Positions 1-63,312 of a stretch of DNA of 63,312 nt are shown here, piece after piece (the first letter of the stretch is position 1; each line of letters begins with the position of its first letter). The stretch lies in the NCBI GenBank assembly GCA_018817005.1, contig JAHIUF010000015.1, positions 1-63,312 of the forward strand. Reading direction: 5' to 3'. Both the position numbers and the translations under genes were made by a program. The notes beneath the pieces are model-generated. The model had not been told where the DNA came from, made no database searches, and worked only from the letters and a program-made list of their open reading frames with translations. This DNA is from Nanobdellota archaeon (lineage in GTDB: Archaea; Nanobdellota; Nanobdellia; Woesearchaeales; GCA-2686295).

Positions 1-20
1 AAAAAGTAAAAATAGAATAA
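1..20 (+). CDS. rpl35ae: Extreme 3' end of probable ribosomal protein L35Ae gene (runs in from left edge)
   Basis: Frame 3 reads KVKIE* (stop 18-20). The duplicated copy at 107-163 reads LFETGMPGQAVGKKVKIE*, resembling the L35Ae C-terminus. Confidence 0.55.
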
Positions 21-187
21 AAACAACAAATTCTAAAAATTATTCGTGCTATTTGATAAATATCAACATAGCACTTAAAGGTTTTGCTCAAGGTTTTCTA
101 AAAACATTGTTCGAAACCGGAATGCCAGGACAAGCAGTTGGCAAAAAAGTAAAAATAGAATAAAAACAACAAATTCTAAAAATTATT
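1..187 (+). repeat. Direct repeat of at least 44 bp (1-44 = 144-187), period 143 bp
   Basis: AAAAAGTAAAAATAGAATAAAAACAACAAATTCTAAAAATTATT occurs identically twice; the first copy is cut by the window edge. Confidence 0.9.
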
Positions 188-237
188 AACTTGTTTTAGA
201 AATATTTTAATATCAAGCTTGAAAACTATTTATAATC

Positions 238-879
238 ATGAGTAAAAAAGAATATTCATTAGATACTGTTAACAAAGTATATTCTTACTGGGGTCGTTCA
301 AGACTATTGTATCGTCTTGAAGTGTCCTTCTTCGGATACTTTTTTTTTTTAAGAAAAAAAGCAATAAATCATTTAAGCTTAAATAAAGGCTTCAAAGTAT
401 TAGACATTGGTTGTGGTCCTGGACTAACTTTCAAGCGCATAGAAAAAGAAATTGGCTCTAAAGGTGAACTAATCGGCGTGGACTATGTTAATGAAATGAT
501 TAAACAGTGTAAAAAAATTGTTCGTCGATATAAATGGTCCAATGTAACCTTGATACAAGAGGATGCTTCGAAGTTAAGTTTAAAAAAAAATTCTTTAGAC
601 GCAATAATTGCAATCACATCACTTAGTGCTATGCCAAAGCCATTAGAAGCTTTAAATAATTGTTACAATTCTTTAAAAAAAAACGGTTTAATGGTTATTC
701 TTGATTGTAAGAAATTAAGCAAGCATAAATGGTTAAATCCTCTGCTTAAATTAGTAAGATGGTCTAAAAGTTATAATGAAAATTCTGACTTGTTAAAAAT
801 AATCAATGAAGTTTTCAAAAATGTTAAGATTGAAGAATATCTTTTAGGAAGCACATTCATTGCTATCTGTCGAAAATAG
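238..879 (+). CDS. Class I SAM-dependent methyltransferase (UbiE/MenG-like)
   Basis: VLDIGCGPG motif I, GVD motif II, DASKL, LKKNG post-II motif. Confidence 0.85.
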   Translation: MSKKEYSLDTVNKVYSYWGRSRLLYRLEVSFFGYFFFLRKKAINHLSLNKGFKVLDIGCGPGLTFKRIEKEIGSKGELIGVDYVNEMIKQCKKIVRRYKWSNVTLIQEDASKLSLKKNSLDAIIAITSLSAMPKPLEALNNCYNSLKKNGLMVILDCKKLSKHKWLNPLLKLVRWSKSYNENSDLLKIINEVFKNVKIEEYLLGSTFIAICRK

Positions 880-925
880 AAATATTTAAATAGTTATAAT
901 AAGGATGTATTATAGGTGATATTTA

Positions 926-1054
926 ATGAATAATAAAAAAGGATGGCTACAGCATCCAATAGGTGCAGGAATTATTTTTTTCATTGTTGGCATGATACTT
1001 ATGTATTTAATGTGTAAGGGCATAATACCATTAGGTGGAATCAAAATTTGTTAA
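926..1054 (+). CDS. 42-aa single-TM peptide with class III signal-like N-terminus (not in ORF track)
   Basis: MNNKKGWLQHPIGAGIIFFIVGMILMYLMCKGIIPLGGIKIC*; AGGTGA RBS at 914-919 and TTTAAATA box upstream. Confidence 0.6.
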   Translation: MNNKKGWLQHPIGAGIIFFIVGMILMYLMCKGIIPLGGIKIC

Positions 1055-1152
1055 AAGAAAAAAATAATCATTTTTTCTTAAATTTTTAATTAATCAATAA
1101 CTTATTATTCTACAACATTATTGACGCTATTCAAATAAACAAAAAAAATTAT

Positions 1153-1312
1153 TCAGTAACCCATAAATGCACCAACTATCAAAAATAATCCTCCTGCGGC
1201 AAACAAGAAATTTATGATTATCTCTGCAAACAAAGGCTATAACACCAACGCTATTAAGCATTGGAATCAAACCAAAAGCAATAGCTAAAAGATCAACAAA
1301 TAACAATATTTT
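1153..1312 (-). pseudogene. Possible frameshifted remnant of a small membrane protein gene
   Basis: Two hydrophobic segments in different frames: KILLFVDLLAIAFGLIPMLNSVGVIAF and LFAEIIINFLFAAGGLFLIVGAFMGY*; no start found. Confidence 0.3.
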
Positions 1313-1415
1313 CTAAACAAACCCTGCAAATTCAAAATATACAAAACTTTCTTTTGTTTGACAACTTTGAAAAGAAGAAAAAGATTTAAATAAGCAGAAG
1401 AATGATAAGACTAAT

Positions 1416-1979
1416 ATGAATTGGTGGGATCAAACAAAAGAAGTTCTGAAATTTAAAGTTAAACCAAGCACAGAAGCAGAGGAAGAACTAGCTTTGAAAA
1501 GAAGTTATGATGAGTACAAAGACCTTGAATCCGCCATAAAAGAGTGTAATAATCTCAGAATGTGGGGATTTATACAAGATGCAAAAACAGTTCTTAAAAA
1601 AGAAGATCAAACTATTAAAAAAAATAGTCATGCTGAAGAAAAAATCAAAAAAAAGCTTGAGAGAATAAAACTTCTTTTAGAAAAAGCAAAATCTTTTGAA
1701 AGATTTATCTTTCGGCTTGAAGAAAATATTCTCGAAAAGTTGAAAAAAGAATCGTCTAAAGAAAAATTATTTGTAGCTGAACAACTAGTTGAAAAAGCAA
1801 AAACAATAAGCGAGTTTTTGGATGGGTCGATAGAATTTATCGATTGTTTTAAAGAAAATACAAAAGAAAATGTGAGTCAAAAAAGTGATTTGTTAAAGAA
1901 AAAACTTGAAAGGATTAAACGCGAAATAGCAGGTTTTATAAAATTAGAAAAAAAAGAGCTTAAAATGCTTCATGAATAA
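1416..1979 (+). CDS. Hypothetical coiled-coil protein
   Basis: K/E-rich helical ORF preceded by a BRE/TATA-like AAAAGATTTAAATA. Confidence 0.7.
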   Translation: MNWWDQTKEVLKFKVKPSTEAEEELALKRSYDEYKDLESAIKECNNLRMWGFIQDAKTVLKKEDQTIKKNSHAEEKIKKKLERIKLLLEKAKSFERFIFRLEENILEKLKKESSKEKLFVAEQLVEKAKTISEFLDGSIEFIDCFKENTKENVSQKSDLLKKKLERIKREIAGFIKLEKKELKMLHE

Positions 1980-2031
1980 ATATCATGATTTCTTTTAGAA
2001 AGATTTAAATAATATAATCATAAAATAACAT

Positions 2032-3300
2032 GTGTCAGAAATGAATAATAAAATATTATCAAAAATATCAATCCTTTATATTGCAATAGTAAGCATTATA
2101 CCATTTGTTAGTGCTGCAAATTCAGCCTTTAATTCTGTTACTAGAATTTTGAATGATTTCGCAAATTTTTTAGTTGTTAATGATTCTTGGGCAACAGCTG
2201 CAGCAATGTACCCTTCAAAACCATGGCTACCAATATTTTTACTGTTCTTCCTTGTAATGGGAATAATTCATGCAGCAGTAACATTCACACCACATCTTAG
2301 TAACCTGTTTAAAACTAAAGGATTAAAACTTGCAGTATCACTACCACTATCACTTTTTGCAATACAATCAGCACTCGCAATAAGCCTTGTTGGAGGATTA
2401 GGACCTACAGTTATGGCAGTAATATTCATAATAGTAATTGTAATGCTAATGCTAATAATTTTTCATTCTTTTAGCGCAGGACATAGCAGTGCTGCAGAGC
2501 AAGCATATAAAGCTAAAGAAACAAAACTAATCGCTGAAAAATCTTTGAACACAACACAAGATGATGTTAAAAAAGCAAAGAATCTAATTAGAAAAGAAAA
2601 CAAGGCAATCAAAGACTTTGACAAATTAGATAAAACCCTACAATCACACGTTAATGAAGAACTCAAAAGCAAACTTGCAAAGATCCTAAAAATACTAAAA
2701 GTAGTACAACAAATAGGTGTAAGAGACTCTGATACAAAGGACAAATATGTCCAGAGAGCCTTAAACATCTTAAAAACACTGCTTCCGACAATAAAAGATG
2801 ATTTTAAAACACTAAACGAAATGAAAAAAATCATCCACAAAGTAAAAAAAATTGACTTGTCAGCATGGGAACACATGATTAAAGATAAGAGCCTTGAAAC
2901 ACATTTAAAACATCTTTCTGAAAGCAGGAAAGGCAGTACTCTTTCAACAACACAAGAAGCAAGTCTAAAGGCAATCACCGGAAGGCTTGAAAGTATGTAC
3001 GAACACAAAAAAGAATTAGAAACGAAGATTACATCAGTTGGAAACAAAGTCCAAAACCACCTACAAGAATTCAATACATTAATCAACGAAACAATAAGCA
3101 GCTTAGAGCACGATAACATAAATGGAGCTCTTGGAAAAGTGCAAGAAGGATTAAATATTGAAAACAAGCAGACATTGGAATTATCCGAGCTTCACAAACT
3201 AAGTGAAGAGATAAAACATCTTGATATGAGCGAATTAAGAATGCTTAGCGACGAAAATCGAATCATCGAAAGAATACTATCAGAACCATCATTCTCGTAG
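2032..3300 (+). CDS. Membrane-anchored long coiled-coil protein, paralog 1 (start may be 2041)
   Basis: Signal-like N-terminus ending VSAA, about 3 TM helices, then ~270 aa coiled coil; shares TKGLKLAVSLPLS, SFSAGHS and QEGLNIENK with the next ORF. Confidence 0.8.
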   Translation: MSEMNNKILSKISILYIAIVSIIPFVSAANSAFNSVTRILNDFANFLVVNDSWATAAAMYPSKPWLPIFLLFFLVMGIIHAAVTFTPHLSNLFKTKGLKLAVSLPLSLFAIQSALAISLVGGLGPTVMAVIFIIVIVMLMLIIFHSFSAGHSSAAEQAYKAKETKLIAEKSLNTTQDDVKKAKNLIRKENKAIKDFDKLDKTLQSHVNEELKSKLAKILKILKVVQQIGVRDSDTKDKYVQRALNILKTLLPTIKDDFKTLNEMKKIIHKVKKIDLSAWEHMIKDKSLETHLKHLSESRKGSTLSTTQEASLKAITGRLESMYEHKKELETKITSVGNKVQNHLQEFNTLINETISSLEHDNINGALGKVQEGLNIENKQTLELSELHKLSEEIKHLDMSELRMLSDENRIIERILSEPSFS

Positions 3301-3356
3301 AAAAATTTAAATAGTAGAATAACAAGAAATACAACTATAAAATAGTCAATACGCTC

Positions 3357-4619
3357 ATGAGGTGTTTTATAATGAATAAAAAACTAAGTTTAGTACTAAT
3401 ATTAATTCTGGTCGGAATAGGCATTGTTCCAGTTGTAAGCGCTGCAACAAATGCATGGTATACTATCGGAAACGTAATGGATGATGTTGTTAACTTTATT
3501 GTCACCGAAGATGTTTATGAAACAGCAAAATTAACTTACTCTGAAAAAGCATGGATTCCAATAACAATTTTGTTTTTCTTATGTATGGGTATAATTCACG
3601 CAACACTATCATTTACACCAAGACTAAAAGACCTTTTCGCAACCAAAGGATTAAAGCTTGCAGTATCACTACCACTATCATTCTTTGCAATACAATCAAG
3701 TATGGCAGTCGGAATTATCGGTGGTGTTGGACCAACATTTATAGGAATAATATTAGTTATAGTCTTCATACTCTTATTCAGCACAATATTAAAGTCATTT
3801 AGTGCCGGACACTCAGAAGCATCAACTATGGCATTTGGTGCTCAAAAAGAGAAATTGAAAGCACAAAGAGAGCTAACAGAAATAAAACAAGATGATAATA
3901 TCTCTGAAAAACTACTAGATAAAGAAAACAGTGCAATAAAAGGGTTGGACAAGCTAGAGAAAGCATTGGAAATTAATGTCACAAGAGACTTAAGAACAAA
4001 ACTAGTAGATGTTTTATCCTTTTTACAGCAAGTAGAAAAAATGGGGCCTAGAGATTCAGATCAATTAAAAAACTACAGTCAAAGAGGACTGAATGTTCTG
4101 AAATCAATTCTTCCAACTGTAAAAAATGATTGTAGAGTTGTCAGAGAACTCAATGATCTTACTGATAGTATTAAAAGAATTGATCTTTCTGTTTGGAAAG
4201 AAGAAAAAAGTGTAACTAATTTAGAAAATAGACTTAAGAGTTTAATAAGAGCACGAACTAGTGCAGCAGCTGTAACTCCTCAACAGACTGCCGCCGCACA
4301 AGCAATGACTAAAAGGATAATGAGCATTAGTAAGACCAAAGAGCATTTAGAAGAAGAATTACTAAAAATTGAATCTATTGTTAAAAGACAACTTTCAAGC
4401 TTTAACAGACTTATTGAAGATGCAGTTAATTCTCTTGAACATGGAAATATTAATGATGCAATAGCTAAAATCCAAGAAGGTCTCAACATTGAAAATAAAG
4501 AAACAAACGAATTACAAGCTATGAGAAAACTAATTAGTGAAGTTAATAATTTGAATCGTTTCGAGATATTGAACTTACGAAGTGAACACATGGTTGTTGA
4601 TAGAATGTTAAATCCATAA
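3357..4619 (+). CDS. Membrane-anchored long coiled-coil protein, paralog 2 (start probably 3372)
   Basis: Colinear similarity to 2032..3300; GAGGTG RBS before MNKK. Confidence 0.8.
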   Translation: MRCFIMNKKLSLVLILILVGIGIVPVVSAATNAWYTIGNVMDDVVNFIVTEDVYETAKLTYSEKAWIPITILFFLCMGIIHATLSFTPRLKDLFATKGLKLAVSLPLSFFAIQSSMAVGIIGGVGPTFIGIILVIVFILLFSTILKSFSAGHSEASTMAFGAQKEKLKAQRELTEIKQDDNISEKLLDKENSAIKGLDKLEKALEINVTRDLRTKLVDVLSFLQQVEKMGPRDSDQLKNYSQRGLNVLKSILPTVKNDCRVVRELNDLTDSIKRIDLSVWKEEKSVTNLENRLKSLIRARTSAAAVTPQQTAAAQAMTKRIMSISKTKEHLEEELLKIESIVKRQLSSFNRLIEDAVNSLEHGNINDAIAKIQEGLNIENKETNELQAMRKLISEVNNLNRFEILNLRSEHMVVDRMLNP

Positions 4620-4641
4620 ATAAAAGTTAAAAAAAATATTT

Positions 4642-5718
4642 TTATTTTTTTCTTCCTGCATTAATGAATACTTGATAGTTTGTTTTATTACTTCTATAAG
4701 CACTCATGTTTGAGAAAAATTCTAAAGGATTATCTGTCAAGTAATCATAAAAATTTGAGTCAAACAAGAAAAAGTTTGAGTCTCTTATCTTGTTTTTTAC
4801 TTTAACCATCCCTTTGTAAACTGCTTTTAATGCGTCTGCACTGCATTCTACCATCTTGTTTAGTTTCTCTGTATTTGCAGCTTCAAGCTCTCGTGCGTTT
4901 TGTTCTTTTATACTTTCAATTGTTTCTTGGCTTATTGTTTTTTCCAGTCCTTTGTATGTGTATTTGATGTCTTCTTCTGATTTTTTATCTGGCAAGTCTA
5001 TGTTTTCAACAAGTTTTTTGTTTGCATCCTTGTCTCCTTGCTGGTTTTCATATTGAGTTATGAGCTTTGCAAGCTTTTGTCTTTTAAAGTAGCCTATTAC
5101 TTCATTGACAGGTTCCATCAACAATTCGTAAGAATTAGCTGTTTTTGTTGATGGTTTTACTGTTTTTGCTTCTGCTTTTCTGTAGGCTTTTGTTTCTTTT
5201 ACTTGTGCATATACTTCTTCTGCTGAGAGTTTTCTTATTTGTCCCATAACTTCATACACTATGACTTCTTTTCCAGATGGATATTTTTCTTTTGCAATAA
5301 CTGCAATGTCACTTGTGCCATCATATTTTTTGTCGAGCAGTTTTATTGCTTCTTCAAGAATTTCTGGTTTTTTGACTTTTTTGATTTTAGAAACATATTT
5401 TCCTTTTTGTACTTCATCAACAATTGTTTTGAATTCCTGAAGATTTGAGTCTAAGGTTTTATAATTTACCTGTATTTTTCCTTGTTCTTCCTTTACTTCA
5501 TCAACATTTTTTGTTAATCCATCAACGTTCTTGGTCAGTCCATCGATTGTTTGGTTTGTATTATTGAATTTTAAGTTAAAATCTTCTTGTACTTTTTCTA
5601 AATCTGCTGCTTGAGAAGTATATTTTGATCTGATTTCATCAATTGCTTGTGTAAATCTTTTGTTCGAAATTGGTATATATTGTTTAATCCAGTTTGTGAC
5701 TTTTTGTATGGTATTCAT
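4642..5718 (-). CDS. Hypothetical coiled-coil protein
   Basis: 358-aa ORF with GAGGTG RBS and a heptad tandem repeat DGLTKNV x2. Confidence 0.75.
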   Translation of the reverse strand: MNTIQKVTNWIKQYIPISNKRFTQAIDEIRSKYTSQAADLEKVQEDFNLKFNNTNQTIDGLTKNVDGLTKNVDEVKEEQGKIQVNYKTLDSNLQEFKTIVDEVQKGKYVSKIKKVKKPEILEEAIKLLDKKYDGTSDIAVIAKEKYPSGKEVIVYEVMGQIRKLSAEEVYAQVKETKAYRKAEAKTVKPSTKTANSYELLMEPVNEVIGYFKRQKLAKLITQYENQQGDKDANKKLVENIDLPDKKSEEDIKYTYKGLEKTISQETIESIKEQNARELEAANTEKLNKMVECSADALKAVYKGMVKVKNKIRDSNFFLFDSNFYDYLTDNPLEFFSNMSAYRSNKTNYQVFINAGRKK

Positions 5719-5803
5719 AGTAAAACACCTCTTTTGTTACTGTATAGTGATTAAAGTTTATAAAGTTTTCGGTTTTATGATAAAAAATCTCCGAAAAAAA
5801 CCC

Positions 5804-6601
5804 TCAAGACCTAAATCGCCCCTCATATTTTTTCTTTCGCTTCTCATCCTTCTTATCACGAGAAAAAACCAAATAATAATCTCTACGGCTCTCAAAATAA
5901 TATGAAAAGTTAAAAAAAACATCAAAAGAAGAAAACATGCAATTATAAAAATAAGGATCAAAAAGAAAGAAAGAGGACTCTTGAAACTTATCAGAAACGC
6001 CTTTGAAAAGGCCTCCAACAGAATCCAAGAACAATCGCGTATCAGACTTGTCCGCAAAAGAGTCATAAACAAGTCTCTGAGGCTTATTAATTTGAAAGTA
6101 TGTTTTCTTCAAATCACAGTTATTAAACCTGTAAACAAGACTAGAAATAGCCTGAGGAGATGCATTAATAGAGTAATCCTTCTTTCTTGTCAAATAAAAC
6201 GATTTAAAAGTGTGAGACAACAATTTTTTCTTATTCAAAAGCTCCAAACTATTAGAATAAGCAGATGCAATTTTCATAGTCTTTAAAAGAGCATAAGAAG
6301 TTTCTTTAGCCTGCTTCAGATTAACCGAAACAATGTGTTTATTCTTATCAAAAGCCACTTGCTCCAACATAGAATCATAATTAGATAAATTATCTTTAAA
6401 AATAAAAGAAAACTGTTTCTCATCAAATTTTACATAAGGCTTTTCCATAACATAAAGCAATCTTGCAAGCCTCTGACCTGAAAGATTCAAAACACTCTGA
6501 TCTTTAGACAAAGTATGGAATAAAGCAGTCAAACCCCTTTCTATGCCAAAAACCAAATCATCCAAAGATTGTTGTTCTACCTTTCTAAAAATAAATATCA
6601 C
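5804..6601 (-). CDS. Hypothetical protein
   Basis: 265-aa ORF, longest in the region; no recognised motif. Confidence 0.55.
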   Translation of the reverse strand: MIFIFRKVEQQSLDDLVFGIERGLTALFHTLSKDQSVLNLSGQRLARLLYVMEKPYVKFDEKQFSFIFKDNLSNYDSMLEQVAFDKNKHIVSVNLKQAKETSYALLKTMKIASAYSNSLELLNKKKLLSHTFKSFYLTRKKDYSINASPQAISSLVYRFNNCDLKKTYFQINKPQRLVYDSFADKSDTRLFLDSVGGLFKGVSDKFQESSFFLFDPYFYNCMFSSFDVFFNFSYYFESRRDYYLVFSRDKKDEKRKKKYEGRFRS

Positions 6602-6661
6602 CCATTAAAACAACGGAAATAGAAAAGTATTTATAAATATTAATCTAAATGATAAAAGTAA

Positions 6662-8098
6662 ATGATTAATCCCAACATAAGAAACAAAATAGTACATATT
6701 CTTGAACCAGAGTTTAACAAACAAACACAAAGAGGATTAAATAAATTTGCAGATGAGACAAATCAAAAATTTGAAAGAATAAAAAATCATTGGAGAAGAC
6801 CAATAACAAAAGCCTTATTATTCGCATTTGCTTTCAGTATCGGCAGTTCATCAGTATATGGAATGTCAAAAGAAACCAGAAACAATTGCAACGAACTGGT
6901 TAACGTCGCACACAAAATACAAAACGAATCAAATGTTTTTTTTGATTTACAAAGAAATTTACAAACAAATCCAACAACACAAAACAGCTTAAAACTTCAA
7001 GAATGCAAAAATAGATTAGCTGAATATTTAAAAGAGGCAAATCAACTAAAAAATGATATTTTTGATTCAATAAGAGCTGATGCTGTAGAACACATATTAA
7101 CAAACAATTTCTCACAAATAAAAGAAGATGCTGCACTTGTTAACTTGTATGCAAAACAAGATGGAGATGAAAAAATAATTGAAGAAGCAAGAAAATTAGA
7201 AACAGAACTGAAAGAATCAATAGAACAAGGAATCATCGTCAATAAAATTATAGAAGAAGCTAAACAACATGCTAAATTTGGTCGCGCCAAAGAAGCAAGG
7301 ATTGAAATGCAAAAAGCATTTAATATTCTTAAAAAACACGAATTTTTATTTAAAAAAGTTATCCATGGGTATTCAGAGGTATATTATATTCTTCTTGAAG
7401 ACGTTGATACCGCAGCAAGATTCGGTCGTTATGATGAAGCAAAAGCTGACGCAGAAGAATACTTAAAAGCCATAAAATCAATGGGTGTTCCAAAGGAAGC
7501 GAAAGAAGAACTTGAACAAATTTTAAAACAAGGACTTTCAATTATCGTCCAACACATACTTAATGATGCAGAGAGTAATGCAATCACACACAATAAGTTT
7601 GATGAAGCATATGTCTTGATTCTCAAAGCAAAAAGAGATTTCGAAGATATAAAGGCTGATTCCATAATTAGTATAACTGAAAAAAAAGTAGCCGAAAGCA
7701 TGTGTAAAGAAGCCATGAATAAGAGTAAGATTCATAAAAAATTTGAGGAGGGACTAAAACTTATTCAAACCGCAAAGGAAAGATATCCTGATCAAAAAGA
7801 AGTTATTCAGCATTACAGTTATAAATTTGGAATAGTTATTCTTTCAGAAGTAAAGGACCTTACAATAAAAAAGCATTTTAATCAAGCATTAGATATGCTT
7901 GAATATTATGAGAAACATCATTTCAAAGGTCCTATGAAAAGCATGAGAAAAACCATGGCCAATTACATTATGGAACTTGCTAAGATGTCTAGTAGTCCAA
8001 GGGAAGCTCAAAATCTTATTAAAATTGCCAAGGACATCGAGGAGGGACGATCTTTAGGTAATAATCTGTGGAACTGGTTAAAAGTTAATTTCTCATAA
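6662..8098 (+). CDS. Alpha-helical repeat (TPR-like) protein with one N-proximal TM segment
   Basis: TM ALLFAFAFSIGSSSVYG; repeated units AKFGRAKEA / ARFGRYDEA / NKFDEA / KKFEEG. Confidence 0.7.
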   Translation: MINPNIRNKIVHILEPEFNKQTQRGLNKFADETNQKFERIKNHWRRPITKALLFAFAFSIGSSSVYGMSKETRNNCNELVNVAHKIQNESNVFFDLQRNLQTNPTTQNSLKLQECKNRLAEYLKEANQLKNDIFDSIRADAVEHILTNNFSQIKEDAALVNLYAKQDGDEKIIEEARKLETELKESIEQGIIVNKIIEEAKQHAKFGRAKEARIEMQKAFNILKKHEFLFKKVIHGYSEVYYILLEDVDTAARFGRYDEAKADAEEYLKAIKSMGVPKEAKEELEQILKQGLSIIVQHILNDAESNAITHNKFDEAYVLILKAKRDFEDIKADSIISITEKKVAESMCKEAMNKSKIHKKFEEGLKLIQTAKERYPDQKEVIQHYSYKFGIVILSEVKDLTIKKHFNQALDMLEYYEKHHFKGPMKSMRKTMANYIMELAKMSSSPREAQNLIKIAKDIEEGRSLGNNLWNWLKVNFS

Positions 8099-8160
8099 AA
8101 AACCACTTCTGAATAATTCAATTTTTGCTTAAAAGTTTTAGATATTAAAAAAACAAATTT

Positions 8161-8222
8161 ATTGTTTAACCAATATATTGCTAAACCAATTAATTGTATA
8201 AACAACATATAGTTTATACAAT
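8161..8222. repeat. Tandem array of 4 palindromic units ATWG-N6-CAAY, 16-bp period
   Basis: Units at 8161 ATTGtttaacCAAT, 8177 ATTGctaaacCAAT, 8193 ATTGtataaaCAAC, 8209 ATAGtttataCAAT; overlaps a perfect 15-8-15 inverted repeat at 8189-8226. Confidence 0.8.
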
Positions 8223-8290
8223 TAATAAAACAAAAAAAGTGGTTTTAAAAGATTTAATTTTTGATTAAAATTTTTAAAAAAAATAAAAAC

Positions 8291-9097
8291 CTACAATTGA
8301 TCCAAAGGACTCTTTACTTTGCGTTTTTCAGCATTAGAAACATGGGTATAAATCTGTGTTGTCTGAAGATTAGCGTGACCTAAAAGATCCTGAATAACCC
8401 TGATATCAGTGCCATTTTCAAGAAGATGAGTTGCAAAACTATGTCTTAAAGTATGAGGTGTAACCACCTTTGAAATACCCGCACGCTTCGCCGCAAGAGA
8501 CACAATTTTTTGCACATTTCTCGTCGATAAATTGCCATTTCTACCATTAAATAATAAATCCTCTGAACGATTTTTTAAATATTTATAAATGTCTTTTACA
8601 ACCAAATCAGACAAAATAACTAATCTATCTTTAGCACCTTTTCCACCACGAACCCATGCACTTTTTGACTCCAACTCAAGATCAGAAACCCTAAGACCTA
8701 CCAGCTCTGAAACACGCATTCCTGATGAATAAAGAAGCTTAATTATAAGCACAGTTTTTTTTGAACCAGCACCACATATTAGCCTCTTTATTTCCTCTCT
8801 TGTAAGTACAACCGGTAATTTCTGAGCGATTTTTGGAGTTTTAATATTAACAATATTCATCTTTAGAATCTCATCATAATAAAACTTTAAAGCAGATTTC
8901 ACTAATGCAAGTGTTGCGTTAGAAACTTTCTTCTCAGATAAAAGATAAGATAAAAAAGACTTGATGTCATCCTCAGAAACTAAGTCTGCAGGTTTAGAAC
9001 AAAAGTTTATGAACTGCTTATTATAATAAAGATAAGATTCAACAGTTCTTGGGCTAAAACCTCTTAGTTTTAACTCAACATCAAGCTTTTTAAGCAT
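8291..9097 (-). CDS. xerA: Tyrosine recombinase XerA (XerC/D family)
   Basis: All catalytic motifs present: LYSSGMRVSEL (R), GKGAKDR (K), HTLRHSFATHLL (HxxR), LLGH and QIYTHV (Y); N-terminal SAM-like domain; adjacent dif site. Confidence 0.9.
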   Translation of the reverse strand: MLKKLDVELKLRGFSPRTVESYLYYNKQFINFCSKPADLVSEDDIKSFLSYLLSEKKVSNATLALVKSALKFYYDEILKMNIVNIKTPKIAQKLPVVLTREEIKRLICGAGSKKTVLIIKLLYSSGMRVSELVGLRVSDLELESKSAWVRGGKGAKDRLVILSDLVVKDIYKYLKNRSEDLLFNGRNGNLSTRNVQKIVSLAAKRAGISKVVTPHTLRHSFATHLLENGTDIRVIQDLLGHANLQTTQIYTHVSNAEKRKVKSPLDQL

Positions 9098-9107
9098 CTT
9101 ACCTCAC

Positions 9108-9356
9108 TTACTCTAAAAAATGATGCGAAAAGAAATGATGCCTTGCAATTTTATATGCTTGAAGCAACAACAACAAACCTGCAATTGCTAAAAGCGCATT
9201 TGCAATTATGTTTGGAACTGTTATTTCATAAGAAAGCATTCCAAACTCATTTAATAGGTTTGATCCGCCAAGTACAAGACAGACAAGTCCTACTAAAACT
9301 TCTTTTCCTACTGTTGAGCCACCTGATTTACGGGCTTTACTTTTCTTTTCAGACAT
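9108..9356 (-). CDS. Small two-TM membrane protein upstream of xerA
   Basis: MSEKK start after AGGTGA RBS; two hydrophobic helices; stop 10 bp before the xerA start. Confidence 0.7.
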   Translation of the reverse strand: MSEKKSKARKSGGSTVGKEVLVGLVCLVLGGSNLLNEFGMLSYEITVPNIIANALLAIAGLLLLLQAYKIARHHFFSHHFLE

Positions 9357-9391
9357 TTTATCACCTTTTTGCATTTATTTTAACCGTGAAA

Positions 9392-9419
9392 AGTTCGTAT
9401 AATATACATTATACGAACT
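9392..9419. other. dif: dif-type Xer recombination site
   Basis: AGTTCGTATAA-TATACA-TTATACGAACT is a perfect 11-6-11 inverted repeat. On the minus strand the spacer TGTATA is the same as in E. coli dif. About 300 bp from xerA. Confidence 0.88.
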
Positions 9420-9557
9420 TCACCTATTTAAAACTTTTGTTTATCGACGAGAAAACACTTAGAAGAGGTTATTTCAATAAAAAAGACGGGGTTTTAAAGA
9501 AAGAAAGAGGATATTTGAGAAAAAAATATCTTTAAATGAAAAATAATATTACCATCA

Positions 9558-10085
9558 GTGATTATAATGAGATTTTGGAAAATATCTAAACAAAAGGATT
9601 CAACATCAAAAACAATTGAAGATTTAGTAATAGAAACAACACTTAATCAAATAAAGATGTATAACAACCCTAATTACAAATCCTCAACAAAATATGATTA
9701 TATGAACATGCTCCACAATTACTGTGTAGGTCATCTAACAACAGAAGAAATATCTTTAACAATAAAGATAAATACACTTGCAGACAATATATCTTCAGCA
9801 ATTATTCAAGGTCGTAATAAATCCAAAAAGATAATGAGATTAGGAGATCTAAGCCTTATTGCAGGCATATTTACATTTCCAATAAACCCCTATATAGCTA
9901 TTGGGTTAGCAGTCACCTCTGCAGCCATTTATTATACTTCAAAAGTCACACACAGAAGAATTGTTAATAAACACTCTATGACGATTCCTGAAGAAATAAT
10001 GGATGATGAAAAGTTTTATGAAACTATTGACTCGATGAAACCAACCCTTCAAAAAATTCTTTTTGAGTCAAAAATGTATAATTAA
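9558..10085 (+). CDS. Hypothetical membrane protein
   Basis: Hydrophobic hairpin LSLIAGIFTFPINPYIAIGLAVTSAAIYY. Confidence 0.65.
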   Translation: MIIMRFWKISKQKDSTSKTIEDLVIETTLNQIKMYNNPNYKSSTKYDYMNMLHNYCVGHLTTEEISLTIKINTLADNISSAIIQGRNKSKKIMRLGDLSLIAGIFTFPINPYIAIGLAVTSAAIYYTSKVTHRRIVNKHSMTIPEEIMDDEKFYETIDSMKPTLQKILFESKMYN

Positions 10086-10115
10086 AATTTTTAAGCAAAA
10101 ATTAAAATTTTTAAT

Positions 10116-10520
10116 TCAATTTCTTTTTATTAGATGTTTTAAACCATAGAAGTAATCACTAAAAAGCTCATATAATATTTCTAACTCTCCCTCGCCAATC
10201 TCTGTTAAAAAATAGTTTTTCTTTCGCCCATCACGTTTGTACTTAACGAGTTTTTTGTTTCTAAGTTTTTTTAGAGCTGGATAAATGGTGCCGGGTGTTA
10301 AAATAACACCCTTTCTAGCACCCACCTTTTTCGCCAAGTCCTCACCACACAACCTCTTTTGTTTGAGTTCATGTAGTATGAGAAAGCTTAAGAAACCTTT
10401 GAGTTGAAGATACTCCGATTCTCTGCGTGTTTTTGTCTTCAGTTTTTTGTCACTGCTTGTTTGGTTCCTACTTTGTTTCTGTAATTTTTTGTTAGTCACT
10501 GTATCTGGCTTTCCCATCAA
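10116..10520 (-). CDS. PadR-family winged-helix DNA-binding protein with basic N-terminal tail
   Basis: KGFLSFLILHEL, CGEDL, PGTIYPALKKL and GRKKNYFLTEIG form the PadR signature. Confidence 0.88.
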   Translation of the reverse strand: MMGKPDTVTNKKLQKQSRNQTSSDKKLKTKTRRESEYLQLKGFLSFLILHELKQKRLCGEDLAKKVGARKGVILTPGTIYPALKKLRNKKLVKYKRDGRKKNYFLTEIGEGELEILYELFSDYFYGLKHLIKRN

Positions 10521-10550
10521 GTTAAATCTAGTTTCATCGTTTAAAAACTT

Positions 10551-10660
10551 ATTGGTTATAAAATATATAGTTTGTAAAATATATAGGTTAAACTATTGAT
10601 TGGATAAACTATTTATTGTTAGTACAATATATTGTAATAACAATTTATAGTATATACTAT
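10551..10660. repeat. Tandem array of 7 palindromic units ATWG-N6-(C/A)WAT, exact 16-bp period
   Basis: Units start at 10551, 10567, 10583, 10599, 10615, 10631 and 10647 (e.g. ATAGgttaaaCTAT, ATTGttagtaCAAT, ATAGtatataCTAT); directly upstream of the PadR gene. Confidence 0.85.
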
Positions 10661-10750
10661 ATTAATTAAAAAAAACTAAAAAAATAAATTTAAAACTAAT
10701 TTATTATTTTTATCCATAAAACTTAAAGAAAAAGTGAGCTTATATGATGC

Positions 10751-11287
10751 TTATATGGCTTCTTTTGAAACCAATCGTTGAGTTGCAGAACCATTAAGCT
10801 TCAAAATATTTTTTCGAGCCTGCAAATCTTTAAAGTTATACTCTAAAGAGAGATATTCATTATCAAAACTTCTTCTAACAACAGGTATCTTCTTAAAAAT
10901 TAGAGAATTTACATATCTTTCTACAAGTGCCTTTGTTAAACCTAATTTACGTGCGATCTCATCTACTGTTATTCCCTCATCCACAGAGTAGATTACAACA
11001 AAAACCTCCTCTTCTCTAGGAGAAAGGCTTATATTGTCAAAAGAATCATTATAAAAGTGAGGATTAACCTGCATTTGAAGATCATCAACTTTTTCCGAAA
11101 GCTTATCTACCTTTGCTTCCAATCTTAAAAGATACTCATAGTTTCCCTGTATCTCATTAGTATTCTGATTTATCGAGTCAAGATGCATATCTAAATCATC
11201 TTTTATTGCTTTAAAAACTGACTTTAAAGTATTCTTTATGTCAAAGATTTCTTTAGCAATATCTCTAACCTTTTTTACGCCTATAAT
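10751..11287 (-). CDS. Coiled-coil plus C-terminal wHTH protein; probable ATT/ATA start upstream of the tracked ATG
   Basis: LSPREEEVF and DEIARKLGLT HTH; frame open 33 codons upstream of 11188 to ATT/ATA, 6-9 nt after GGGGTGA. Confidence 0.7.
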   Translation of the reverse strand: MIGVKKVRDIAKEIFDIKNTLKSVFKAIKDDLDMHLDSINQNTNEIQGNYEYLLRLEAKVDKLSEKVDDLQMQVNPHFYNDSFDNISLSPREEEVFVVIYSVDEGITVDEIARKLGLTKALVERYVNSLIFKKIPVVRRSFDNEYLSLEYNFKDLQARKNILKLNGSATQRLVSKEAI

Positions 11288-11413
11288 GCTTAATCACCCC
11301 AATACAAAGTGAGAAAATGATAGTTTTTAAATATTATTATGCTCTAAATTATTATATTACAGGTTCCAATATTTATATGGATAAATATTCTTTTTTTTGA
11401 GAAAATAGTTGGT

Positions 11414-11980
11414 TTAGTTTTTTATTCGTGAGGCTGAACCTAAAATAAATTCTTCAACATTCTCACTTGATTTCAAAAGTTCATCATATTTTTCAGCAAT
11501 TCCCATCATTAAACTTGAAAATTTCTCTGAATCATCTTTAATCTTAACTTTTGAAAGCATATTTTTCGTTTCAGAATCTAACTCATTCACATTTTTTTCT
11601 TTGATAATCTTTGCTGTTGTTTTCAAATAATTACTAAAAGATTTCATTTCTTCATGCAGTTCATTTAGGGAAGGCCAGTCTTGGACATAATTTGTTAATC
11701 CTTCAAAAGTATTTTCTGCGTTAAAGGCCAAACCTCTTTGACAACCAGCGAATAAATAACCCATTTCATCTATTCTGTGATTATATTTTTCTACCAACTC
11801 AGAATATTTTTGACATATCGTCATGGATCTTTCTAAAAAATAAGGGTTGATTTTGCCAAAAAAGTTTACTAAAAGGCCTGATTTGTTCTCTAAAGATTCT
11901 AATCTTGTGTAAGGTATATTTATATACATTAATTCTTCATTAAGTCTTTCTATTAAAGACATATCTTTAGTTTCATTCAT
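11414..11980 (-). CDS. Hypothetical helical protein
   Basis: 188-aa ORF, third gene of a tightly spaced trio. Confidence 0.65.
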   Translation of the reverse strand: MNETKDMSLIERLNEELMYINIPYTRLESLENKSGLLVNFFGKINPYFLERSMTICQKYSELVEKYNHRIDEMGYLFAGCQRGLAFNAENTFEGLTNYVQDWPSLNELHEEMKSFSNYLKTTAKIIKEKNVNELDSETKNMLSKVKIKDDSEKFSSLMMGIAEKYDELLKSSENVEEFILGSASRIKN

Positions 11981-11989
11981 GGTTTATAA

Positions 11990-12409
11990 TTAATTTCTTT
12001 GTATATAAGCTTGTCGCATTATATCAAAGCTTTTATTTGATAAGTCTAGGTATTTGGTGGCATCTGCCATTTTATCAAAAAATTTTGAACTATTTGACAC
12101 TTGAATTGTTGATTTGTGTAGATCTTGCACTTTTCCTTCCAGATAGTTTCGTGAAAGTTCATTTAATTGGGCTATCTCTTTCTCTATTTCTAATCTTGCC
12201 TGTGAAAGATAGTTTTTTGCTTCATCAAGATAACCACTTGTTTTTTCCACATCATCATAGTTTATTGAAAATTTCAGGTTTTTGTTTAAATCATTCTTTT
12301 TTTCTGTGACTTCTTTTATCTGAAATTCTAGCATTCTCCATGTTTCTTGTAGTGCTTTTACAGATACTGTGAAGAGTGAATAATCAAGTGAGTCTTTTGG
12401 TTTTTTCAT
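11990..12409 (-). CDS. Hypothetical coiled-coil protein
   Basis: ATGA overlap with the upstream ORF. Confidence 0.65.
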   Translation of the reverse strand: MKKPKDSLDYSLFTVSVKALQETWRMLEFQIKEVTEKKNDLNKNLKFSINYDDVEKTSGYLDEAKNYLSQARLEIEKEIAQLNELSRNYLEGKVQDLHKSTIQVSNSSKFFDKMADATKYLDLSNKSFDIMRQAYIQRN

Positions 12410-12726
12410 TGTATATTTTTTTGTTGATTGTATAAGGTTTTTGCATAATTATTTGTTTGGTGTATTGCATTATCTACTTTTGTTTCTGCAAACAATATTG
12501 AGTTTAAATCATGAAGTGTTTTTGTAAATTCTTCTGCAAACTTTTTAACATCATTCATTGTTTTAGTTGCAAAGTCTATTTCATCAGCACTATATAATGG
12601 ATTTAATGGCTTCTCGAAAAATAATCTTGGTATTATAGGTCTTGTCATTGCCCCAATAACTGCCGTCGAAGCTAAGGCAAATATCTTATTGTATTCGATT
12701 ATTTTGTTTTTAATCATAGTTTTCAC
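12406..12726 (-). CDS. Hypothetical protein with N-terminal hydrophobic segment (start probably 12717)
   Basis: GAGGTGA RBS before MIKNK; segment IFALASTAVIGAM. Confidence 0.6.
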   Translation of the reverse strand: MKTMIKNKIIEYNKIFALASTAVIGAMTRPIIPRLFFEKPLNPLYSADEIDFATKTMNDVKKFAEEFTKTLHDLNSILFAETKVDNAIHQTNNYAKTLYNQQKNIQ

Positions 12727-12842
12727 CTCTATTTTATCTTATTAATTTTAATAAGTATTTAAATCTTTCGCTTTTTTACCACTGTAAAGTAACTATTTTT
12801 TGTTTGAAAGATTTATAAACAACAAAAAAACACGATGAAATA

Positions 12843-13454
12843 ATGAGTAAAAAAGAATTGGCAGTAAGGCTTTCAAAACTAAAAACCTTTGAAAACCCAA
12901 ACGTTATGATGGAACAATACCCAACAGACTCCGAAATAGCTGCCGAAGTATTATGGTTTGCAATGCTTAAAGGAGACATTGAAGGAAAAATCATTGCTGA
13001 CTTTGGAGCAGGAACAGGAACACTTGGTATTGGAAGTCTACTTTTAGGAACAAAAAAAGTGTTTTTTATAGAAAAAGACGAAAAAGCAGTCCAAATATTA
13101 CAAGAAAACCTGGATTTTGAAGAGATTTCAGAAGAAAAATATGTACTCATAAAGAAAGATTTAGAATTTTTTCAAGAAAAAACTGATGTTGTTATTCAAA
13201 ACCCGCCATTTGGAACAAAAGAAAAACACGCTGATTCTGACTTCTTAAAAAAAGCTATGCTTACAGCACCAGTTATCTACACGTTTCACAAGACTGAAAC
13301 TGAAAAGTTCATACAAGAAAAAGCCAACTCAAATAGTTTCATTTGCACAAACAAGTTTGAATTCAACTTTCCAATAAAAAAAATCATGGAGCATCATAAA
13401 AAAAGAATTGAACACATAAAAGTCACTTGTTTTAGATTTGAAAAAGACAACTAA
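12843..13454 (+). CDS. METTL5-like predicted RNA N6-adenine methyltransferase (COG2263)
   Basis: EQYPT, DFGAGTG and QNPPFGT (NPPF) motifs. Confidence 0.88.
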   Translation: MSKKELAVRLSKLKTFENPNVMMEQYPTDSEIAAEVLWFAMLKGDIEGKIIADFGAGTGTLGIGSLLLGTKKVFFIEKDEKAVQILQENLDFEEISEEKYVLIKKDLEFFQEKTDVVIQNPPFGTKEKHADSDFLKKAMLTAPVIYTFHKTETEKFIQEKANSNSFICTNKFEFNFPIKKIMEHHKKRIEHIKVTCFRFEKDN

Positions 13455-13484
13455 TAAAAAGAACAAGATGTTAAAAGAACAAGA

Positions 13485-14438
13485 ATGATTACAATAATAC
13501 TCTGGATAATTATGCTAATTGTTAGTATCATAATTCTTGTTAAAAGTGCAGATTTCTTCACAACAGCTGCTGAGAAAATTGGTTTGTTCTTCAAGATGAG
13601 TCCATTTATAATTGGTGTAACCATTGTAAGTATTGGAACCTCACTTCCAGAACTCGCATCATCAATACTTGCAGTTATCCATAAATCATCAGAAATCGTT
13701 GTTGGAAATGTTGTTGGTTCAAATATCGCAAATATATTACTAGTCTTTGGTGCATCAGTAATCATTACAAAACTAATGAAAAACAGCTTTGAAGAGATTA
13801 ACTTTAACATGCCACTACTAATCGCCTCAACAATACTTATTCTCATAATGAGCTTAGATGGTACATTTAGCTTTATTGAAGGATTAGTCTGCATTTTTGG
13901 ATACATCATATACCTCGGTCACATTTTTTATAAAAAAGAAAAAGTACAAATAGAATTAGATGAAAAAGTAAGAACTAGATGTGATAAAAAAAAACTCTGC
14001 AAAAATATCTTAGTTTTATTGATAACAACCGTAGCAATTTATTTTAGTGCTAAATACACAGTTGTTTCAATAATAAAACTCTCAGAAATACTATCTTTTG
14101 GAACAGAAGTCATCGCTGCAACAGTTGTTGCTCTTGGAACATCACTTCCAGAACTTTCAGTCACCATAATTGCTACAAAAAAAGGTAAATCAGCAATGGC
14201 AATTGGGAATGTTTTAGGATCAAATATTTTTAACAGTTTTATTGTAATAGGAATTTCCGCTCTTATATCAAACCTTAAAGTTACTACGACCATGATGACT
14301 TTTGGAGTGCCTTTCATGTTTTTAACAACATTACTTTTCTTTTTCATTATGAGGGACAAGAAAGTTTCTAGATGGAAAGGCTGGATGTTTATACTATTAT
14401 ACTTATTTTTTATAGTCAAATTATTTGGCCTTCTTTAA
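13485..14438 (+). CDS. Calcium/sodium antiporter (YrbG, CaCA family)
   Basis: Two alpha repeats, GTSLPE followed by GNVxGSNI. Confidence 0.92.
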   Translation: MITIILWIIMLIVSIIILVKSADFFTTAAEKIGLFFKMSPFIIGVTIVSIGTSLPELASSILAVIHKSSEIVVGNVVGSNIANILLVFGASVIITKLMKNSFEEINFNMPLLIASTILILIMSLDGTFSFIEGLVCIFGYIIYLGHIFYKKEKVQIELDEKVRTRCDKKKLCKNILVLLITTVAIYFSAKYTVVSIIKLSEILSFGTEVIAATVVALGTSLPELSVTIIATKKGKSAMAIGNVLGSNIFNSFIVIGISALISNLKVTTTMMTFGVPFMFLTTLLFFFIMRDKKVSRWKGWMFILLYLFFIVKLFGLL

Positions 14439-14488
14439 CACCTTTTTTAATAGTTAAATTTATAAATAAAGGTCTTTTCCAGATTGAC

Positions 14489-14767
14489 ATGGAAATAAAA
14501 TTTCTAGAGGACACAAAGTATCGAGTTGTATTTGAACTTAAAGGTACTGATCATACATTTGTAAATGCCTTAAAAGAAGAACTTTGGAACGATGCAGATA
14601 TAAAAATTGCAGCATATAACATTGAACATCCTCTTATTGGCATACCTAAAATAATTGTCGAAACTGGTAACAGTAAGAAAGATGCAAAAAAAGCAATAAT
14701 GAATGCTTGTGATAGAATTAAAAAAGAAAACACTCAATTTCTCACAAAATTTAAGAAAGCTAAGTAA
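14489..14767 (+). CDS. rpoL: DNA-directed RNA polymerase subunit L (Rpo11)
   Basis: GTDHTFVNALKEEL and AAYNIEHPLIG; true start MEIKF at 14489. Confidence 0.92.
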   Translation: MEIKFLEDTKYRVVFELKGTDHTFVNALKEELWNDADIKIAAYNIEHPLIGIPKIIVETGNSKKDAKKAIMNACDRIKKENTQFLTKFKKAK

Positions 14768-14799
14768 GATTTAAATAAAGAGGATGTTTATTCTTCGAT

Positions 14800-15348
14800 A
14801 TGGATGAAAAGGATAAAAAACTTATTTTGGATTTTGCCAGAGAATCTATAAAGACTTGGTTTTTTCAAGACGAACCCAATATAAATGAGGTTATTCATTT
14901 AAATGAGGAAAGAGGTTTGTTCGTAACACTTCATAAACGTGGAAATCTTCGAGGTTGTATTGGTTTTCCGTACCCAATTATGCCTCTTTATAAGGCAGTT
15001 ATTGAAGCTGCAAGAAGCGCTGCTTTTCATGATGCTAGATTTCCACCGTTAGAAAAAAGCGAACTTAGAGATTTAAAAATAGAAGTTTCAATTCTTAGTG
15101 TGCCTGAATTGATTATGGTAAATAGTCCTAAAGATTATTTTCGAGAAATAATAATTGGTGTTGATGGTCTTATTATAAAAGGCCTTTTTGGTTCTGGTTT
15201 ATTACTTCCACAGGTTGCAACTGAAAATAATTTTACTGTTGGTCAATTCTTGAATTGTTTATGTCAAAAAGCAGGTCTTCCTTTTAATGCTTGGCAGGAT
15301 TCTGAAAACAAAATTTACAAATTTCAAGCAGAAATAATCACTGAATAA
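14800..15348 (+). CDS. AMMECR1-domain protein (AmmeMemoRadiSam protein A / TIGR00296-like)
   Basis: GLFVTL, LRGCIG, DARFPP, GLLLPQVA and KAGL motifs. Confidence 0.92.
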   Translation: MDEKDKKLILDFARESIKTWFFQDEPNINEVIHLNEERGLFVTLHKRGNLRGCIGFPYPIMPLYKAVIEAARSAAFHDARFPPLEKSELRDLKIEVSILSVPELIMVNSPKDYFREIIIGVDGLIIKGLFGSGLLLPQVATENNFTVGQFLNCLCQKAGLPFNAWQDSENKIYKFQAEIITE

Positions 15349-15388
15349 TAGTAACATTTATTAAGTTGTTCGTATTTCTTATTAATTA

Positions 15389-15988
15389 ATGAAAGAAGAA
15401 AACATTCTGCTTGAAGACAAAATACAAAAGCAAATCGCAGAGACAGGAATAATAAGTAAAGAGATAATTCGCTTCTATAACTACAGCGAACGAACATTCT
15501 TAAAAAAAATTCATTTATTCATAGATGAAGCATATAAAAGATTAGAAAAAGGAATTGATGCACATATTGAACCAAAAATTTTAAGAACAATAATCAAAAA
15601 ATCATTCAAAATAGGAAAATATCTAGAAGATGGAGTAAAAATGTATGTGGGTGGAATGTTTTTCAAAGAAGACCAAGAAACAATAGGAAAAATAATACAT
15701 AAAGAATCCTGGCAAATAACCGCAACAAACAGCGTACTAGAAACTGCCTATGCAGGAGTACTGGCATTAGGAGCAATAACTACTGGAACGATAGGACTTT
15801 TAGCACCAATAGCAATATATGGTGCAATACAAATTGCGAAAAGCGGAGTTTCAATAGCTCAGAAAAAAGCATTTGCATCCATAAGCATAGCAGGACTAAC
15901 ACTGAATTCCACAACCTACATTAAAAGATTTCAAAAACATTTCAAAGAAACATATTCTGAACCAACACAATTCTACCACCGATTATAA
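15389..15988 (+). CDS. Hypothetical membrane-associated protein
   Basis: Gly/Ala-rich hydrophobic hairpin. Confidence 0.65.
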   Translation: MKEENILLEDKIQKQIAETGIISKEIIRFYNYSERTFLKKIHLFIDEAYKRLEKGIDAHIEPKILRTIIKKSFKIGKYLEDGVKMYVGGMFFKEDQETIGKIIHKESWQITATNSVLETAYAGVLALGAITTGTIGLLAPIAIYGAIQIAKSGVSIAQKKAFASISIAGLTLNSTTYIKRFQKHFKETYSEPTQFYHRL

Positions 15989-16047
15989 CATCGCGATAGG
16001 ACTTGAAAACAAAATATTTAAAGCAAGCTTTCATTCTTAAAGTTAAC

Positions 16048-17094
16048 ATGAGTTATTTTGAAAAAGAAGTCATTAAATTAAAAAAAGAAATAAACAAAGA
16101 ACTAAAAACACTGATTAATAAAAAACTAGACAATACTTCTTTTGAAAAAATTATAAAACAATTTGTTCTCTCCGGTGGAAAAAGACTTCGACCAATAATT
16201 TTACTTCAAGCATATAAAGGTGTTGATGGAAAAAAGAACATCATCTCAGAAGCGCTAAGTGTTGAATTGTTCCATAACTCAACACTAATACATGATGATT
16301 TAATGGATGAAGACGAACAAAGAAGAGGTATGCCAACAGTTCAAAAAGAGTTAAAAGATTATTTCCTAAAAAAGCATTGTGAAAAGGAATATGCAGGTGT
16401 TTTGTTCAATAAAAAATCATCAAAAAATGCTGTTGCTAATACAATAATTGCTGGAAATATTCTTCTAATAATAGGATCTGAATGCTTAACCGAATCAAAA
16501 ATCGAGCCTAAAAAAATCACAGAAGCAATCAATGTTTATAACAAAGCATATTATCTTGTTAACAAAGGACAAGTAATGGATGTTGCTTTTGAAAATAAAA
16601 AAAAAGTTTCAGAAAAAGAATATCTGGACATGGCGACAAAAAAAACTGCCGAACTTATAAAAGCATCAATTGAAATTGGAGCGATACTTGGTGGAGCTAA
16701 CAAAAGACAAATCAAAAAGTTAAAAGATTACGCTGAAAACATAGCGATCGCATTTCAAATCCATGATGACTTAATGGACGTGGATTTAGAAATGAACAAA
16801 GGTAGAGCAGTGGGGTCGGATATCATACAAGGGAAAAAAACACTTCCGATAATAAAGGCTTTGAAAAAAGACAAAAAAATAATACAAATATTAAACAAAT
16901 CTGTTAAGACAAAAAAAGATTTATCACAAGCAATAACAATATTAAATAAAACAGGTGCAATAGACTACTGTAAAAAACTCTGCAAAAAAAAAACTATGGC
17001 TGGAGTAAAAAGTCTTTTAGAAGCAAAGCTTGAAAAAAGCTCTGAAGAATTCTTTTTAAAACTAGCAGAAAATTTGCTTACAAGAAAAAATTAA
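16048..17094 (+). CDS. Polyprenyl (geranylgeranyl) diphosphate synthase
   Basis: GGKRLRP, HDDLMDEDEQRRG (FARM), GQVMD, KTA and FQIHDDLMD (SARM). Confidence 0.92.
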   Translation: MSYFEKEVIKLKKEINKELKTLINKKLDNTSFEKIIKQFVLSGGKRLRPIILLQAYKGVDGKKNIISEALSVELFHNSTLIHDDLMDEDEQRRGMPTVQKELKDYFLKKHCEKEYAGVLFNKKSSKNAVANTIIAGNILLIIGSECLTESKIEPKKITEAINVYNKAYYLVNKGQVMDVAFENKKKVSEKEYLDMATKKTAELIKASIEIGAILGGANKRQIKKLKDYAENIAIAFQIHDDLMDVDLEMNKGRAVGSDIIQGKKTLPIIKALKKDKKIIQILNKSVKTKKDLSQAITILNKTGAIDYCKKLCKKKTMAGVKSLLEAKLEKSSEEFFLKLAENLLTRKN

Positions 17095-17516
17095 TTATCC
17101 ATCAATTCAATTAGTTCTTTTTGTTTTGCTTCAATTTCATCTAGTAAAGATTCTGCTTGTTTCATCTTATGATATTCATTTTTAATTTCAGGAGATTCTA
17201 ATGCAAGCAAAATACTAAATAATTCTTTGTTTTCAATTCGTTCGCCATCAATCTTGAACTTTCTTGAAGGACCTTGATACAAAAGATTCCATTCATCAGC
17301 GCCTTTTTCTTTTATATAACAAGTTGTGTGAAAATCTGGCTGTATTGCAAAAACATCATGATAATTTCTGTCTTTTGATTCACACACAATGCCTTCGATT
17401 GCTGAATGTTTTTCTGGAAAAAAAGCTTCATATGTTCTATTTTCAATCAACACTTCTGTTGAAACACCGTCATATTGAGGATTATTCATTTGTTCATCAC
17501 CAATAATGGTAATCAC
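17091..17516 (-). CDS. Hypothetical protein (likely start MNNPQ, 17489)
   Basis: GGTGA RBS before MNNPQ; N-terminus duplicated in the next ORF. Confidence 0.6.
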   Translation of the reverse strand: MITIIGDEQMNNPQYDGVSTEVLIENRTYEAFFPEKHSAIEGIVCESKDRNYHDVFAIQPDFHTTCYIKEKGADEWNLLYQGPSRKFKIDGERIENKELFSILLALESPEIKNEYHKMKQAESLLDEIEAKQKELIELMDN

Positions 17517-18350
17517 ATTTTTATTTTAAATGTTTGGGTGATTGTATCTTCTTATTTATATTTTTAGCAAAAGATTGATGTAGAATGATAAAACTAACTA
17601 ATAAGACTTATTAAGAAATAGAGTTAACATACGCAGCGTATTTATTTACCGCATTTTTTTAAGAGAAGTTTTATTTTTTGTTATTTATTCTTTCAATAAT
17701 ATTTGTTGTTGAGAATCCTTTTTCTAAAGGAATTAATATGACTTTTCCACCGTATTTTTCTACAATTTTTCTTTCAGGCATTGGTTTGTTAGAATAATCC
17801 TCTCCTTTTGCTTGAATTGTTGGTTTTATTTTTTTTATCAAATCCGAAGGGTTGTTTTCATTAAAAAAAACAATATAATCAACACATGTAAGCGCAGCCA
17901 ACATTTCTGCCCTTTCATTCTCATTAATTATTGGTCTATTAATACCTTTTAATTTTCTAATAGAATTATCAGTATTAAATCCTATTATTAAAAAATCTCC
18001 TAACATTTTGCATTTTTCAAGTAATCTTACATGTCCTACATGCAATATGTCAAAACAACCATTGGTAAAAACTACAGTTTTACCTTTTTTCTTAAATGAT
18101 TTGGATATCTTGCTTATTTCATCTTTTGTTTTTATCTTTGAGTTTTCTTTTTTAAAAATATTAATTAATTCTTCATTTGTTACAACAGCTGTTCCAGATT
18201 TACTAACTACTATGCCTGCGGCATGTTTTTCTGGAAAAAAAGCTTCATATGTTCTATTTTCAATCAACACTTCTGTTGAAACACCATCATATTGAGGATT
18301 ATTCATTTGTTCAACACCAATAATAGGAATCATATTTTTATTTTAAATGT
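17406..18350. repeat. 128-bp direct repeat (17406-17533 and 18223-18350), 5 mismatches
   Basis: Offset 817 bp; covers the upstream region and first ~37 codons of both ORFs. Confidence 0.92.
17671..18333 (-). CDS. Chimeric RfaE/HldE domain II cytidylyl/adenylyltransferase
   Basis: FTNGCFDILHVGH (HxGH), RPII and STTNII; preceded by a PfkB kinase tail AAGIVVSKSGTAVV and a duplicated foreign N-terminus. Confidence 0.8.
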   Translation of the reverse strand: MIPIIGVEQMNNPQYDGVSTEVLIENRTYEAFFPEKHAAGIVVSKSGTAVVTNEELINIFKKENSKIKTKDEISKISKSFKKKGKTVVFTNGCFDILHVGHVRLLEKCKMLGDFLIIGFNTDNSIRKLKGINRPIINENERAEMLAALTCVDYIVFFNENNPSDLIKKIKPTIQAKGEDYSNKPMPERKIVEKYGGKVILIPLEKGFSTTNIIERINNKK

Positions 18351-18379
18351 ATTTATTTTGTAAAAGAAATTCAAAAGAT

Positions 18380-19102
18380 TTATCGTCCAAATCTTCTTTC
18401 ACGATCAGCAAATTCTTCAAGCACTTTTAAAAAATCTTCTTTTTCAAATTCAGGCCAACATTTTTCTAAAAAAAACCATTCTGAATAATTACTTTGCCAT
18501 ATTAGAAAGTTTGATGTACGCTTATCACCGCCAGTTCTAATTATCAAATCTGGTTCATCAATGATGTATAAATAATTTTGAAATATTTCTTCATTTATCG
18601 TTTCAACATCTACTTTTCCGTTTTTTAAGTCTTTTCCAAGTCTAATCACAGCATCTATTACTTCTTCTCTTCCACCATATGCAATTGCGAAGTTAACTAT
18701 GTATTTCTTGTTGTTTTTCGTTTTTTCCATTACTTTTTCTAATACTTCACGCACATCGTTTGGAAGAAGATGAATCCGACCGATGATATTCACCCTAAGA
18801 CCTTCTTTCATCACTTCATCGTCATTTAGAATCCTTAAAAATTCTTTTTTGAATATATTCATTATATAATCGAATTCTTCTTTTGGTCGGTTCAGATTCT
18901 GCATTGAAAAAGAGTAAAGAGTTATTTCTTTTACACCTAAATCCCTACACCACTTCAAAAGCTCTTCAACTTTTTTTGCACCCCATTCATGACCTTTCCA
19001 AGGTTTCATCATTAAGCGTTTTGCAAATCGTCTATTACCATCAAGAATTATACCTACGTGTTTTGGAATGGTGTTTTTTGTTGGTTTGAAATTTTGAGAC
19101 AT
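18380..19102 (-). CDS. uppS: cis-Prenyltransferase (polyprenyl diphosphate synthase)
   Basis: PKHVGIILDGNRRFA, YSFSMQN, YGGREE and PDLIIRTGG..RTSNFL. Confidence 0.95.
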   Translation of the reverse strand: MSQNFKPTKNTIPKHVGIILDGNRRFAKRLMMKPWKGHEWGAKKVEELLKWCRDLGVKEITLYSFSMQNLNRPKEEFDYIMNIFKKEFLRILNDDEVMKEGLRVNIIGRIHLLPNDVREVLEKVMEKTKNNKKYIVNFAIAYGGREEVIDAVIRLGKDLKNGKVDVETINEEIFQNYLYIIDEPDLIIRTGGDKRTSNFLIWQSNYSEWFFLEKCWPEFEKEDFLKVLEEFADRERRFGR

Positions 19103-19156
19103 TTATATGGTAAAAATAGAATTATTTTTAAAGGTTACTATAAATAATATTTTATC

Positions 19157-19819
19157 ATGAACAAACTACCAACATTTCCTGAAGTAGTGGAAGAAAAGAA
19201 AAGAAGTCCACTCAGATATATTCTTGCAGTATTCTTGATTTTTTTATTGATTGTAATGATTATTCCATATTATAATATAAAACTTGACCCCAGACCTGAA
19301 AACATACCATCTGTTGAGGATGTTTTTTTCTTTGAAGGCACACTTTCAAACAAGACGTATCACATCTCCACAGTACAAGATTTCAAAGAATTTGTTGATC
19401 CTACAAATCCAGTCATCAAAAGAACTGCAAATCTTATTGCTACAAAGACTTGTTCTGGAGAAAGAGTTTGTCAAGCGAAAGCCATGTATTATTTTGTGAG
19501 AGACAATATTGAATATGTGCCTGACCCTGTAAATTTTGAATATGTTGAACCCGCTGTTGAAGTATTGTTTTCTAAAGGTGCTGATTGTGAATCAGGGACT
19601 TTTCTGCTCGCATCTTTGCTTGAATCAATTGGTGTGGATACAGAATTAGTGTTTGTTCCTAAACACGCTTTTTTAAGGGCAAAAATTCCTGATGCTTTAA
19701 AAAGCTATAAAATTGAAGGTTGGGTGTACTTGGATTGGACTTGTAAGAATTGTGAGTTTGGAGAAATTCCTTTAGGTAATTCTTTTGAGAAAAGAACTTT
19801 TCTTGATGTTGGTCGATGA
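19157..19819 (+). CDS. Membrane-anchored transglutaminase-like protein
   Basis: N-terminal TM; GADCE, HAF and LDWT give a Cys-His-Asp triad. Confidence 0.85.
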   Translation: MNKLPTFPEVVEEKKRSPLRYILAVFLIFLLIVMIIPYYNIKLDPRPENIPSVEDVFFFEGTLSNKTYHISTVQDFKEFVDPTNPVIKRTANLIATKTCSGERVCQAKAMYYFVRDNIEYVPDPVNFEYVEPAVEVLFSKGADCESGTFLLASLLESIGVDTELVFVPKHAFLRAKIPDALKSYKIEGWVYLDWTCKNCEFGEIPLGNSFEKRTFLDVGR

Positions 19820-19825
19820 TTTGAT

Positions 19826-20365
19826 TTATCTGCATTCAGGACATTTTTTCATGCCATCAATTTCTAAAAGACTATCTGAAAAGTTACCGCATGACTCACA
19901 AAGACCTGACTCTTCCCTAAGAGGTTTTGTATCTTCTTCCCGAAGTCGTATTTTTTCAACTAGTAACTCAAAAAGTTGAGGCTCTATTTTTAAGATATCT
20001 TTCATAGTTAAAAATCCAACAAATTTATCGTCATCAACAACCGGGAGATGCCTAATATCATTGTTTCTCATCATAAGCATGGCATCGTATATGTCTTTAT
20101 CGGGTGTTACTGTGAAAAGATTTGTAACCATTATTTCTCGCGCTAACACTTCCTTGGGATTTCTGTTTTTAGCCACTACTTTGTAAACCATATCTTGTTC
20201 AGTTATTATTCCATGAACAACTTTTCCATCTTTTACTAGTATGCTGCCAACTGAGAATTTTTTCATCATCTTTGCGCATTCCTCGGCGGTATAGTGTTCT
20301 TGTACACAGATAGGTTTAGTGGTCATGGCATCAAAAACCCTTATGCCTGTTTTTACATTACTCAT
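19826..20365 (-). CDS. CBS-pair protein with C-terminal Zn ribbon
   Basis: GIITEQD, IRHLPVV, CESCG and CPECR. Confidence 0.9.
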   Translation of the reverse strand: MSNVKTGIRVFDAMTTKPICVQEHYTAEECAKMMKKFSVGSILVKDGKVVHGIITEQDMVYKVVAKNRNPKEVLAREIMVTNLFTVTPDKDIYDAMLMMRNNDIRHLPVVDDDKFVGFLTMKDILKIEPQLFELLVEKIRLREEDTKPLREESGLCESCGNFSDSLLEIDGMKKCPECR

Positions 20366-20513
20366 TTTAATTAGAAAAAGTTATCTCTGTTTAAAAAGAT
20401 TACTGTTATCTGGAATGTGACAATAGTTATTGGATTGCTTTTCACATTCTATTGTCTAAAGGAAATTATTATCAGTCTAATTTTTAATTACCTTTAGTAA
20501 TCGACCGATTGTT

Positions 20514-22343
20514 TTAGTAATTTATAAGTATCTCGACGTCTTTTCCGAAGATGTTTTTTAAGTCTTCAAAAATTGGCTCTTTTATAAATGCTTTTTCAGG
20601 TATTTCAATTGCGGCAAGAGCTTTTTCTAACTCTTCAAGATTTGATTTACTTATAGATCCTAACGAACCTTTTTCTGTTATTTCTGCTTTTGATATATCT
20701 TTATCATCATTGTCAATGTCATGGATTATATATGCTTCTTTTCCAAGCAGTATTACTTCTCCATATTTTTTTCCGTGCTTGACACGAATCTTTGTTCTTT
20801 CGAGTTCTCGTCCTCTTTTTCTTTGAATGTATTCTACGAGGAACTTGATGAGTTCTCTTCCTTCTTTCATAACCTTGTGTATTTCTGTTTTTGTAAGTTT
20901 TTTTGCATCATAGTCTTTTTTGGCTTTTGAAATGGTTTTTAACACTCTTAAAAACTTTTCAGGTATTAGGCCTTTGTTTATAACTTCTGATCCAAATACT
21001 GTTATTATGTCTGTATCCTTTACTCGTTCTATTCCTTCAAGCCTTAAAATATCTCTAATAATGGTTACGACACTTTCATATGTGTGTAGGACTGATTCTT
21101 CTTCTTTTAAGGTTTCTATTTGTTCAAATAGTTTATTTAGTCTTTTCAGGTATTTTTCTGCATCTGATAATAAGACATCCAGTTCTTTTCCTGAAAGTTC
21201 TTTTTTTGTTCCGTGTTCCATGTCTTTTCTTACTTTTATATTTCTTTTTAATATATCAACATATTCTTTTTCCAAAAGTTTGTCTTTTTCAACGAACACC
21301 TCTGTTAATACATCCGGTGTTTCTTTAGGTGTTGGTGGTGGAACTCCATACATCATAAGGGCTGCTTGTGATGGGGTTAGTATTGCATAAAACAAATCTT
21401 CCATACCTATATCTTTAATTTTTAGTTTTACTCGCTCTATCATTTGTTCGCCGGTTGATTTAAACATCTCAATTGCTTCTGGACTTGGTTTGACACGACC
21501 CATGTGAAGTAATTGTTTCCAGGGCATAAATATTCCTCTGTCATAAAATGGTACTCCATCTCTTAGGAAAGTAAAGATTATTGGGTTTGCTTCTTTGATG
21601 TTCTCCCAGAAATCTGTAAGAATATATACTTGCACATTTAATTTGTTCTCGATTCCGGTCATCTTTCCTGCATCGATACCCATTCCTATTATTATGGCTC
21701 TGAGTTTATCTTTTAATTCTGCGCGAGTCATCTTTTTTACGTCTGTGTCGTCGATAACAATGAATACATCTATGTCTGATTCTGGTGTTGCTCTTCCTTG
21801 GACAAGTGATCCTGCAAGAACATATGAAACAATATATTTTTCGAATTTCTTTAGAACCATTGTTTTGTGTATTTCTGCAATTTTTATTGCTGCAAGCATT
21901 CCTTTATCAAAAACAGGGGCAGACATAGCTATCATTTGTAAGAGATCATATTTTGCATCATAGCAAGATTGCCATAGTTCTGTTAATATTATTGTTTCAA
22001 CATTAAGATTTTTGTCAATGTCTTCAGCCATTTTTGCGATGATTGTTGTGAGCTTTTCTTTTAGCTCTTCTTTGGACATTTTCTGGCTGTCTGAATCATC
22101 TATTAGAACTAATGTGTTTATTTTTTCTTTATTCTTGTCATCTTTTTCTGGGGGCAAAAGTGCGATGCCCATGATGTAATTATCAAATTTTTCTAAAAGT
22201 TTTTTTTGGAATTGATCTAGCTTTTCTTTTATCGCTTCAAGCTTCTTTTTTGTTTCGTCAGGAATATCTATTTGTAATTGATCTATTTGTTGATTTGGAG
22301 TATCTGATTTTTTCTCTGATTTTTTCTTAGCCAAATATATCAC
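20514..22343 (-). CDS. Tandem nucleotidyltransferase (one degenerate) plus HEPN-like helical protein
   Basis: LAGSLVQG..SDIDVFIVIDD; degenerate N-terminal copy NTLVLIDDSD; start probably TTG at 22334. Confidence 0.8.
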   Translation of the reverse strand: MIYLAKKKSEKKSDTPNQQIDQLQIDIPDETKKKLEAIKEKLDQFQKKLLEKFDNYIMGIALLPPEKDDKNKEKINTLVLIDDSDSQKMSKEELKEKLTTIIAKMAEDIDKNLNVETIILTELWQSCYDAKYDLLQMIAMSAPVFDKGMLAAIKIAEIHKTMVLKKFEKYIVSYVLAGSLVQGRATPESDIDVFIVIDDTDVKKMTRAELKDKLRAIIIGMGIDAGKMTGIENKLNVQVYILTDFWENIKEANPIIFTFLRDGVPFYDRGIFMPWKQLLHMGRVKPSPEAIEMFKSTGEQMIERVKLKIKDIGMEDLFYAILTPSQAALMMYGVPPPTPKETPDVLTEVFVEKDKLLEKEYVDILKRNIKVRKDMEHGTKKELSGKELDVLLSDAEKYLKRLNKLFEQIETLKEEESVLHTYESVVTIIRDILRLEGIERVKDTDIITVFGSEVINKGLIPEKFLRVLKTISKAKKDYDAKKLTKTEIHKVMKEGRELIKFLVEYIQRKRGRELERTKIRVKHGKKYGEVILLGKEAYIIHDIDNDDKDISKAEITEKGSLGSISKSNLEELEKALAAIEIPEKAFIKEPIFEDLKNIFGKDVEILINY

Positions 22344-22478
22344 CTTTATTCTTTTTTTTACAATGAGTAGATTGTATAGTTTTTATTATAAATTCGATGT
22401 TTATAAATATTACGCTATTATTCTCTGAAATCGAAAGGTTTATTAAGTTGTTATGCCTCATAAATAGTGGTGGTAATT

Positions 22479-23168
22479 ATGGATGAAAAAAAAGAAAAAC
22501 CAGAGGATGATTGGGATTATGATAATATTGACAAGACTATTGAATCAAGAAAAACAGATATGGATGGAATTATTGGTTCTGTTAAAGCCATGGATAGTCA
22601 TTTAAATTACAAGATTGCGGAAATTCTTAAGAAGTATAGTGGCGAAGGAACTATCAAATATACTATTCTAGAAGAAGGTCATAAAGATTATAATGAAAAA
22701 GCTAAGAAAGAGGTTGAAGATCTTGTTGATAAGGTTTATGATGTTAATTCTGATATTCATCCACTTAAAGATGTTTTAAGCGGTGATATGTTAAAAAATA
22801 ATTATTTTAACAAGAAAATGATTGATGGCATCTACACACCTCACAAGAATAAAATTAAGCAATCTGTGGGTAAAAAGGATTTTATGGCTATTGCTGAAGA
22901 TGAACAAACAGCGAATTTTAAGAAACTCAACAATGAACTTTTTCAGCATTCGATAGAAGACATAAACCCGGACAAACATGGTGATGGTTGGATGAAATAT
23001 CTTATTAAAGAACATAATCTTGATGAAGAAAAGATACATAAAGATTCTATGAGAAGAAATATTCAAAATTATGCGTTTGGTCACATAACTAGGCAATTTA
23101 ATAAAGATAAGTTATATTCAGAACATCATAAATATTTAAACGATAAAAAGACTAAAGAAGAAAAGTAA
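22479..23168 (+). CDS. Hypothetical protein, tandem paralog A
   Basis: Colinear similarity with the next ORF (IESRKTDMDGIIGSVKA vs IETLKNDAENTIGMIKA; HPLKDV vs NPLHGI). Confidence 0.7.
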   Translation: MDEKKEKPEDDWDYDNIDKTIESRKTDMDGIIGSVKAMDSHLNYKIAEILKKYSGEGTIKYTILEEGHKDYNEKAKKEVEDLVDKVYDVNSDIHPLKDVLSGDMLKNNYFNKKMIDGIYTPHKNKIKQSVGKKDFMAIAEDEQTANFKKLNNELFQHSIEDINPDKHGDGWMKYLIKEHNLDEEKIHKDSMRRNIQNYAFGHITRQFNKDKLYSEHHKYLNDKKTKEEK

Positions 23169-23359
23169 TTTTTCTTTATTTTTTAATTTATTTCTAATTT
23201 TTGATTGAATCTATTGTCATTCTGCTTAGAATTAAGGGTACCTCTTTTGGTTTTTTGTATTGTAAACCACAGGTAGTATTTAAATATTTTTATTTTAATC
23301 ACTTAATAGTAGTTAAAAAACGAAAGATTTATATACTTGAAAGAATCATAACAAGTAAA

Positions 23360-24028
23360 ATGACTGAACAAACCCTAACAAACATAATCGATGGAAAGAT
23401 TGAAACACTGAAAAATGATGCTGAAAACACAATCGGCATGATTAAAGCATGGCAAGGAAACATCTTCTATGAAATAACAAAGATGCTGAAAGAAAAAAAA
23501 GGAAAAGTAGATTACTCAGCACTACAAGAAGAAGAAATAAAAAACGCAGCAGAAGCAATAATAGAAAGCGCATACAGTCTTGAAAATGCAAACAACCCAT
23601 TGCATGGAATTGTTAATAAAACAGACAACGCATTCATAGACTCGATGATTACAAACACATTCTTACCGGACAAAAGCAAATTATTAAGCGCACTAGGAAA
23701 AAAAGGATTTGTAAATGTTTATGATCTCACGATAAGTGAAAAAACAGATTCACTAAAAGAACAATCTATAAGCACGATTTTATCAGGACTTAAGATTGAT
23801 GCAAACCCGGATATTTACACGAACTACTTAATGCAAACATACAACGTAATGCCAAACGAAGTAAACGTGCCAACAATGAAAGCAGGAGTGAAAAACTTTA
23901 TGGAATATCACTTGTATGGAAAGCTAAACAAAGACGTGATAAAAAAGAATGCTGCGCCAGAAAAACCTACAAGCAACTTGACATTGCCAGGAACTTCAGG
24001 ATACGAAGAAATATTGCGACGATTATAA
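23360..24028 (+). CDS. Hypothetical protein, tandem paralog B
   Basis: Start MTEQ downstream of the GAAAGATTTATATA promoter. Confidence 0.7.
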   Translation: MTEQTLTNIIDGKIETLKNDAENTIGMIKAWQGNIFYEITKMLKEKKGKVDYSALQEEEIKNAAEAIIESAYSLENANNPLHGIVNKTDNAFIDSMITNTFLPDKSKLLSALGKKGFVNVYDLTISEKTDSLKEQSISTILSGLKIDANPDIYTNYLMQTYNVMPNEVNVPTMKAGVKNFMEYHLYGKLNKDVIKKNAAPEKPTSNLTLPGTSGYEEILRRL

Positions 24029-24079
24029 AAACAAAAAAAATAGTTTTTTATTTTTTTCTTTAATTTTCTTTTTCTATTC

Positions 24080-26251
24080 TTAACCAAAAATAGGTAACAA
24101 ATCAGAACGATGAGTTACTGAGTAATTCTCATAAGAAGTAAGAGTGCTTAAATCTTTAAAGTCAGACCATTGATCAACATCAGGAACAACCAAATTCAAA
24201 GTTATAACACCAGATTCTAAATTCTCAAGAGAAATATTAACAAAACCACTAGTTGATTCATCAAAAAGAATACCACCGGTAAAAACAGTTGAATTAAAAA
24301 CAATCTCCTCAATAGTTTGACATTCTTGACCCGCAAATAGACCAGCATCATAACACATTTCCTTTTCTGGAAAAACTATTTCTTGACGTGAATAATTATC
24401 ACCAACACCTAAAAGACTGTAAGCCTCAATCTTGTATAATCCACTAACAAGCTCCACGGGAACTCTATCAGAATTAAAACCTAAAACGTTGTACACACTA
24501 ACAAACTCATCATCACTAATGCTTGTTCTCTGCCTTGTAAAAATAATGATAACTGATTCATCATCATCTAAGTACATACTCTGATTTCTAAAAACCCATT
24601 CAAATTCACCCATTGAAATCGGCTCTTTTTTAAGCTCCTTTTTTTGAATCTTCATGTTCAACTCAGAAACTGGTTCAAGAGATAATTGAATCTCTTTTGA
24701 AACACCAACACTTGTTGTTAAAAGCTCCGGAGTTACAAAATAATCTTCTTTCATGCCAGTAACAAGACCATCCATACAAATAGGAAGCTTAGAAACAACT
24801 TTTGCTTCACCATCAGATATTTTTGACTCACCAATAAAAGCCGATTCATCAACACAATCAAAAGAAACCAAAACGTGTTCTAAAGGCAGATTTGATTTCT
24901 TGTCAATCGTTTTGATAGTTATATCTCCTGAAGTCCAATGAAGAGGATTTCCAAATAATGAATCTTCTTCAACGAGTTCAAAAGAAAGATTCAGAGCATC
25001 AGTTGTTATTGGTGCATTATTACGAATATTTACCTCAAAAGCGAATTGTAAAGTGAAACCCTTACCTCCAAAAGCATATTTATCCTCCAAAGTAACAAGC
25101 ATAGGATAAGAAACATCATATGTAAAATCATAAGTTTGCAAAGCCAAAGGAATGATGAAAGTGCTAAAATGAGAATCAGGCATGATAACACCACCATTAC
25201 TAGGAGAGATATCTAAGTAGATAGGCCACCATGGAAGGTATTGAAAATTAATCTTCACTTTAGAAAGTTCATCAGAATCATAATAAATCGAACGACCAAA
25301 CTGTGTAAAAATAGACTGAGAAAACTCATCATCAGAAATATAGCGCATATGTTCTTTTGAACCGAGAATCTGATTGTAAGGAACATATTCTGCTAAAAGA
25401 TTCTGCAAAGCGTCTTTAACTTCTGAATAAATCCAAATTTGTGGCGCTGCAAATTCATAAACAGTAAACCCTGTTGATGGTGGCAAAGGTGAATCATCAC
25501 CCATAGAATTAGTATCAATAATCATGGTTGTAAAATCCTCAAAAGTTCTCGAACCATTATCTAATTCTAATTGCTGCAAAATTTGCATCCCTATTAAGTA
25601 AAGCCTTTTAAAATCCACATCTAAAGTTGTTTGAAAAGAATTCATATCAACAACTTCTCCCTGTGAAATAATTCTTAAAGGCAAAGTCGAACTAATCTTA
25701 ACATCAGTTTCTGAAAAAATAATGTTGGACTCTAAATCACCCAAAACCTCAACACTATATAAATCATTAAAAGGTTTGAAATTATTAAGACATGAGTCAA
25801 TATTTTCATCAAGATAAATCGCGAGCTGAGATTCTATCGATGAAGAAATTTGCCCTTCTAGAACCGGAATGTTTGTTTCAAAAAAACAATCAGTACAGCT
25901 CATGCTACTTTTTAAATGATACCAATAAGGAACATATTCACCCGAGCCAGGAAAAACCTCTAAAGCAGATGACGAAGTTGGCATACCAGGAATTGCATAA
26001 AAACCCTGATTTTCAGGAGCGATGTACCCTCCATGAAACCCAATTTTTTTAAGACCTTCTTTTGCAATTTCAGAAATACAAGTTTCAACATAATTTTTCA
26101 AGGGAACAAACTCTGTCTGAACACTGGTTGTTTCATCTATTGGAGGTAAATTTTTCATACTTATACTTCGCATCATAAGAAGCAATCCAACTAAAACAAT
26201 CATAACTAGTCCTGCAATCACAAATAATGTTATTTGAGCTTTTTTATTCAT
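24080..26251 (-). CDS. Large surface protein with class III (pilin-type) signal peptide
   Basis: MNKKA|QITLFVIAGLVMIVLVGLLL; YVETCI, GFHGGY and VPYWY; acidic beta-rich body. Confidence 0.8.
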   Translation of the reverse strand: MNKKAQITLFVIAGLVMIVLVGLLLMMRSISMKNLPPIDETTSVQTEFVPLKNYVETCISEIAKEGLKKIGFHGGYIAPENQGFYAIPGMPTSSSALEVFPGSGEYVPYWYHLKSSMSCTDCFFETNIPVLEGQISSSIESQLAIYLDENIDSCLNNFKPFNDLYSVEVLGDLESNIIFSETDVKISSTLPLRIISQGEVVDMNSFQTTLDVDFKRLYLIGMQILQQLELDNGSRTFEDFTTMIIDTNSMGDDSPLPPSTGFTVYEFAAPQIWIYSEVKDALQNLLAEYVPYNQILGSKEHMRYISDDEFSQSIFTQFGRSIYYDSDELSKVKINFQYLPWWPIYLDISPSNGGVIMPDSHFSTFIIPLALQTYDFTYDVSYPMLVTLEDKYAFGGKGFTLQFAFEVNIRNNAPITTDALNLSFELVEEDSLFGNPLHWTSGDITIKTIDKKSNLPLEHVLVSFDCVDESAFIGESKISDGEAKVVSKLPICMDGLVTGMKEDYFVTPELLTTSVGVSKEIQLSLEPVSELNMKIQKKELKKEPISMGEFEWVFRNQSMYLDDDESVIIIFTRQRTSISDDEFVSVYNVLGFNSDRVPVELVSGLYKIEAYSLLGVGDNYSRQEIVFPEKEMCYDAGLFAGQECQTIEEIVFNSTVFTGGILFDESTSGFVNISLENLESGVITLNLVVPDVDQWSDFKDLSTLTSYENYSVTHRSDLLPIFG

Positions 26252-26255
26252 ATTA

Positions 26256-29200
26256 TTAACCTTCCACAACAATAGTTTGACAAAGTCTATTTCCATTTTC
26301 TAATTCTATTCTATCGAAATAATTATACAAGTCATTATTCAAAAATTCTATGCACACCTTATTATAAACTTGTGTGCTATTATATCTAAGCATACCCGAT
26401 CCGCTGAAAGTAACTTTCTCGCCTTGAAGAAGAGTTACAGCACCGTTTTCAAATCCTCGAACCTCTGAAGTCAAATCCTTTCTAGGGGTGAAAAGCAGCA
26501 CTTTAAACTTTAAACCATCCTTTTTAGCATTGTAAACACCACCAGATATAAAATAATCATAATAACTATAACCACTATCAGTTGCCATTCGCTGGCTTCT
26601 CGTAGCAGTAATATAAGAAGCGCTTGTATAAGATAATGTTCCTTCTTTAATCATAGTAAAAGATGATTGGTCGGCGTTCTTGTCATACTTACCTTGACAA
26701 ATCTGTGTTTCAGGGAAAGCAACCTTGTCAATCGCTTTGTTAGCCTCATTTAAAAGATTAGTAAGCCATGGCATAAAATGAGAATCCTCACCCCTTTTAA
26801 GACCAAATAAATCTTTCATCAAACCCATAGTTTTTCCAATGCCAAGCATACTCTGCCAAGCACCAAAACCAGTCCAAAGAAGCTCGTAATTAGCATCAGT
26901 CTTAAGATTTGCCATGCCTTTATCCATGTCTTGCTTTAATTTTTTATCTTGCTTCTCAAGAGTTTTTATATCTTTATTTAGTTTTTTCAATCTTTCTTTT
27001 GCTTGCTCCTCAGTATACAATTCCGGCTCACCATCCTCATAAATCCAAATTGTGTTATCTCCTTCAGCAATTTGAGATTCAATATCAACTATTTTACCTG
27101 ATTTGGTTGATATGTCTGTGTCTCTATCTGCCTTACCATTATAATAAGCATCTTGCGCATCAGCATAAGCTATCATAGAAGTAGAAAGGTCAGGATATTC
27201 TTTAGCAAAGTCTCTTATCAATTTACTTTGAGTTCTTGTTGCTTCTTCATAACCATTTTCTCTCACAACTTTTGCTTTTTCAAAATTAGGTTTTCCATTC
27301 TTAAAAAGACCTAAATCAGCATACCAGCCATATTCATCTTCTTTATCAACATTTATAACAACACTAGAGGGAGTCCCTGAGCCAGTTGATGAATCTGTAC
27401 TATCTGCACCAGTTGTACCTGAAGCAATTTCAAGAGAAGTGGAATCAAAAAACAATGTTTGTGCTAACTCGTCACCAGAAGTGCCTGCAGGAATCTGTGG
27501 AGGAATTATTTCTCCTGTATCAAGATTAGTACTGGGTCTAGAAGCTAAGTAATCAGCGATAATTATTGACTTGGATATGTCATTAAATTCTTTATTAATT
27601 TCTGAAGCAGTTCCTTTATACTCTGCTCCTCCGCTGCCATCATCATAGAATATGTAAACATCGTTAGAATATATATTTCCATCATTAGTTGTTCCTCGAC
27701 CTGTAGCGCCAACTTCTGCTGAGAAGCTTAAGCCTTTCATTCCTGATGCATCGTTGAATGTGCACATTCCGTCTTTGCAGGTTCCGATTACTGCTCCTGC
27801 ATCATTTTTTATGTCTTGTTGGAAATCTACGAGGTCTGGTTGTGTTGACATACCTTGCCAGTATTGAGTTCTTGGATCGATTGCAGTGATTACTTGTTCA
27901 CAATAATTATCTATTCCAGGATCTACCAGTCCTCTTGGGTCTATCATATCACCTATTATGCTCCAAACCCTAGTTATGGATGTTATTCCTGCAAGTGCGT
28001 TGCATGTTCCTTTTACTGCATGTTCTATTGGTGTTATTCCTGGTAGTAATTTACAGCCAACTGAAACTCCCGCTGTTGTTAAAAATGTTACTGGGTCGCT
28101 AAAGATTCCTTTTATCGTGTTTCCAAGGTCTCTTATGAGAGAATAAAAAGGAATAATACTAAATATGCCGCCCAAAGTATGCACACATTCTGCGTAGTGC
28201 TTGTCTGCTTTACATTGGCTTGGTGATGAACCCATATAACCTGTTCCTTCACTTAAGCATCTTGCATAGTTGCATTCTATTGCCATGCTTGTTTGTCTGT
28301 GCACAATTATTGCTGGTAAGCAAAAACTAGCAATTGCCATTGCCTTACTGTTATAGGGATTAAATGCTTGTTTGACATCATTATAACCCGCAAGTTTTGC
28401 TGCAAAATCCACGCCAGGAATTTGTCCCATTAAATTAGAAAGCCACATTTGCCAATCAGCTGTACAGGTAAAAGCTTCACATATTGGAAGAACAAATTTT
28501 TGAACTGCAACATTATCTCCTAAAACACCTGTTGCACTGCTTACTTGCCCTAAAGAGAATGGCACATATGATAATGATGGAACAGCTGCAAGTCCTGCTG
28601 TCGCTGTTTCAGCAACGCCTGTTGCTTCTGATAATCCTTTTATTCCAGTAACAATTTGACACCCAAAATATATTTTTCCAAAAGTATCCTGTAGTTTTGA
28701 TATCCAGTCTCTGTCTTTTTGTATGTTTACTTCTGCTTTCACTATTTCTTCTCTTATTCTTTGACTCATTGATTTGATTGCGTCAAAATCTATTTCTATG
28801 AAGAAGTCTTGTGTTTCATAAATCGTGTTTACAAAGTCTCCTCTTTTAGTAAGTATGTTTACACTGCAGTTATATTTGGCTTTTGTCAGATTTTCGTATC
28901 TGTGACCGGCCATTTGAGCCATTTCTGCTGTCAAATAAATCTTGTCTTGTGAAAAGTATAAAATGTTTGGATCTTTAATATCCGAGTCATCACCAAGTAT
29001 TCCTTTACATTCAAATGAGTTTTCTTCAACATCAATTATTTCTGAACTTTCTTTTCCTGGTTGTGGTTTTAAATCAAGGTTCACAAATATTTTTCTTGGA
29101 AATACAAGATTGTCTTTGTTTACTTTTTTTGGACTTTGCTGTATACTTTCTATGACCCAATTATCTGGTGTTATGTCTTCATCTGCTCCGTAGATTTGTA

Positions 29201-30239
29201 TTGTTTCAGTTATTTTTTCTTCGTTTCCTGCAAAGTCTTTGAGTGTGAATTTGAGCTCTGCAACGTATGGTTCTGTACCGTCCACATTTGTTGAGAATTC
29301 ACATCGCCAGTTATCACCATTTTTCAAACATTCTTTTTCTGTTTTTCCCCCTCCAACTCCTGAAAAGTTTACTTCTACTTTAGGTGTTGAAGTATCATCA
29401 TAAACATCTACGATTACTGACATCGTATCGCCGACTTTTATAACTTCAAAGCCTGTTGAACCAGACATGATTGTAATGCTTAATTTCTCTGGAGGTTCTG
29501 AGTCGCATATAAGATTATTTTCAATCATTCCTTCTGTTATTGCATTTCCAGCATCGTCTTGACTTGGAATACGGTTCATTCCTGCGAGTGATACTTTTAT
29601 TTCTTCTCCTGATTCACAAGTTACACGTATTGTTTTTACACATTCTAAGCCTTCACAATCATCAACTGTATATACAACTCTGCTTTTGCTCATTTGAAAG
29701 AATATCAGACCTTTCTCAAAAGTCGCTTTTGAATCTAATAATTTGATTTTTAAATCAGTTATTTTTCTTGATGGAATGTAGCAAACATCGCCTTTGCAGG
29801 TGTTTGTTCCTATGAATTCAACTGTTGGTTTTGTATTGTCTATTTCAAAGTTGTTTTCTATAGTATTTTCAGTCATAGTTCCAGTATTATCTTCTAGTTT
29901 GAAAGTGATGTGTGCAGTTCCTTTATTTAGCCACAACATAATATTTTCTGCGAAACATGTGTATTCTTTACTTGTTTCGTTATAATCGCAGTTCTCTATA
30001 GGTACAGGATAATTTTTGTAAAACCTGTATTTGGGGTTATAGTTTATATCTGATAAATCAACAATTATCCTTGTTAGGTTTTCTCCTGTTACTTTAAACC
30101 CCATTGTACTAACAACAGGATTGTATGATACTGCGCTTATTGGCTCTCCGTATGTATAGAAGACGACGTTTTCTACTTGTAGTCCAAAAACAAGGTTTAT
30201 TGACAAAAGTGTTATTAGCAGGAGCCAAATTCTTCTCAA
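26256..30239 (-). CDS. 1327-aa secreted Cys-rich surface protein with Ig-like N-terminal region
   Basis: Sec signal; DNTKP, DDAGN and DFAGN Ig-like strand motifs; central Gly/Ala-rich hydrophobic segments with paired Cys. Confidence 0.8.
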   Translation of the reverse strand: MRRIWLLLITLLSINLVFGLQVENVVFYTYGEPISAVSYNPVVSTMGFKVTGENLTRIIVDLSDINYNPKYRFYKNYPVPIENCDYNETSKEYTCFAENIMLWLNKGTAHITFKLEDNTGTMTENTIENNFEIDNTKPTVEFIGTNTCKGDVCYIPSRKITDLKIKLLDSKATFEKGLIFFQMSKSRVVYTVDDCEGLECVKTIRVTCESGEEIKVSLAGMNRIPSQDDAGNAITEGMIENNLICDSEPPEKLSITIMSGSTGFEVIKVGDTMSVIVDVYDDTSTPKVEVNFSGVGGGKTEKECLKNGDNWRCEFSTNVDGTEPYVAELKFTLKDFAGNEEKITETIQIYGADEDITPDNWVIESIQQSPKKVNKDNLVFPRKIFVNLDLKPQPGKESSEIIDVEENSFECKGILGDDSDIKDPNILYFSQDKIYLTAEMAQMAGHRYENLTKAKYNCSVNILTKRGDFVNTIYETQDFFIEIDFDAIKSMSQRIREEIVKAEVNIQKDRDWISKLQDTFGKIYFGCQIVTGIKGLSEATGVAETATAGLAAVPSLSYVPFSLGQVSSATGVLGDNVAVQKFVLPICEAFTCTADWQMWLSNLMGQIPGVDFAAKLAGYNDVKQAFNPYNSKAMAIASFCLPAIIVHRQTSMAIECNYARCLSEGTGYMGSSPSQCKADKHYAECVHTLGGIFSIIPFYSLIRDLGNTIKGIFSDPVTFLTTAGVSVGCKLLPGITPIEHAVKGTCNALAGITSITRVWSIIGDMIDPRGLVDPGIDNYCEQVITAIDPRTQYWQGMSTQPDLVDFQQDIKNDAGAVIGTCKDGMCTFNDASGMKGLSFSAEVGATGRGTTNDGNIYSNDVYIFYDDGSGGAEYKGTASEINKEFNDISKSIIIADYLASRPSTNLDTGEIIPPQIPAGTSGDELAQTLFFDSTSLEIASGTTGADSTDSSTGSGTPSSVVINVDKEDEYGWYADLGLFKNGKPNFEKAKVVRENGYEEATRTQSKLIRDFAKEYPDLSTSMIAYADAQDAYYNGKADRDTDISTKSGKIVDIESQIAEGDNTIWIYEDGEPELYTEEQAKERLKKLNKDIKTLEKQDKKLKQDMDKGMANLKTDANYELLWTGFGAWQSMLGIGKTMGLMKDLFGLKRGEDSHFMPWLTNLLNEANKAIDKVAFPETQICQGKYDKNADQSSFTMIKEGTLSYTSASYITATRSQRMATDSGYSYYDYFISGGVYNAKKDGLKFKVLLFTPRKDLTSEVRGFENGAVTLLQGEKVTFSGSGMLRYNSTQVYNKVCIEFLNNDLYNYFDRIELENGNRLCQTIVVEG

Positions 30240-30300
30240 TTTACATATCCCTCTTTTTATTTATTGTGCTACACTCTTATAAATAGTTTTCTATTAGTTT

Positions 30301-30390
30301 GGCTCTGTAGAAACCCTATTTTGGTTTCGTCGAGCGATTATTTCACAAACATAGTATATAGTGTCAAAAGCAGAGGGTTTCTACAGAGCC
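30301..30390. mobile_element. MITE, 90 bp, 17-bp perfect TIRs, 9-bp TSD
   Basis: TIRs GGCTCTGTAGAAACCCT and AGGGTTTCTACAGAGCC; TATTAGTTT flanks at 30292-30300 and 30391-30399. Confidence 0.92.
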
Positions 30391-30397
30391 TATTAGT

Positions 30398-30583
30398 TTA
30401 TAAACTCTTATTCAGCATTACTTTGTCGTATATGCTTTTTGCGTGTTCACACGGCTCTTTATCCCAACTACAATTATGTATGCAGCAGCCAAGGTGGACC
30501 ATTCCTCCATGTTGTGCACATAGAACTAGTGAGTCGGAACTTTCGGCAACTCTTTCTTCGCATAGCTTGCATGAGATTGGCAT
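30398..30583 (-). CDS. Small Cys/His-rich Zn-finger protein
   Basis: MPISCKLC..CAQH..HLGCCIHNC..CEH. Confidence 0.7.
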   Translation of the reverse strand: MPISCKLCEERVAESSDSLVLCAQHGGMVHLGCCIHNCSWDKEPCEHAKSIYDKVMLNKSL

Positions 30584-30721
30584 TTTCTTGATTTTTAACA
30601 AGCAAAGACCATATAAAAACATTCTTAACTACTTAAAAATAGTGATTTTAGTAAACATTTTTAAATTAACTAATATTTTCCAATTACAACATTTAATAAA
30701 AAAACAATAAAAGGTGAAAAA

Positions 30722-31612
30722 ATGGCGTTAAACAAAGACCAACTAAACACACAAGCACAACAATTTAGGAACAATCTTCACAATGGAAATAAGATAGAAG
30801 TGCATCAACTCGCAACAGTCAGAGCAAATCTTGCAATGGTTAAAGGATATAATAATCATGGTGAATATCTAAAAGTTATTGAACACGCAGGAAAAGCACT
30901 GGAAGCAATCATAAATTACAATAAACAAACACCTACACAAGATGCCATTGGATTAACTTATTCTAAAATAAAAAACATCTTTGAACCAATAAAACAAGTA
31001 TTAGGTAAATATGGTAAAAAAGGAGAAATAGAATCTTTAATAAAAGAATTTGTAAAAGAACATGATACTTATAAAAAAAGAAGTTCTGGTGCTAGAGAAG
31101 ACGATTTAGAAGAAGAATTAAATTTAAACCTAGATGAACAACAAACATTTCAAACTGACAAGAATCAACCACTAATAACACAAGCATATGACATCATAAA
31201 AAATGATGAAAATAATTCATATACAATTAACTTTTTACAAAAAAAAGGTTTGATGGAAGCACTACCATTATTAATTAATTTTGATCCGTATTCATTAATA
31301 GAAAAAACAAGGGAACGAAGCGACTCATTAAAAAACAATCCTATCAGAATACCAGAAGCAAAAAAAATTGAAACTTATCTAACAGAGATTATAACAAACG
31401 AATACTCCTCACCTAGAAGCAAAAATCAAGAGTTAATAAATAAAACCAAAGAAGAACTAGATTTGTTAGAAAAGAGAGCAGAATCCGCAATAAAAGACTC
31501 CTATGCATTCGCAGGATGGTTTTTAGGAGTTGTTGCAGGCATTGGTGAAACATTCAACCAAGAAGATTTTACAAGTTACATTGGAAAGATAGTTTCTGAT
31601 ATGCAAAAATAA
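30722..31612 (+). CDS. Hypothetical helical protein
   Basis: 296-aa ORF with AAGGTGA RBS. Confidence 0.7.
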   Translation: MALNKDQLNTQAQQFRNNLHNGNKIEVHQLATVRANLAMVKGYNNHGEYLKVIEHAGKALEAIINYNKQTPTQDAIGLTYSKIKNIFEPIKQVLGKYGKKGEIESLIKEFVKEHDTYKKRSSGAREDDLEEELNLNLDEQQTFQTDKNQPLITQAYDIIKNDENNSYTINFLQKKGLMEALPLLINFDPYSLIEKTRERSDSLKNNPIRIPEAKKIETYLTEIITNEYSSPRSKNQELINKTKEELDLLEKRAESAIKDSYAFAGWFLGVVAGIGETFNQEDFTSYIGKIVSDMQK

Positions 31613-31617
31613 GTTTT

Positions 31618-33726
31618 TTAACTTATTTTTCCTTTTATTTTTTTATCTACTAGAACTTTTTCTTCGCCTGCAAACAAAACTTTGTCTTCGAAAAAGACAC
31701 CACTTTCCTTTGAAACCAAAGACACTTCCAAGAATTCTTTAAAAGAAATTATTGTTTCACAAGGCTTTGAACCATCAATTGTAACTGTTGTTCCGGGTTC
31801 TGATTTTTCAACAAATAAAACACCAACACTTCCTTTTCCCTCATCACTTGCTGCAAGAAGCATTCCTTCAGATGTTTCACCTCGAAGCTTTGCAGGCTCA
31901 AGATTTGATACAATAACTATTTTTTTACCTAAGAGTTTCTCTGAACTATAATATGATCTGAGACCTGCAACTAGTTGTCGTTGTTCAGACCCTAAATCAA
32001 TTTTCATAACATAAAGTTTATCTGCGTTTGGATGATCTTTTACTTCCAATATCTTTGCAACTTTTAAATTAAGCTTTAAGAACTTGTCTTCTTCCATTTT
32101 TACACCGCCTTTTTCCTCTGAAATTATCGAGTCAATTTTTTTGTATATTATCTCAGCATCGTTTATCTTGTGTTTTTTCAAATCAAAATTTAAATCGTTA
32201 AATGAGAGGTTTGAAAGATTAAGTTGTTTCTCAATTGTGCCTGCAAAAATGGGCATTATTGGTTTTAACAAAATAACGATGTTCTTCACGAGGTTTATAC
32301 ATAATGATAATACTTCATGAGCTTTTTTTGAATCTTTTTTTATTAGCACCCAAGGCTCTTTTTCCTGAAAATACCTGTTACCTTCGGAACTTATTTGAAG
32401 AATGTTTTGTACGGCTTTTCGAAGCTCATATTTTTCAAATAATTCCGTTGTTTCAGAGAACAATTTTTCTAATTTTTTTGTAAACTTATCGTCTTTAAAA
32501 GTAATTATTTCTGAATCAAAGTTTCTGTTTAAAAAAGAAAGTGTCCGATACACAAAATTTGCAATATTTGAAACAATTTCATTATTAACTCTCGCAACGA
32601 AATCATCGAGATCCAAATCAATATCAGTCATGGTTTTTGAAAGGCTTCCTGCATAGTAAAATCTTAAAAATTCGGGGTCTGCAAGTTTTAAAAATTCTCT
32701 TGCCGTAAGAAAAGTTCCCCTGGATTTTGACATTTTCTCTTTGTTTACAGTTAAAAAACCATGAACCAAAATGTTTTCAGGAAGTGTTAGGTCTGCTTCC
32801 ATTAGCATTGCAGGCCAGAATAGCATGTGAAAATAAATTATATCTTTTCCAATAACATGAATTATCTTAGACTTATTCCAATATTGTTCTCCTTTCTTCA
32901 CATCACCGCCAAGATAGTTTGTAAGGCTTGATATATAACAAATTGGCGCATCAAGCCAAACATAGTAATACTTATCAGTTCCAGGAATTTGAAACCCAAA
33001 ATATGGTTTGTCCCTTGAGATACACCAATCTTCAAGTCCTTCTTCAATCCAAGTTAATATTTGGTTTCGTACTTCTTTTTGCAGATTTTTATTTTCCAAA
33101 AGCCATTTTTTAATTTTGTCTGATAAAACACTTAGCTTGAAGAAAAAATGAGTTGATTTTTTTCTTATAGGAGTTCCTTTACAAATAGTGCAGTAAGGTT
33201 TAATGAGATCTATTGTTTTATATGCAGAGTTGCACTTCTCACAAACATCACCATACTGGTCTTCTGCTCCACATTTTGGACATTCCCCTTTGACATATCT
33301 ATCTGGCAAGAATCGTTTGCAATTTTCACAATAGGTTAGTTCCATTTCTTTTTCATAGATTAACCCTTTTTTCTTTAGTCGTTCAAATACTAGGTTTGAA
33401 AAGTACTGATTTTCTTTCGAATTCGTGCTGTAATAAGAATCAAATTTTATATGAAAAGCTGCAAAGTCTTCCTGATGTTCTTTTTGAAATTTTGCAATCA
33501 ACTCTGTTGGTTTTATGCCTAGTTGAGTTGATTTTATTTGGATTGGTGCTCCATGAGTATCATCTGCACAACAATAAATCACATTTTTTCCTGCAAGTTT
33601 TAGAGCTCTAACTATTATGTCCGTTTGTATATATTCTACCAAGTGTCCTATGTGTATGCTGCCATTCGCGTAAGGAAGGGCGCTTGTTACAACAATCTTT
33701 TCTTCTTTCATCTTTTCTTCTTTCAT
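31618..33726 (-). CDS. metG: Methionyl-tRNA synthetase with C-terminal tRNA-binding domain
   Basis: HIGH, KMSKS, Zn knuckles, YVWLDA and the HPNADKL OB domain. Confidence 0.97.
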   Translation of the reverse strand: MKEEKMKEEKIVVTSALPYANGSIHIGHLVEYIQTDIIVRALKLAGKNVIYCCADDTHGAPIQIKSTQLGIKPTELIAKFQKEHQEDFAAFHIKFDSYYSTNSKENQYFSNLVFERLKKKGLIYEKEMELTYCENCKRFLPDRYVKGECPKCGAEDQYGDVCEKCNSAYKTIDLIKPYCTICKGTPIRKKSTHFFFKLSVLSDKIKKWLLENKNLQKEVRNQILTWIEEGLEDWCISRDKPYFGFQIPGTDKYYYVWLDAPICYISSLTNYLGGDVKKGEQYWNKSKIIHVIGKDIIYFHMLFWPAMLMEADLTLPENILVHGFLTVNKEKMSKSRGTFLTAREFLKLADPEFLRFYYAGSLSKTMTDIDLDLDDFVARVNNEIVSNIANFVYRTLSFLNRNFDSEIITFKDDKFTKKLEKLFSETTELFEKYELRKAVQNILQISSEGNRYFQEKEPWVLIKKDSKKAHEVLSLCINLVKNIVILLKPIMPIFAGTIEKQLNLSNLSFNDLNFDLKKHKINDAEIIYKKIDSIISEEKGGVKMEEDKFLKLNLKVAKILEVKDHPNADKLYVMKIDLGSEQRQLVAGLRSYYSSEKLLGKKIVIVSNLEPAKLRGETSEGMLLAASDEGKGSVGVLFVEKSEPGTTVTIDGSKPCETIISFKEFLEVSLVSKESGVFFEDKVLFAGEEKVLVDKKIKGKIS

Positions 33727-33752
33727 AATATCTGTTGAGAGAAATAGAGTAT

Positions 33753-34466
33753 TTAAAGGTTTTCGTTGTCAGTTTTTGAAAGCTTAAGTTTCTTTAGTAA
33801 GTCTTGACATATTTCTCTTTGATTAAACTCACCCTTTTCTTCTATAAATTTTTTTGTTTTTGGAATAAACACTGCAAAAATCGTGTTGCTTACTAAATGT
33901 ATTAGTGTAAATGGTAATGCGGTTAGGAATAAAAATAGTCCTCCTGGAAAAATCATCAATGATCCTAAGTTAACTGTGATTTCAAAGATAACTGTTGCAA
34001 TAATCACAATAATAATCGCTTTTATTCTGCCTGATTTTCCTTTTAAAAAACCTCCAAGGAATCCTGCTATGCCAAATCCTATTGCTTGAAATATCGTCCA
34101 TGGTCCTTGACCTCCCATCACCAAAAAATTACTTGCAAAAAGAGTGCCCGCACCGGTTATAAACCCTTTTTTCTTTCCAAAAAGCCAACCTGATAAAATT
34201 GCAAAGAAAGTTATTGGTTCTGCGCTTGGAACGACTTGCATTACTGAGCGAAGCCCTGCACCACCCAAAATAAAACCAATTACTATTAACCATTCACGAA
34301 GTTTTATTATTGTCAATTGTTTTTCTAGTGCATGAATCGCAATTCTTTTTTTTATTCCGGATTTGCTTTTTACCTTGTCTTTCTGTTTTATTTTTTGATT
34401 TATCTTTGTTTTTTGCTGATTCTTTTGACTCTTCTTTTTTTGTTTTAAAATAGTTTTTTGGCTCAT
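33753..34466 (-). CDS. ECF transporter S component, CbrT (cobalamin)-like
   Basis: EPITFFAILSG, FASNF and GQGPWTIFQ; ATGA overlap with the upstream gene. Confidence 0.8.
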   Translation of the reverse strand: MSQKTILKQKKKSQKNQQKTKINQKIKQKDKVKSKSGIKKRIAIHALEKQLTIIKLREWLIVIGFILGGAGLRSVMQVVPSAEPITFFAILSGWLFGKKKGFITGAGTLFASNFLVMGGQGPWTIFQAIGFGIAGFLGGFLKGKSGRIKAIIIVIIATVIFEITVNLGSLMIFPGGLFLFLTALPFTLIHLVSNTIFAVFIPKTKKFIEEKGEFNQREICQDLLKKLKLSKTDNENL

Positions 34467-35749
34467 TTTTTCCTCAACAATAAAACAACCACGATGACTA
34501 AAATCATATTGAAAATTATGAGTCCTGAGAAAGTCCAAAAGTTCATTGTTGCTTTTGAATAATTGTTTGTTGGAACATTTTTTGTTAAAACAATTTCTTT
34601 TGTCGCAAATGCTGTTTGAAGGAGGGTTTGTTGTTCTGAGCTCTGCACGGTCTTAAAGTTTTCTTCTAGACATTCAACAATTATTTGTTTTGTTATCTCT
34701 TCTGTTTTTTCATCATAGTTCACTTTTAGCAATATATCAAAAACCCCTTTCTCTATTGGCAGAATTTTTTCTCTTATTCGTTCTTTTTCTCCTTCTTCAA
34801 GTTCTAGTTCTTCATAAAAATTGATTCCTAAATTTTCATTAACTATTTCTAGTGTTACATCTTCGTCTTTTTTTCCAATATTTTTTATATCTATATACAA
34901 CTCTGATTCTTCATTACAATTTATTGTGTTTGATAAATCCAAATTTATCAGTAATTCATGTTTTTCTTTTTCTATTTCTAGTTTGTAAGAAAGAGTTTTT
35001 CTATGAATGAATTCTTCATCATCTTTTCCAAAAATGATTATTTCAAGTTCATAGTTTCCTTCCTCAACATCAAATGGTATTTCAAATTCAAAAGTTAATT
35101 CTTCTTTGTCATCACTATTCAAATCCAACTCTTCTGAACCTGTCAAATCATCTCCTGCATCTATTTCTTTTATTGTTATTTCTATTTCTAAATTATCTAT
35201 ATCTATTTCTTTGTCAGTGTTTTTTATCTCTAATTTAATTATAAATTCATCTAAAGGTTTTAGCTCTAGTTTAGAAGTCTTATCTTCATTTATGTAAAAA
35301 TCAACATCAACAGCAATTATTTCTGGACAAATAAGTTCAAAAGGGGAATAAGGCGGTTTTGTTATTGGTTGAAAGGTTTGGTCAAATGCAGTTAATGATA
35401 ATCCTATTACATGTCCATCTGTTGATATGTCATAATCACTCGCGCCAACTTGTGAGCTTAAGAAAGTATTATCTGAAGAATCATTGTGCCAGAAAGACCA
35501 ATATTGACTATTTGTTGAACCAAATCCTGCTACTGATTTTAAAAAATATCCAAAGCCAAAGTTTTGCCAGTTAAGTTCAATACTGGTTTTCTCTAACGCA
35601 TCATAAGCTGTTTGTTCATCTTGAATATTAACACACTCTCTGTGTATTGTCGTGTTTGGCAGCAGAACAATTATTCCGACATTCGCTCCGAGCAATAGCT
35701 TGGATAACAATATTGTCCACAGCACTAAACATAATAAATATTTTTTCAC
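34463..35749 (-). CDS. Surface protein: DUF4430 (transcobalamin C-terminal-like) plus acidic Ig/CARDB-like domains plus C-terminal TM
   Basis: AYDAL, FGYFLKSVAG, YWSFWHN and SQVGASDY; TM anchor followed by RKK. Confidence 0.75.
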   Translation of the reverse strand: MKKYLLCLVLWTILLSKLLLGANVGIIVLLPNTTIHRECVNIQDEQTAYDALEKTSIELNWQNFGFGYFLKSVAGFGSTNSQYWSFWHNDSSDNTFLSSQVGASDYDISTDGHVIGLSLTAFDQTFQPITKPPYSPFELICPEIIAVDVDFYINEDKTSKLELKPLDEFIIKLEIKNTDKEIDIDNLEIEITIKEIDAGDDLTGSEELDLNSDDKEELTFEFEIPFDVEEGNYELEIIIFGKDDEEFIHRKTLSYKLEIEKEKHELLINLDLSNTINCNEESELYIDIKNIGKKDEDVTLEIVNENLGINFYEELELEEGEKERIREKILPIEKGVFDILLKVNYDEKTEEITKQIIVECLEENFKTVQSSEQQTLLQTAFATKEIVLTKNVPTNNYSKATMNFWTFSGLIIFNMILVIVVVLLLRKK

Positions 35750-35770
35750 AATTCACCCCAAAAAAGTTTC

Positions 35771-35789
35771 GTTGGATATAATGTCCAAC
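35771..35789. promoter_or_regulatory. Palindromic operator GTTGGA-N7-TCCAAC between divergent genes
   Basis: GTTGGATATAATGTCCAAC abuts the BRE/TATA of 35830 and lies just upstream of the 35749 start. Confidence 0.7.
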
Positions 35790-35829
35790 AGAAAAGTATT
35801 TATACTATTTAAAACTTTCTATAAATCAA

Positions 35830-36405
35830 ATGGTTGGAAACAAAACTAATTACAATGAACAAGACGTTATAAGAGCATTCTTATTAATAACAGAAACACC
35901 TGTTGCAAGAATCAACCTTGTCAACGAGTTGGAACTTGGTGAAGGAACAATAAAAACAATACTACAACTAATCAAACAAAAAGAGCTAATAAAATCAACC
36001 AATAAAGGACATATACTAACAAAAAAAGGCTCTTTAAAGAAGAAAAAAATTCTTGAAGAAATAGATGGACCAAAAATGCTTGGATTAAAAGAATACAAAG
36101 GAATGAAAAATTGCGGACTTCTTGTGAGAAATTCTAAAACAACAAAGATAACACTCGATCTCCGAGACGAAGCAATAAGAACAGGCGCCTATAGCGCAAT
36201 AATATTCAAATATGAAAGCGAACTGAAAATTCCATTCTTAGAATGGAACTACAAAAAAGAAAACCTGAAAGATTATGAACAGCTAATACGGAGTTTTAAT
36301 TTAAAAAAAGGAGATTTATTGATTGTAACATTCGCAAAAGAAAAAAGAATCTGTGAAAACGCAAGTCTTTCAGTGATGAAAAGAATAAAAAAAATCAGAA
36401 TTTAA
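35830..36405 (+). CDS. wHTH plus DUF4443-like transcriptional regulator
   Basis: RINLVNELELGEGTIKT, GHILTKKG and LRDEAIRTGA. Confidence 0.75.
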   Translation: MVGNKTNYNEQDVIRAFLLITETPVARINLVNELELGEGTIKTILQLIKQKELIKSTNKGHILTKKGSLKKKKILEEIDGPKMLGLKEYKGMKNCGLLVRNSKTTKITLDLRDEAIRTGAYSAIIFKYESELKIPFLEWNYKKENLKDYEQLIRSFNLKKGDLLIVTFAKEKRICENASLSVMKRIKKIRI

Positions 36406-36409
36406 TTTT

Positions 36410-36814
36410 TTATTTCTTTTTCTTAGGAGTAGCCATTTTTTTTGTGATAGGAATTTTTTCACCACAAGATTCGCATTCAAAAATAATTGCTTTTACACCC
36501 TGAAAACTCTTTCTTTTATAAGGTGCTTGTGTTTCTCCAGAGAATTTGCATTTTGGACAAACATACTCTATATTGCAAGTTAGCGTGTCTTCATATTCTT
36601 CTTTTTCAACAGTGTATCCGCATTCAGGACAGACATACTCTAATGCTCTAATTTTGGCCCTGCCTGTTTTTTTATCTTTAGGTTTGCTCATTAGAGCCTT
36701 TTTACATTTTGGACATTCTTCTCTAAAAACCCAAGCAACAATTTTACCATTATCAACTGCTCGTCTAGTAAAATAAACGAGTTCTTCCATACTTTCTGGT
36801 TGTTTTAAACTCAT
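36410..36814 (-). CDS. Multi Zn-ribbon protein
   Basis: Four CxxC pairs. Confidence 0.8.
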   Translation of the reverse strand: MSLKQPESMEELVYFTRRAVDNGKIVAWVFREECPKCKKALMSKPKDKKTGRAKIRALEYVCPECGYTVEKEEYEDTLTCNIEYVCPKCKFSGETQAPYKRKSFQGVKAIIFECESCGEKIPITKKMATPKKKK

Positions 36815-37398
36815 AATACCACCTCAAAAATTGATATAATTCCCGATATGACAAACTCAACAGCTAAAGCTGCAAGTATCAGACCCATGATTCTTGAAAG
36901 AATTTCTGCCCCTTGATGACCAATAATTTTGTGTAAATAATTTGAGTATCTCATCAAAAGCCAAAAAATAAATAGATTAATTATTGCCGCAACTAAAGGA
37001 ATCCAAAATCCATAAAGTGAAACTAATATTATTGAAGAAGTAAGAACACCAGCCCCTGCAATTAAAGGAGTTGCCATAGGAACAGTGATATCATGCTCAT
37101 AAGTTTTGTTGGTTCGAAATTTTAAATCAAGAACATAAGAAATACCTATTATTAATAAAATAATTCCTCCGGCGATTTTAAAGCTTCCAACAGATATACC
37201 GAAGAATTCTAATAATGCCTTACCTAAGAATATGAATACAATAATCAACATCCCAGCAACTAAAGTTGCTCTATTCGCAGACTCTCTAACTTTCTTCAAA
37301 GAAAAATCTTTTGTCAAAGATAAAAATATAGGAATACCTCCAAAAGGATCCATAATTATTAGAAGCATTAAAAAGGATTTAAGGAACTCAGTTATCAA
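36811..37398 (-). CDS. MarC-family membrane protein
   Basis: MDPFG, FKIAGG, VPMATPLIAG and RIMGLIL. Confidence 0.92.
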   Translation of the reverse strand: MITEFLKSFLMLLIIMDPFGGIPIFLSLTKDFSLKKVRESANRATLVAGMLIIVFIFLGKALLEFFGISVGSFKIAGGIILLIIGISYVLDLKFRTNKTYEHDITVPMATPLIAGAGVLTSSIILVSLYGFWIPLVAAIINLFIFWLLMRYSNYLHKIIGHQGAEILSRIMGLILAALAVEFVISGIISIFEVVL

Positions 37399-38170
37399 GT
37401 CTTTTCACCTCAATACTAATTGCAGAGTCTAACACCCTTATCTCTTTAGGGCATAAAACGTATTCAAAACAATTGTTTTCACAGTACTTTATTAATTTTT
37501 TCTTTTCAGAATCATCATGAAACTTAACAAAAACATTTATGCCTTTCTTTTTTTTGTGGGTAATCTCAAAATCAGATAATTCTTTTTTTATACGATTATT
37601 TATTGTATTGAACAGTTTTAGCTTATACTTTAAGATTGAAAGTTTTTCTGATAAAGCTAAAAAATCCAGTTCAAAAGAGAATTCATTGAAAAAATCAGTG
37701 TTGATATTTGTTGCGATAAAGCCACCTTCTTGCAAATTAACAGGTTTCCAACGACCAAAACTACCAATGATTATATCGCCGAATTTTGCCTGTTTTGTGC
37801 CGATGCTTCCAGCAGCATCATTTATCAAAAAAATATTATTTTTCTTGCAGACCTTATAAATTTTTTTCATATTCTGAAGGAATGCATAACCACTCATAGA
37901 ATTTATTAGAAGAACTGAATCTTTGAAATTATTAAGTGATTTTGGGTTCACAACTCCAAAATCTGTTTTCAACCTTGTTAATTCAAATTTTAGTTTCTTT
38001 GCAAATTGAGGATAAGTAATCCACCCACCCTGATCTTGAATTAATAGTTTTTTATAACCAAGACTCTTTGCATATTTTAAAGAAGCATTTATCGAAGCAT
38101 TACCTCTTTTTGTAAATGCAACTTTGTTTTTGCTAGTAAGTTTTTTAAGGTATTCATTACAACGAATCAT
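37388..38170 (-). CDS. Short DegT/DnrJ-like PLP-dependent protein
   Basis: INDAAGSIG and SFGRWKP..EGG. Confidence 0.7.
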   Translation of the reverse strand: MIRCNEYLKKLTSKNKVAFTKRGNASINASLKYAKSLGYKKLLIQDQGGWITYPQFAKKLKFELTRLKTDFGVVNPKSLNNFKDSVLLINSMSGYAFLQNMKKIYKVCKKNNIFLINDAAGSIGTKQAKFGDIIIGSFGRWKPVNLQEGGFIATNINTDFFNEFSFELDFLALSEKLSILKYKLKLFNTINNRIKKELSDFEITHKKKKGINVFVKFHDDSEKKKLIKYCENNCFEYVLCPKEIRVLDSAISIEVKRLDN

Positions 38171-38244
38171 ATAAAAAAAGCAAATATTGATTGTTTATTA
38201 ATGTTTGTTTTAGAAAAACTCATTTAAAAGAAACAAAATGCTCA

Positions 38245-38718
38245 TCAAAAAAAATTTTTTGCAGAATATAACTTACTCTCAGGCCTATGTCTTACTGCTT
38301 TTAAAGAGGAAGAGTCAACACGAGATAAGTAATTCTCCAGATTAGAACCAACAACATCCTTAACATGATTAATAAATAATTCTCGACCATTAGAAATAGG
38401 GTCTTGACAAACATCAATATCATTAATGTAAATCTCACCGCCCTTGTTAGACAAATATTCCAATACCATTTCAGCATCAGAAAAATGAGAAAAACTCTTG
38501 AAAACAACTTCATTTTTTTTAAAGCGGTGATTATAAACAACTGCATAACAGGTTGAATAAGAACCATTGAAATACTTACGCTCGTGGAGAGCAAGTTTTA
38601 ACTGAACATGTGAAGCTAAGAAAACATTAACACTATAAAACTTTGAACCCTCATCAAGTTCTAAAAACTTAGGATGTGATGAAAAAGAAATCCTTTGTCG
38701 CTTGTTTTTAAAAGTCAT
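38245..38718 (-). CDS. Hypothetical protein
   Basis: 157-aa ORF with GGTGG and a TATA box upstream. Confidence 0.55.
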   Translation of the reverse strand: MTFKNKRQRISFSSHPKFLELDEGSKFYSVNVFLASHVQLKLALHERKYFNGSYSTCYAVVYNHRFKKNEVVFKSFSHFSDAEMVLEYLSNKGGEIYINDIDVCQDPISNGRELFINHVKDVVGSNLENYLSRVDSSSLKAVRHRPESKLYSAKNFF

Positions 38719-38854
38719 ATTAGTTTCTAACCACCACCATAATATATAGGATAAACTAATATATAAATGTTTCAGTTCTCATGAGTTAAAAATGAATTAA
38801 TGAGAATGAGAATAACAAAAGTTTTAAAAGAAAACCAATATTTTTCAAAGCTAC

Positions 38855-38965
38855 GCCTCCGTGGCTTAGTGGCTATAGCGGTCGCCTAGTAATAACAAAA
38901 AAGAAAAAAAATCTTTTTTGGAATCAGACAGCGACAGGTCGTGAGTTCAACTCTCACCGGAGGCT
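38855..38965 (+). tRNA. trnT: tRNA-Thr(AGT) with 38-nt intron (38892-38929) at position 37/38
   Basis: Acceptor GCCTCCG/CGGAGGC, anticodon stem GTCGC/GCGAC, loop CT-AGT-A|A, T stem GTGAG/CTCAC, discriminator T. Confidence 0.88.
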
Positions 38966-39002
38966 TACTTATTTCTAAGCACTGTTAAAAAAATAAAAAA
39001 AA

Positions 39003-39836
39003 TTAATTGAGTTGTAATCGATATCTTTGGTTTAATCCTCGCTCTAAATCTTGAAGCTTTTCAATTAAAACTTTGGCAGAATCAGGATTTAAATCTTCAA
39101 GACTTTGTTTGGCTCGAGAATATATTGAATTCGCTTTTTCCAAAGCAAGAGGTTCTTTAGCAACTCTCATGGTTAAATTATAAGCAATTACGAGTTCACC
39201 AGAAACTTTTTCAATACTCTTTGCTTGGTTTCCAATTCTTATCAATTCATTTCTTGAATTAAATATTGCTTGTGTTGTTTTAGACTCGATTGCTTTTAGA
39301 CCGTTTTCATAAACAGTTTGTGCTTCTTCTAGTAATTTTTGAGGAAGATATATTTTGCTTAAGTTAATGCTTTGTTCGTGAAAATAGTTTATCCCTCTTG
39401 CTAAACGTTCACCATTTTGAATTTCCCATTCTAAATCTCTCACACATTCATATACTCTGTCAAAAGAAGTTGATTTAAGTGTTATGTCTGCAAGAAAATA
39501 ATCATCTTGAGTTTCAAGGTTCATAATGGATCCTCTTGGATAATACTCATCTAAAACTTTGGTTTCAATTTGTTCTAGTTCCAATTCAAGTTTATTTCTT
39601 AAGGTCACAACTTTCTCAATATCAGTGTATGTTTTTGCAAAATCTTGAACTTCTAATTTTTTATAATCATCTTTACAATCCTCAAAGCGTTTCCAAACGC
39701 TTTCAATTTTAGACTCTATGTCTGATCTTTTTTCTTTTTTTTCATTCAAAAATTCAATATTAAATTTTGCACAACTTGTAAGAACAACAACTGCACCCAT
39801 TAAAATAATTGTTTTTAGTGTTTTGTTTTTTTTCAT
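39003..39836 (-). CDS. Helical lipoprotein
   Basis: Lipobox-like LTSC after a hydrophobic signal; coiled-coil body. Confidence 0.7.
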   Translation of the reverse strand: MKKNKTLKTIILMGAVVVLTSCAKFNIEFLNEKKEKRSDIESKIESVWKRFEDCKDDYKKLEVQDFAKTYTDIEKVVTLRNKLELELEQIETKVLDEYYPRGSIMNLETQDDYFLADITLKSTSFDRVYECVRDLEWEIQNGERLARGINYFHEQSINLSKIYLPQKLLEEAQTVYENGLKAIESKTTQAIFNSRNELIRIGNQAKSIEKVSGELVIAYNLTMRVAKEPLALEKANSIYSRAKQSLEDLNPDSAKVLIEKLQDLERGLNQRYRLQLN

Positions 39837-39954
39837 TTTTAATTAACCTCTTTTATTTCTACTATAAAGTAGTTATTTTAAATATATAAATTCTTTGGTC
39901 AATATTTTTATCAAAAGCAAAGATTTAAATATAATGATTGCAATAAATAAAAAT

Positions 39955-40923
39955 ATGAAGCTTGATGTACTCGATAAGAAGATTTTATACGAATTAGAAA
40001 AGGACTCCTCACAAGCAACATCAATCATTGCAAAGAAGCTAAAACGATCTAAAGAAGTAATAAACTTCAGAATACACCGACTAGAACAAAATAAAGTTCT
40101 TCTAGGATATAGTGCAATAGTTGACATGGCAAAATTAGGTTACTTCACTTTCAGAATATATATTAGATGGCAAAATATGACTCAAGAACAAAAAGAGCAA
40201 TTCTACGATGAAATTAAAACAAAAGAGAACATCTGGACCACAACCGTTTTACATGGAAAATGGGATTTTGCATTCTTCGTGGGAGTAAAATTAGATCATT
40301 ACATAGAATCATTTCATAAAGTTTGGAATAAAATATTATTAACTTACAAACAAAAAATTGCTGAAAGTAAAATTGCAATATACTCACCAGTACATAATTT
40401 TAACAAACATTTCTTCATAGATTTTCCAATGAAAACAGAAACGATTGAAAGAGTCTATGGTAGTGGAAAATTGGTTGAATTTGATGCGTTAGACGAAACA
40501 ATCTTAAACATCTACGCCAGTAATGTAAGAACACCCTACACTAAAATTGCAGAACGACTTAATGTTACTTCTGAAACAATCAGACTAAGAATAAAACAAT
40601 TAGAAAAGAAAAAAGTTATTGTTGGTTACAAGATAAACATTAACCTTCCAAAAATCGAATTCCAAGGATATAGAGTGGATTTTCTATTAAAATCAGTCGA
40701 AAGAAACACTGAACTATTTGAATACTTAAAACAACACAAATATTTCTATCAAGTAAATAAATCAATTGGAGGAGCTGATTTTGAAACTGAAATAGTCGTT
40801 AAAAGTCTGAACCATTTGCTTGAAATACTAGAAGAAGTAGTAAGAAAATTTAGTGATGTAATAAGAGCATACGAATATTTTGGATACTCAGAATTCCCAA
40901 CACTATCAATGGTTCCGGATTAA
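39955..40923 (+). CDS. Tandem (double) Lrp/AsnC regulator
   Basis: Two repeats of LD..D..IL..L, IA..L and RI..LE. Confidence 0.88.
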   Translation: MKLDVLDKKILYELEKDSSQATSIIAKKLKRSKEVINFRIHRLEQNKVLLGYSAIVDMAKLGYFTFRIYIRWQNMTQEQKEQFYDEIKTKENIWTTTVLHGKWDFAFFVGVKLDHYIESFHKVWNKILLTYKQKIAESKIAIYSPVHNFNKHFFIDFPMKTETIERVYGSGKLVEFDALDETILNIYASNVRTPYTKIAERLNVTSETIRLRIKQLEKKKVIVGYKININLPKIEFQGYRVDFLLKSVERNTELFEYLKQHKYFYQVNKSIGGADFETEIVVKSLNHLLEILEEVVRKFSDVIRAYEYFGYSEFPTLSMVPD

Positions 40924-40982
40924 AAACAAAAAACCAAGGAAGCAAAAAACTTTAAATACAGTTAATAAATTCTTAATCTCAC

Positions 40983-41066
40983 GCCTCTGTGGCTTAGTGG
41001 TATAGCGCGTGCTTGGTAAACATTCCAGACAGCACGAGGTCGCGAGTTCAATTCTCGCCAGAGGCT
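40983..41066 (+). tRNA. trnT: tRNA-Thr(GGT) with 12-nt intron (41019-41030); integration target
   Basis: GCCTCTG/CAGAGGC, CGTGC/GCACG, TT-GGT-A|A and GCGAG-TTCAATT-CTCGC; BHB helix TTGG/CCAG. Confidence 0.93.
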
Positions 41067-41164
41067 TATATGTTTTGGTAGATGTTTGTTCTTATTTAGA
41101 GGTTTAAAAGTGAGTCTAAGAACGTATGTTAAAGGCTTACCTTTATATTTCCCCTAAAAAGTGA

Positions 41165-41350
41165 TTAGTTTTTTGTCGTTGGGTGGTCTCCTATTTTTCT
41201 GTTGTGCTTATATGCTTTTAGTACTCCTATAAATCCTAATTCTTTAAATTTGTCGTTTATTCCTGCAGATAATTCGTCCCATTCGATTGTGTTGGGTTTA
41301 TAGCTTGTTTGTTTGTCTTTTTTAAGTTTTTCTATATTTATTATATTCAT
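41165..41350 (-). CDS. Small hypothetical protein (element)
   Basis: Start MNIIN after AAGGAG in the repeated leader. Confidence 0.6.
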   Translation of the reverse strand: MNIINIEKLKKDKQTSYKPNTIEWDELSAGINDKFKELGFIGVLKAYKHNRKIGDHPTTKN

Positions 41351-41446
41351 TTTATTTTTCTCCTTTGTTAAATCTTTGTTTAACATCTTTTTTTTATTCT
41401 AATTTTTTTAACTTTATTTTTCTCCTTTGTTAAAATCTTTGTTGTT

Positions 41447-41719
41447 TTAACAAATTTTTATTTGTTTTTCTTCTTCTTGTTTTTCTTCTTCTTGTATTTC
41501 TTCTGGTTTCGTTACTTGTCTTGCAATAAATTCTAGTGTTGTTTTCATTTCATAAAATTCGGCTTTTATTTTACTTAGTTCAATTATTGAGTCTCTGTAA
41601 ACTTCAACAAGTCGGTTTAATTCTGTTCCTGCTTTTATGAGTTTATTTATTGTTTTTACAAATTGTTTAAAGGCTGTTTTATCTTCTACTTCTTGGTAGT
41701 CGTTAATTTTTGTTATCAT
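41447..41719 (-). CDS. Small coiled-coil protein (element)
   Basis: ATGA-coupled to the upstream ORF. Confidence 0.65.
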   Translation of the reverse strand: MITKINDYQEVEDKTAFKQFVKTINKLIKAGTELNRLVEVYRDSIIELSKIKAEFYEMKTTLEFIARQVTKPEEIQEEEKQEEEKQIKIC

Positions 41720-41907
41720 TTGCTTTTATGGATTATTTTTCTTAAGTATTCAAAATCTTCTTCTGCTTCTGTGATGAATCTGCATAGTAAAATAATTAAT
41801 TTTTTATCTTCGCTAATTTTTTTGTAAAGGTTTTTTGTTTCTTGTATGTGTTTTTCTGTGTTTGTTAGTGCTTTTAGTTGTTGTTGTTTATTTTTGTTAT
41901 TTTTCAT
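41716..41907 (-). CDS. Small helical protein (element)
   Basis: Start MKNNK after the repeated leader. Confidence 0.6.
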   Translation of the reverse strand: MKNNKNKQQQLKALTNTEKHIQETKNLYKKISEDKKLIILLCRFITEAEEDFEYLRKIIHKSK

Positions 41908-42008
41908 TTTGTTTTTCTCCTTTGTTAAATCTTTGTTTAACATCTTTTTTTTATTTCAAATTTTAATATTATTTTTTTTTATCACCTTTTTTCTTTGTAT
42001 CTTTTCTG

Positions 42009-42234
42009 AAGTTCCTGACTTGGTTAGCTCATTTTTTGGCTAACCAATCATGAACTTTTTAAAAATCCTTTTTTTCGGCAGTTGCAAACTGCTTTACTAT
42101 CTTTTTCAAAGAAATGACTGGTTTTGCTCTTTCAAATTGTTTTTTATCAATCGGTATTTTTGAATAAGAAGCAAGGCTTCATCATCTCAAAAATAAAAAG
42201 CTTTATCTTGTCGGAATCAGCTTGTCTGGTTCTG
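42009..42234 (+). other. Non-coding multi-hairpin region (candidate single-strand origin or ncRNA)
   Basis: Hairpins at 42009-42057, 42078-42092, 42168-42180 and 42212-42234; G-T pairs favour folding of the plus strand. Confidence 0.5.
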
Positions 42235-42484
42235 AAAGAATAAAACTTTTAGATACACTTTAGAAAAAACAATCTTTTCAAGAATTATCCATTTTCATGT
42301 TATTTTTTTTCCCTTTAAAATTTGAAATTAATTTTTTTGTTTTTTGCTGTTTTTCTTTATTTTTTTGGTTCTTTGCTGTTTTTTGTTTTTTGCTGTTTTT
42401 CCTTATTTTTTTGTTTTTTTTCTTTTTTTTGTCGTCTTTATTTTATGATTTATTAGTTTTTTATTATATATGTTGTGTTACCAT

Positions 42485-42560
42485 AATCTTTATATACTTT
42501 GAAAGTTATACTTTTATTTAAGTTAGAATTTTCTTTAAAAAACGAAAGATTTATATAGTC
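42485..42560. promoter_or_regulatory. Divergent TATA/BRE promoters of the element
   Basis: Plus-strand CGAAAGATTTATATA at 42543-42557; minus-strand AAAGTATATAAAG near 42488-42500. Confidence 0.55.
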
Positions 42561-42658
42561 CTTTCCATATTAGAATGTGTAGATAATCGTTTATCGTGGA
42601 TGGTTTTTGTAGTTTTTACATATGATTAACGATTTGAGGTATAAGAAAATGTTGTTTT

Positions 42659-42841
42659 GTGTTTTGGGTGTTGCAAGTGAGTGATTGGATTACTATAACT
42701 TTTCCTAATTATTTTAGGGCTTTGTTTGATGATATTAAAGCTGAGAGAAAGGATTTAGTTTCTGAAAGGTTAATAACTCAAGAAGCTGTTAGGTTTTTTT
42801 GGCGTGTTAATTGTGAATCTAAGAAGTCTAAAAGAAGATGA
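42659..42841 (+). CDS. Small putative ribbon-helix-helix protein
   Basis: WITITFP (strand) followed by two short helices (FRALFDDIKAE, SERLITQEAVRFFW). Confidence 0.45.
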   Translation: MFWVLQVSDWITITFPNYFRALFDDIKAERKDLVSERLITQEAVRFFWRVNCESKKSKRR

Positions 42842-42962
42842 GTTTTTTTGTTTTTTTTAAATCTTTTTTTTCTAATTCTATTTTTAAATCTAATTTTTTT
42901 AAATCTTTTTTTTCTTTTTTAGTTTTTTTGTCCTCGTTGGTGTTTGTGCATTGTTTAAAATT

Positions 42963-43026
42963 TAAGCCACTCGATAGTGGCTTACTATTAAACAAGAGTC
43001 ACCGGTGTTCGAATCGCGAAGCGATT
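42963..43026 (+). other. Candidate double-strand origin (dso) of rolling-circle replication
   Basis: Hairpin TAAGCCACT-CGAT-AGTGGCTTA; CCACTCGATA resembles phiX174 CAACTTG/ATA; palindrome CACCGGTG; hairpin AATCGC-GAA-GCGATT. Confidence 0.7.
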
Positions 43027-43063
43027 GACTTAATGCACCATGAAATTAGAGGGGGTGTTTTAA

Positions 43064-43279
43064 ATGGCTGTTAAGAGAAAGATTGGTAATGTTTTTATTA
43101 TCGCTTATGATTTGTTTGGTAAAAAGGTTTTTTCTTCAAAAATAACTTCTTTTAATTTTAATTGCTTGAGGTATCTAGCAATTCGTGATAAAATATCTAT
43201 TGATAAAGTTTTATCTCGTCTTATTTTATTTAATAAGAAGTTTGAAACTAAATCTAAAGTTTCTGAGGTTTCTAAATGA
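43064..43279 (+). CDS. Small basic protein, RHH/CopG-like, coupled to rep
   Basis: GGGGTG RBS; LRYLAIRDKISIDKVLSRLI; ATGA overlap with rep. Confidence 0.55.
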   Translation: MAVKRKIGNVFIIAYDLFGKKVFSSKITSFNFNCLRYLAIRDKISIDKVLSRLILFNKKFETKSKVSEVSK

Positions 43280-44577
43280 CTTTTCAAAAATCTGTTTATA
43301 AGCATTTCTTAGAAAATATTAGTTTGGTAAGTTTTGGTTTTGAAGTTTCAAATTATAATTATGTTTACAAAACTCCTTTTACTGAATCTCCTTATAGTAA
43401 TACTTTAAATGGTAATATTAATAATATTAATAATAATATTAGTGAAACTCCTTTACTTGTTCAAATAGGAATAACTCTTCCAGAGGTTAATCATTTAAAT
43501 TTTTTGTCTGCTTTAAGGAGTTTTGGTTATTTTAAAACTGATTATACTTTTAATAAATCCGTTGGTTGTTTTAAAGGTGAGTTGGGTGCTTCTGGCTTGG
43601 TTGTAGATTATGGTTGTCACGCTGTCGATTTGCCTGATAGGTGTGGGCAGTTGTTTTGTCCTAAGTGTTCTAAGTTGTATCGTTATAAGACTAAAAAGAG
43701 GGTTGTTGAAAAGGTTTTGTCTATGAGAAATCCTCGTTTTCTTACTTTTAGTGGTTCTAATGTTTCTGAGTTATCTAAAGAGTATTTTCAGAATAATTCT
43801 AAGATTTGGAATCGTTTTAAAACTGATGTAAATAAAGATTTCGGGTGTGTTTTTCAAGATTATGTGAATGTTATTGAAGTAAAGTTTCATGCTAAGGGTT
43901 CTAATAAGTATGATAAAAATGGTTCTGTGATTGGTGTTTATGATTCTAATAGTTGGAATATTCATAACCATATAATTTATGATGGTAAATACTTAGATTT
44001 CCATACTGCAAGAAACTACTTGTTAAAGGCTTCTAAAGGTCGTTATAAAGCTATTTGGTTTGAAAAGGCTAATAATGTTCAAGATAAGGTTAAGAGTGCT
44101 GGTTACATTTCTAAGTATCTTTTAAAGGCTTCTGGTTTTGGTGGTGATGTTCAGGCTATGGCTCAGTTTTATTTTCATACTAAAAATATGAGAATGGTCA
44201 CTTTTGGTCGTTCTAAAGATGTTTATGTTCCGTCTTTAGAAGAAGCTTTGCAGTTTCCTCAGACTCGTTCTTTATTCACTTGTCCATTATGTAATAAAAA
44301 AGTTAGTTCTGTAACTTTAAGTTTTGTTCGTGTTAAGGATAGAGATAATAATTATAAGGATTATGATTCACCAATATACATTGGTGTTATTGAAGATTCT
44401 TCTCAGCGTTTATTGAATGGTTCTGATGAAGTTTTACGTTTTATTGAATCTCAAAAGGGTGTTATGAATAATGCTTTAGAGATAGAAAAATTGTTTGGTG
44501 TAGATGTTATTAACGATTTAAAATCTAAAGGGTTTATTTATGAGTCTAAGATTAATTATTTAGAGGTTTTAAAGTGA
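43276..44577 (+). CDS. rep: HUH rolling-circle replication initiator with Zn-finger and C-terminal wHTH
   Basis: CGQLFCPKC Zn motif; motif I FLTFS; motif II WNIHNHIIY; motif III YISKYLLK; CPLC. Confidence 0.88.
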   Translation: MTFQKSVYKHFLENISLVSFGFEVSNYNYVYKTPFTESPYSNTLNGNINNINNNISETPLLVQIGITLPEVNHLNFLSALRSFGYFKTDYTFNKSVGCFKGELGASGLVVDYGCHAVDLPDRCGQLFCPKCSKLYRYKTKKRVVEKVLSMRNPRFLTFSGSNVSELSKEYFQNNSKIWNRFKTDVNKDFGCVFQDYVNVIEVKFHAKGSNKYDKNGSVIGVYDSNSWNIHNHIIYDGKYLDFHTARNYLLKASKGRYKAIWFEKANNVQDKVKSAGYISKYLLKASGFGGDVQAMAQFYFHTKNMRMVTFGRSKDVYVPSLEEALQFPQTRSLFTCPLCNKKVSSVTLSFVRVKDRDNNYKDYDSPIYIGVIEDSSQRLLNGSDEVLRFIESQKGVMNNALEIEKLFGVDVINDLKSKGFIYESKINYLEVLK

Positions 44578-44867
44578 AATCTATTTCTAAACAATTTCAA
44601 AAGAATGGTTTAAATCTTAAATTACTTGAAAGAGTTGGTAGTGTTGTGTTATTTAAGCTTTTTAATGATGAGGGGTGCGTATATGGTTATGAAGTTCATA
44701 AACTACGCTTAAAATCATATCCCTATGGTAAATTTAACGAATCTGGGGTTATGATTAGAGTAACTAAACTTTGTTTAGCAAGTAATGAAGAATTTGGTCG
44801 TTTTGCTTGGTCTTATGATAATTTTATTTCTGCAAGTAGTAAATTTAATGAATTATTAGAGGTTTAA
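44574..44867 (+). CDS. Hypothetical protein (element)
   Basis: GTGA overlap with rep; YEV and SNEEFGRFAWSY. Confidence 0.65.
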   Translation: MKSISKQFQKNGLNLKLLERVGSVVLFKLFNDEGCVYGYEVHKLRLKSYPYGKFNESGVMIRVTKLCLASNEEFGRFAWSYDNFISASSKFNELLEV

Positions 44868-44869
44868 AG

Positions 44870-45067
44870 TTGGTTCTTAATTACTATGTCGCTTTTAAAG
44901 TTTCGTTATTAGATAGAGAGTTAATAAATGAGTTTGTTGGTGATAAACCTATATCTGAAGTTATTAGAAATATTGTTATGCAAAGAGTAAAACAAGGTTC
45001 TCATATTCAGGATTATTTAGAAAGTATTAATAAACAATTATTTGAAATTAAAGCTAAATTGGTTTAA
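44870..45067 (+). CDS. Small RHH-like protein
   Basis: YVAFKVS..DRELINEF..KPISEVIRNIV. Confidence 0.55.
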   Translation: MVLNYYVAFKVSLLDRELINEFVGDKPISEVIRNIVMQRVKQGSHIQDYLESINKQLFEIKAKLV

Positions 45068-45112
45068 CATTGTTTTACTTTATTTATAAAGGGTGGTTAC
45101 CTATTTTACTGT

Positions 45113-45211
45113 ATGAATTTAGATTTTAATACTATGTTGTTGTTAGCTATACTCTTTATTCTACTCTTTTTTGGTAGTCAATTCTTAAATTTTCTGAGGC
45201 GTTTCATATGA
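45113..45211 (+). CDS. 32-aa single-TM peptide (not in ORF track)
   Basis: MNLDFNTMLLLAILFILLFFGSQFLNFLRRFI*; TTTATAAA box upstream; ATGA overlap with the next ORF. Confidence 0.65.
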   Translation: MNLDFNTMLLLAILFILLFFGSQFLNFLRRFI

Positions 45212-46044
45212 ATAAAAATTATTTAATTATTTTAGGTGTTATCGCTTTAATATTTTTGGGTTTATCAAATGGTTTTTTAAGTAATTCTTTAACTTTTTTA
45301 AAAGAATTTTCTGATAGAGATTCAGCTAATCAATATTTAGATAGTATTAAATCTCAAGGTTATATTAATACGGCTGTTCGTTGTAGTTATGGTTCTGATA
45401 ACAAGGTGAGTAGTTGCAAAGTTTATGGTGAAATATCCTCTGATTCTAATGAAATTTCTAAATCTAATGTTTTAACTGCTTTTGTTGTTTCTAATAGTGT
45501 TTGTGTTGAGAAAAAGTATAGTAGTTCAGAGTGGCGTTTAGATATTATTGAGAAGTCTTTAAATACCAATGTTGATGGTTGTTTTAAGGGTATTAATGTT
45601 GATGGCTGGATTTGGAAATCTAAGAGTTCTTGTGTTGAATGTTTAGTTCGTGTAAATAATAATTTGAATCCTTATACTCGTTATGTTGTAGATTATTCTT
45701 CTGTTGAGCCTGTTTGTGTTGCTGATAGTAATGGTTATTATACTCTTAAAGATTGTTTGGATATTGTTAAACCTGATTTAAAGGTTTGTGGTGGCGTTGA
45801 GAGTGAATGTGTTTATCCTAATGGTGTTAGTAATGCTTTTAGGGTTTGTGAAGATGGTGGTTTAAAAGAGGGTTATTGTGCTGATGGACAATATTGTTAT
45901 GAATCTTCTGATGTCGTTGCTTCTTGCAAGGGTGAGGGTGGTTCTGATGAAGTTCCTGATAGTGTTAAATTTGCAGTTTCTGGTTTTTTAATAGCTGGGA
46001 TTCTTTTAGTTGTTTGGTATCTTTTTAAGAGGGGTAAATTATAA
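45208..46044 (+). CDS. Cys-rich membrane protein with N-terminal hydrophobic segment and C-terminal TM anchor (spike/adhesin-like)
   Basis: 14 Cys in the ectodomain; C-terminal FAVSGFLIAGILLVVWYLFKRGKL. Confidence 0.75.
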   Translation: MNKNYLIILGVIALIFLGLSNGFLSNSLTFLKEFSDRDSANQYLDSIKSQGYINTAVRCSYGSDNKVSSCKVYGEISSDSNEISKSNVLTAFVVSNSVCVEKKYSSSEWRLDIIEKSLNTNVDGCFKGINVDGWIWKSKSSCVECLVRVNNNLNPYTRYVVDYSSVEPVCVADSNGYYTLKDCLDIVKPDLKVCGGVESECVYPNGVSNAFRVCEDGGLKEGYCADGQYCYESSDVVASCKGEGGSDEVPDSVKFAVSGFLIAGILLVVWYLFKRGKL

Positions 46045-46045
46045 A

Positions 46046-46375
46046 ATGTATTTTGTTCAGATTATGAAAAAGTTTTTACCTTATATTGTTTTATTGTTTT
46101 TGGTGTTGTTGTTGTTTAATTATGTTGCTAACAATTTTTTTCAAAGTTATGATGAAAAAGTTGAGGATAAGGCTTATTTTAAATTATTTGGTATGCGTGT
46201 TTTTCCTAAATTTTTTGTTGAGTATGGTGATGTTAAATCTTATCGTGGTGATTATGAGGATTTATGTAAATGGTATATGCTTAAATGTAGTTGGAATTAT
46301 GAGAATAAGCCTTTAGATAATTGGGCTTTAAATAAAGATGGTTGTCGTCAAGAGGGTGACTGGATTGTTTGTTAA
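46046..46375 (+). CDS. Small N-anchored membrane protein with 4 Cys
   Basis: FLPYIVLLFLVLLLF; C-terminal CKW, CSW, CRQ and terminal C. Confidence 0.65.
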   Translation: MYFVQIMKKFLPYIVLLFLVLLLFNYVANNFFQSYDEKVEDKAYFKLFGMRVFPKFFVEYGDVKSYRGDYEDLCKWYMLKCSWNYENKPLDNWALNKDGCRQEGDWIVC

Positions 46376-46406
46376 TGTTCATACTTTTTTCATGCGAAGA
46401 AAGGCT

Positions 46407-46465
46407 GGTTTTTACAGGATTTTGAAAAACTTTTACCCCCTTTCGTTTTTTCACCTGTAAAAACC
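46407..46465. other. Long intergenic hairpin
   Basis: GGTTTTTACAGG/CCTGTAAAAACC 12-bp perfect stem plus inner TGAAAAA/TTTTTCA. Confidence 0.7.
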
Positions 46466-46484
46466 TTATTTAATTTTTGTTAAA

Positions 46485-46733
46485 ATGGTTATTAAGATTT
46501 GTAAGAGTAAGAATAATAAGAATTATTTTTTATATCAGAATAAGCCTTTTTTTATTAATGAATCACCTCGTAATTTAACTCATAATCCTAAGGGTTATGA
46601 TTATTTTATAAGTAATTGTTCTTCTTATGGTGTTTGGTTTAAAAGTGGTTATATTGATGGTTTTGAGGTTTATTTATTTGGTGAATTATTTGGTGTAATT
46701 AATTCTGATGGTGATATTGAAGTTTCTGAATAA
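46485..46733 (+). CDS. Small aromatic-rich hypothetical protein (element)
   Basis: 82-aa ORF with the element's T-ending codon bias. Confidence 0.55.
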   Translation: MVIKICKSKNNKNYFLYQNKPFFINESPRNLTHNPKGYDYFISNCSSYGVWFKSGYIDGFEVYLFGELFGVINSDGDIEVSE

Positions 46734-46782
46734 TTTTTTTAGTAGAAATTTGGTTTAATTAATTTTTTTTATTAATTAGATT

Positions 46783-48039
46783 TTAATTTCTTTTCAATTT
46801 TTGAAATTGTTTTAATTTGTTTTTTTTTAAAATTGTTTTTTCTTCGTCTGTAAGATTTATTTTTCTTAATTTCATTATTGTTTCTAATTTTTGTTTAATA
46901 TTTAAGAAATCTATGTGGGTAGTTTGTTGTCTTCTGAATAGGTTGTTAAATATTTCGTTTTTTATTTTTTGTTGTTTAATTTCTTCTTTTAAGAGATTGC
47001 TTTCTTTAATTAATTGGTTTATTTGTTCTTGTTGTTTTTCTGCTTGAAAAGTGATTATTTTTTGTTTTGGTTTGTGTCTGTCGATTGCTAAAAAGTTAAT
47101 ATACTTGTCTATTTCTTTACTGCTTGGTTTATGTCCTAATCGGCTGTTGATTTCATCTCTGCTCCATCCTTTGTTTAGTAAATCACAAGCCATTGATGAA
47201 CGTAAATCTTTCCATGTTAATACTTGTCCGTTTGGTCTGCATTTCGTTTGTGTAATTTTTATTGTTCTTTTAAGTATTTTAAAGGCGTTTCGATAATCAA
47301 ATTTGAAGATTTGTTCTTCTTCATCATCTATTTTATTTAGAATAGCGTTTAATAGTTTTGCTGTTTCTGAGTAGTTTGTGATTTCACTTCTGGCTGTTCG
47401 GCTTCTTTTGAGTGTTTCTCGTCTTAGGTTTATTCTGTATTCATAATCATTATTTGTTTTATTTGTTTCTTTATTGCAATCTTTTTTTTTGAGTTGCAGT
47501 ATAGCTGTAATATTTTCTCCAATATCGAAGGCTAACCATATTAAGAGTTTATGTTCTGGTTTTGTGGTGGTTTCGATTATATTTCTGACTTCTTCTTCAG
47601 TGATATATCTTACTTCTTCTGTGTTTTTGTGGTGTCCATATTGCATTACTTCTTTGACTATTTTTTGTTTGCCTAACATTTCGAAAGGTTTGCTTTTAAA
47701 GATTTTATTGTAGAAACTATTTTTATCTTTATATGGTGTTCCTTTTTCGGTTTTTATCGTTCCATCTTCTAATCCGTTATAGACTTTTTCAAAGTCTTTT
47801 TTTGTAATGTTTTTTAATGGTTTATTTTGAAACCATTTATTTACTGTGTTTAGTAGTGTTATGTAAGTATAGAGTGTTTTGTAACAGCCTTTATCTAATT
47901 CGTTTAGATCATTATTTCTTTTTAATTTATATTCTTCATATTCAAAGAATTTTTTAAAGAATTCTCTGTTTTCGTTGCAAATATTTTTGTTTTGTAGAAA
48001 ATTTTTGATTCTTTTTTCATAGCTTATTTTTTCTTTCAT
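46783..48039 (-). CDS. int: Tyrosine integrase, atypical catalytic motifs
   Basis: WLAFDIGENITAILQL (box I), TLKRSR, WKDLRSS (box II), RLGH and DKY; adjacent to attR. Confidence 0.85.
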   Translation of the reverse strand: MKEKISYEKRIKNFLQNKNICNENREFFKKFFEYEEYKLKRNNDLNELDKGCYKTLYTYITLLNTVNKWFQNKPLKNITKKDFEKVYNGLEDGTIKTEKGTPYKDKNSFYNKIFKSKPFEMLGKQKIVKEVMQYGHHKNTEEVRYITEEEVRNIIETTTKPEHKLLIWLAFDIGENITAILQLKKKDCNKETNKTNNDYEYRINLRRETLKRSRTARSEITNYSETAKLLNAILNKIDDEEEQIFKFDYRNAFKILKRTIKITQTKCRPNGQVLTWKDLRSSMACDLLNKGWSRDEINSRLGHKPSSKEIDKYINFLAIDRHKPKQKIITFQAEKQQEQINQLIKESNLLKEEIKQQKIKNEIFNNLFRRQQTTHIDFLNIKQKLETIMKLRKINLTDEEKTILKKNKLKQFQKLKRN

Positions 48040-48279
48040 ATAAGCTTGATAAATTCTGATTTATTTAAATGTTTTGGTAACATCTACTATATTGAGTATT
48101 CTCGCCAGAGGCTTGCAAAGCAAGACGAGAAGGCGAGGCCCAAAAACAAAAAAGTTTTTGACTGTCTCGCCAGAAGCTTACCGCTCTTTTGGTTGGTTTT
48201 TAAAGATATATTTAGAAATCATCGAATCAGACTCAGAAATTCTTATTACCGGTTGGATATTTTTAAGTTAATAATATAT

Positions 48280-51027
48280 TTATTCCACTTGTATTTCTAA
48301 TCCTTTCAGTCTTTTTTGTTCTTTGAATTCGCTTTTTATTAGTGCTTTTATTATCTCTGCAACTATTATTACTAAGCTACTAATTAGTGTTATAGTTATC
48401 CATTCAATTGCTGACAACGGAACTGTGTTAAAGATTTTTTGTCCAATTTCACTATATATTACCAGTATTGTTAATACTAGTGATGTGCCTACTGCTATGA
48501 ATATGTATTTGTTTGAAAAGAATTTCTTGTTAAATATGGTTGTGTGTAGTGACCTTGCATTGAATGTGTGCAATAATTCAAACATTATAAGAGTTACAAA
48601 GGCCACTGTCCGAGCTTTTTCTATGCCCCCGTCACCAATGTTTAATTCCCATAAAAATAATGCTAATGTTCCTAAAAATAACAACGGAACTAATACAAAT
48701 ATTTTTAATAAAATATAATGGGACAATATTTTTTCATCTGGATTTCTGGGTTTTTGTTTCATCACTTTTATATGCGTTGATTCAACACTTAATGCTAACG
48801 CTGGAAATGTGCTTGTTACTAAATTAATGAATAATATCATTAAAGCTGTTAAAGGTGTTATTAATCCAATCAGAACTGTTGATATTATGAGAATTACTTC
48901 TGTCATGTTTCCTGTTAATAAATAATATATGAATCGTCTGATATTGCTATAAATTGTTCTTCCTTCTTTTATTGCATTGACTATTGTTGAGAAATGGTCA
49001 TCTGTTAGCACCATGTTTGATGCCTCTCTGGCCACTTCTGTACCTGATTTACCCATACTTACACCTATATCTGCTTTTTTTAATGCAGGAGCATCGTTTA
49101 CGCCATCACCGGTCATTGCAACAATTTCTCCTTTTCTTTGAAGAGAACTAACTATTCTTAACTTATGGTCTGGTGTTGTTCTTGAAAATATTACTACTTT
49201 AGAAATGATTTTATCCAATTCTTCATCACTTATCTTATCAAGTTCCCAGCCTTCGAGAACTAAATCCTCACTTGTTTGTATTAAACCAAGTTTCTTCCCA
49301 ACACTTTTTGCTGTGTGCTTATGATCTCCAGTAATCATTATTACTCTGACATTGGCGCTTTGACATTCTTCAACTGCTTGGTATGCTTCTTCACGTATAG
49401 GGTCATCAATCCCAACTAATCCTTCAAATATAAATTTTGAATTGAGGTCTTCGTGGATATTATCTATTTGCTTAGTTGCAATTCCTAGAACTCTGTAAGT
49501 TTGGTTACCATAATGATGAACTTGAGATAAAATTTTGTTAACTATATCCTGATTTAATCTGATTATTTCATTATTTTTTATTCTTATATAAGTGCATTTT
49601 TCAAGAACTTTTTCAACCGCTCCTTTCAAATAAGCAGTTTTATTATCGTGATCCGCATTTATAGTTATCATGAATTTTTCGAACGGGTCAAAAGGCATTT
49701 CAAATAGTTGTTTATTTTCTTTTCTTATTGAAAGATCATCAAAACCTGCACTTTTAGCTAATGCTAATATAGCTCCTTCAGTTGGTTCGCCAGATAAGAC
49801 CCATTCTTCATCTTTGATTAAAAGTTGCGCATCATTACATAAAATGCATGCTTTAAAAAATTCTTGATATTTAGTAAATTCATGTTTATTGAAAACTTCT
49901 TGTTTATTTGAAAATGTGCTTGTTGGATTATATTTATGTCCTTTTACTTCAACTTCCAGACCATCAGAAAAGAAAATCTTTTCCACAAGCATTTTGTTCT
50001 CTGTAAGTGTTCCTGTTTTATCTGTGCAAATTATTGTTGTTGTTCCCAAGGTTTCAACAGCACTTAAATCTTTTACTATGGCATTTTTTTTGGCCATTCG
50101 TTTAACACCATTAGATAATGCCATTGTTAATGCTAAGGGAAAACTTTCAGGTATTCCTGAAACTGCTACAGCTCCAACTAATATTAATGATTCAAATAGT
50201 CCAAAGTTTTTACTAAGTAAAACAAAAAAAAGAAATATACACGCAACAATAACTGCATAAGCAATTCTTTTACTCATATCATCTATTTGTTTTTGCAAAG
50301 GACTTCTTTGAAAACCTATTTTTTTTAATGATACAGATATTTTTCCAATTTCAGATTCTAAACCTGTTGCAATAACTATTCCATGACCATGACCATTAGT
50401 GATGCTTGTTCCGGCGAATAACATGTTTTGTTGGTCGCTTATTGGAACGTCCTGTTCTTCAATTTTATCTGTTCGTTTATATTTTTGAATTGATTCGCCT
50501 GTGAGAATTGATTCATTAACGGATAATCCTTTGCTTTCAATAACTCTAATGTCTGCAGGAACAATCATTCCTCGTTTTAGAATGATTATATCCCCTATAA
50601 CTAATTCTTCATGATTAATTTGTGTTTTTCTCCCGTTACGAATAACTTCAACATATTTGACAGTCAATTTAGATAATGCTTCTAATGATTTTCCTGCATG
50701 ATATTCTTGTATAAAACCAAATAACCCAGTTAATAATATTATGACTGCAATTACTATGAACTCAATTAAATGATTTGAAAAAAGTGATATTAAAGCACTT
50801 CCTAATAAGATATATATTAAAAGTGAGTTGAAGTTTCTGAATAATAACTTAAGAACTTTATTTTTTTCTTCTTGAGCAATCGTATTTAGGCCATTAATTT
50901 TGAGCCTATCTTTTGCTTCTTGTTCTTTCAAACCATTAATTGAAGATTTTAATTCTAATAATGTTTCATCTACAGATATTTGATGCCAATAATTTTTATT
51001 GTTATCTTTTAAATTATTCTCGTTCAT
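48280..51027 (-). CDS. P-type cation (Ca2+, type IIA-like) ATPase 1
   Basis: TGES, IPES, DKTGT, KGA, TGD and GDGVNDAPALK. Confidence 0.95.
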   Translation of the reverse strand: MNENNLKDNNKNYWHQISVDETLLELKSSINGLKEQEAKDRLKINGLNTIAQEEKNKVLKLLFRNFNSLLIYILLGSALISLFSNHLIEFIVIAVIILLTGLFGFIQEYHAGKSLEALSKLTVKYVEVIRNGRKTQINHEELVIGDIIILKRGMIVPADIRVIESKGLSVNESILTGESIQKYKRTDKIEEQDVPISDQQNMLFAGTSITNGHGHGIVIATGLESEIGKISVSLKKIGFQRSPLQKQIDDMSKRIAYAVIVACIFLFFVLLSKNFGLFESLILVGAVAVSGIPESFPLALTMALSNGVKRMAKKNAIVKDLSAVETLGTTTIICTDKTGTLTENKMLVEKIFFSDGLEVEVKGHKYNPTSTFSNKQEVFNKHEFTKYQEFFKACILCNDAQLLIKDEEWVLSGEPTEGAILALAKSAGFDDLSIRKENKQLFEMPFDPFEKFMITINADHDNKTAYLKGAVEKVLEKCTYIRIKNNEIIRLNQDIVNKILSQVHHYGNQTYRVLGIATKQIDNIHEDLNSKFIFEGLVGIDDPIREEAYQAVEECQSANVRVIMITGDHKHTAKSVGKKLGLIQTSEDLVLEGWELDKISDEELDKIISKVVIFSRTTPDHKLRIVSSLQRKGEIVAMTGDGVNDAPALKKADIGVSMGKSGTEVAREASNMVLTDDHFSTIVNAIKEGRTIYSNIRRFIYYLLTGNMTEVILIISTVLIGLITPLTALMILFINLVTSTFPALALSVESTHIKVMKQKPRNPDEKILSHYILLKIFVLVPLLFLGTLALFLWELNIGDGGIEKARTVAFVTLIMFELLHTFNARSLHTTIFNKKFFSNKYIFIAVGTSLVLTILVIYSEIGQKIFNTVPLSAIEWITITLISSLVIIVAEIIKALIKSEFKEQKRLKGLEIQVE

Positions 51028-51137
51028 TTTTAATCAAGCTTTTTCAGAGCTTTTTAATGATTTTGTTACTTTAGATGCACTTATGTTATATTAATCTATC
51101 AGTATATTATTATTTTACTTCTTTTGTTATGTTATTT

Positions 51138-52856
51138 TTAATACTTCTCATGCCTTGGATGTTCGTGCCCTATCTTTTTCCTATTTTTTAAATGTTCAAT
51201 ATGATTAATTTTCTCTTTCAAGAATTTATTAAATTCTAATTTATGTTCTTCAATCATTGTACCCATGTGGTGCCCACCTAAAAAGTGAGGCATTAAAACA
51301 TAAGTTGCGCCTTCATCATACAATCTAACTGCATCATCAATCTGATGCGAGACAACTGCAATTATAGCTTTTTTATTTTCTTCCTTTACCCTATTAATCA
51401 ATAATAGATTAGTGTCAATTATAGGGATTGTTGATATAACCATTTTTGCTTTTGAAAAATTAAGTTCATTAAGTAATTCCGAATCATCAGCATCCCCATA
51501 TCTGCAATCATATCCCTCTTTTGATAATTTAGTAATAACTTCAGGGTCATAATCAATAATCAGAAATTTCTTTTTTATTTTTTTAAGTGATTCTAATATA
51601 TCAAATCCAATTCTATTATAACCAATAAGAATGATTTCGTGATCATTATCCTTATGATATTTATGTTCATCAACTTTTTTGCCTTTTCTTTCAAATATTG
51701 TTAAATATTTTGATAACATGGAATAAAGTTTATTTGAATATAAAATCATATAGGTTGAACCCGCAAAAGTTATCAAACCAACCGCAGTTACTAAAGAGAG
51801 CAGTTCATTTGTTACATGACCTACTGAGACACCCATAGCAACAACAATTAAAGAAAACTCACTTATTTGTGCGACTGTAAGACCTGCCAAAAAACTATTT
51901 CTTTTTGTGTAACCTAATAATCCCATTAAAATCATTACTATTAATGGATTACCAATTAGCACGAAAAAAGAAAATATCAAAATCAATCCTATATTTTGGT
52001 ATATGTTAGAAAAAACCATTTGAGATCCTAACATAATAAAGAACAGAATTAGGAAAAAATCTCTTAATGGTTTTAGTTTTGAACTTATTTCATAATGATA
52101 AGGTGATAATGATAAGGTCATTCCTGCAAGTAATGCACCTACTTCAATGGAAAAATTTAGATAATAAAAAATAGTTGCAATGGCAAAACACCAACTAATA
52201 GAGAATAATAGTAAGAATTCCTGTGATTTTGCAATAATTTTAGTTAGTGGTGGAATTACATATATTGTTAATACAAACAATACTAAAATCCCCCCAATAC
52301 CTTTCAGAACAGATTCTACAGCTAAAGAAGTTAAATTATTCCCATTATTAAGAGAAGATATAACTAATAAAATTCCAATTGCTATAAAATCTTGAACAAT
52401 TAAAAAACCAATAGATATTCTTCCATAAAGAGATTCTAAGTCTTTTTTGTCAGATAATAACTTCATAATAATAATTGTGCTACTGAATGCAAGAGCAATT
52501 GCAACATATAATGAAGCAATTGTAGATAATCCTAATAATTTTGAGATTAAGAATCCAATTGTGGTGGTAAAAATAACTTGACCTAGACCAGTAATTAGTG
52601 AAATCTTTCCTACGTCTTTTATGACTTTTGGATTCAAATTTAGTCCTACGAAGAATAATAATAATGCTATTCCTATCTGTGAGAATGCTGTTAAAGTATT
52701 TGTAGAATTAATCATATTAAAAACAAAAGGACCTACAATGACTCCGCTCAAAATATATCCAATAACTGCTGGTTGTTTAAGAAGCCGCATAAAACCAGTA
52801 ATTAACACAGTCACGATGAGTATCTTACTTAATTCAATAAATATTTCTGGATTCAT
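51138..52856 (-). CDS. CPA2 (Kef-type) K+/H+ antiporter with RCK domain
   Basis: AFSST, LIVQD, QISEFS and IGYNRIG..YGD. Confidence 0.92.
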   Translation of the reverse strand: MNPEIFIELSKILIVTVLITGFMRLLKQPAVIGYILSGVIVGPFVFNMINSTNTLTAFSQIGIALLLFFVGLNLNPKVIKDVGKISLITGLGQVIFTTTIGFLISKLLGLSTIASLYVAIALAFSSTIIIMKLLSDKKDLESLYGRISIGFLIVQDFIAIGILLVISSLNNGNNLTSLAVESVLKGIGGILVLFVLTIYVIPPLTKIIAKSQEFLLLFSISWCFAIATIFYYLNFSIEVGALLAGMTLSLSPYHYEISSKLKPLRDFFLILFFIMLGSQMVFSNIYQNIGLILIFSFFVLIGNPLIVMILMGLLGYTKRNSFLAGLTVAQISEFSLIVVAMGVSVGHVTNELLSLVTAVGLITFAGSTYMILYSNKLYSMLSKYLTIFERKGKKVDEHKYHKDNDHEIILIGYNRIGFDILESLKKIKKKFLIIDYDPEVITKLSKEGYDCRYGDADDSELLNELNFSKAKMVISTIPIIDTNLLLINRVKEENKKAIIAVVSHQIDDAVRLYDEGATYVLMPHFLGGHHMGTMIEEHKLEFNKFLKEKINHIEHLKNRKKIGHEHPRHEKY

Positions 52857-52874
52857 AATCCACCTAATAATCTC

Positions 52875-53372
52875 CTAATAATCTTTTAGTAAATTTATGA
52901 TGCTGCTTGGAGTTACAACACCTATAACTCGCTCATTATCATCTATGATAGGGATGTGGTGAAAACCTTCTTGACAAATTAATTCTATAAGTTCATTTAT
53001 GGGTGTATCTAATGTTGCAGTTGATTTGTGTTCATTCATTAGTTCTCTTGCTGACTTATAATTAAATTCTCGCCTGTAACCTGTATTAAGAGTTTTTACT
53101 AATGGTTCTTGCTTAACTTGTTCTAGAAATAGTTTATTAATATCTTCATCGCTTATTTCTCCTAAGAATTTTTTATCTCTACTAATCACAATACATTCAT
53201 TAATACTTTCTTTTTTTAATTTTTTTAGTATGATTTTAACATTATCATCAGGATACAAAAACACTGGTTTCATCATAGCATCTTTCGCAAACAACCTTTT
53301 AACTTTAATCTCATCAGAGAATATGGCTATTTGTTTTTCTCTTAATAAAGCAAGGTTATTTTCAAATGTCAT
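52875..53372 (-). CDS. CBS-pair protein
   Basis: AKDAM, LGEIS and IPII..IGVVT. Confidence 0.85.
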   Translation of the reverse strand: MTFENNLALLREKQIAIFSDEIKVKRLFAKDAMMKPVFLYPDDNVKIILKKLKKESINECIVISRDKKFLGEISDEDINKLFLEQVKQEPLVKTLNTGYRREFNYKSARELMNEHKSTATLDTPINELIELICQEGFHHIPIIDDNERVIGVVTPSSIINLLKDY

Positions 53373-53385
53373 TTTTTATTAAATC

Positions 53386-53655
53386 TCATAGTTTTTCCAT
53401 TACTCTATTATATACTTCGAGTAATTCTTTTATCTCTATAACTTTTAGAGAATAAAATCTTTCTTTTCCTTCATCGTGAAACTCAAGGATACCTAAATCA
53501 TGAAGTAATTTCAAGTGTTTTGAAGCTGAAGACTCTGTAATGTGCAATTCATCCGCTATTAAATGTACTGGATGTTTAGGTTTTATTGCCAGAATGTGAA
53601 GTATATCTCTTCTTACTCTGGATCTTATTGCTCTCGCAAGTTTTTCATCTGGCAT
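53386..53655 (-). CDS. ArsR/SmtB-family regulator
   Basis: RRDILHIL, IADEL, SKHLKLL and FYSL. Confidence 0.88.
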   Translation of the reverse strand: MPDEKLARAIRSRVRRDILHILAIKPKHPVHLIADELHITESSASKHLKLLHDLGILEFHDEGKERFYSLKVIEIKELLEVYNRVMEKL

Positions 53656-53686
53656 GATTTTATTTAGAAAATTACAAGTATTTAAA

Positions 53687-53722
53687 TATTTCTATGTTTC
53701 GCAACACGGAAACATAGAAATA
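53687..53722. promoter_or_regulatory. 14-8-14 perfect inverted repeat, probable ArsR operator
   Basis: TATTTCTATGTTTC-GCAACACG-GAAACATAGAAATA directly upstream of the TTTAAATA box of the arsR operon. Confidence 0.8.
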
Positions 53723-53776
53723 AACAAATCAAACACGTAATTATTATTAATTTGTCGTTGATAAAATTCACTGTTC

Positions 53777-54274
53777 TTATTCATCAATCCTGTTTATTAT
53801 ATTGAAATCAAAGTTTGTTATGATATTATCGCTTGAAACTAGGAACGAGTCCATGCTTTCAAGCATCTCAGCCCATTTTGCTCTCATTTCTCTTAAGAAA
53901 AGTTCATAAGACTTGTAGTTTTTATGAAAAGTCATTATTATTTTGGTTTTGTCCTCAAATCCTTCTCCTGGAGCTGAAAAGAGCACTCGTTTATCATATT
54001 TTAAGAATTTGTTGAACTCTTCGAGCTCTTTTACGTTTGTATAATCTTTCCATTTTAGGGTTATAAAAATCACAAATTCTATGTCTAGTTTGGCTAGATT
54101 TGGTATTATTGTGTATCCTTCTATTACTCCTTCTTTTTCAAGTTTTTTTCTCAGTCTGCTAATGGTTGGTTGTGTTGCATTAAGTTTTTTGCTTAGTTCC
54201 CTGTCGCTTTGTTTACTGTTTACCGTAATTTCTTTTAAGAATTCTTTTGTTAACTGATTCATTCTATATGCCAA
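53777..54274 (-). CDS. Lrp/AsnC-family regulator
   Basis: SDRELSKKL, QPTISR and LEKEGVIEGYTIIPN. Confidence 0.88.
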   Translation of the reverse strand: MAYRMNQLTKEFLKEITVNSKQSDRELSKKLNATQPTISRLRKKLEKEGVIEGYTIIPNLAKLDIEFVIFITLKWKDYTNVKELEEFNKFLKYDKRVLFSAPGEGFEDKTKIIMTFHKNYKSYELFLREMRAKWAEMLESMDSFLVSSDNIITNFDFNIINRIDE

Positions 54275-54490
54275 TTATGTTTCATATTTAAATATTTTCT
54301 TAGTTTTATTTATTGTTTAGACATATATGTTTTTCATTTGAAATATTATTTATTCAATTACTTTGTGAATGATACATTTTAGTTTTTTCTTTTTAAATAA
54401 TATTTATATAAATCTATTTCACAATATAAATACTTGCAAGAAGAATGGGTCATACTTTGACCTATTTTAAAGAACAAAAGAGGAGTTTAA

Positions 54491-57220
54491 ATGTCTGAAA
54501 CTGATGAAAAGTGGTATTCTAAATCATTAGATAGAATATATGATAGTTTAAACACCTCAAAAGAAGGATTAACAGACAAAGAAGCTTTATCAAGAGTGGA
54601 TAAATTTGGGTATAACGAGCTTGATACTGGAAAAAAAGATACAATCTTAAATATTTTTTTAAGACAGTTTAAATCTTTTATAATCTGGATTTTATTTACA
54701 GCCGCAATCATCTCTTTATTTATAGGTCACATTATAGAATTCACTGTTATTATTATTATTATATTTCTAATAGTGCTCTTAAGTTTTTTCATGGAATATA
54801 GGGCTTCAAAAGATATGGATGCACTTATTAAATTAACACCAAAAAAATCTTTTGTTATAAGAAATAAAGAAGAAAAAGAGATTTCATCAAAAGAATTAAC
54901 TATTGGTGATATAATTGTTTTAAGAAGAGGAGGAGTTGTAGGTGCAGATGCAGTCTTAATTGAATCTAATAGCTTGAAATTAGATGAATCAACTCTTACA
55001 GGTGAATCTGTGTCTGTTAATAAGTTTCCTGGTCAATTAACTGGAACTGTTGATTTGGCTAATCGAACAAACATGGTTTTCTCAGGAACTAACATTACAG
55101 ATGGATTTGGACTTGCAGTGGTTGTTCATATTGGTATGCAAACAGAAATAGGAAATATTTCTTCTATGATAAAAAGTATTAAGGATGAAACAACACCTTT
55201 GCAAAAAAGAATTGACAAACTCACTAAACAAATATCTATAGCAGTAATTTTTATTGCGGTTGCTGTTTTCTTTATTGGTGTGTGGAAAGGCTCTAATCCT
55301 GCTACTATGTTCATTTTTTCTATGGCTGTGATTGTTTCAGGAATACCTGAAAGTCTACCAACAGTTGTTGCAGTGACTCTAGCAAAAGGAGTTAAACGAA
55401 TGGCGGATAAAAACGCCATAGTTAAGAGACTGCCATCTGTTGAAACCTTGGGAACAACAACAGTAATATGCACAGATAAAACAGGGACGTTAACTCAGAA
55501 CAAAATGTTTGCAGAGAACATATTCACTTCTGATTTAGAATTAAGCATTACTGGAAAAGGATACGAACCAACTGGTTTATTTTTGAAGGAAAATGTTCAA
55601 ATAGATCCTAATAAACATGAAACTTTATCAAAACTTTTAGAGATAGGAATTCTTTGTAACAATAGTGATGTTAAGAAAAAAGGGACTGAATGGGTTATGG
55701 ATGGTGAGCCAACTGAAGGAGCTTTGATTGTTCTTGGCCATAAAGCAGGTTTGATAAAATCAGATTTACATAAGAGCATGCTTAGAATAAAAGAACATCC
55801 TTTTGATTCAGAACGAAAATGCATGAGTACAATACATTCGCATAAAGATGGTAATTTTGTTTATTCCAAAGGTGCGCCTGAGTTACTTATTCAAAAAGCG
55901 AAATACTACTTGAACAATGGTAAAATACTCAAACTAGATAAATCAACAGAGAATAAATTCATAAAGAAGAATAAGGAATATGCTTCAAAAGGCTTAAGAG
56001 TGTTAGGATTAGCATTTAAAAAACACGAAGGTTCTTCTGAGTTAAAAAATGTTGAGTCAGGATTAATATTTGTTGGATTAGTTTCTATAAGGGATCCGCC
56101 TGAACCAAGTGCTAAAAAATCAATTAAATTGTGTAAAGAAGCAGGTATAAAAGTTGTTATGATAACAGGCGATAATGAACTCACCGCCAAGGCCATAGGT
56201 TCAGAACTAGGAATTTATAATGATGGGGATACAATATTAACAGGTAAACAATTACAACGAATGAGTGATTTGGATTTAGAAAAAATTGTTAATAATGTGA
56301 CTGTTTACGCAAGAGTCACTCCAGCACATAAGCTAAGGATTGTTAAAACATTGCAACGAGCAGGTCATATAGTGGCTATGACTGGTGATGGAGTTAACGA
56401 TGCTCCTGCATTGAAGAGTGCTGATATAGGTATTGCAATGGGTGTTTGTGGAACTGAGGTTGCAAAGGAGTCTGCAGAGTTAATATTAAAAGATGACAAC
56501 TTTACAACCATAGTGAATGCTGTTGAAGAAGGAAGAACCATTTATGAAAATATTAGGAAATTCATATCTTATTTGCTTGTTGGAAACCTTTCAGAGATAC
56601 TAATTGTTTTAATTGCAGTAATTGTAGGTTTGAATTTACCATTGACTGCACTTATGATTCTTTTCATAAATTTGGTCACTAGCGAGTTTCCAGCCTTAGG
56701 ATTGAGCTTTGAGAAACCTTCAGAAAGGATTATGAAGCAGAATCCGAGAGATCCAAAAGAAGGCATATTAAGTAATTATATAATATTTAAAATCGCTCAG
56801 ATTGCTCCTTTGATAATATTGGGCACAGTTATACTTTATCAGTGGGAATTAGTTTTTGGCGCAAAAGACATCTTTAAAGCTCAAACAATAGCTTTTGCAA
56901 CAATAATATTTTTCGAACTATTTCACACACTTAATGTTCGTTCATGGGATGAATCAATATTCACAAAAAATTTTTTCTCTAATAAATATTTATTAGGAGG
57001 TGTAATACTATCAAGCTTATTAACAATAATAGTAATTTATTGGGCTCCATTACAAAGAATATTTGGAACTGTGGCTTTGAATGTTCAAGATTGGATATTA
57101 ATATTACTTGTTTCATTAAGCGTTATAGGTTATGTTGAAATTCAAAAAACACTAGTTCAAGTTGAGTTAAAAGAACGGGAAAAAATGGAGATTCATCCCA
57201 CCAGGCACACAGTTGATTGA
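54491..57220 (+). CDS. P-type cation (Ca2+, type IIA-like) ATPase 2
   Basis: TGES, IPES, DKTGT, KGAPE, DPP and GDGVNDAPALK. Confidence 0.95.
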   Translation: MSETDEKWYSKSLDRIYDSLNTSKEGLTDKEALSRVDKFGYNELDTGKKDTILNIFLRQFKSFIIWILFTAAIISLFIGHIIEFTVIIIIIFLIVLLSFFMEYRASKDMDALIKLTPKKSFVIRNKEEKEISSKELTIGDIIVLRRGGVVGADAVLIESNSLKLDESTLTGESVSVNKFPGQLTGTVDLANRTNMVFSGTNITDGFGLAVVVHIGMQTEIGNISSMIKSIKDETTPLQKRIDKLTKQISIAVIFIAVAVFFIGVWKGSNPATMFIFSMAVIVSGIPESLPTVVAVTLAKGVKRMADKNAIVKRLPSVETLGTTTVICTDKTGTLTQNKMFAENIFTSDLELSITGKGYEPTGLFLKENVQIDPNKHETLSKLLEIGILCNNSDVKKKGTEWVMDGEPTEGALIVLGHKAGLIKSDLHKSMLRIKEHPFDSERKCMSTIHSHKDGNFVYSKGAPELLIQKAKYYLNNGKILKLDKSTENKFIKKNKEYASKGLRVLGLAFKKHEGSSELKNVESGLIFVGLVSIRDPPEPSAKKSIKLCKEAGIKVVMITGDNELTAKAIGSELGIYNDGDTILTGKQLQRMSDLDLEKIVNNVTVYARVTPAHKLRIVKTLQRAGHIVAMTGDGVNDAPALKSADIGIAMGVCGTEVAKESAELILKDDNFTTIVNAVEEGRTIYENIRKFISYLLVGNLSEILIVLIAVIVGLNLPLTALMILFINLVTSEFPALGLSFEKPSERIMKQNPRDPKEGILSNYIIFKIAQIAPLIILGTVILYQWELVFGAKDIFKAQTIAFATIIFFELFHTLNVRSWDESIFTKNFFSNKYLLGGVILSSLLTIIVIYWAPLQRIFGTVALNVQDWILILLVSLSVIGYVEIQKTLVQVELKEREKMEIHPTRHTVD

Positions 57221-57446
57221 TATTTCATTAATTTCTCAAATACAAATCACATTGTTATTATACTTTAAATAGCTGTTATATCTTAAGCATATAAAAAAAA
57301 TGTGTTAGACATCTTACTAGTTGTAATGCATCCGCCAGAGGCTTCTTTGTTTTTTCTTTGTATGCTTGAGCGTTAGCAAAACATACTTTTCTCATCAATG
57401 CTGAAAAGGATTGGAGTTTTTGTACTGCAAGTTCACATTAAAAATA

Positions 57447-58241
57447 CTATTCCAAGTAATCTTGTAATGTATCATGTAATTCTTCCATGTCTTGAATTAG
57501 ATATACATTTGGTTTTTCTAGAAGTTTTTCTGGTATTCTTTTTATCTGGAAAAAAATAAATGGCTTTGTTTCTGGAATATTGGAAATAATGTTTTTTTCT
57601 AAAGAAAAGTTGTATTCATGAAATACAAATCCTGCATAGACATCAATATTTTTTGGTTTCCGAATATCTACTTCTATGTCTGCAATCTCACTTATGCGTT
57701 CATAATAACTTTCTGGTTTCCAGTCTCCAATAAATACTTTTTTGAATTTTGGCAAGTCGAACTCATATGTTGGTTTTCCCATCGATTTGAGCATATTGGT
57801 TTCTCTTATAGATTGTGGTCCCAGACCTATTCTTATCATTGCGTCTAGTCCATAGTGTGGATGGCCTGAGTATTCAAAAACTTTTTCAGGGTCAACGTCA
57901 ACGTCTTTTATTGCATCAATTCCATGAATAAATACAGGACTTTCGGCACCCCATTCTTTTCCGACTATTATCGGTTTTTCAGTTGTGGAGAATAGTTCGT
58001 ATTCTGCTGCTTTTTCTGATGTTACTCCGCCTGTTTTGTATCCTTTTTTTGTTGCTAGAGCATATGCTTGTGCAAGCACACCGACATTTGTAACGCCAGA
58101 CACAATTATTATTTCTCTATCTGGAAAATCATTTTCTACTTTGTCAAAGGCTTCTTCTAAGTATTGTAATGCCTTATTCTTATTGTATTTTGTTGGTGGA
58201 CAATATCCAGCGACACCAATTCTCACAGGCTTCATTTGCAA
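57447..58241 (-). CDS. Hypothetical protein with SLOG-like N-terminal domain
   Basis: RIGVAGY, IVSGVTNVGV..AY..A..G and RIGLGPQS..E. Confidence 0.5.
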   Translation of the reverse strand: MQMKPVRIGVAGYCPPTKYNKNKALQYLEEAFDKVENDFPDREIIIVSGVTNVGVLAQAYALATKKGYKTGGVTSEKAAEYELFSTTEKPIIVGKEWGAESPVFIHGIDAIKDVDVDPEKVFEYSGHPHYGLDAMIRIGLGPQSIRETNMLKSMGKPTYEFDLPKFKKVFIGDWKPESYYERISEIADIEVDIRKPKNIDVYAGFVFHEYNFSLEKNIISNIPETKPFIFFQIKRIPEKLLEKPNVYLIQDMEELHDTLQDYLE

Positions 58242-58416
58242 AAGTATTTATTTGGAATTTATAAAGTTTGTCATTTTTACAACTACTAAGTTGTTACAAT
58301 AATTAATTTATTTTTATAAAACTAGTTTAGATGAAACTAGCTTCTTTTATTGTTTTTTGAGCTAACTCCAATAAAAATTAGAAACTGAGTTTAATGTTTT
58401 CTACATTAAACTGTTT

Positions 58417-59166
58417 TCAAAGAAAAACTAAACTCAATGCCATCATAGCCATACCCAAAAAAATTCCTGCAATGGTTATGTGATTATTTTTTTGCTTATA
58501 AGCATAAGGTAATAATTCATCAAAACTTATGAACACCATTATACCAGCAGTAGCTGCAAGAATAACATTTAACAACGTATTGGTTAAAAAATTCCTTAAA
58601 AAAAGAAAAGCAATAATTGCACCTAAAGGCTCTGCTAAACCTGAAAGAAAAGAATACCAAAAAGCTTTAATCTTGCTATTGGTCGCATAGTATATGGGCA
58701 TTGCGATAGCAATACCTTCAGGAATATTGTGCAAAGCAATTCCTAAAGCAACTATTATTCCTAATTTAAAGTTCACCATTGAAGAAAAAAAGACAGTAAT
58801 TCCTTCTGGAAAATTATGTATTGCGATTCCTAGTGCAACTATAAGTCCACATCTTTTAAGACCATGTTTATCTTTTAGATTTAGACTACAAGCATTTTCC
58901 GCTTCATAAGAATGAGGTATAAACACATCTATAACATAAATCAGTAGAATTCCTGCAAAAAATGATATAATTGCATAAAGATATCCTATATTAGAAATAC
59001 TTTCATTTAGTAACTCTGTAAGCGAAATAAAAATCATAACTCCTGCCGCAAAACCCATCGCTATACTAAGAAAGCAATCATTTCGTTTTTTGATAAAAAA
59101 AATTATCAAACTACCTAAAACTGTTGATAATCCGGCAAGAGTGGTTAGTATTAAAGCATTAATCAT
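58417..59166 (-). CDS. zupT: ZIP-family metal transporter (ZupT)
   Basis: HNFPEG, HNIPEG, SGLAEPLG and AGIMVFISFDEL. Confidence 0.93.
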   Translation of the reverse strand: MINALILTTLAGLSTVLGSLIIFFIKKRNDCFLSIAMGFAAGVMIFISLTELLNESISNIGYLYAIISFFAGILLIYVIDVFIPHSYEAENACSLNLKDKHGLKRCGLIVALGIAIHNFPEGITVFFSSMVNFKLGIIVALGIALHNIPEGIAIAMPIYYATNSKIKAFWYSFLSGLAEPLGAIIAFLFLRNFLTNTLLNVILAATAGIMVFISFDELLPYAYKQKNNHITIAGIFLGMAMMALSLVFL

Positions 59167-59168
59167 TT

Positions 59169-59579
59169 TTATATTTGAGATATTTTTTTTCTATAAGGAG
59201 ACATTTGAGGGTTATTTAAAAACAAGTTTAATTTTTTTATTACTTTGTCTGAAAACGCATGTTCTAAAATGTGTGCTTCTTTATGTATATCTGCAACATC
59301 TAATTCTAAAATATTTCTAAGAAAAACTTCTATGATTCGATGATTATGTATGAGTTTTTTTGCATAAGTTAATCCTTTTTTTGTAAAAAAAATTTTAGAA
59401 TAAGGTTCACTCTTCAAATAATTCAAATTCGTTAATTTTTTAATCATTGAAGAAACACTTGGTTTAGATATTTTTAATTCAGAGGCAATTTCTACCGACC
59501 TGATTCCTTTCAATTTATCTTGTTGTTTTTCGTAGAAACGATAAATTGTTATCAAATAATTCTCCATTGAAATATCCAT
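59169..59579 (-). CDS. DtxR/MntR metal-dependent regulator
   Basis: ENYLITIY, KPSVSSM, HRIIEVFL and EAHILEH. Confidence 0.93.
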   Translation of the reverse strand: MDISMENYLITIYRFYEKQQDKLKGIRSVEIASELKISKPSVSSMIKKLTNLNYLKSEPYSKIFFTKKGLTYAKKLIHNHRIIEVFLRNILELDVADIHKEAHILEHAFSDKVIKKLNLFLNNPQMSPYRKKISQI

Positions 59580-59622
59580 TTTAATTCAGTTAAAGACAAC
59601 TCCTATTTAAATTTTTTGAAAA

Positions 59623-59638
59623 GTTAGGCTTGTCTAAC
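59623..59638. promoter_or_regulatory. DtxR-box-like palindrome
   Basis: GTTAGGCTTGTCTAAC upstream of dtxR-zupT; matches the TTAGG..CTAA type. Confidence 0.7.
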
Positions 59639-59689
59639 ACACGTTACTTTCCAATAATTTTATATACTATCACTTTCAAAAAAACAATT

Positions 59690-61168
59690 ATGAAAGAAGC
59701 ATTAAAACTAATACAAGAAATCCAAAAAGAGGTTTTTCTCTTGCACGGAGTCATTGCACTTCTTGATTGGGATGAAAAAACGTATATGCCAAAAAAAGGC
59801 ATTGGTTCCAGATCAGAACAAGTTTCCATAATCAACTCGCTGGCTCATAAAAAAATTGTTTCAAACGAATTGTTTAAGACTTTGAAAAAATTATCAAAGA
59901 AAAAACTTTCAAAAAAAGATTCAATTATAGTAAAAAGACTTCTAAAAGATGTAATCGACGCAAGAAAACTTCCACAAAAATTTGTGGAAGAGCTTTCAAA
60001 AGAATCAATAATTACATCAGGTATTTGGCAAAAAGCAAGAAAAGAAAATGATTTCGAAATATTTAAACTCGCATTAAAAAAAATGATTAATCTTAAGCGA
60101 AAACAAGCAAAATACATTAATCCAAAAGCAGAAGCATACGATGTTTTGATTGATAATCATGAAGAAGGAATGACTGCAAAAAAACTCACAGAAATATTTA
60201 CACCTTTAAAAAAAGAACTTATCAAAATTTTAAAAGATATAAAAAAAACAAAACAGTATAAAGCACAAAAACATCATCACATAAAAATTTCTGAAGAAGA
60301 GCAAAAAAATCTTGTTAAATTATTTGTAGAAAAAATGAGTGTTTCTTGGGATGTATTATCACTAGACGCCTCAGCCCATCCTTTCACAACAAGAATCTCA
60401 GAATATGATGTTAGAATAACAACTCGTTTTCCAGATTTGATGGATGCATTTTTTTCAACAGTTCATGAGGCAGGGCACGCATTATACGAATTGAACCTAC
60501 CAAAAGAATATGCACCAACCGTAATATATGAAGCGCCATCAATGGGAATTCATGAATCACAATCCAGATTTTGGGAAAACATGATTTGCAGAAACAAAGT
60601 TTTCTGGAAGGGATACTTTAAAACATTCAATAAAACAGCAAAGCAAAAAGTAACATCTGAAGAATTCTATAACTGGATAAACCTTGTCAGACCATCTTAT
60701 ATCAGGGTTGATGCTGATGAAGTAACCTACTGTCTTCACATAATATTGCGATTCGAAATAGAAAGAGATCTTATTAATGGAAAATTATCAGTTGATAATG
60801 CAAGAGATGAGTGGAATAAAAAATTCAAAGAAATGTTTGGAATCACACCAAAATCCGACAATCAAGGAATATTGCAAGATATACATTGGTCAATGGGTGC
60901 TTTCGGCTACTTTCCATCATATGCTATTGGAACAATTTACTCAAGTCAAATAAGAGCAAAGCTAAAACAAGAAATTAAGGATTTTGATTCATTAGTTGAA
61001 AGACAAGAATTCAAGAAGATAATACTCTGGCTTGAAAAAAATATTCATTCAAAAGGAAGAACTATGCTTGCAGATGAAATAATAAAAAAATCCACTGGAA
61101 AAGGACTTGACCCAGAATCTTACATTAAATATTTAAAAGATAAATATTCAAAAATATATGGGTTTTAG
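59690..61168 (+). CDS. M32 carboxypeptidase
   Basis: HPF, HEAGH, HESQSRFWEN, IRVDAD, QDIHW and GYFPSY. Confidence 0.95.
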   Translation: MKEALKLIQEIQKEVFLLHGVIALLDWDEKTYMPKKGIGSRSEQVSIINSLAHKKIVSNELFKTLKKLSKKKLSKKDSIIVKRLLKDVIDARKLPQKFVEELSKESIITSGIWQKARKENDFEIFKLALKKMINLKRKQAKYINPKAEAYDVLIDNHEEGMTAKKLTEIFTPLKKELIKILKDIKKTKQYKAQKHHHIKISEEEQKNLVKLFVEKMSVSWDVLSLDASAHPFTTRISEYDVRITTRFPDLMDAFFSTVHEAGHALYELNLPKEYAPTVIYEAPSMGIHESQSRFWENMICRNKVFWKGYFKTFNKTAKQKVTSEEFYNWINLVRPSYIRVDADEVTYCLHIILRFEIERDLINGKLSVDNARDEWNKKFKEMFGITPKSDNQGILQDIHWSMGAFGYFPSYAIGTIYSSQIRAKLKQEIKDFDSLVERQEFKKIILWLEKNIHSKGRTMLADEIIKKSTGKGLDPESYIKYLKDKYSKIYGF

Positions 61169-62253
61169 GAAAAAGCAGTAAGCATTTTTTGTTTTTTACC
61201 ATCGACTTCTATGAATGGTTTTGCTCTGTTAATCCAAACACCAAAATTTTGAAGTTCTGAATACCTCTTTATTTTTCTGTTCGACTCAAGAATTCTTTTT
61301 GCAGAAATTGGACCAATGCCTGGAACTCTGATAAGATCATTAAAAGAAGCTTGATTTATATCTATTGGTTTATCAAAAAAATTCATTGCAAGTGATAGTT
61401 TTGGATCTTTGTTAGGAAGCATTCCATCATTCATTATCAACTCGAATTCTTCTAGTTTGAATTTATAATCTCTCATCAAAAAGTCTACGTTATAAAGATG
61501 ATTTTGTCTTGAAAAAGGTTCTTGTTTCTCATGTTCTAAGGGCGTTCCCTTTACTGGTCTGAAGGAAGAATAATAAACTCTTTTAAGAGAAAGCTTATCA
61601 TACTCCCATCTGGCCATTCGAAGAATCTCTTTGTCAGTTGCAAGATTATTAATCATCATTTGAGTTGTTTGTCCTGAACTAAGTTCAAGCCTTGATATCC
61701 ACGCCTGTCTTTTTAATATATCAATCTTATAATCTTTACAACTAGAAAGCTCTGATAAGATATTTTTGTTTGGTGCTTCAATATTGATGCTCATTCTAGT
61801 TGAAAACTTAGAAGCTTGTTTTATAAGTTCATAAGATGTTCCCGGTAAAACCTTAAAGTGAATATATCCATTAAAACCTTTTTTTTGTCTGATAATCTTT
61901 ACAGCCTCAATCATTCGCTTTGTTGCAGTATCTGGATCTTTTGACACCCCTGAACTCAAAAATAATCCATCCACAGAGAGATTTTTGTTCAAAAAATCAA
62001 ATACCTTCGCGAGTTCATCAGGTTCGTATCTGATTGCTTTCTTCTTACAGCCAGAAGCATTAGCACAATACTTACAATCAAATGAGCAAGTGTTATCCAT
62101 TAAGGTTTTAAATATTCGACAGGTTTTATGTTCTGCTTTTGCGTGATATATGCCTCCAAGTCCTGATTGAACTTTAACTTCACACATCTTTGGACCACAA
62201 CTATCATATTCTCCGGCAGAACCAAGAATTTTTGCTTTTTCAAATAAATCCAT
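61165..62253 (-). CDS. Putative DNA modification/repair radical SAM protein with C-terminal HhH (TIGR03916-like)
   Basis: CSFDCKYC, GLFLSSG, YIHFK and RVPGIGP HhH. Confidence 0.85.
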   Translation of the reverse strand: MDLFEKAKILGSAGEYDSCGPKMCEVKVQSGLGGIYHAKAEHKTCRIFKTLMDNTCSFDCKYCANASGCKKKAIRYEPDELAKVFDFLNKNLSVDGLFLSSGVSKDPDTATKRMIEAVKIIRQKKGFNGYIHFKVLPGTSYELIKQASKFSTRMSINIEAPNKNILSELSSCKDYKIDILKRQAWISRLELSSGQTTQMMINNLATDKEILRMARWEYDKLSLKRVYYSSFRPVKGTPLEHEKQEPFSRQNHLYNVDFLMRDYKFKLEEFELIMNDGMLPNKDPKLSLAMNFFDKPIDINQASFNDLIRVPGIGPISAKRILESNRKIKRYSELQNFGVWINRAKPFIEVDGKKQKMLTAFS

Positions 62254-62310
62254 AGATTTATTTTATAAAAACAATTTATATATCCTGCGTGCGCATGTCC
62301 AGTGTTATTT

Positions 62311-63312
62311 CTATTTTATAATCTGCAAGTGTGGGTATGCAATTTCTACTTTCTTTGTTTTAGAAATTTTGTATAAGAATCCTGAGTTAATTTCTGATTT
62401 CATCATTTTTAAATTTCTGTAGTGCGCAAGATATCTAACATTAAGACCTACTGATGAATTCCTTAATTCTACACGAACAATAGGCTCTCTTTTCATATCT
62501 TTAAAGGCGTATTTTTTCGCACCTTCAATTCTTTTGGTTTCTTCTGTTACTTCACCTATTCTTTTAGCTATTACCTCTTTATCTTTTTCTGCTTCTGTTT
62601 CTTTATGTTGAAATTTAAGGATATCAAGAGTTTCTAATAAATGAGCTTTTTTTTCAGAATGATCGTATTTAGTTGCACCTATATATTTATTTACAACTTG
62701 AAAAGCCACGTCTTTTAAAATCATTATTGCTTCCTGCCAGTTACTTTCGTAAGTTATATCTACTGATAATTCGTCCCATAAGTACTCTCCGTTTTTAGTG
62801 TAATTAGTAACTGAACCAGTTAAGACCATCTCATTTGGTATGGTTATTATTTTTCCGCTGGGTTCATCTGTATTATCCAAAAGTCCATCCATAACTGTGT
62901 ACATCATTTGTATTTCAACAACATCGCCTCTTACATCACTTACTTTTATCCTGTCACCAATAGAATATGCCTTATTAAACATTAATGAAAGCCAACCTAC
63001 AAAATTTAATATTGGTTTTTGCAGTGCAAAAGTTATTCCAAAACCCACAAGCCCAACAGATGTAAGCCAAACCCCTAAATCTCCCACCATTACTGAAAGA
63101 ATTGCCATCAGTGCAAGTATCCAAATAGCATATTTCACTATTGACCTGGCAGTAACATATTCATTTTCTCTTCCAATCAATCGAGAATATTTTTCAATTG
63201 CAGAGCTTATTATTGATATTAATAATTTTGCAAGAATAATTATTAAGATTATCGTGATAAATTTTGGTATAACTGCAATTACAGATGAATTTACAAGCTC
63301 ATAGTTTTGTTG
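62311..63312 (-). CDS. MscS mechanosensitive channel (5' end beyond the window)
   Basis: GLVGFGITFALQ, GDRIKV..GDV and IPN; frame open to the window edge. Confidence 0.9.
   Translation of the reverse strand, partial: QQNYELVNSSVIAVIPKFITIILIIILAKLLISIISSAIEKYSRLIGRENEYVTARSIVKYAIWILALMAILSVMVGDLGVWLTSVGLVGFGITFALQKPILNFVGWLSLMFNKAYSIGDRIKVSDVRGDVVEIQMMYTVMDGLLDNTDEPSGKIITIPNEMVLTGSVTNYTKNGEYLWDELSVDITYESNWQEAIMILKDVAFQVVNKYIGATKYDHSEKKAHLLETLDILKFQHKETEAEKDKEVIAKRIGEVTEETKRIEGAKKYAFKDMKREPIVRVELRNSSVGLNVRYLAHYRNLKMMKSEINSGFLYKISKTKKVEIAYPHLQIIK

Follow-up and report, generated by a model that had tools for sequence, protein, structure and literature searches.

The window analyzed here is the whole 63,312-nucleotide stretch of contig JAHIUF010000015.1 (assembly GCA_018817005.1) from a Nanobdellota archaeon of the order Woesearchaeales. 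Near its left end, the genes padR, mem88, and xerA lie on the minus strand around a single dif site, and two arrays of short palindromes are found there, a proximal array at the padR promoter and a distal array beyond the 3′ end of xerA, together with two further short motifs, B and C (table 1).

Table 1. Features of the padR-dif-xerA region (positions in the window; a dot marks features without a strand)
Feature	Position	Strand	Description
Motif B, copy 1	8122..8141	-	Exact 20-mer on the outer flank of the distal array
Distal (left) array	8161..8222	.	Four abutting 16-bp palindromic units, ATWG-N6-CWAT; lies 69 bp past the xerA stop
Motif B, copy 2	8258..8277	-	Three mismatches; in the gap separating the xerA stop from the distal array
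xerA	8291..9097	-	Tyrosine recombinase
mem88	9108..9374	-	Predicted membrane protein of small size, N-terminus basic; directly upstream of xerA, same strand
dif	9392..9419	.	11-6-11 perfect palindrome; sole such site in the genome
Putative mem88-xerA operon promoter	9425..9439	-	BRE-like CAAAAG and TATA TTTTAAATA; ends 5 bp from dif
Motif C	9440..9454	.	Palindrome TTTATCGACGAGAAA adjoining the xerA-operon promoter and dif
Motif B, copy 3	10082..10101	+	Two mismatches; just beyond the padR stop
padR	10116..10517	-	Winged-helix protein of PadR subfamily 2; N-terminal tail basic and disordered; proposed array binder
padR TATA box	10540..10547	-	TTTTTAAA on the minus strand, 30 nt upstream of the ATG
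Proximal (right) array	10551..10660	.	Seven units, ATWG-N6-CWAT, at an exact 16-bp period

The xerA-dif pair and its promoter

The recombinase scored 270.2 bits against the XerA equivalog profile NF040815, above the cut-off of 220, and matched PF00589 with an E value of 4e-44; the next two recombinases in the genome reached 214.5 and 199.7 bits on NF040815, below the cut-off. Residues R128, H215, R218, H241, and Y250, which we take to be of the catalytic type, were invariant in 16 orthologues. The single dif, with 11-bp inverted arms, a 6-bp spacer, and a TAA-N6-TTA core, had a half-site score of 18/18, compared with 15 for the second-best site in the genome, and GC skew showed no clear switch across it. 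In the part of PMC11840125 cited here, this core is given as a feature of archaeal dif sites, and 18 of 28 positions equal the Thermococcus kodakarensis dif printed there (hand count).

With a XerA equivalog and a unique 11-6-11 dif carrying this core, the locus resembles the XerA/dif systems of Pyrococcus, Sulfolobus, and Thermoplasma, and dif is close to xerA, as reported for Sulfolobus. Unlike in those systems, the TATA box and the start of the mem88-xerA operon have dif between them, a small membrane protein gene stands just upstream of xerA, and PadR arrays and motifs B and C are present. Because the putative operon promoter ends so near to dif, transcription should start inside dif, which would place dif within the xerA-operon promoter. 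The same geometry of a TATA box followed by dif was observed in the consensus of 33 dif-anchored loci. Counterparts of mem88 occur in many loci (35-51% identical), and profile searches gave no family match for mem88.

Phase-locked arrays and a PadR protein

The initial annotation had described arrays of four and seven ATWG-N6-CWAT units at an exact 16-bp period, and both proved real, with no further chain of this kind in the 1.66-Mb assembly. Strict matches to the motif number 286 over the 1,659,209 bases, and chains of it at 16-bp spacing start solely at 8161 and 10583; such arrays are not common, occupying these two places only. When read in the 16-bp register, three of the four distal units are perfect, the third ending in CAAC, and five of the seven proximal units are perfect, the first two ending in AAAT. 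A genome scan with a position weight matrix (PWM), partly circular in that the matrix, like the motif callers, was derived from the array units themselves, returned chains of at least two units solely at the two arrays, and five Markov-simulated genomes gave 0, 0, 0, 0, and 1 chains, the longest of two units. An independent repeat search recovered both arrays, as direct family D1 and inverted repeat I1; Tandem Repeats Finder detected the left array and missed the right one. Information content over the 300 units of 86 arrays was 0.9-1.95 bits at the ATWG/CWAT positions and 0.3-0.66 bits at the N6 positions, and the T and A flanking each unit, a flank left out of calling, were 83% conserved; this pattern appears footprint-like.

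PadR belongs to Pfam family PF03551 (38.4 bits, cut-off 27, E 1.3e-9). Its structure model had pLDDT values of 90-96 across residues 41-110 and below 55 for residues 1-40, and predicted helices at 41-53, 58-69, and 75-87, strands at 91-96 and 99-104, and a helix at 106-126, that is, a winged helix-turn-helix with a single C-terminal dimerisation helix in a core of about 100 aa, the architecture of subfamily 2. The top seven Foldseek matches were all short PadR proteins, for example 4esb, 5h20, and LmrR, and TM scores against short PadR folds were 0.73-0.80, normalised to the target. Judged from its sequence and model, the protein is a generic subfamily-2 PadR. The basic tail noticed earlier was borne out as a disordered N-terminus with 11 K/R within the first 35 residues (hand count). 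Among 17 aligned orthologues, the core was almost invariant, including Y79, R98, K100, and Y102, and the tails, long and basic at the N- or C-terminus, were variable. The invariant GTIYP and GRKK-Y aligned with the recognition helix and wing (GTMY, GRRKYY) of PadR 5dym. For Bacillus subtilis PadR (BsPadR), the DNA-contact residues are given as Tyr20, Tyr42, and Lys67 (recognition-helix Tyr, wing basic residue) in the part of PMC5728393 cited here; the same part describes a solved PadR reading two short inverted half-sites with a 6-bp spacer.

The array units are similarly built to the BsPadR operator, with short inverted half-sites and a 6-bp spacer. The padR TATA box agrees in position with the genome-wide TATA peak, -35 to -26 from start codons, and 3 bp separate it from the first unit of the proximal array; since the array runs in register into this TATA box, autoregulation of padR is suggested. 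PadR here and the known regulators BsPadR, LmrR, and BC4206 share the Pfam family, the short PadR fold, and a site at the protein's own promoter. However, the known regulators use one or two operators, compared with 2-7 abutting sites at an exact 16-bp period here, and the present locus further differs from them in a second array 1.5-4.9 kb from the first across xerA-dif, in the long basic tails of PadR, and in having no adjacent detoxification or efflux gene.

The initial annotation had also likened PadR to AspA, the PadR subfamily-2 centromere-binding protein of the Sulfolobus plasmid pNOB8. According to the part of PMC5120986 cited here, AspA has its nucleation site, a palindrome, upstream of the aspA gene and, by spreading, protects more than 200 bp as a continuous helix on DNA, which makes an extended PadR-DNA filament plausible here. 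The modeled PadR shares the general fold class of AspA and would, like it, be a small PadR-type dimer with a site upstream of its own gene. A specific kinship did not emerge: AspA was neither among the 32 PDB sequence matches at E<=0.01 nor among the Foldseek matches listed to rank 50. AspA starts at one 23-bp palindrome and spreads non-specifically, whereas every array position here is a specific candidate site; it is encoded on a plasmid in an aspA-parB-parA cassette, whereas padR, at a chromosomal xerA-dif locus, is not followed by parB-parA, and a profile scan of the 10 proteins whose genes lie at 4642-12409 detected no ParA or ParB domains. That PadR acts on the chromosome as an AspA-type centromere-binding protein, with the arrays as a centromere-like segregation site, is in our view hardly credible.

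The copies of motif B stand close to the arrays. Copies 1 and 2 lie in a 58-nt direct repeat flanking the distal array (D3: 8097-8154 / 8233-8290, 72%), and copy 3 lies in a 46-nt inverted repeat of copy 2 (I2: 8232-8277 / 10082-10127, 80% complementary). The distance between these elements and the arrays is fixed, at ~20 and ~34 bp. The elements are similar to the BRE+TATA consensus of the organism (AAAAC, then TTTATA or TTTAAA, at -40 to -26) and seem promoter-like; because their orientation relative to xerA and padR varies across lineages, no single promoter or terminator model fits them. The distal array sits, as first described, between convergent gene ends, those of an ORF at 6662-8098 (+) and of xerA (-), and the earlier case against a promoter operator at this place is weakened by the promoter-like B elements flanking it.

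Distribution and layout of the arrays in relatives

In a comparison of 61 genomes from the order, 15 of 17 with a PadR orthologue (E<=6e-27) had the tandem-unit pattern versus none of 44 without one, and the pattern was always on the padR/xerA contig and at the padR/xerA locus; a reversed-pattern control gave one match. Arrays and PadR thus belong together, as had been supposed. With the strict PWM caller, 53 of 80 loci had an array upstream of padR, and many of the remaining loci have degenerate arrays that keep CCAAT halves and run into the TATA box.

The synteny of xerA, dif, and padR is widespread in Woesearchaeota, xerA being present in 54 of 81 padR loci, and the distal array has a conserved counterpart in relatives. 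Of 27 loci where two separate arrays were called, 26 have xerA between the two, and dif is so placed in 16/16 (the two-array loci with dif called and distances measured), counts that come from kin rather than independent lineages, so that the bracket could partly mirror inherited gene order. The bracket is kept in L058 despite 3.6 kb of inserted DNA and in three loci with an inverted xerA (L084 and L098, by the PWM caller, and L048, by an earlier motif caller, the PWM caller having seen only its distal array). Other lineages have a single array. In 25 of 35 one-array loci it is the padR-proximal one; in about seven (L056, L059, L064, L069, L071, L077, and L082) the sole array lies between padR and xerA, with none upstream of padR and none beyond dif, and in G044 a single array lies between the xerA stop and the padR start. 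Five examined genomes with xerA at a distance of over 2 kb from padR (in four of them outside the 6-kb flank, in the fifth 2.4 kb off) carry only the padR-proximal array genome-wide. The claim that arrays flank dif in relatives was therefore upheld for two-array loci and failed for lineages with the proximal array alone, and, given the five genomes, PadR does not strictly need a dif-side partner array. These genomes and the 25 one-array loci indicate that plain autoregulation may be what the system does at its core, the second array having been added in some lineages.

The array centres lie 1214 and 1200 bp from dif, as the initial annotation had calculated. The symmetry that it drew from this is particular to this genome: across 16 loci, the arrays lie 576-2533 bp from dif, centre to centre, with an arm ratio of 0.62-2.10. 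These distances bear on a possible accessory system for Xer recombination, in which PadR on both arrays would loop or wrap the DNA and let XerA recombine dif only intramolecularly or at a given time. The sites cer and psi are Xer sites with accessory sequences (PepA/ArgR/ArcA) that adjoin the core site on one side, and the matS sites bound by MatP in Escherichia coli are single and scattered over hundreds of kb. Like these, the present locus ties extra protein-binding DNA to a Xer site or dif region; the difference is that it has two compact arrays, on both sides of dif and 0.6-2.5 kb from it. Accessory sites of the adjoining, cer/psi type were not found at the 16 loci. A cer/psi-like system of this kind would suit the consistent flanking of dif and, to our knowledge, the directionality control of archaeal XerA is not settled; however, the spacing is not conserved, xerA-dif does without PadR in related genomes, and we consider such a system very improbable.

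The gene past the distal array differs by lineage (the convergent ORF here, a coiled-coil/wHTH gene, ccHTH, elsewhere, and small unrelated ORFs in others), so the distal array is not the operator of one conserved neighbour, and neither a conserved gene nor an Rfam RNA was found downstream of it. The ccHTH gene, first counted as part of the module, turned out to be an order-wide gene, single-copy in 53 of 61 genomes independently of PadR and the arrays. In fact, the proximity of xerA, ccHTH, and p203 is ancestral and extends to PadR-less genomes, where xerA-dif is retained without arrays. This ancestry would agree with PadR being an ordinary two-operator transcription factor that shuts down the padR promoter and one or two B-type promoters close to the 3′ end of xerA, which drive non-coding or antisense transcripts; PadR would have no role in recombination or chromosome structure, and the bracket would be inherited gene order. 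The lineages with the padR-proximal array alone, the consensus-like B elements, and their fixed distances to the arrays also argue for such a factor. However, the bracket survives inversion and insertion, the distal array lacks a conserved downstream target, B orientation is variable, and up to seven abutting sites with histone-like tails exceed the needs of a simple repressor. We regard this explanation as unlikely, albeit with an appreciable chance of being right.

Possible roles of the PadR arrays

The layout of the arrays around xerA-dif points to an undescribed layer of control or insulation. We propose, with slightly more confidence than doubt, that the arrays are rows of PadR sites serving autoregulation and, on the far side, a distal operator or barrier, with a possible boundary around dif. 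Each 16-bp unit, T-ATWG-N6-CWAT-A, would be the site of one PadR dimer; as the units abut without a spacer, 2-7 dimers would stand side by side, each rotated about half a helical turn from its neighbour, in a short nucleoprotein filament that the variable basic tails may help to keep on the DNA. Since the proximal array is in phase with the padR BRE/TATA, a filled array should switch off padR, and its occupation by PadR would result in negative autoregulation. Because the second array lies beyond xerA, two filaments would bracket the padR-dif-(mem88)-xerA cassette, beside the B elements; the distal filament would be a PadR-occupied operator or barrier controlling transcription into or out of the xerA-dif cassette, and may double as a physical boundary around dif. 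We infer PadR binding, its cooperativity, repression, and the barrier role from comparative evidence. Even if PadR were merely an autoregulator, the arrays would be a clean natural case of abutting, phase-locked operators.

A precedent for a boundary near dif is available. In the part of PMC11840125 (2025) cited here, the filament-forming winged-helix protein TrmBL2 and the DNA flanking dif, not dif or XerA, make an Smc boundary in T. kodakarensis; boundaries near dif are seen in several euryarchaea, and the T. kodakarensis boundary is given as without a phenotype. By analogy, PadR filaments and intrinsically bent B elements could form an insulator around dif, as roadblocks to SMC loop extrusion or as paired loop anchors. 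The two systems are alike in a winged-helix protein beside dif (its coating of the DNA being only proposed here) and in an SMC encoded in the genome, here as a full-length open frame of 1179 aa, and the decisive part of flanking DNA in the TrmBL2 boundary may be counted as a likeness to the arrays. The conserved bracket around xerA and dif would agree with an insulator, and basic tails and abutting sites would suit a stiff filament. However, TrmBL2 is a genome-wide nucleoid protein of the TrmB family, whereas PadR has one or two site clusters per genome and lies outside that family (neither PadR nor ccHTH had a TrmB match in profile searches). The lack of a phenotype in T. kodakarensis, the many one-array genomes with PadR, and the PadR-less relatives that keep xerA-dif without arrays also speak against a TrmBL2-like insulator, to which we give a small chance.

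The proposal of PadR-occupied operators, with a barrier on the far side of xerA, can be extended. In a bolder version, which we consider improbable though worth stating, PadR filaments would be a sequence-programmed boundary or loop enclosing dif and xerA, with the B elements serving as bends or decoy promoters. Either the filaments would hold up SMC and RNA polymerase to the left and right of dif, or they would pair with each other so that XerA acts within one chromosome only; through the position of dif in the promoter, XerA would feed back on its own production. What confines archaeal XerA/dif recombination in space, time, and direction is little understood, and such a boundary or loop, if true, would be a compact DPANN answer to the unsolved confinement of Xer recombination in archaea lacking FtsK control. 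Compared with that of Thermococcus, the system is far simpler and more specific, consisting of one small PadR and one or two site clusters per genome; its three components (PadR, XerA, and 2.5 kb of DNA) make the question tractable in vitro though the organisms are uncultured.

The features described here also provide a first candidate map of cis-regulatory elements at a DPANN xerA locus, with dif in a promoter, B elements, and a palindrome at a fixed distance from dif. Of the 38 loci in which dif was called, 13 have this palindrome, motif C, at most 120 bp away from dif, offset by 36 or 46-48 bp. Motifs B and C are both locus-specific.

Array units and their coupling to the PadR orthologue

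Reading the window in a 16-bp register confirmed two arrays of ATWG-N6-CWAT units at an exact 16-bp period, as the initial annotation had described: a distal array of four units beyond the xerA stop, and a proximal array of seven units upstream of padR. The strict motif occurred 286 times in the 1,659,209-base, 91-contig assembly (31% G+C), and matches exactly 16 bp apart were found only at these two arrays. A genome scan with a position weight matrix (PWM), partly circular in that the matrix was made from the 11 window units, returned chains of four and seven units at the two arrays and none elsewhere; five Markov-simulated genomes gave 0, 0, 0, 0 and 1 chains with this PWM, the longest being 2 units. 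An independent repeat search recovered the arrays too, grouping them in one direct-repeat family and also pairing them as inverted repeats of 68 nt. An Rfam search of positions 7800-11400 returned no RNA family at E<=1. Contigs from four DNA runs, in which rare variants are invisible, showed neither an inversion joint nor a variant form of the locus, and three joints of low likeness among them stemmed from short pieces that likely came from other organisms.

We addressed the conservation of the unit in 81 padR loci (802 kb in total), namely the window and 80 GTDB species representatives, which are metagenome-assembled genomes labelled Candidatus Woesearchaeota, Nanoarchaeota or Nanobdellota, with a few bins otherwise labelled. 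In total, 86 arrays and 300 units were called, with 2 to 7 units per array. The ATWG and CWAT positions carried 0.9-1.95 bits over the 300 units, compared with 0.3-0.66 bits in the N6 spacer, and the bases flanking the 14-mer were T and A in 83% of units. Because these flanking bases were conserved though unused in calling, the alignment indicates that the true unit is the full 16-bp palindrome, abutting the next unit with no spacer.

Of 61 genomes belonging to the same order, 17 have a PadR orthologue (54-75% identity, E<=6e-27), among them 9 of the 10 others in the same family. Two units in tandem occurred in 15 of the 17 orthologue-bearing genomes and in none of the 44 others; all matches in the 61 genomes lay on the contig with padR and xerA, and a reversed-pattern control gave a single match. 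Of the two orthologue-bearing genomes with no strict match, one carried an array in which one unit is imperfect, and the other carried one isolated site together with a degenerate one. This co-occurrence is the strongest evidence for the arrays as cognate sites of PadR, and we consider it very likely that PadR binds them.

Placement of the arrays around padR, xerA and dif

In the window, the proximal array lies directly upstream of padR, its first unit 3 bp from a TTTTTAAA box that stands 30 nt before the padR ATG, a position within the genome-wide peak of TATA-like words (-35 to -26). The strict PWM caller detected an upstream array at padR in 53 of 80 loci. We inspected 26 loci in which the strict motif caller had scored no upstream array, and many have degenerate arrays that keep CCAAT half-sites at the 16-bp period and reach into the TATA box. 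On the proximal array, PadR would repress the padR promoter.

Coordinates of features in the window
Feature	Position	Strand	Remark
Coiled-coil-rich ORFs, left	4642-8098		no family match
Motif B, copy 1	8122-8141	-	
Distal array	8161-8222		four units
Motif B, copy 2	8258-8277	-	
xerA	8291-9097	-	
Motif C-like copy	8517-8531		near-identical to motif C; within xerA coding sequence
mem88	9108-9374	-	88-aa predicted membrane protein, basic N-terminus; 10 bp upstream of xerA
dif	9392-9419		11-6-11 perfect palindrome
dif and TATA box of mem88-xerA operon	9392-9439		dif 5 bp downstream of the box
Motif C	9440-9454		beside dif
Motif B, copy 3	10082-10101	+	
padR	10116-10517	-	
Proximal array	10551-10660		seven units
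ccHTH	10751-11188	-	coiled-coil/winged-HTH gene
Coiled-coil-rich ORFs, right	11414-12726		no family match
Methyltransferase-like gene	12843-13454	+	divergent
Probable integrated element	~41000-48100		strong GC-skew excursion
T-rich tandem repeats	41.3-42.9 kb		many repeats
Phage-integrase-family ORF	46783-48039		418 aa, within the putative integrated element

A second, separate array was present in 27 loci, and in 26 of these the two arrays had xerA between them; in the 27th, a diverged recombinase takes the place of xerA. The location of the distal array between convergent gene ends, noted initially, was verified in the window, and in most two-array loci this array sits 50-200 bp past the xerA stop. 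The bracket was kept despite an inverted xerA in three loci (L048 from the congener, L084 and L098; L048 was scored with another motif caller, the PWM caller having picked up only its distal array), and despite an insertion of 3.6 kb between padR and xerA in L058. In G044, one array alone separates the xerA stop from the padR start. We dropped the idea that the distal array is the operator of a conserved downstream gene, since the gene beyond it varies among lineages. The distal array would be a PadR-occupied operator or barrier, with both arrays enclosing a padR-dif-xerA cassette, and we lean slightly towards this composite of PadR binding, padR repression, a distal operator or barrier, and cassette enclosure. 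In the sister genus, small variable genes follow the distal array, and upstream of their TTTTTAAA box and GAGGTG ribosome-binding site there is a short palindrome containing GC, of the form CCGRAA...TTYCGG (L031, L033, L034 and L029).

In the window, dif is centred 1214 and 1200 bp from the midpoints of the two arrays, as claimed, and this exact symmetry is not conserved: across 16 loci, the arm ratio ranged from 0.62 to 2.10 and the inter-array distance from 1.5 to 4.9 kb. The padR-proximal array occurred alone in 25 loci; in about seven loci, the sole array stood between padR and an xerA convergent with it, and no array lay beyond dif. No full-length xerA was found in nine loci having at least 4 kb on both sides of padR. 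Moreover, we examined five genomes in which xerA is over 2 kb from padR (outside the 6-kb flank in four of them, at 2.4 kb in the fifth), and the padR-proximal array was the only convincing one genome-wide. The genomes compared are related and do not count as independent samples. The main rival to the composite reading is an ordinary two-operator regulator with a role limited to transcription, which we regard as unlikely. PadR-less relatives also have XerA orthologues with an adjacent dif, and an accessory role of PadR and the arrays in recombination, like that at cer/psi, is likewise less likely than the composite reading.

The PadR protein and possible chromosome-level roles

The assignment of padR to the PadR family (38.4 bits against a cut-off of 27) and the disordered basic tail of its product were both upheld. 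The modelled protein comprises a winged helix and one long C-terminal helix, as in short subfamily-2 PadR proteins, and its best structural matches were BC4206, LmrR and other short PadRs. The core is almost invariant in the 17 orthologues, and the N- and C-terminal tails, which are rich in K, R, T and Q, differ in length, one orthologue having a long lysine-rich C-tail. According to a previous study, a solved PadR recognises two short inverted half-sites 6 bp apart (PMC5728393). PadR dimers would sit side by side in rows on the abutting array units.

The initial annotation had likened this protein to AspA, the PadR-like centromere-binding protein of plasmid pNOB8. AspA is described as an unusual member of subfamily 2 (PMC5728393), and as nucleating at a palindrome upstream of its gene and spreading over more than 200 bp (PMC5120986). 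The kinship was not borne out: AspA was absent from the PDB sequence matches and from the fold matches listed. No ParA or ParB is encoded near padR, among the 10 neighbouring proteins scanned, and a centromere role of PadR and its arrays is less likely.

A further alternative, that the arrays with PadR form a chromosome boundary near dif, gains plausibility from a study of TrmBL2 and dif in Thermococcus kodakarensis. In this 2025 study, the Smc boundary is made by TrmBL2 filaments and dif-surrounding DNA, not by dif or XerA, and boundaries near dif were seen in several euryarchaea (PMC11840125). The source genome encodes SMC, which also speaks for such a boundary. In the literature that we searched, no publication connected PadR with XerA/dif or dealt with XerA of Woesearchaeota.

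Elements at dif and xerA, and the wider window

The identity of XerA was substantiated with the XerA equivalog model of NCBIfam (270.2 bits; cut-off 220), and the next two tyrosine recombinases by score in this genome fall short of that cut-off. The dif proposed earlier proved to be the sole such site in the genome, scoring 18/18 against its own half-site, with the next best site at 15. In the consensus of 33 dif-anchored loci, a canonical BRE/TATA lies 5-8 bp upstream of dif; thus, with dif just downstream of these elements, the mem88-xerA transcript should start inside dif. Judging from this layout, XerA may repress its own operon through dif. The mem88 product is kept at 34-51% identity in many loci, matches no family and could link XerA to the membrane or to the site of division. 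GC skew was uninformative as a terminus marker.

Two further cis elements were observed at the locus. Motif B (CTAAAACTTTTAAGCAAAAA extended by YTAAAWNTTTTA) is a locus-specific AT-rich element of 20-32 nt with phased A/T tracts and a TAAAA-N-TTTTA core, which resembles the BRE+TATA consensus of the organism. A general role as promoter or terminator was rejected, since the source genome has only 10 matches at up to 3 mismatches, 3 of them at the locus; among the 61 genomes, 23 of 27 matches at up to 1 mismatch lay on padR/xerA contigs. Of 140 matches in the 80 related GTDB loci, 60 were within 100 bp of an array, with preferred gaps of about 20 and 34 bp, and the motif was also frequent just past the padR stop; it follows the xerA stop as well. 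In the window, the distal array is flanked by two extended copies that make up a 58-nt direct repeat, and copies 2 and 3 make up a 46-nt inverted repeat (80% complementary) enclosing xerA-dif. A simple inversion between B elements as the difference between the source genome and its congener was dismissed, the orientations of the elements being unfit. Because motif B also flanks dif-xerA in two PadR-less genomes, it belongs to xerA/dif and not to PadR. Some relatives have 2-4 copies in tandem near xerA, repeating every 45-46 bp (L102 100-330, L088 9560-9860, L064 8580-8820 and others).

Motif C is the palindrome TTCTCGTCGAGAA, also given as TTTATCGACGAGAAA. Among 38 loci where dif was called, 13 carry the palindrome at 36 or 46-48 bp from dif, on one side or the other; in some loci lacking xerA, it is placed between the array and padR. 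The copy inside xerA was rejected as a conserved site, being found only in the source genome and its congener.

The ccHTH gene, with weak Lrs14/Sta1-type similarity, had been noted as a neighbour of the PadR gene. It occurs once per genome in 53 of the 61 genomes of the order and adjoins xerA even in PadR-less genomes, and is therefore not specific to the module; its wide occurrence likewise excludes it as a specific partner of the arrays or of motif B. PadR-less relatives keep xerA, ccHTH and p203 (a further ancestral xerA neighbour) in the same order, which argues against a mobile element carrying xerA. Both ccHTH and the methyltransferase-like gene are conserved xerA neighbours across the order. 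Coiled-coil-rich ORFs surround the locus, and a 478-aa ORF has a 27%-identical counterpart in the congener only. Farther along the window, the putative integrated element also contains an ORF with a weak IS91 zinc-domain match, next to a P-type ATPase.

Follow-up and report, generated by a model that had tools for sequence, protein, structure and literature searches.

This locus raises the question of what kind of element has settled in a tRNA gene carried by a very small archaeon from groundwater: an integrated single-stranded DNA (ssDNA) virus, a satellite of one, or a replicon of the plasmid type. The window, i.e., the whole 63,312-nucleotide stretch of DNA analysed, contains a 7,047-bp unit lying between two exact copies of a 17-nt direct repeat. 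A first-pass annotation, made from the letters and open reading frames (ORFs) only, had proposed a new ssDNA virus or satellite, and its underlying observation, a complete att-bounded unit of ca. 7.05 kb, holds overall. The reading tentatively favoured here, with somewhat less than half of our confidence, is that of an integrative rolling-circle replicon with a plasmid-like backbone, still mobile and passing through a prolonged ssDNA phase; that it is a virus or a satellite is so far unshown, and to this we give about a third of our credence.

Integration Site and Occupancy

The integration target is an 84-nt tRNA-Thr(GGT) gene (40983–41066, + strand), recognised by ARAGORN and by Rfam RF00005 (60.7 bits, model positions 1–71 matched over 84 nt), with an intron-like insertion 3' of the anticodon. 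The repeat found by the repeat search, ATTCTCGCCAGAGGCTT, is present on the + strand at 41051–41067, where it forms the attL core and doubles as the tRNA 3' end, and at 48098–48114 as the attR core. As regards the host, the intron-like tRNA insertion, relatives from the same order and one Woesearchaeota relative of the Rep protein are in line with the DPANN label.

Occupancy of the site was read from contigs of the public metagenome runs X1, X2, and X4, and from runs of a second study. A 438-nt contig from X2 represents the empty site, with the 13 nt preceding 41051 in the tRNA fused directly to 48098–48522, so that the sequence resumes at the first base of the attR core. The left-flank contigs of X1 and X4 stop exactly at 41067, and in X1 attR is bridged by a contig covering 47463–48153. 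The empty-site contig together with the flank contigs ending at 41067 indicates that some members of the population carry the element and others do not; its pieces in the second-study runs, 387–715 nt long, show no differences. Depth in X1 amounts to 4.1–6.2 for the element contigs, 5.13 for the attR-bridging contig and 15.5 for the flank contig, and since the element is as deep as the bridging contig and both lie below the flank, there is no sign there of extra free copies, contig depth not being a copy number. Standard libraries miss ssDNA. The annotation had suggested a search for attP junctions or circular contigs, and none was present among the examined contigs of the public runs.

The unit carries its own tyrosine integrase of 418 aa (46783–48039, – strand), whose gene starts 59 nt from attR. 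The assignment made in the annotation is borne out by PF00589 (29.0 bits, cut-off 27.1) and phrog_1 (E 2.6e-14), with an XerA-type NCBIfam at 8.4e-10, below that family's cut-off. The protein is 45–49% identical to four aligned relatives over the full alignment, and locally up to 54–56%.

Rep Protein and Candidate Origins

The replication protein Rep (433 aa; 43276–44577, + strand) comprises a zinc ribbon, an HUH nuclease with a YxxKY motif, a second Cys pair, and a C-terminal winged-helix-like end. The residues invariant in an alignment of 37 sequences (C98, C123, C128, C131, T157, E201, H230, H232, Y277, Y281, and K284) correspond to the zinc ribbon, motif I, HxH, and YxxKY, in agreement with the two-tyrosine HUH Rep noticed earlier. 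Pfam Rep_1 (PF01446) is matched by 25 of the 37 family members, Rep itself scoring 16 bits, below the cut-off of 33.2. The family profile retrieves the Rep proteins of pC194 (4.2e-16) and pUB110 (3.7e-12), finds that of HRPV-1 weakly (E 4.2e-4), and gives no match with M13 gene II. An AF2 model of Rep (pLDDT 74.9) had 146 BFVD matches at E ≤ 1e-3, those with names being Microvirus replication initiators. Sequence comparison places Rep within the pC194/pUB110 (Rep_1) family, on a divergent branch from archaea. Its tyrosine motif, AGYISKYLLK, is nevertheless closer to AGYLGKYLSK of HRPV-1 ORF1 than to those of pC194 and pUB110, which have Glu at the position of the first tyrosine, and hhalign relates Rep to HRPV-1 ORF1 at E 1.2e-4 with a probability of 55.6%.

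CTTGATA at 48045–48051 (+ strand), its sole copy in the element, is a candidate for the place where the double-strand origin is nicked; it lies between the integrase gene and attR and adjoins a 7-bp inverted repeat (48021–48046) in a region with a fold z of –2.5. This heptamer, which we take to be the nick sequence of pC194 and pUB110, is common to the records of both plasmids and is found also outside coding sequence, in the Rep sense, in three relatives; since 0.97 copies are expected by chance on a strand as long as this, its presence carries no significance by itself. Two further + strand structures are candidate single-strand origins: an extended hairpin at 42009–42057 with a 9-bp perfect stem (42020–42047), which may also be a terminator, and a branched ssDNA structure at 42946–43038, immediately upstream of the rep operon and including a 9-bp hairpin (42963–42984). 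The hairpins are real as structures, the DNA folds of 42005–42065 (–14.1 kcal/mol, z –5.57) and 42945–43045 (–21.8 kcal/mol, z –5.99) being equalled in stability by 0 of 200 shuffles each. The label dso-like given to a hairpin in the annotation is an interpretation, and the sole CTTGATA is situated away from both folds. Three T-rich, iteron-like 29-nt direct repeats (repeat family D7, 83–100% identity) lie at 42333–42407 on the + strand.

Cargo Genes

Three small ORFs on the – strand, none assigned to a family, follow attL: a putative Lys/Glu-rich one of 73 aa (41165–41386), one of 90 aa with an acidic tail (41447–41719), and one of 75 aa (41716–41943). The first 13 residues of the 73- and 75-aa products are identical (35-nt exact repeat, 41364–41398 and 41921–41955); the – strand is T-poor around the 73-aa putative ORF, so long ORFs arise more easily there. 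All the remaining ORFs up to the integrase gene are on the + strand. Upstream of rep these are a 60-aa ORF with a GTG start (42659–42841), without a Pfam family at E ≤ 10, and a 71-aa ORF (43064–43279) without a family, whose last 4 nt overlap the start of rep. Behind rep come a 97-aa ORF overlapping its stop (44574–44867), for which sequence searches returned only itself, and a 65-aa ORF (44870–45067) matching only DUF2023, at E 0.057 and below the cut-off. The 97-aa product resembles unnamed Atlas clusters, mostly with Uroviricota labels (features 0.92, TM 0.79–0.82), which is a lead only. The description of small genes as RHH-like was not upheld, no RHH-type family being matched at E ≤ 10 by the 60-, 71-, and 65-aa ORFs.

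The membrane module described in the annotation is real at the level of ORFs and hydropathy segments, and all its proteins are orphans. It consists of a 32-aa single-TM peptide (45113–45211; hydropathy window 1–29) with an acidic N end and a basic C end, a Cys-rich 278-aa protein (45208–46044) with 14 Cys, an N-terminal hydrophobic segment (1–26) and a C-terminal anchor (249–275), and an N-anchored 109-aa protein (46046–46375; hydropathy segment 2–33) with 4 Cys and no family. For the last of these, the ORF listing places a TTG start at 46010. A soluble 82-aa ORF without a family (46485–46733) follows. The 278-aa protein had only itself as a relative among 708 candidates and a single marginal match (E 0.0025) across 400 other genomes of the order; the structure search recommended in the annotation gave no usable match with its Atlas model (pLDDT 0.57).

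The membrane genes and rep are packed closely into a single block with overlaps of 4 nt, and the 97-, 65-, 32-, 278-, and 109-aa genes are probably expressed together with rep. Small viruses are built as tight overlapping gene blocks, and accessory cargo usually is not. Our reading of the genes packed behind rep is that they are cargo with a surface or membrane location, not a proven virion module.

Strand Composition

The + strand consists of 0.467 T, 0.260 A, 0.170 G, and 0.103 C, and it is T-rich whichever strand codes, as had been noticed at first sight: at four-fold sites it is 80% T regardless of the coding strand, with T at 0.836 in + genes and A at 0.693 on the coding strand of – genes, against 0.42 each in the host. 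The T/A ratio at these sites is 8.7 in the element, 1.0–1.9 in four Rep_1 plasmids, 1.8 in G102 (the one well-delimited relative, described below), and 4.5 in M13, where T reaches 0.576. Being so far above the plasmids and G102, and above M13 as well, this value makes ordinary plasmid rolling-circle replication insufficient as an explanation, and the composition points to a long-lived single strand. The T bias exceeds those of M13, SpV4, SpV1, and HRPV-1, has the same direction as their packaged strand, and is absent in its strong form from relatives with the same Rep family.

The favoured replicon would be expected to live as follows. The integrase would excise the unit as a circle, and Rep would nick the + strand, most likely at the single CTTG/ATA of 48045–48051, in the circle 47 nt from the att core. 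One Rep tyrosine would hold the 5' end, with host enzymes displacing the entire + strand, and the second tyrosine would close it into a single-stranded circle, on which one of the folds at 42009–57 and 42946–43038 may prime the complementary strand. A long ssDNA life of the + strand would explain the 80% T at neutral sites on either coding strand.

Relatives

One well-delimited relative, G102, is 6,032 bp long and lies in another intron-bearing tRNA. It has an integrase of the same family (47.6% identity) and a Rep of the same family, only 25% identical, with a different, non-membrane cargo unrelated to that of the element. The annotation had held that relatives proving to be plasmids with variable cargo would tell against a virus; the cargo does vary, but given so distant a Rep and no extreme T bias, G102 leaves the nature of the element unsettled. 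It is also the only one of seven examined loci with this integrase family that the Rep profile matched. Elements that lack this Rep also harbour close relatives of the integrase, and related integrases are encoded by further small elements from the same order, one of which measures 11.3 kb and has a 17-nt repeat.

Virus, Satellite, or Replicon

A temperate ssDNA virus of a new kind, with the Rep-made circle as its genome, is unlikely but deserves serious weight. The 32-, 278-, and 109-aa proteins would then be building blocks or decorations of a particle, filamentous or membrane-derived, that leaves the cell without an ATPase of the element. The extreme Rep-sense T bias, the overlap of the membrane genes with rep, the HRPV-1-like tyrosine motif, and a size close to that of HRPV-1 argue for it. 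So do passages in the 2019 paper by Roux et al. (PMC6813254), where short single-TMD proteins of 30–90 aa are listed among the genome features of inoviruses and inovirus-like proviruses are reported for Euryarchaeota and Aenigmarchaeota. Against it, none of the cargo proteins matched an ORF of HRPV-1, M13, SpV1, or SpV4 at E ≤ 0.1, and Pfam, PHROGs, and further profile searches recognised no virion or packaging gene and no capsid or Zot-like gene in the context of the element. No multi-TM matrix-type protein is encoded, and, as the annotation had stated, neither a Walker-A ATPase nor a recognisable capsid is visible: the motif [AG]x4GK[STD] is absent from all six frames and no structural protein could be recognised by similarity, whereas ATPases are annotated in the records of HRPV-1 (VP8) and M13 (pI). 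The suggested IMG/VR scans yielded no relative, and the public-run contigs contain neither an attP junction nor excess depth.

A helper-dependent satellite, i.e., a plasmid-derived replicon with a partial particle module, taking its ATPase and main coat from a co-infecting virus, is decidedly improbable. It would suit a plasmid-type replication module beside a partial-looking membrane module without an ATPase, and Zhou et al. (10.1101/2025.02.15.638363) describe, from haloarchaea and DPANN Nanohaloarchaeota, Rep-encoding satellites that stem from plasmids and whose morphogenetic modules are incomplete. However, no element gene resembles a known virion protein, hence there is no hijack signature, and the 91%-complete genome offers no helper candidate in the two families tried, Zot (weak matches only, in ordinary chromosomal genes) and terminase (0 matches). 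Of the virus or satellite proposal there thus stand a complete, mobile, att-bounded unit, a rolling-circle Rep, and an ssDNA-like composition; virus or satellite status itself found no virion gene, IMG/VR relative, attP junction, or helper in its favour.

Still more improbable is a reading in which deletions stripped a larger provirus of its ATPase and capsid genes and left a remnant unable to move on its own. The relevant relative, L007, is a 7.1-kb contig of another Woesearchaeota MAG coding for a Rep of this family, several membrane proteins, a DNA methyltransferase (phrog_757, 2e-27), and a 329-aa ORF with a P-loop-like GQRMGKD stretch, from which it follows that fuller relatives may exist. 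Its cargo, though, has no similarity to that of the element and its 329-aa ORF no family match, and the exact att copies, intact and tightly packed ORFs, occupied and empty sites in the population, and unchanged second-study pieces all speak against such a remnant. An IS91-like rolling-circle transposon, suggested by a weak Zn_Tnp_IS91 match of the N-terminal zinc domain of Rep (E 3.4e-4 here; 18 of 37 family members) and by G420, a family member alone among host genes, hardly merits consideration, since the catalytic part of Rep matches Rep_1 and no transposase family, the element has its own integrase, tRNA att site, and precise empty site, and it is present in this genome once, not at the several non-tRNA sites predicted. 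As regards the integrative replicon, the points counted against it are the T/A ratio of 8.7, the rep–membrane gene block, the M13-like sizes and order of the membrane genes, the chance-level CTTGATA, and the limits of contig depth and of standard libraries.

Comparison with Known Systems

With pC194 and pUB110 the element shares CxxxxCPxC, an FLTxT-type motif I, the conserved Glu, HxH, KYxxK, and CTTGATA. It differs in having the two tyrosines of YxxKY where both plasmids have Glu and Tyr, in a 120-aa N-terminal extension, the C-terminal Cys pair and winged-helix-like end of Rep, in its archaeal host and integration by its own integrase, and in a strand bias 4.6 to 8.7 times that of the four Rep_1 plasmids. 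Halorubrum pleomorphic virus 1 (HRPV-1; Alphapleolipovirus, circular ssDNA) is similar in size (7,048 nt), in an HUH Rep whose two tyrosines stand in almost the same motif, though the Reps are weakly related, in small genes after rep followed by a protein that has a signal-like N-terminal stretch and is anchored at its C end, and in a pyrimidine-rich coding-sense strand. Unlike HRPV-1, the element has an integrase, no ATPase, a spike-like protein half as long, and no proteins similar to VP3, VP4, or VP8. The likeness to Tubulavirales (M13) comprises a rolling-circle Rep, a T-rich sense strand, and a short TM peptide, a Cys protein hydrophobic at both ends and a protein of ca. 110 aa in the order of VII/IX/VIII, III, and VI, and tRNA-type att sites are described for proviruses in the same paper of Roux et al.; nevertheless, none of the element's proteins resembles one of M13 or SpV1, and the element lacks the pI/Zot ATPase, pI being the only conserved inovirus marker according to a passage of Roux et al. 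2019 (PMC6813254). The plasmid-derived archaeal satellites (SRCEs of haloarchaea and Nanohaloarchaeota; pSSVx/pSSVi) resemble it in the small Rep replicon, the DPANN-type host, and a possibly incomplete particle module, but they carry a recognisable helper-type capsid protein or AAA+ ATPase, of which the element has neither, and the search with the two marker families turned up no helper. Finally, although its integrase family is paired with a Rep_1-type rolling-circle module in only one of the seven loci, the element agrees with tRNA-integrating archaeal elements in the core overlapping the tRNA 3' end, the integrase gene adjoining att, and the precise empty site.

Integration site and mobility

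The element lies on a contig, covered in full by the window, of a draft genome that is 1.66 Mb in size, comprises 91 contigs and is 91% complete. Its left end is located in a tRNA-Thr(GGT) gene (40983–41066, 84 nt, detected by both ARAGORN and Rfam), in which an intron-like insertion follows the anticodon. The last 16 bases of this gene together with one more form a 17-nt string (attL, 41051–41067), whose second exact copy (attR, 48098–48114) adjoins the minus-strand tyrosine integrase gene, 59 nt from its start codon; counting a single copy of the repeat, the element is 7,047 bp long. Part of the window is found in eight public metagenomic runs from five studies, and the contigs of four of them (X1–X4) were examined. 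A 438-nt contig of run X2 consists of the 13 tRNA bases preceding 41051 followed by 48098–48522, i.e., it represents the unoccupied site. The element therefore has a direct repeat at each end, one copy of which lies inside the gene targeted, and its empty site is precise, as expected of an element moved by a tyrosine recombinase; this bears out the complete att-bounded unit of ca. 7.05 kb proposed in the first-pass annotation and demonstrates integration and recent mobility.

Run X1 contains 0.92 of the sampled words and may represent the source sample; its 20.6-kb flank contig (depth 15.5) ends exactly at 41067, as does the flank contig of run X4. The X1 contigs of the element have depths of 4.1–6.2 and the one bridging attR a depth of 5.13, both below that of the flank, so the element appears to be integrated in a minority of the population. 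The X1 contig depths, which do not equal copy number, give no sign of additional free double-stranded copies, and no circular or attP junction is listed among the contigs of the four runs, a form of data from which rare forms are dropped. In X4 the depth within the element is patchy and was left out of consideration. X2 and X3 (from another study) contain pieces of 387–715 nt identical to the window. A joint 38880/41036 among the run contigs, as well as joints inside the element with sides of 20–27 nt or with letters between them, were discounted as matches between tRNAs or of low complexity.

Two further features are found in the vicinity. Just to the right of attR, within 48117–48179, the att core recurs in degenerate form for a third time (48163–48179, 14/17 identical) after a stretch that resembles a decayed tRNA 3' half; it is present in the empty-site contig as well and was possibly left by an earlier integration into this tRNA. 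A second tRNA gene of 111 nt (38855–38965; Rfam, 51.5 bits), missed by ARAGORN, presumably carries a long intron.

The Rep protein

The element codes for a 433-aa Rep (43276–44577, plus strand), to which simple searches gave no relatives: a word-indexed protein search returned Rep itself alone, tblastn of phage and plasmid records found nothing at E ≤ 1, the same search of plasmids with the Rep of another genome of the phylum (G420) was likewise empty, and sequence searches of the PDB yielded nothing meaningful. An exhaustive search with HMMER brought up 70 relatives (E ≤ 1e-3), the best-scoring of them at 2.6e-24 with 32% identity. All 37 family members aligned have the four zinc-ribbon cysteines, the motif I Thr, a Glu, HxH and YxxKY...K. 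HxH corresponds to H230 and H232 and is aligned with HFH of the pC194 Rep and HMH of the pUB110 Rep; the tyrosine motif comprises Y277, Y281 and K284, with K280 nearly invariant, and is of the xxKYxxK type. The assignment of this protein to the two-Tyr HUH initiators, made from the sequence at first reading, was thereby confirmed, and the AF2 model (pLDDT 74.9) displays the HUH fold.

The family is related to the Reps of the pC194 and pUB110 plasmids, matched by its profile at 4.2e-16 and 3.7e-12, respectively, among the fetched plasmid records. In the profile alignment these Reps share with the family CxxxxCPxC, motif I, the Glu and HxH, but have a Glu where the first Tyr of the family stands. 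Among the 37 members, 25 match Rep_1 (PF01446; E ≤ 0.01, best 4.6e-17), 20 match REP_ORF2-G2P and 18 the IS91 zinc domain; the Rep of the element scores 16 bits against PF01446, below the curated cut-off of 33.2, while the G420 member passes it at 39 bits. The profile matches ORF1 of HRPV-1 weakly (4.2e-4; in hhalign E 1.2e-4, probability 55.6%), and does not match M13, SpV1 or SpV4. The best PDB match of the Rep model is RepB of pMV158, a weak one (E 5e-3, probability 0.90), and in BFVD 146 viral models match at E ≤ 1e-3, those with names being Microvirus replication initiators.

Rep is thus a rolling-circle initiator of plasmid ancestry and, as judged from these sequence relationships, an archaeal branch of the pUB110-like (pC194/pUB110, Rep_1) lineage. 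According to Kazlauskas et al. 2019 (PMC6668415), that lineage consists chiefly of bacterial members, with few sequences from archaea and a single inovirus. Rep-Arvir (PMC13107129), set aside as a family distinct from that of this Rep, is Rep_trans-like.

Candidate origins and repeats

The element contains a single copy of the heptamer CTTGATA (48045–48051, Rep-sense strand), in the 58-nt non-coding gap that separates the integrase start from attR; a 7-bp inverted repeat lies next to it. The heptamer, which is the nick site of the plasmids pC194 and pUB110, is present in the records of both, preceded by TTCTTTCTTAT. On the Rep-sense strand outside called ORFs it is also found in the 6,032-bp element of genome G102, described below, and at two other loci with relatives (L010 and L011), in the latter with 13 bases equal to those of pC194. 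Since 0.97 occurrences are expected by chance per strand of this length, CTTGATA at 48045–48051 is treated as a candidate nick site or origin for Rep rather than as a finding. Two regions of the plus strand, 42005–42065 (z −5.57) and 42945–43045 (z −5.99), fold far more stably than their shuffled counterparts and would suit single-strand origins.

The non-coding sequence upstream of the rep operon contains three T-rich direct repeats of 29–32 nt at each of two places, 42333–42407 and 42855–42928, which look like iterons but are of low-complexity composition. Further to the left, a 117-nt segment (74% identical) is repeated within 41305–41978, with an exact 35-nt core at 41364–41398 and 41921–41955, giving two small minus-strand ORFs identical in their first 13 residues.

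Integrase

The 418-aa integrase (46783–48039, minus strand) matches Pfam Phage_integrase at 29.0 bits, above the cut-off of 27.1, and phrog_1; R214, R217, K277, R280, H303 and Y313 are invariant in an alignment of five sequences. Relatives at E ≤ 1e-20 were found in 10 of the 400 other genomes of the order; five are 46–56% identical over the matched parts, and the four aligned in full 45–49%. No Rep of the family lies within ca. 10 kb of the close integrase relatives in three genomes (G016, G077 and G370). One contig of G370 (C4; L038 64–11359) carries an 11.3-kb unit between exact 17-nt repeats, with an integrase ca. 45% identical to that of the element at one end; this unit has no Rep of the family, indicating that the integrase family serves several kinds of elements. 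Another Phage_integrase match in the window (8291–9097, E 1.5e-44, a 270-aa frame), far from the element, is likely a chromosomal XerA-type recombinase, and three more are located on other contigs of the genome.

Genes linked to rep

Seven ORFs between 43064 and 46375, coding in order for 71 aa, Rep, 97 aa, 65 aa, a 32-aa TM peptide, 278 aa and 109 aa, overlap or are separated by gaps of 0–2 nt, except for one of 45 nt. The 32-aa product has a single TM segment and might correspond to the short (30–90 aa) single-TMD structural proteins of inoviruses and plectroviruses; the 278-aa protein has 14 cysteines and a hydrophobic segment at each end, and the 109-aa protein is N-anchored with four cysteines. 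The predicted membrane module thus stands as far as its hydrophobic segments and cysteines are concerned, with a putative role. None of the cargo proteins matched Pfam, PHROGs or NCBIfam, and the RHH-like genes read from the sequence found no support in profiles. A word-index search with the 278-aa protein returned only the protein itself among 708 candidates, 400 genomes of the order gave one marginal match, and its Atlas model (pLDDT 0.57) no usable one. The 97-aa protein also retrieved only itself from the word index, and its AF2 model made without an alignment had pLDDT 46; the protein resembles unnamed clusters mostly labelled Uroviricota (features 0.92, TM 0.79–0.82), which serves as a lead only. 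The absence of a Walker-A ATPase, noted at first reading, holds for all six frames of the element.

Strand composition

The plus strand of the element is rich in T (0.467) and poor in C (0.103). While four-fold sites in host ORFs of at least 250 codons have nearly equal A (0.416) and T (0.421; n = 122,396), those of the nine plus-strand ORFs of the element have T 0.836 and A 0.082 (n = 402), and those of the four minus-strand ORFs, counted in the coding sense, A 0.693 and T 0.121 (n = 140); the plus strand is thus T-rich whichever strand is coding, as the first-pass annotation had it. Expressed as plus-strand letters, the four-fold sites of the whole element have T 0.80 and A 0.09, a T/A of 8.7; restricted to Rep and integrase, for which homology gives support, the ratio is 7.6. 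Controls computed in the same way gave 1.0–1.9 for four plasmids (pUB110 1.0, an S. thermophilus plasmid 1.1, a B. subtilis plasmid 1.7, a Pediococcus plasmid 1.9) and 1.6–4.5 for four ssDNA viruses (SpV1 1.6, the SpV4 capsid gene 2.3, HRPV-1 2.9, M13 4.5), with 1.8 for the G102 element. T in rep is 0.845, compared with 0.46–0.55 in four low-GC relatives. The AT skew of the whole element (−0.28) is not unique among 7-kb windows of the genome (maximum 0.377), hence the argument rests on the per-gene and four-fold-site values. At least in its direction, the bias is what chemical damage to a single strand of long life would produce, and a single-strand intermediate in the life of the element is suggested.

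Relatives

Of 400 further genomes from the phylum, 7 have a match to the Rep family profile at E ≤ 1e-5. The nearest relative, the G102 element, is bordered by a 20-nt repeat (18/20 identical), whose copies lie 6,032 bp apart and which starts at the 3' end of a tRNA gene. The halves of this tRNA (L012 6932–7124, contig C8 of G102) are more than 100 nt apart; it was missed by ARAGORN and Rfam and recognised solely through the sequence of its acceptor and D arm along with the att repeat. The G102 element codes for an integrase 47.6% identical to that described here, a Rep matching the family profile at 1.2e-59, a DUF7557 protein and three small ORFs without a family; its cargo (95, 269 and 147 aa) has no membrane segments.

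The G420 Rep (L021 1533–2435, contig C15), which scores above the Pfam cut-offs of Rep_1, REP_ORF2-G2P and Zn_Tnp_IS91, is a lone gene among host genes for DsbA-like, Lrp/AsnC and RNA polymerase B proteins, and could represent either a remnant or a rolling-circle transposon. A GC-rich 7.1-kb contig titled Candidatus Woesearchaeota (L007 1–7138) codes for a Rep of the family, truncated by the contig end, and also for a DNA methyltransferase, a zinc-ribbon protein and four proteins that are membrane-bound or secreted; its 329-aa ORF contains a P-loop-like stretch, GQRMGKD, and its products are otherwise unnamed. No terminal repeat was found in this contig, which may be a more complete, virus-like relative. 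In L009, a metagenome contig of 3 kb, a tRNA-Pro(GGG) gene (429–502) lies ca. 740 nt upstream of another such Rep and faces away from it; the contig is too short for it to be taken as the mark of an integration site. Five scans of IMG/VR, the first with an alignment of nine Rep sequences as that of 37 was too diverse, found no relative, so the suggested search for viral kin there came back empty.

Nature of the element

The first-pass annotation proposed a novel ssDNA virus lacking an ATPase, or a helper-dependent satellite, and named relatives that are ordinary plasmids with variable cargo as evidence to the contrary. The nearest relative goes part of the way in that direction, its cargo being swapped for proteins without membrane segments. 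Since, in addition, all recognisable parts are plasmid-like and nothing virion-like can be recognised, a plain integrative rolling-circle replicon is ranked first, with a confidence that stops a little short of even.

The extreme strand bias and the coupling of the membrane block to rep keep two other readings alive. A temperate ssDNA virus is the better placed of them, albeit improbable. In the comparison with Pleolipoviridae only the layout of the 278-aa protein, with an N-terminal signal and a C-terminal anchor, is alike: no element protein has a BLASTP match to the HRPV-1 VP3 or VP4 ORFs at E ≤ 1, and neither a match to VP8, the putative ATPase, nor a Walker A in six frames was found. The element likewise codes for no pI/Zot-like morphogenesis ATPase of the Tubulavirales type, and PF05707 (Zot) has only weak matches in the whole genome, to ordinary chromosomal genes of contig C74. 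A satellite is distinctly less probable: no virion-protein homologue of the kind expected by comparison with SRCE or pSSVx is present, and as regards a helper virus in the 91%-complete genome, neither of two markers, a Zot-type gene in the context of an element and a terminase-type gene, was found. An IS91/ISCR transposon is very improbable, as the zinc domain alone matches, weakly, the catalytic part is Rep_1, and there is one copy in the genome against the several expected.

More specifically, we hold it unlikely, somewhat more so than a temperate virus in general, that this is the first ssDNA virus of Woesearchaeota-type DPANN archaea, temperate, 7 kb long and ATPase-less, with a pC194-like Rep, a motorless particle module and an ssDNA footprint. 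If it were, the 32-aa peptide, the cysteine-rich, spike-like 278-aa protein and the 109-aa anchor would assemble into a particle, either filamentous or derived from membrane, in a way that requires no dedicated motor, Rep would derive from pC194-like plasmids, and the record T bias of the plus strand would be the footprint of a life with packaged ssDNA.

To our knowledge, the mobile elements of ultra-small DPANN archaea are barely known, and a search of the literature, surveyed largely without full texts, found no description of a rolling-circle integrative element or ssDNA virus in archaea of the Woesearchaeota type. The element itself offers a defined unit of 7 kb, apparently still mobile, whose ends are exact, whose target site is given and which has a likely origin, a backbone of the kind needed for genetic tools in organisms without any. 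Its compositional signature, stronger than in any control, may mark cryptic ssDNA elements in genomes. As for known systems, the two-Tyr motif of Rep, AGYISKYLLK, is of the same type as AGYLGKYLSK in ORF1 of HRPV-1, and an archaeal two-Tyr branch of Rep_1 whose tyrosine motif matches that of a pleolipovirus bears on the origin of ssDNA viruses from plasmids.
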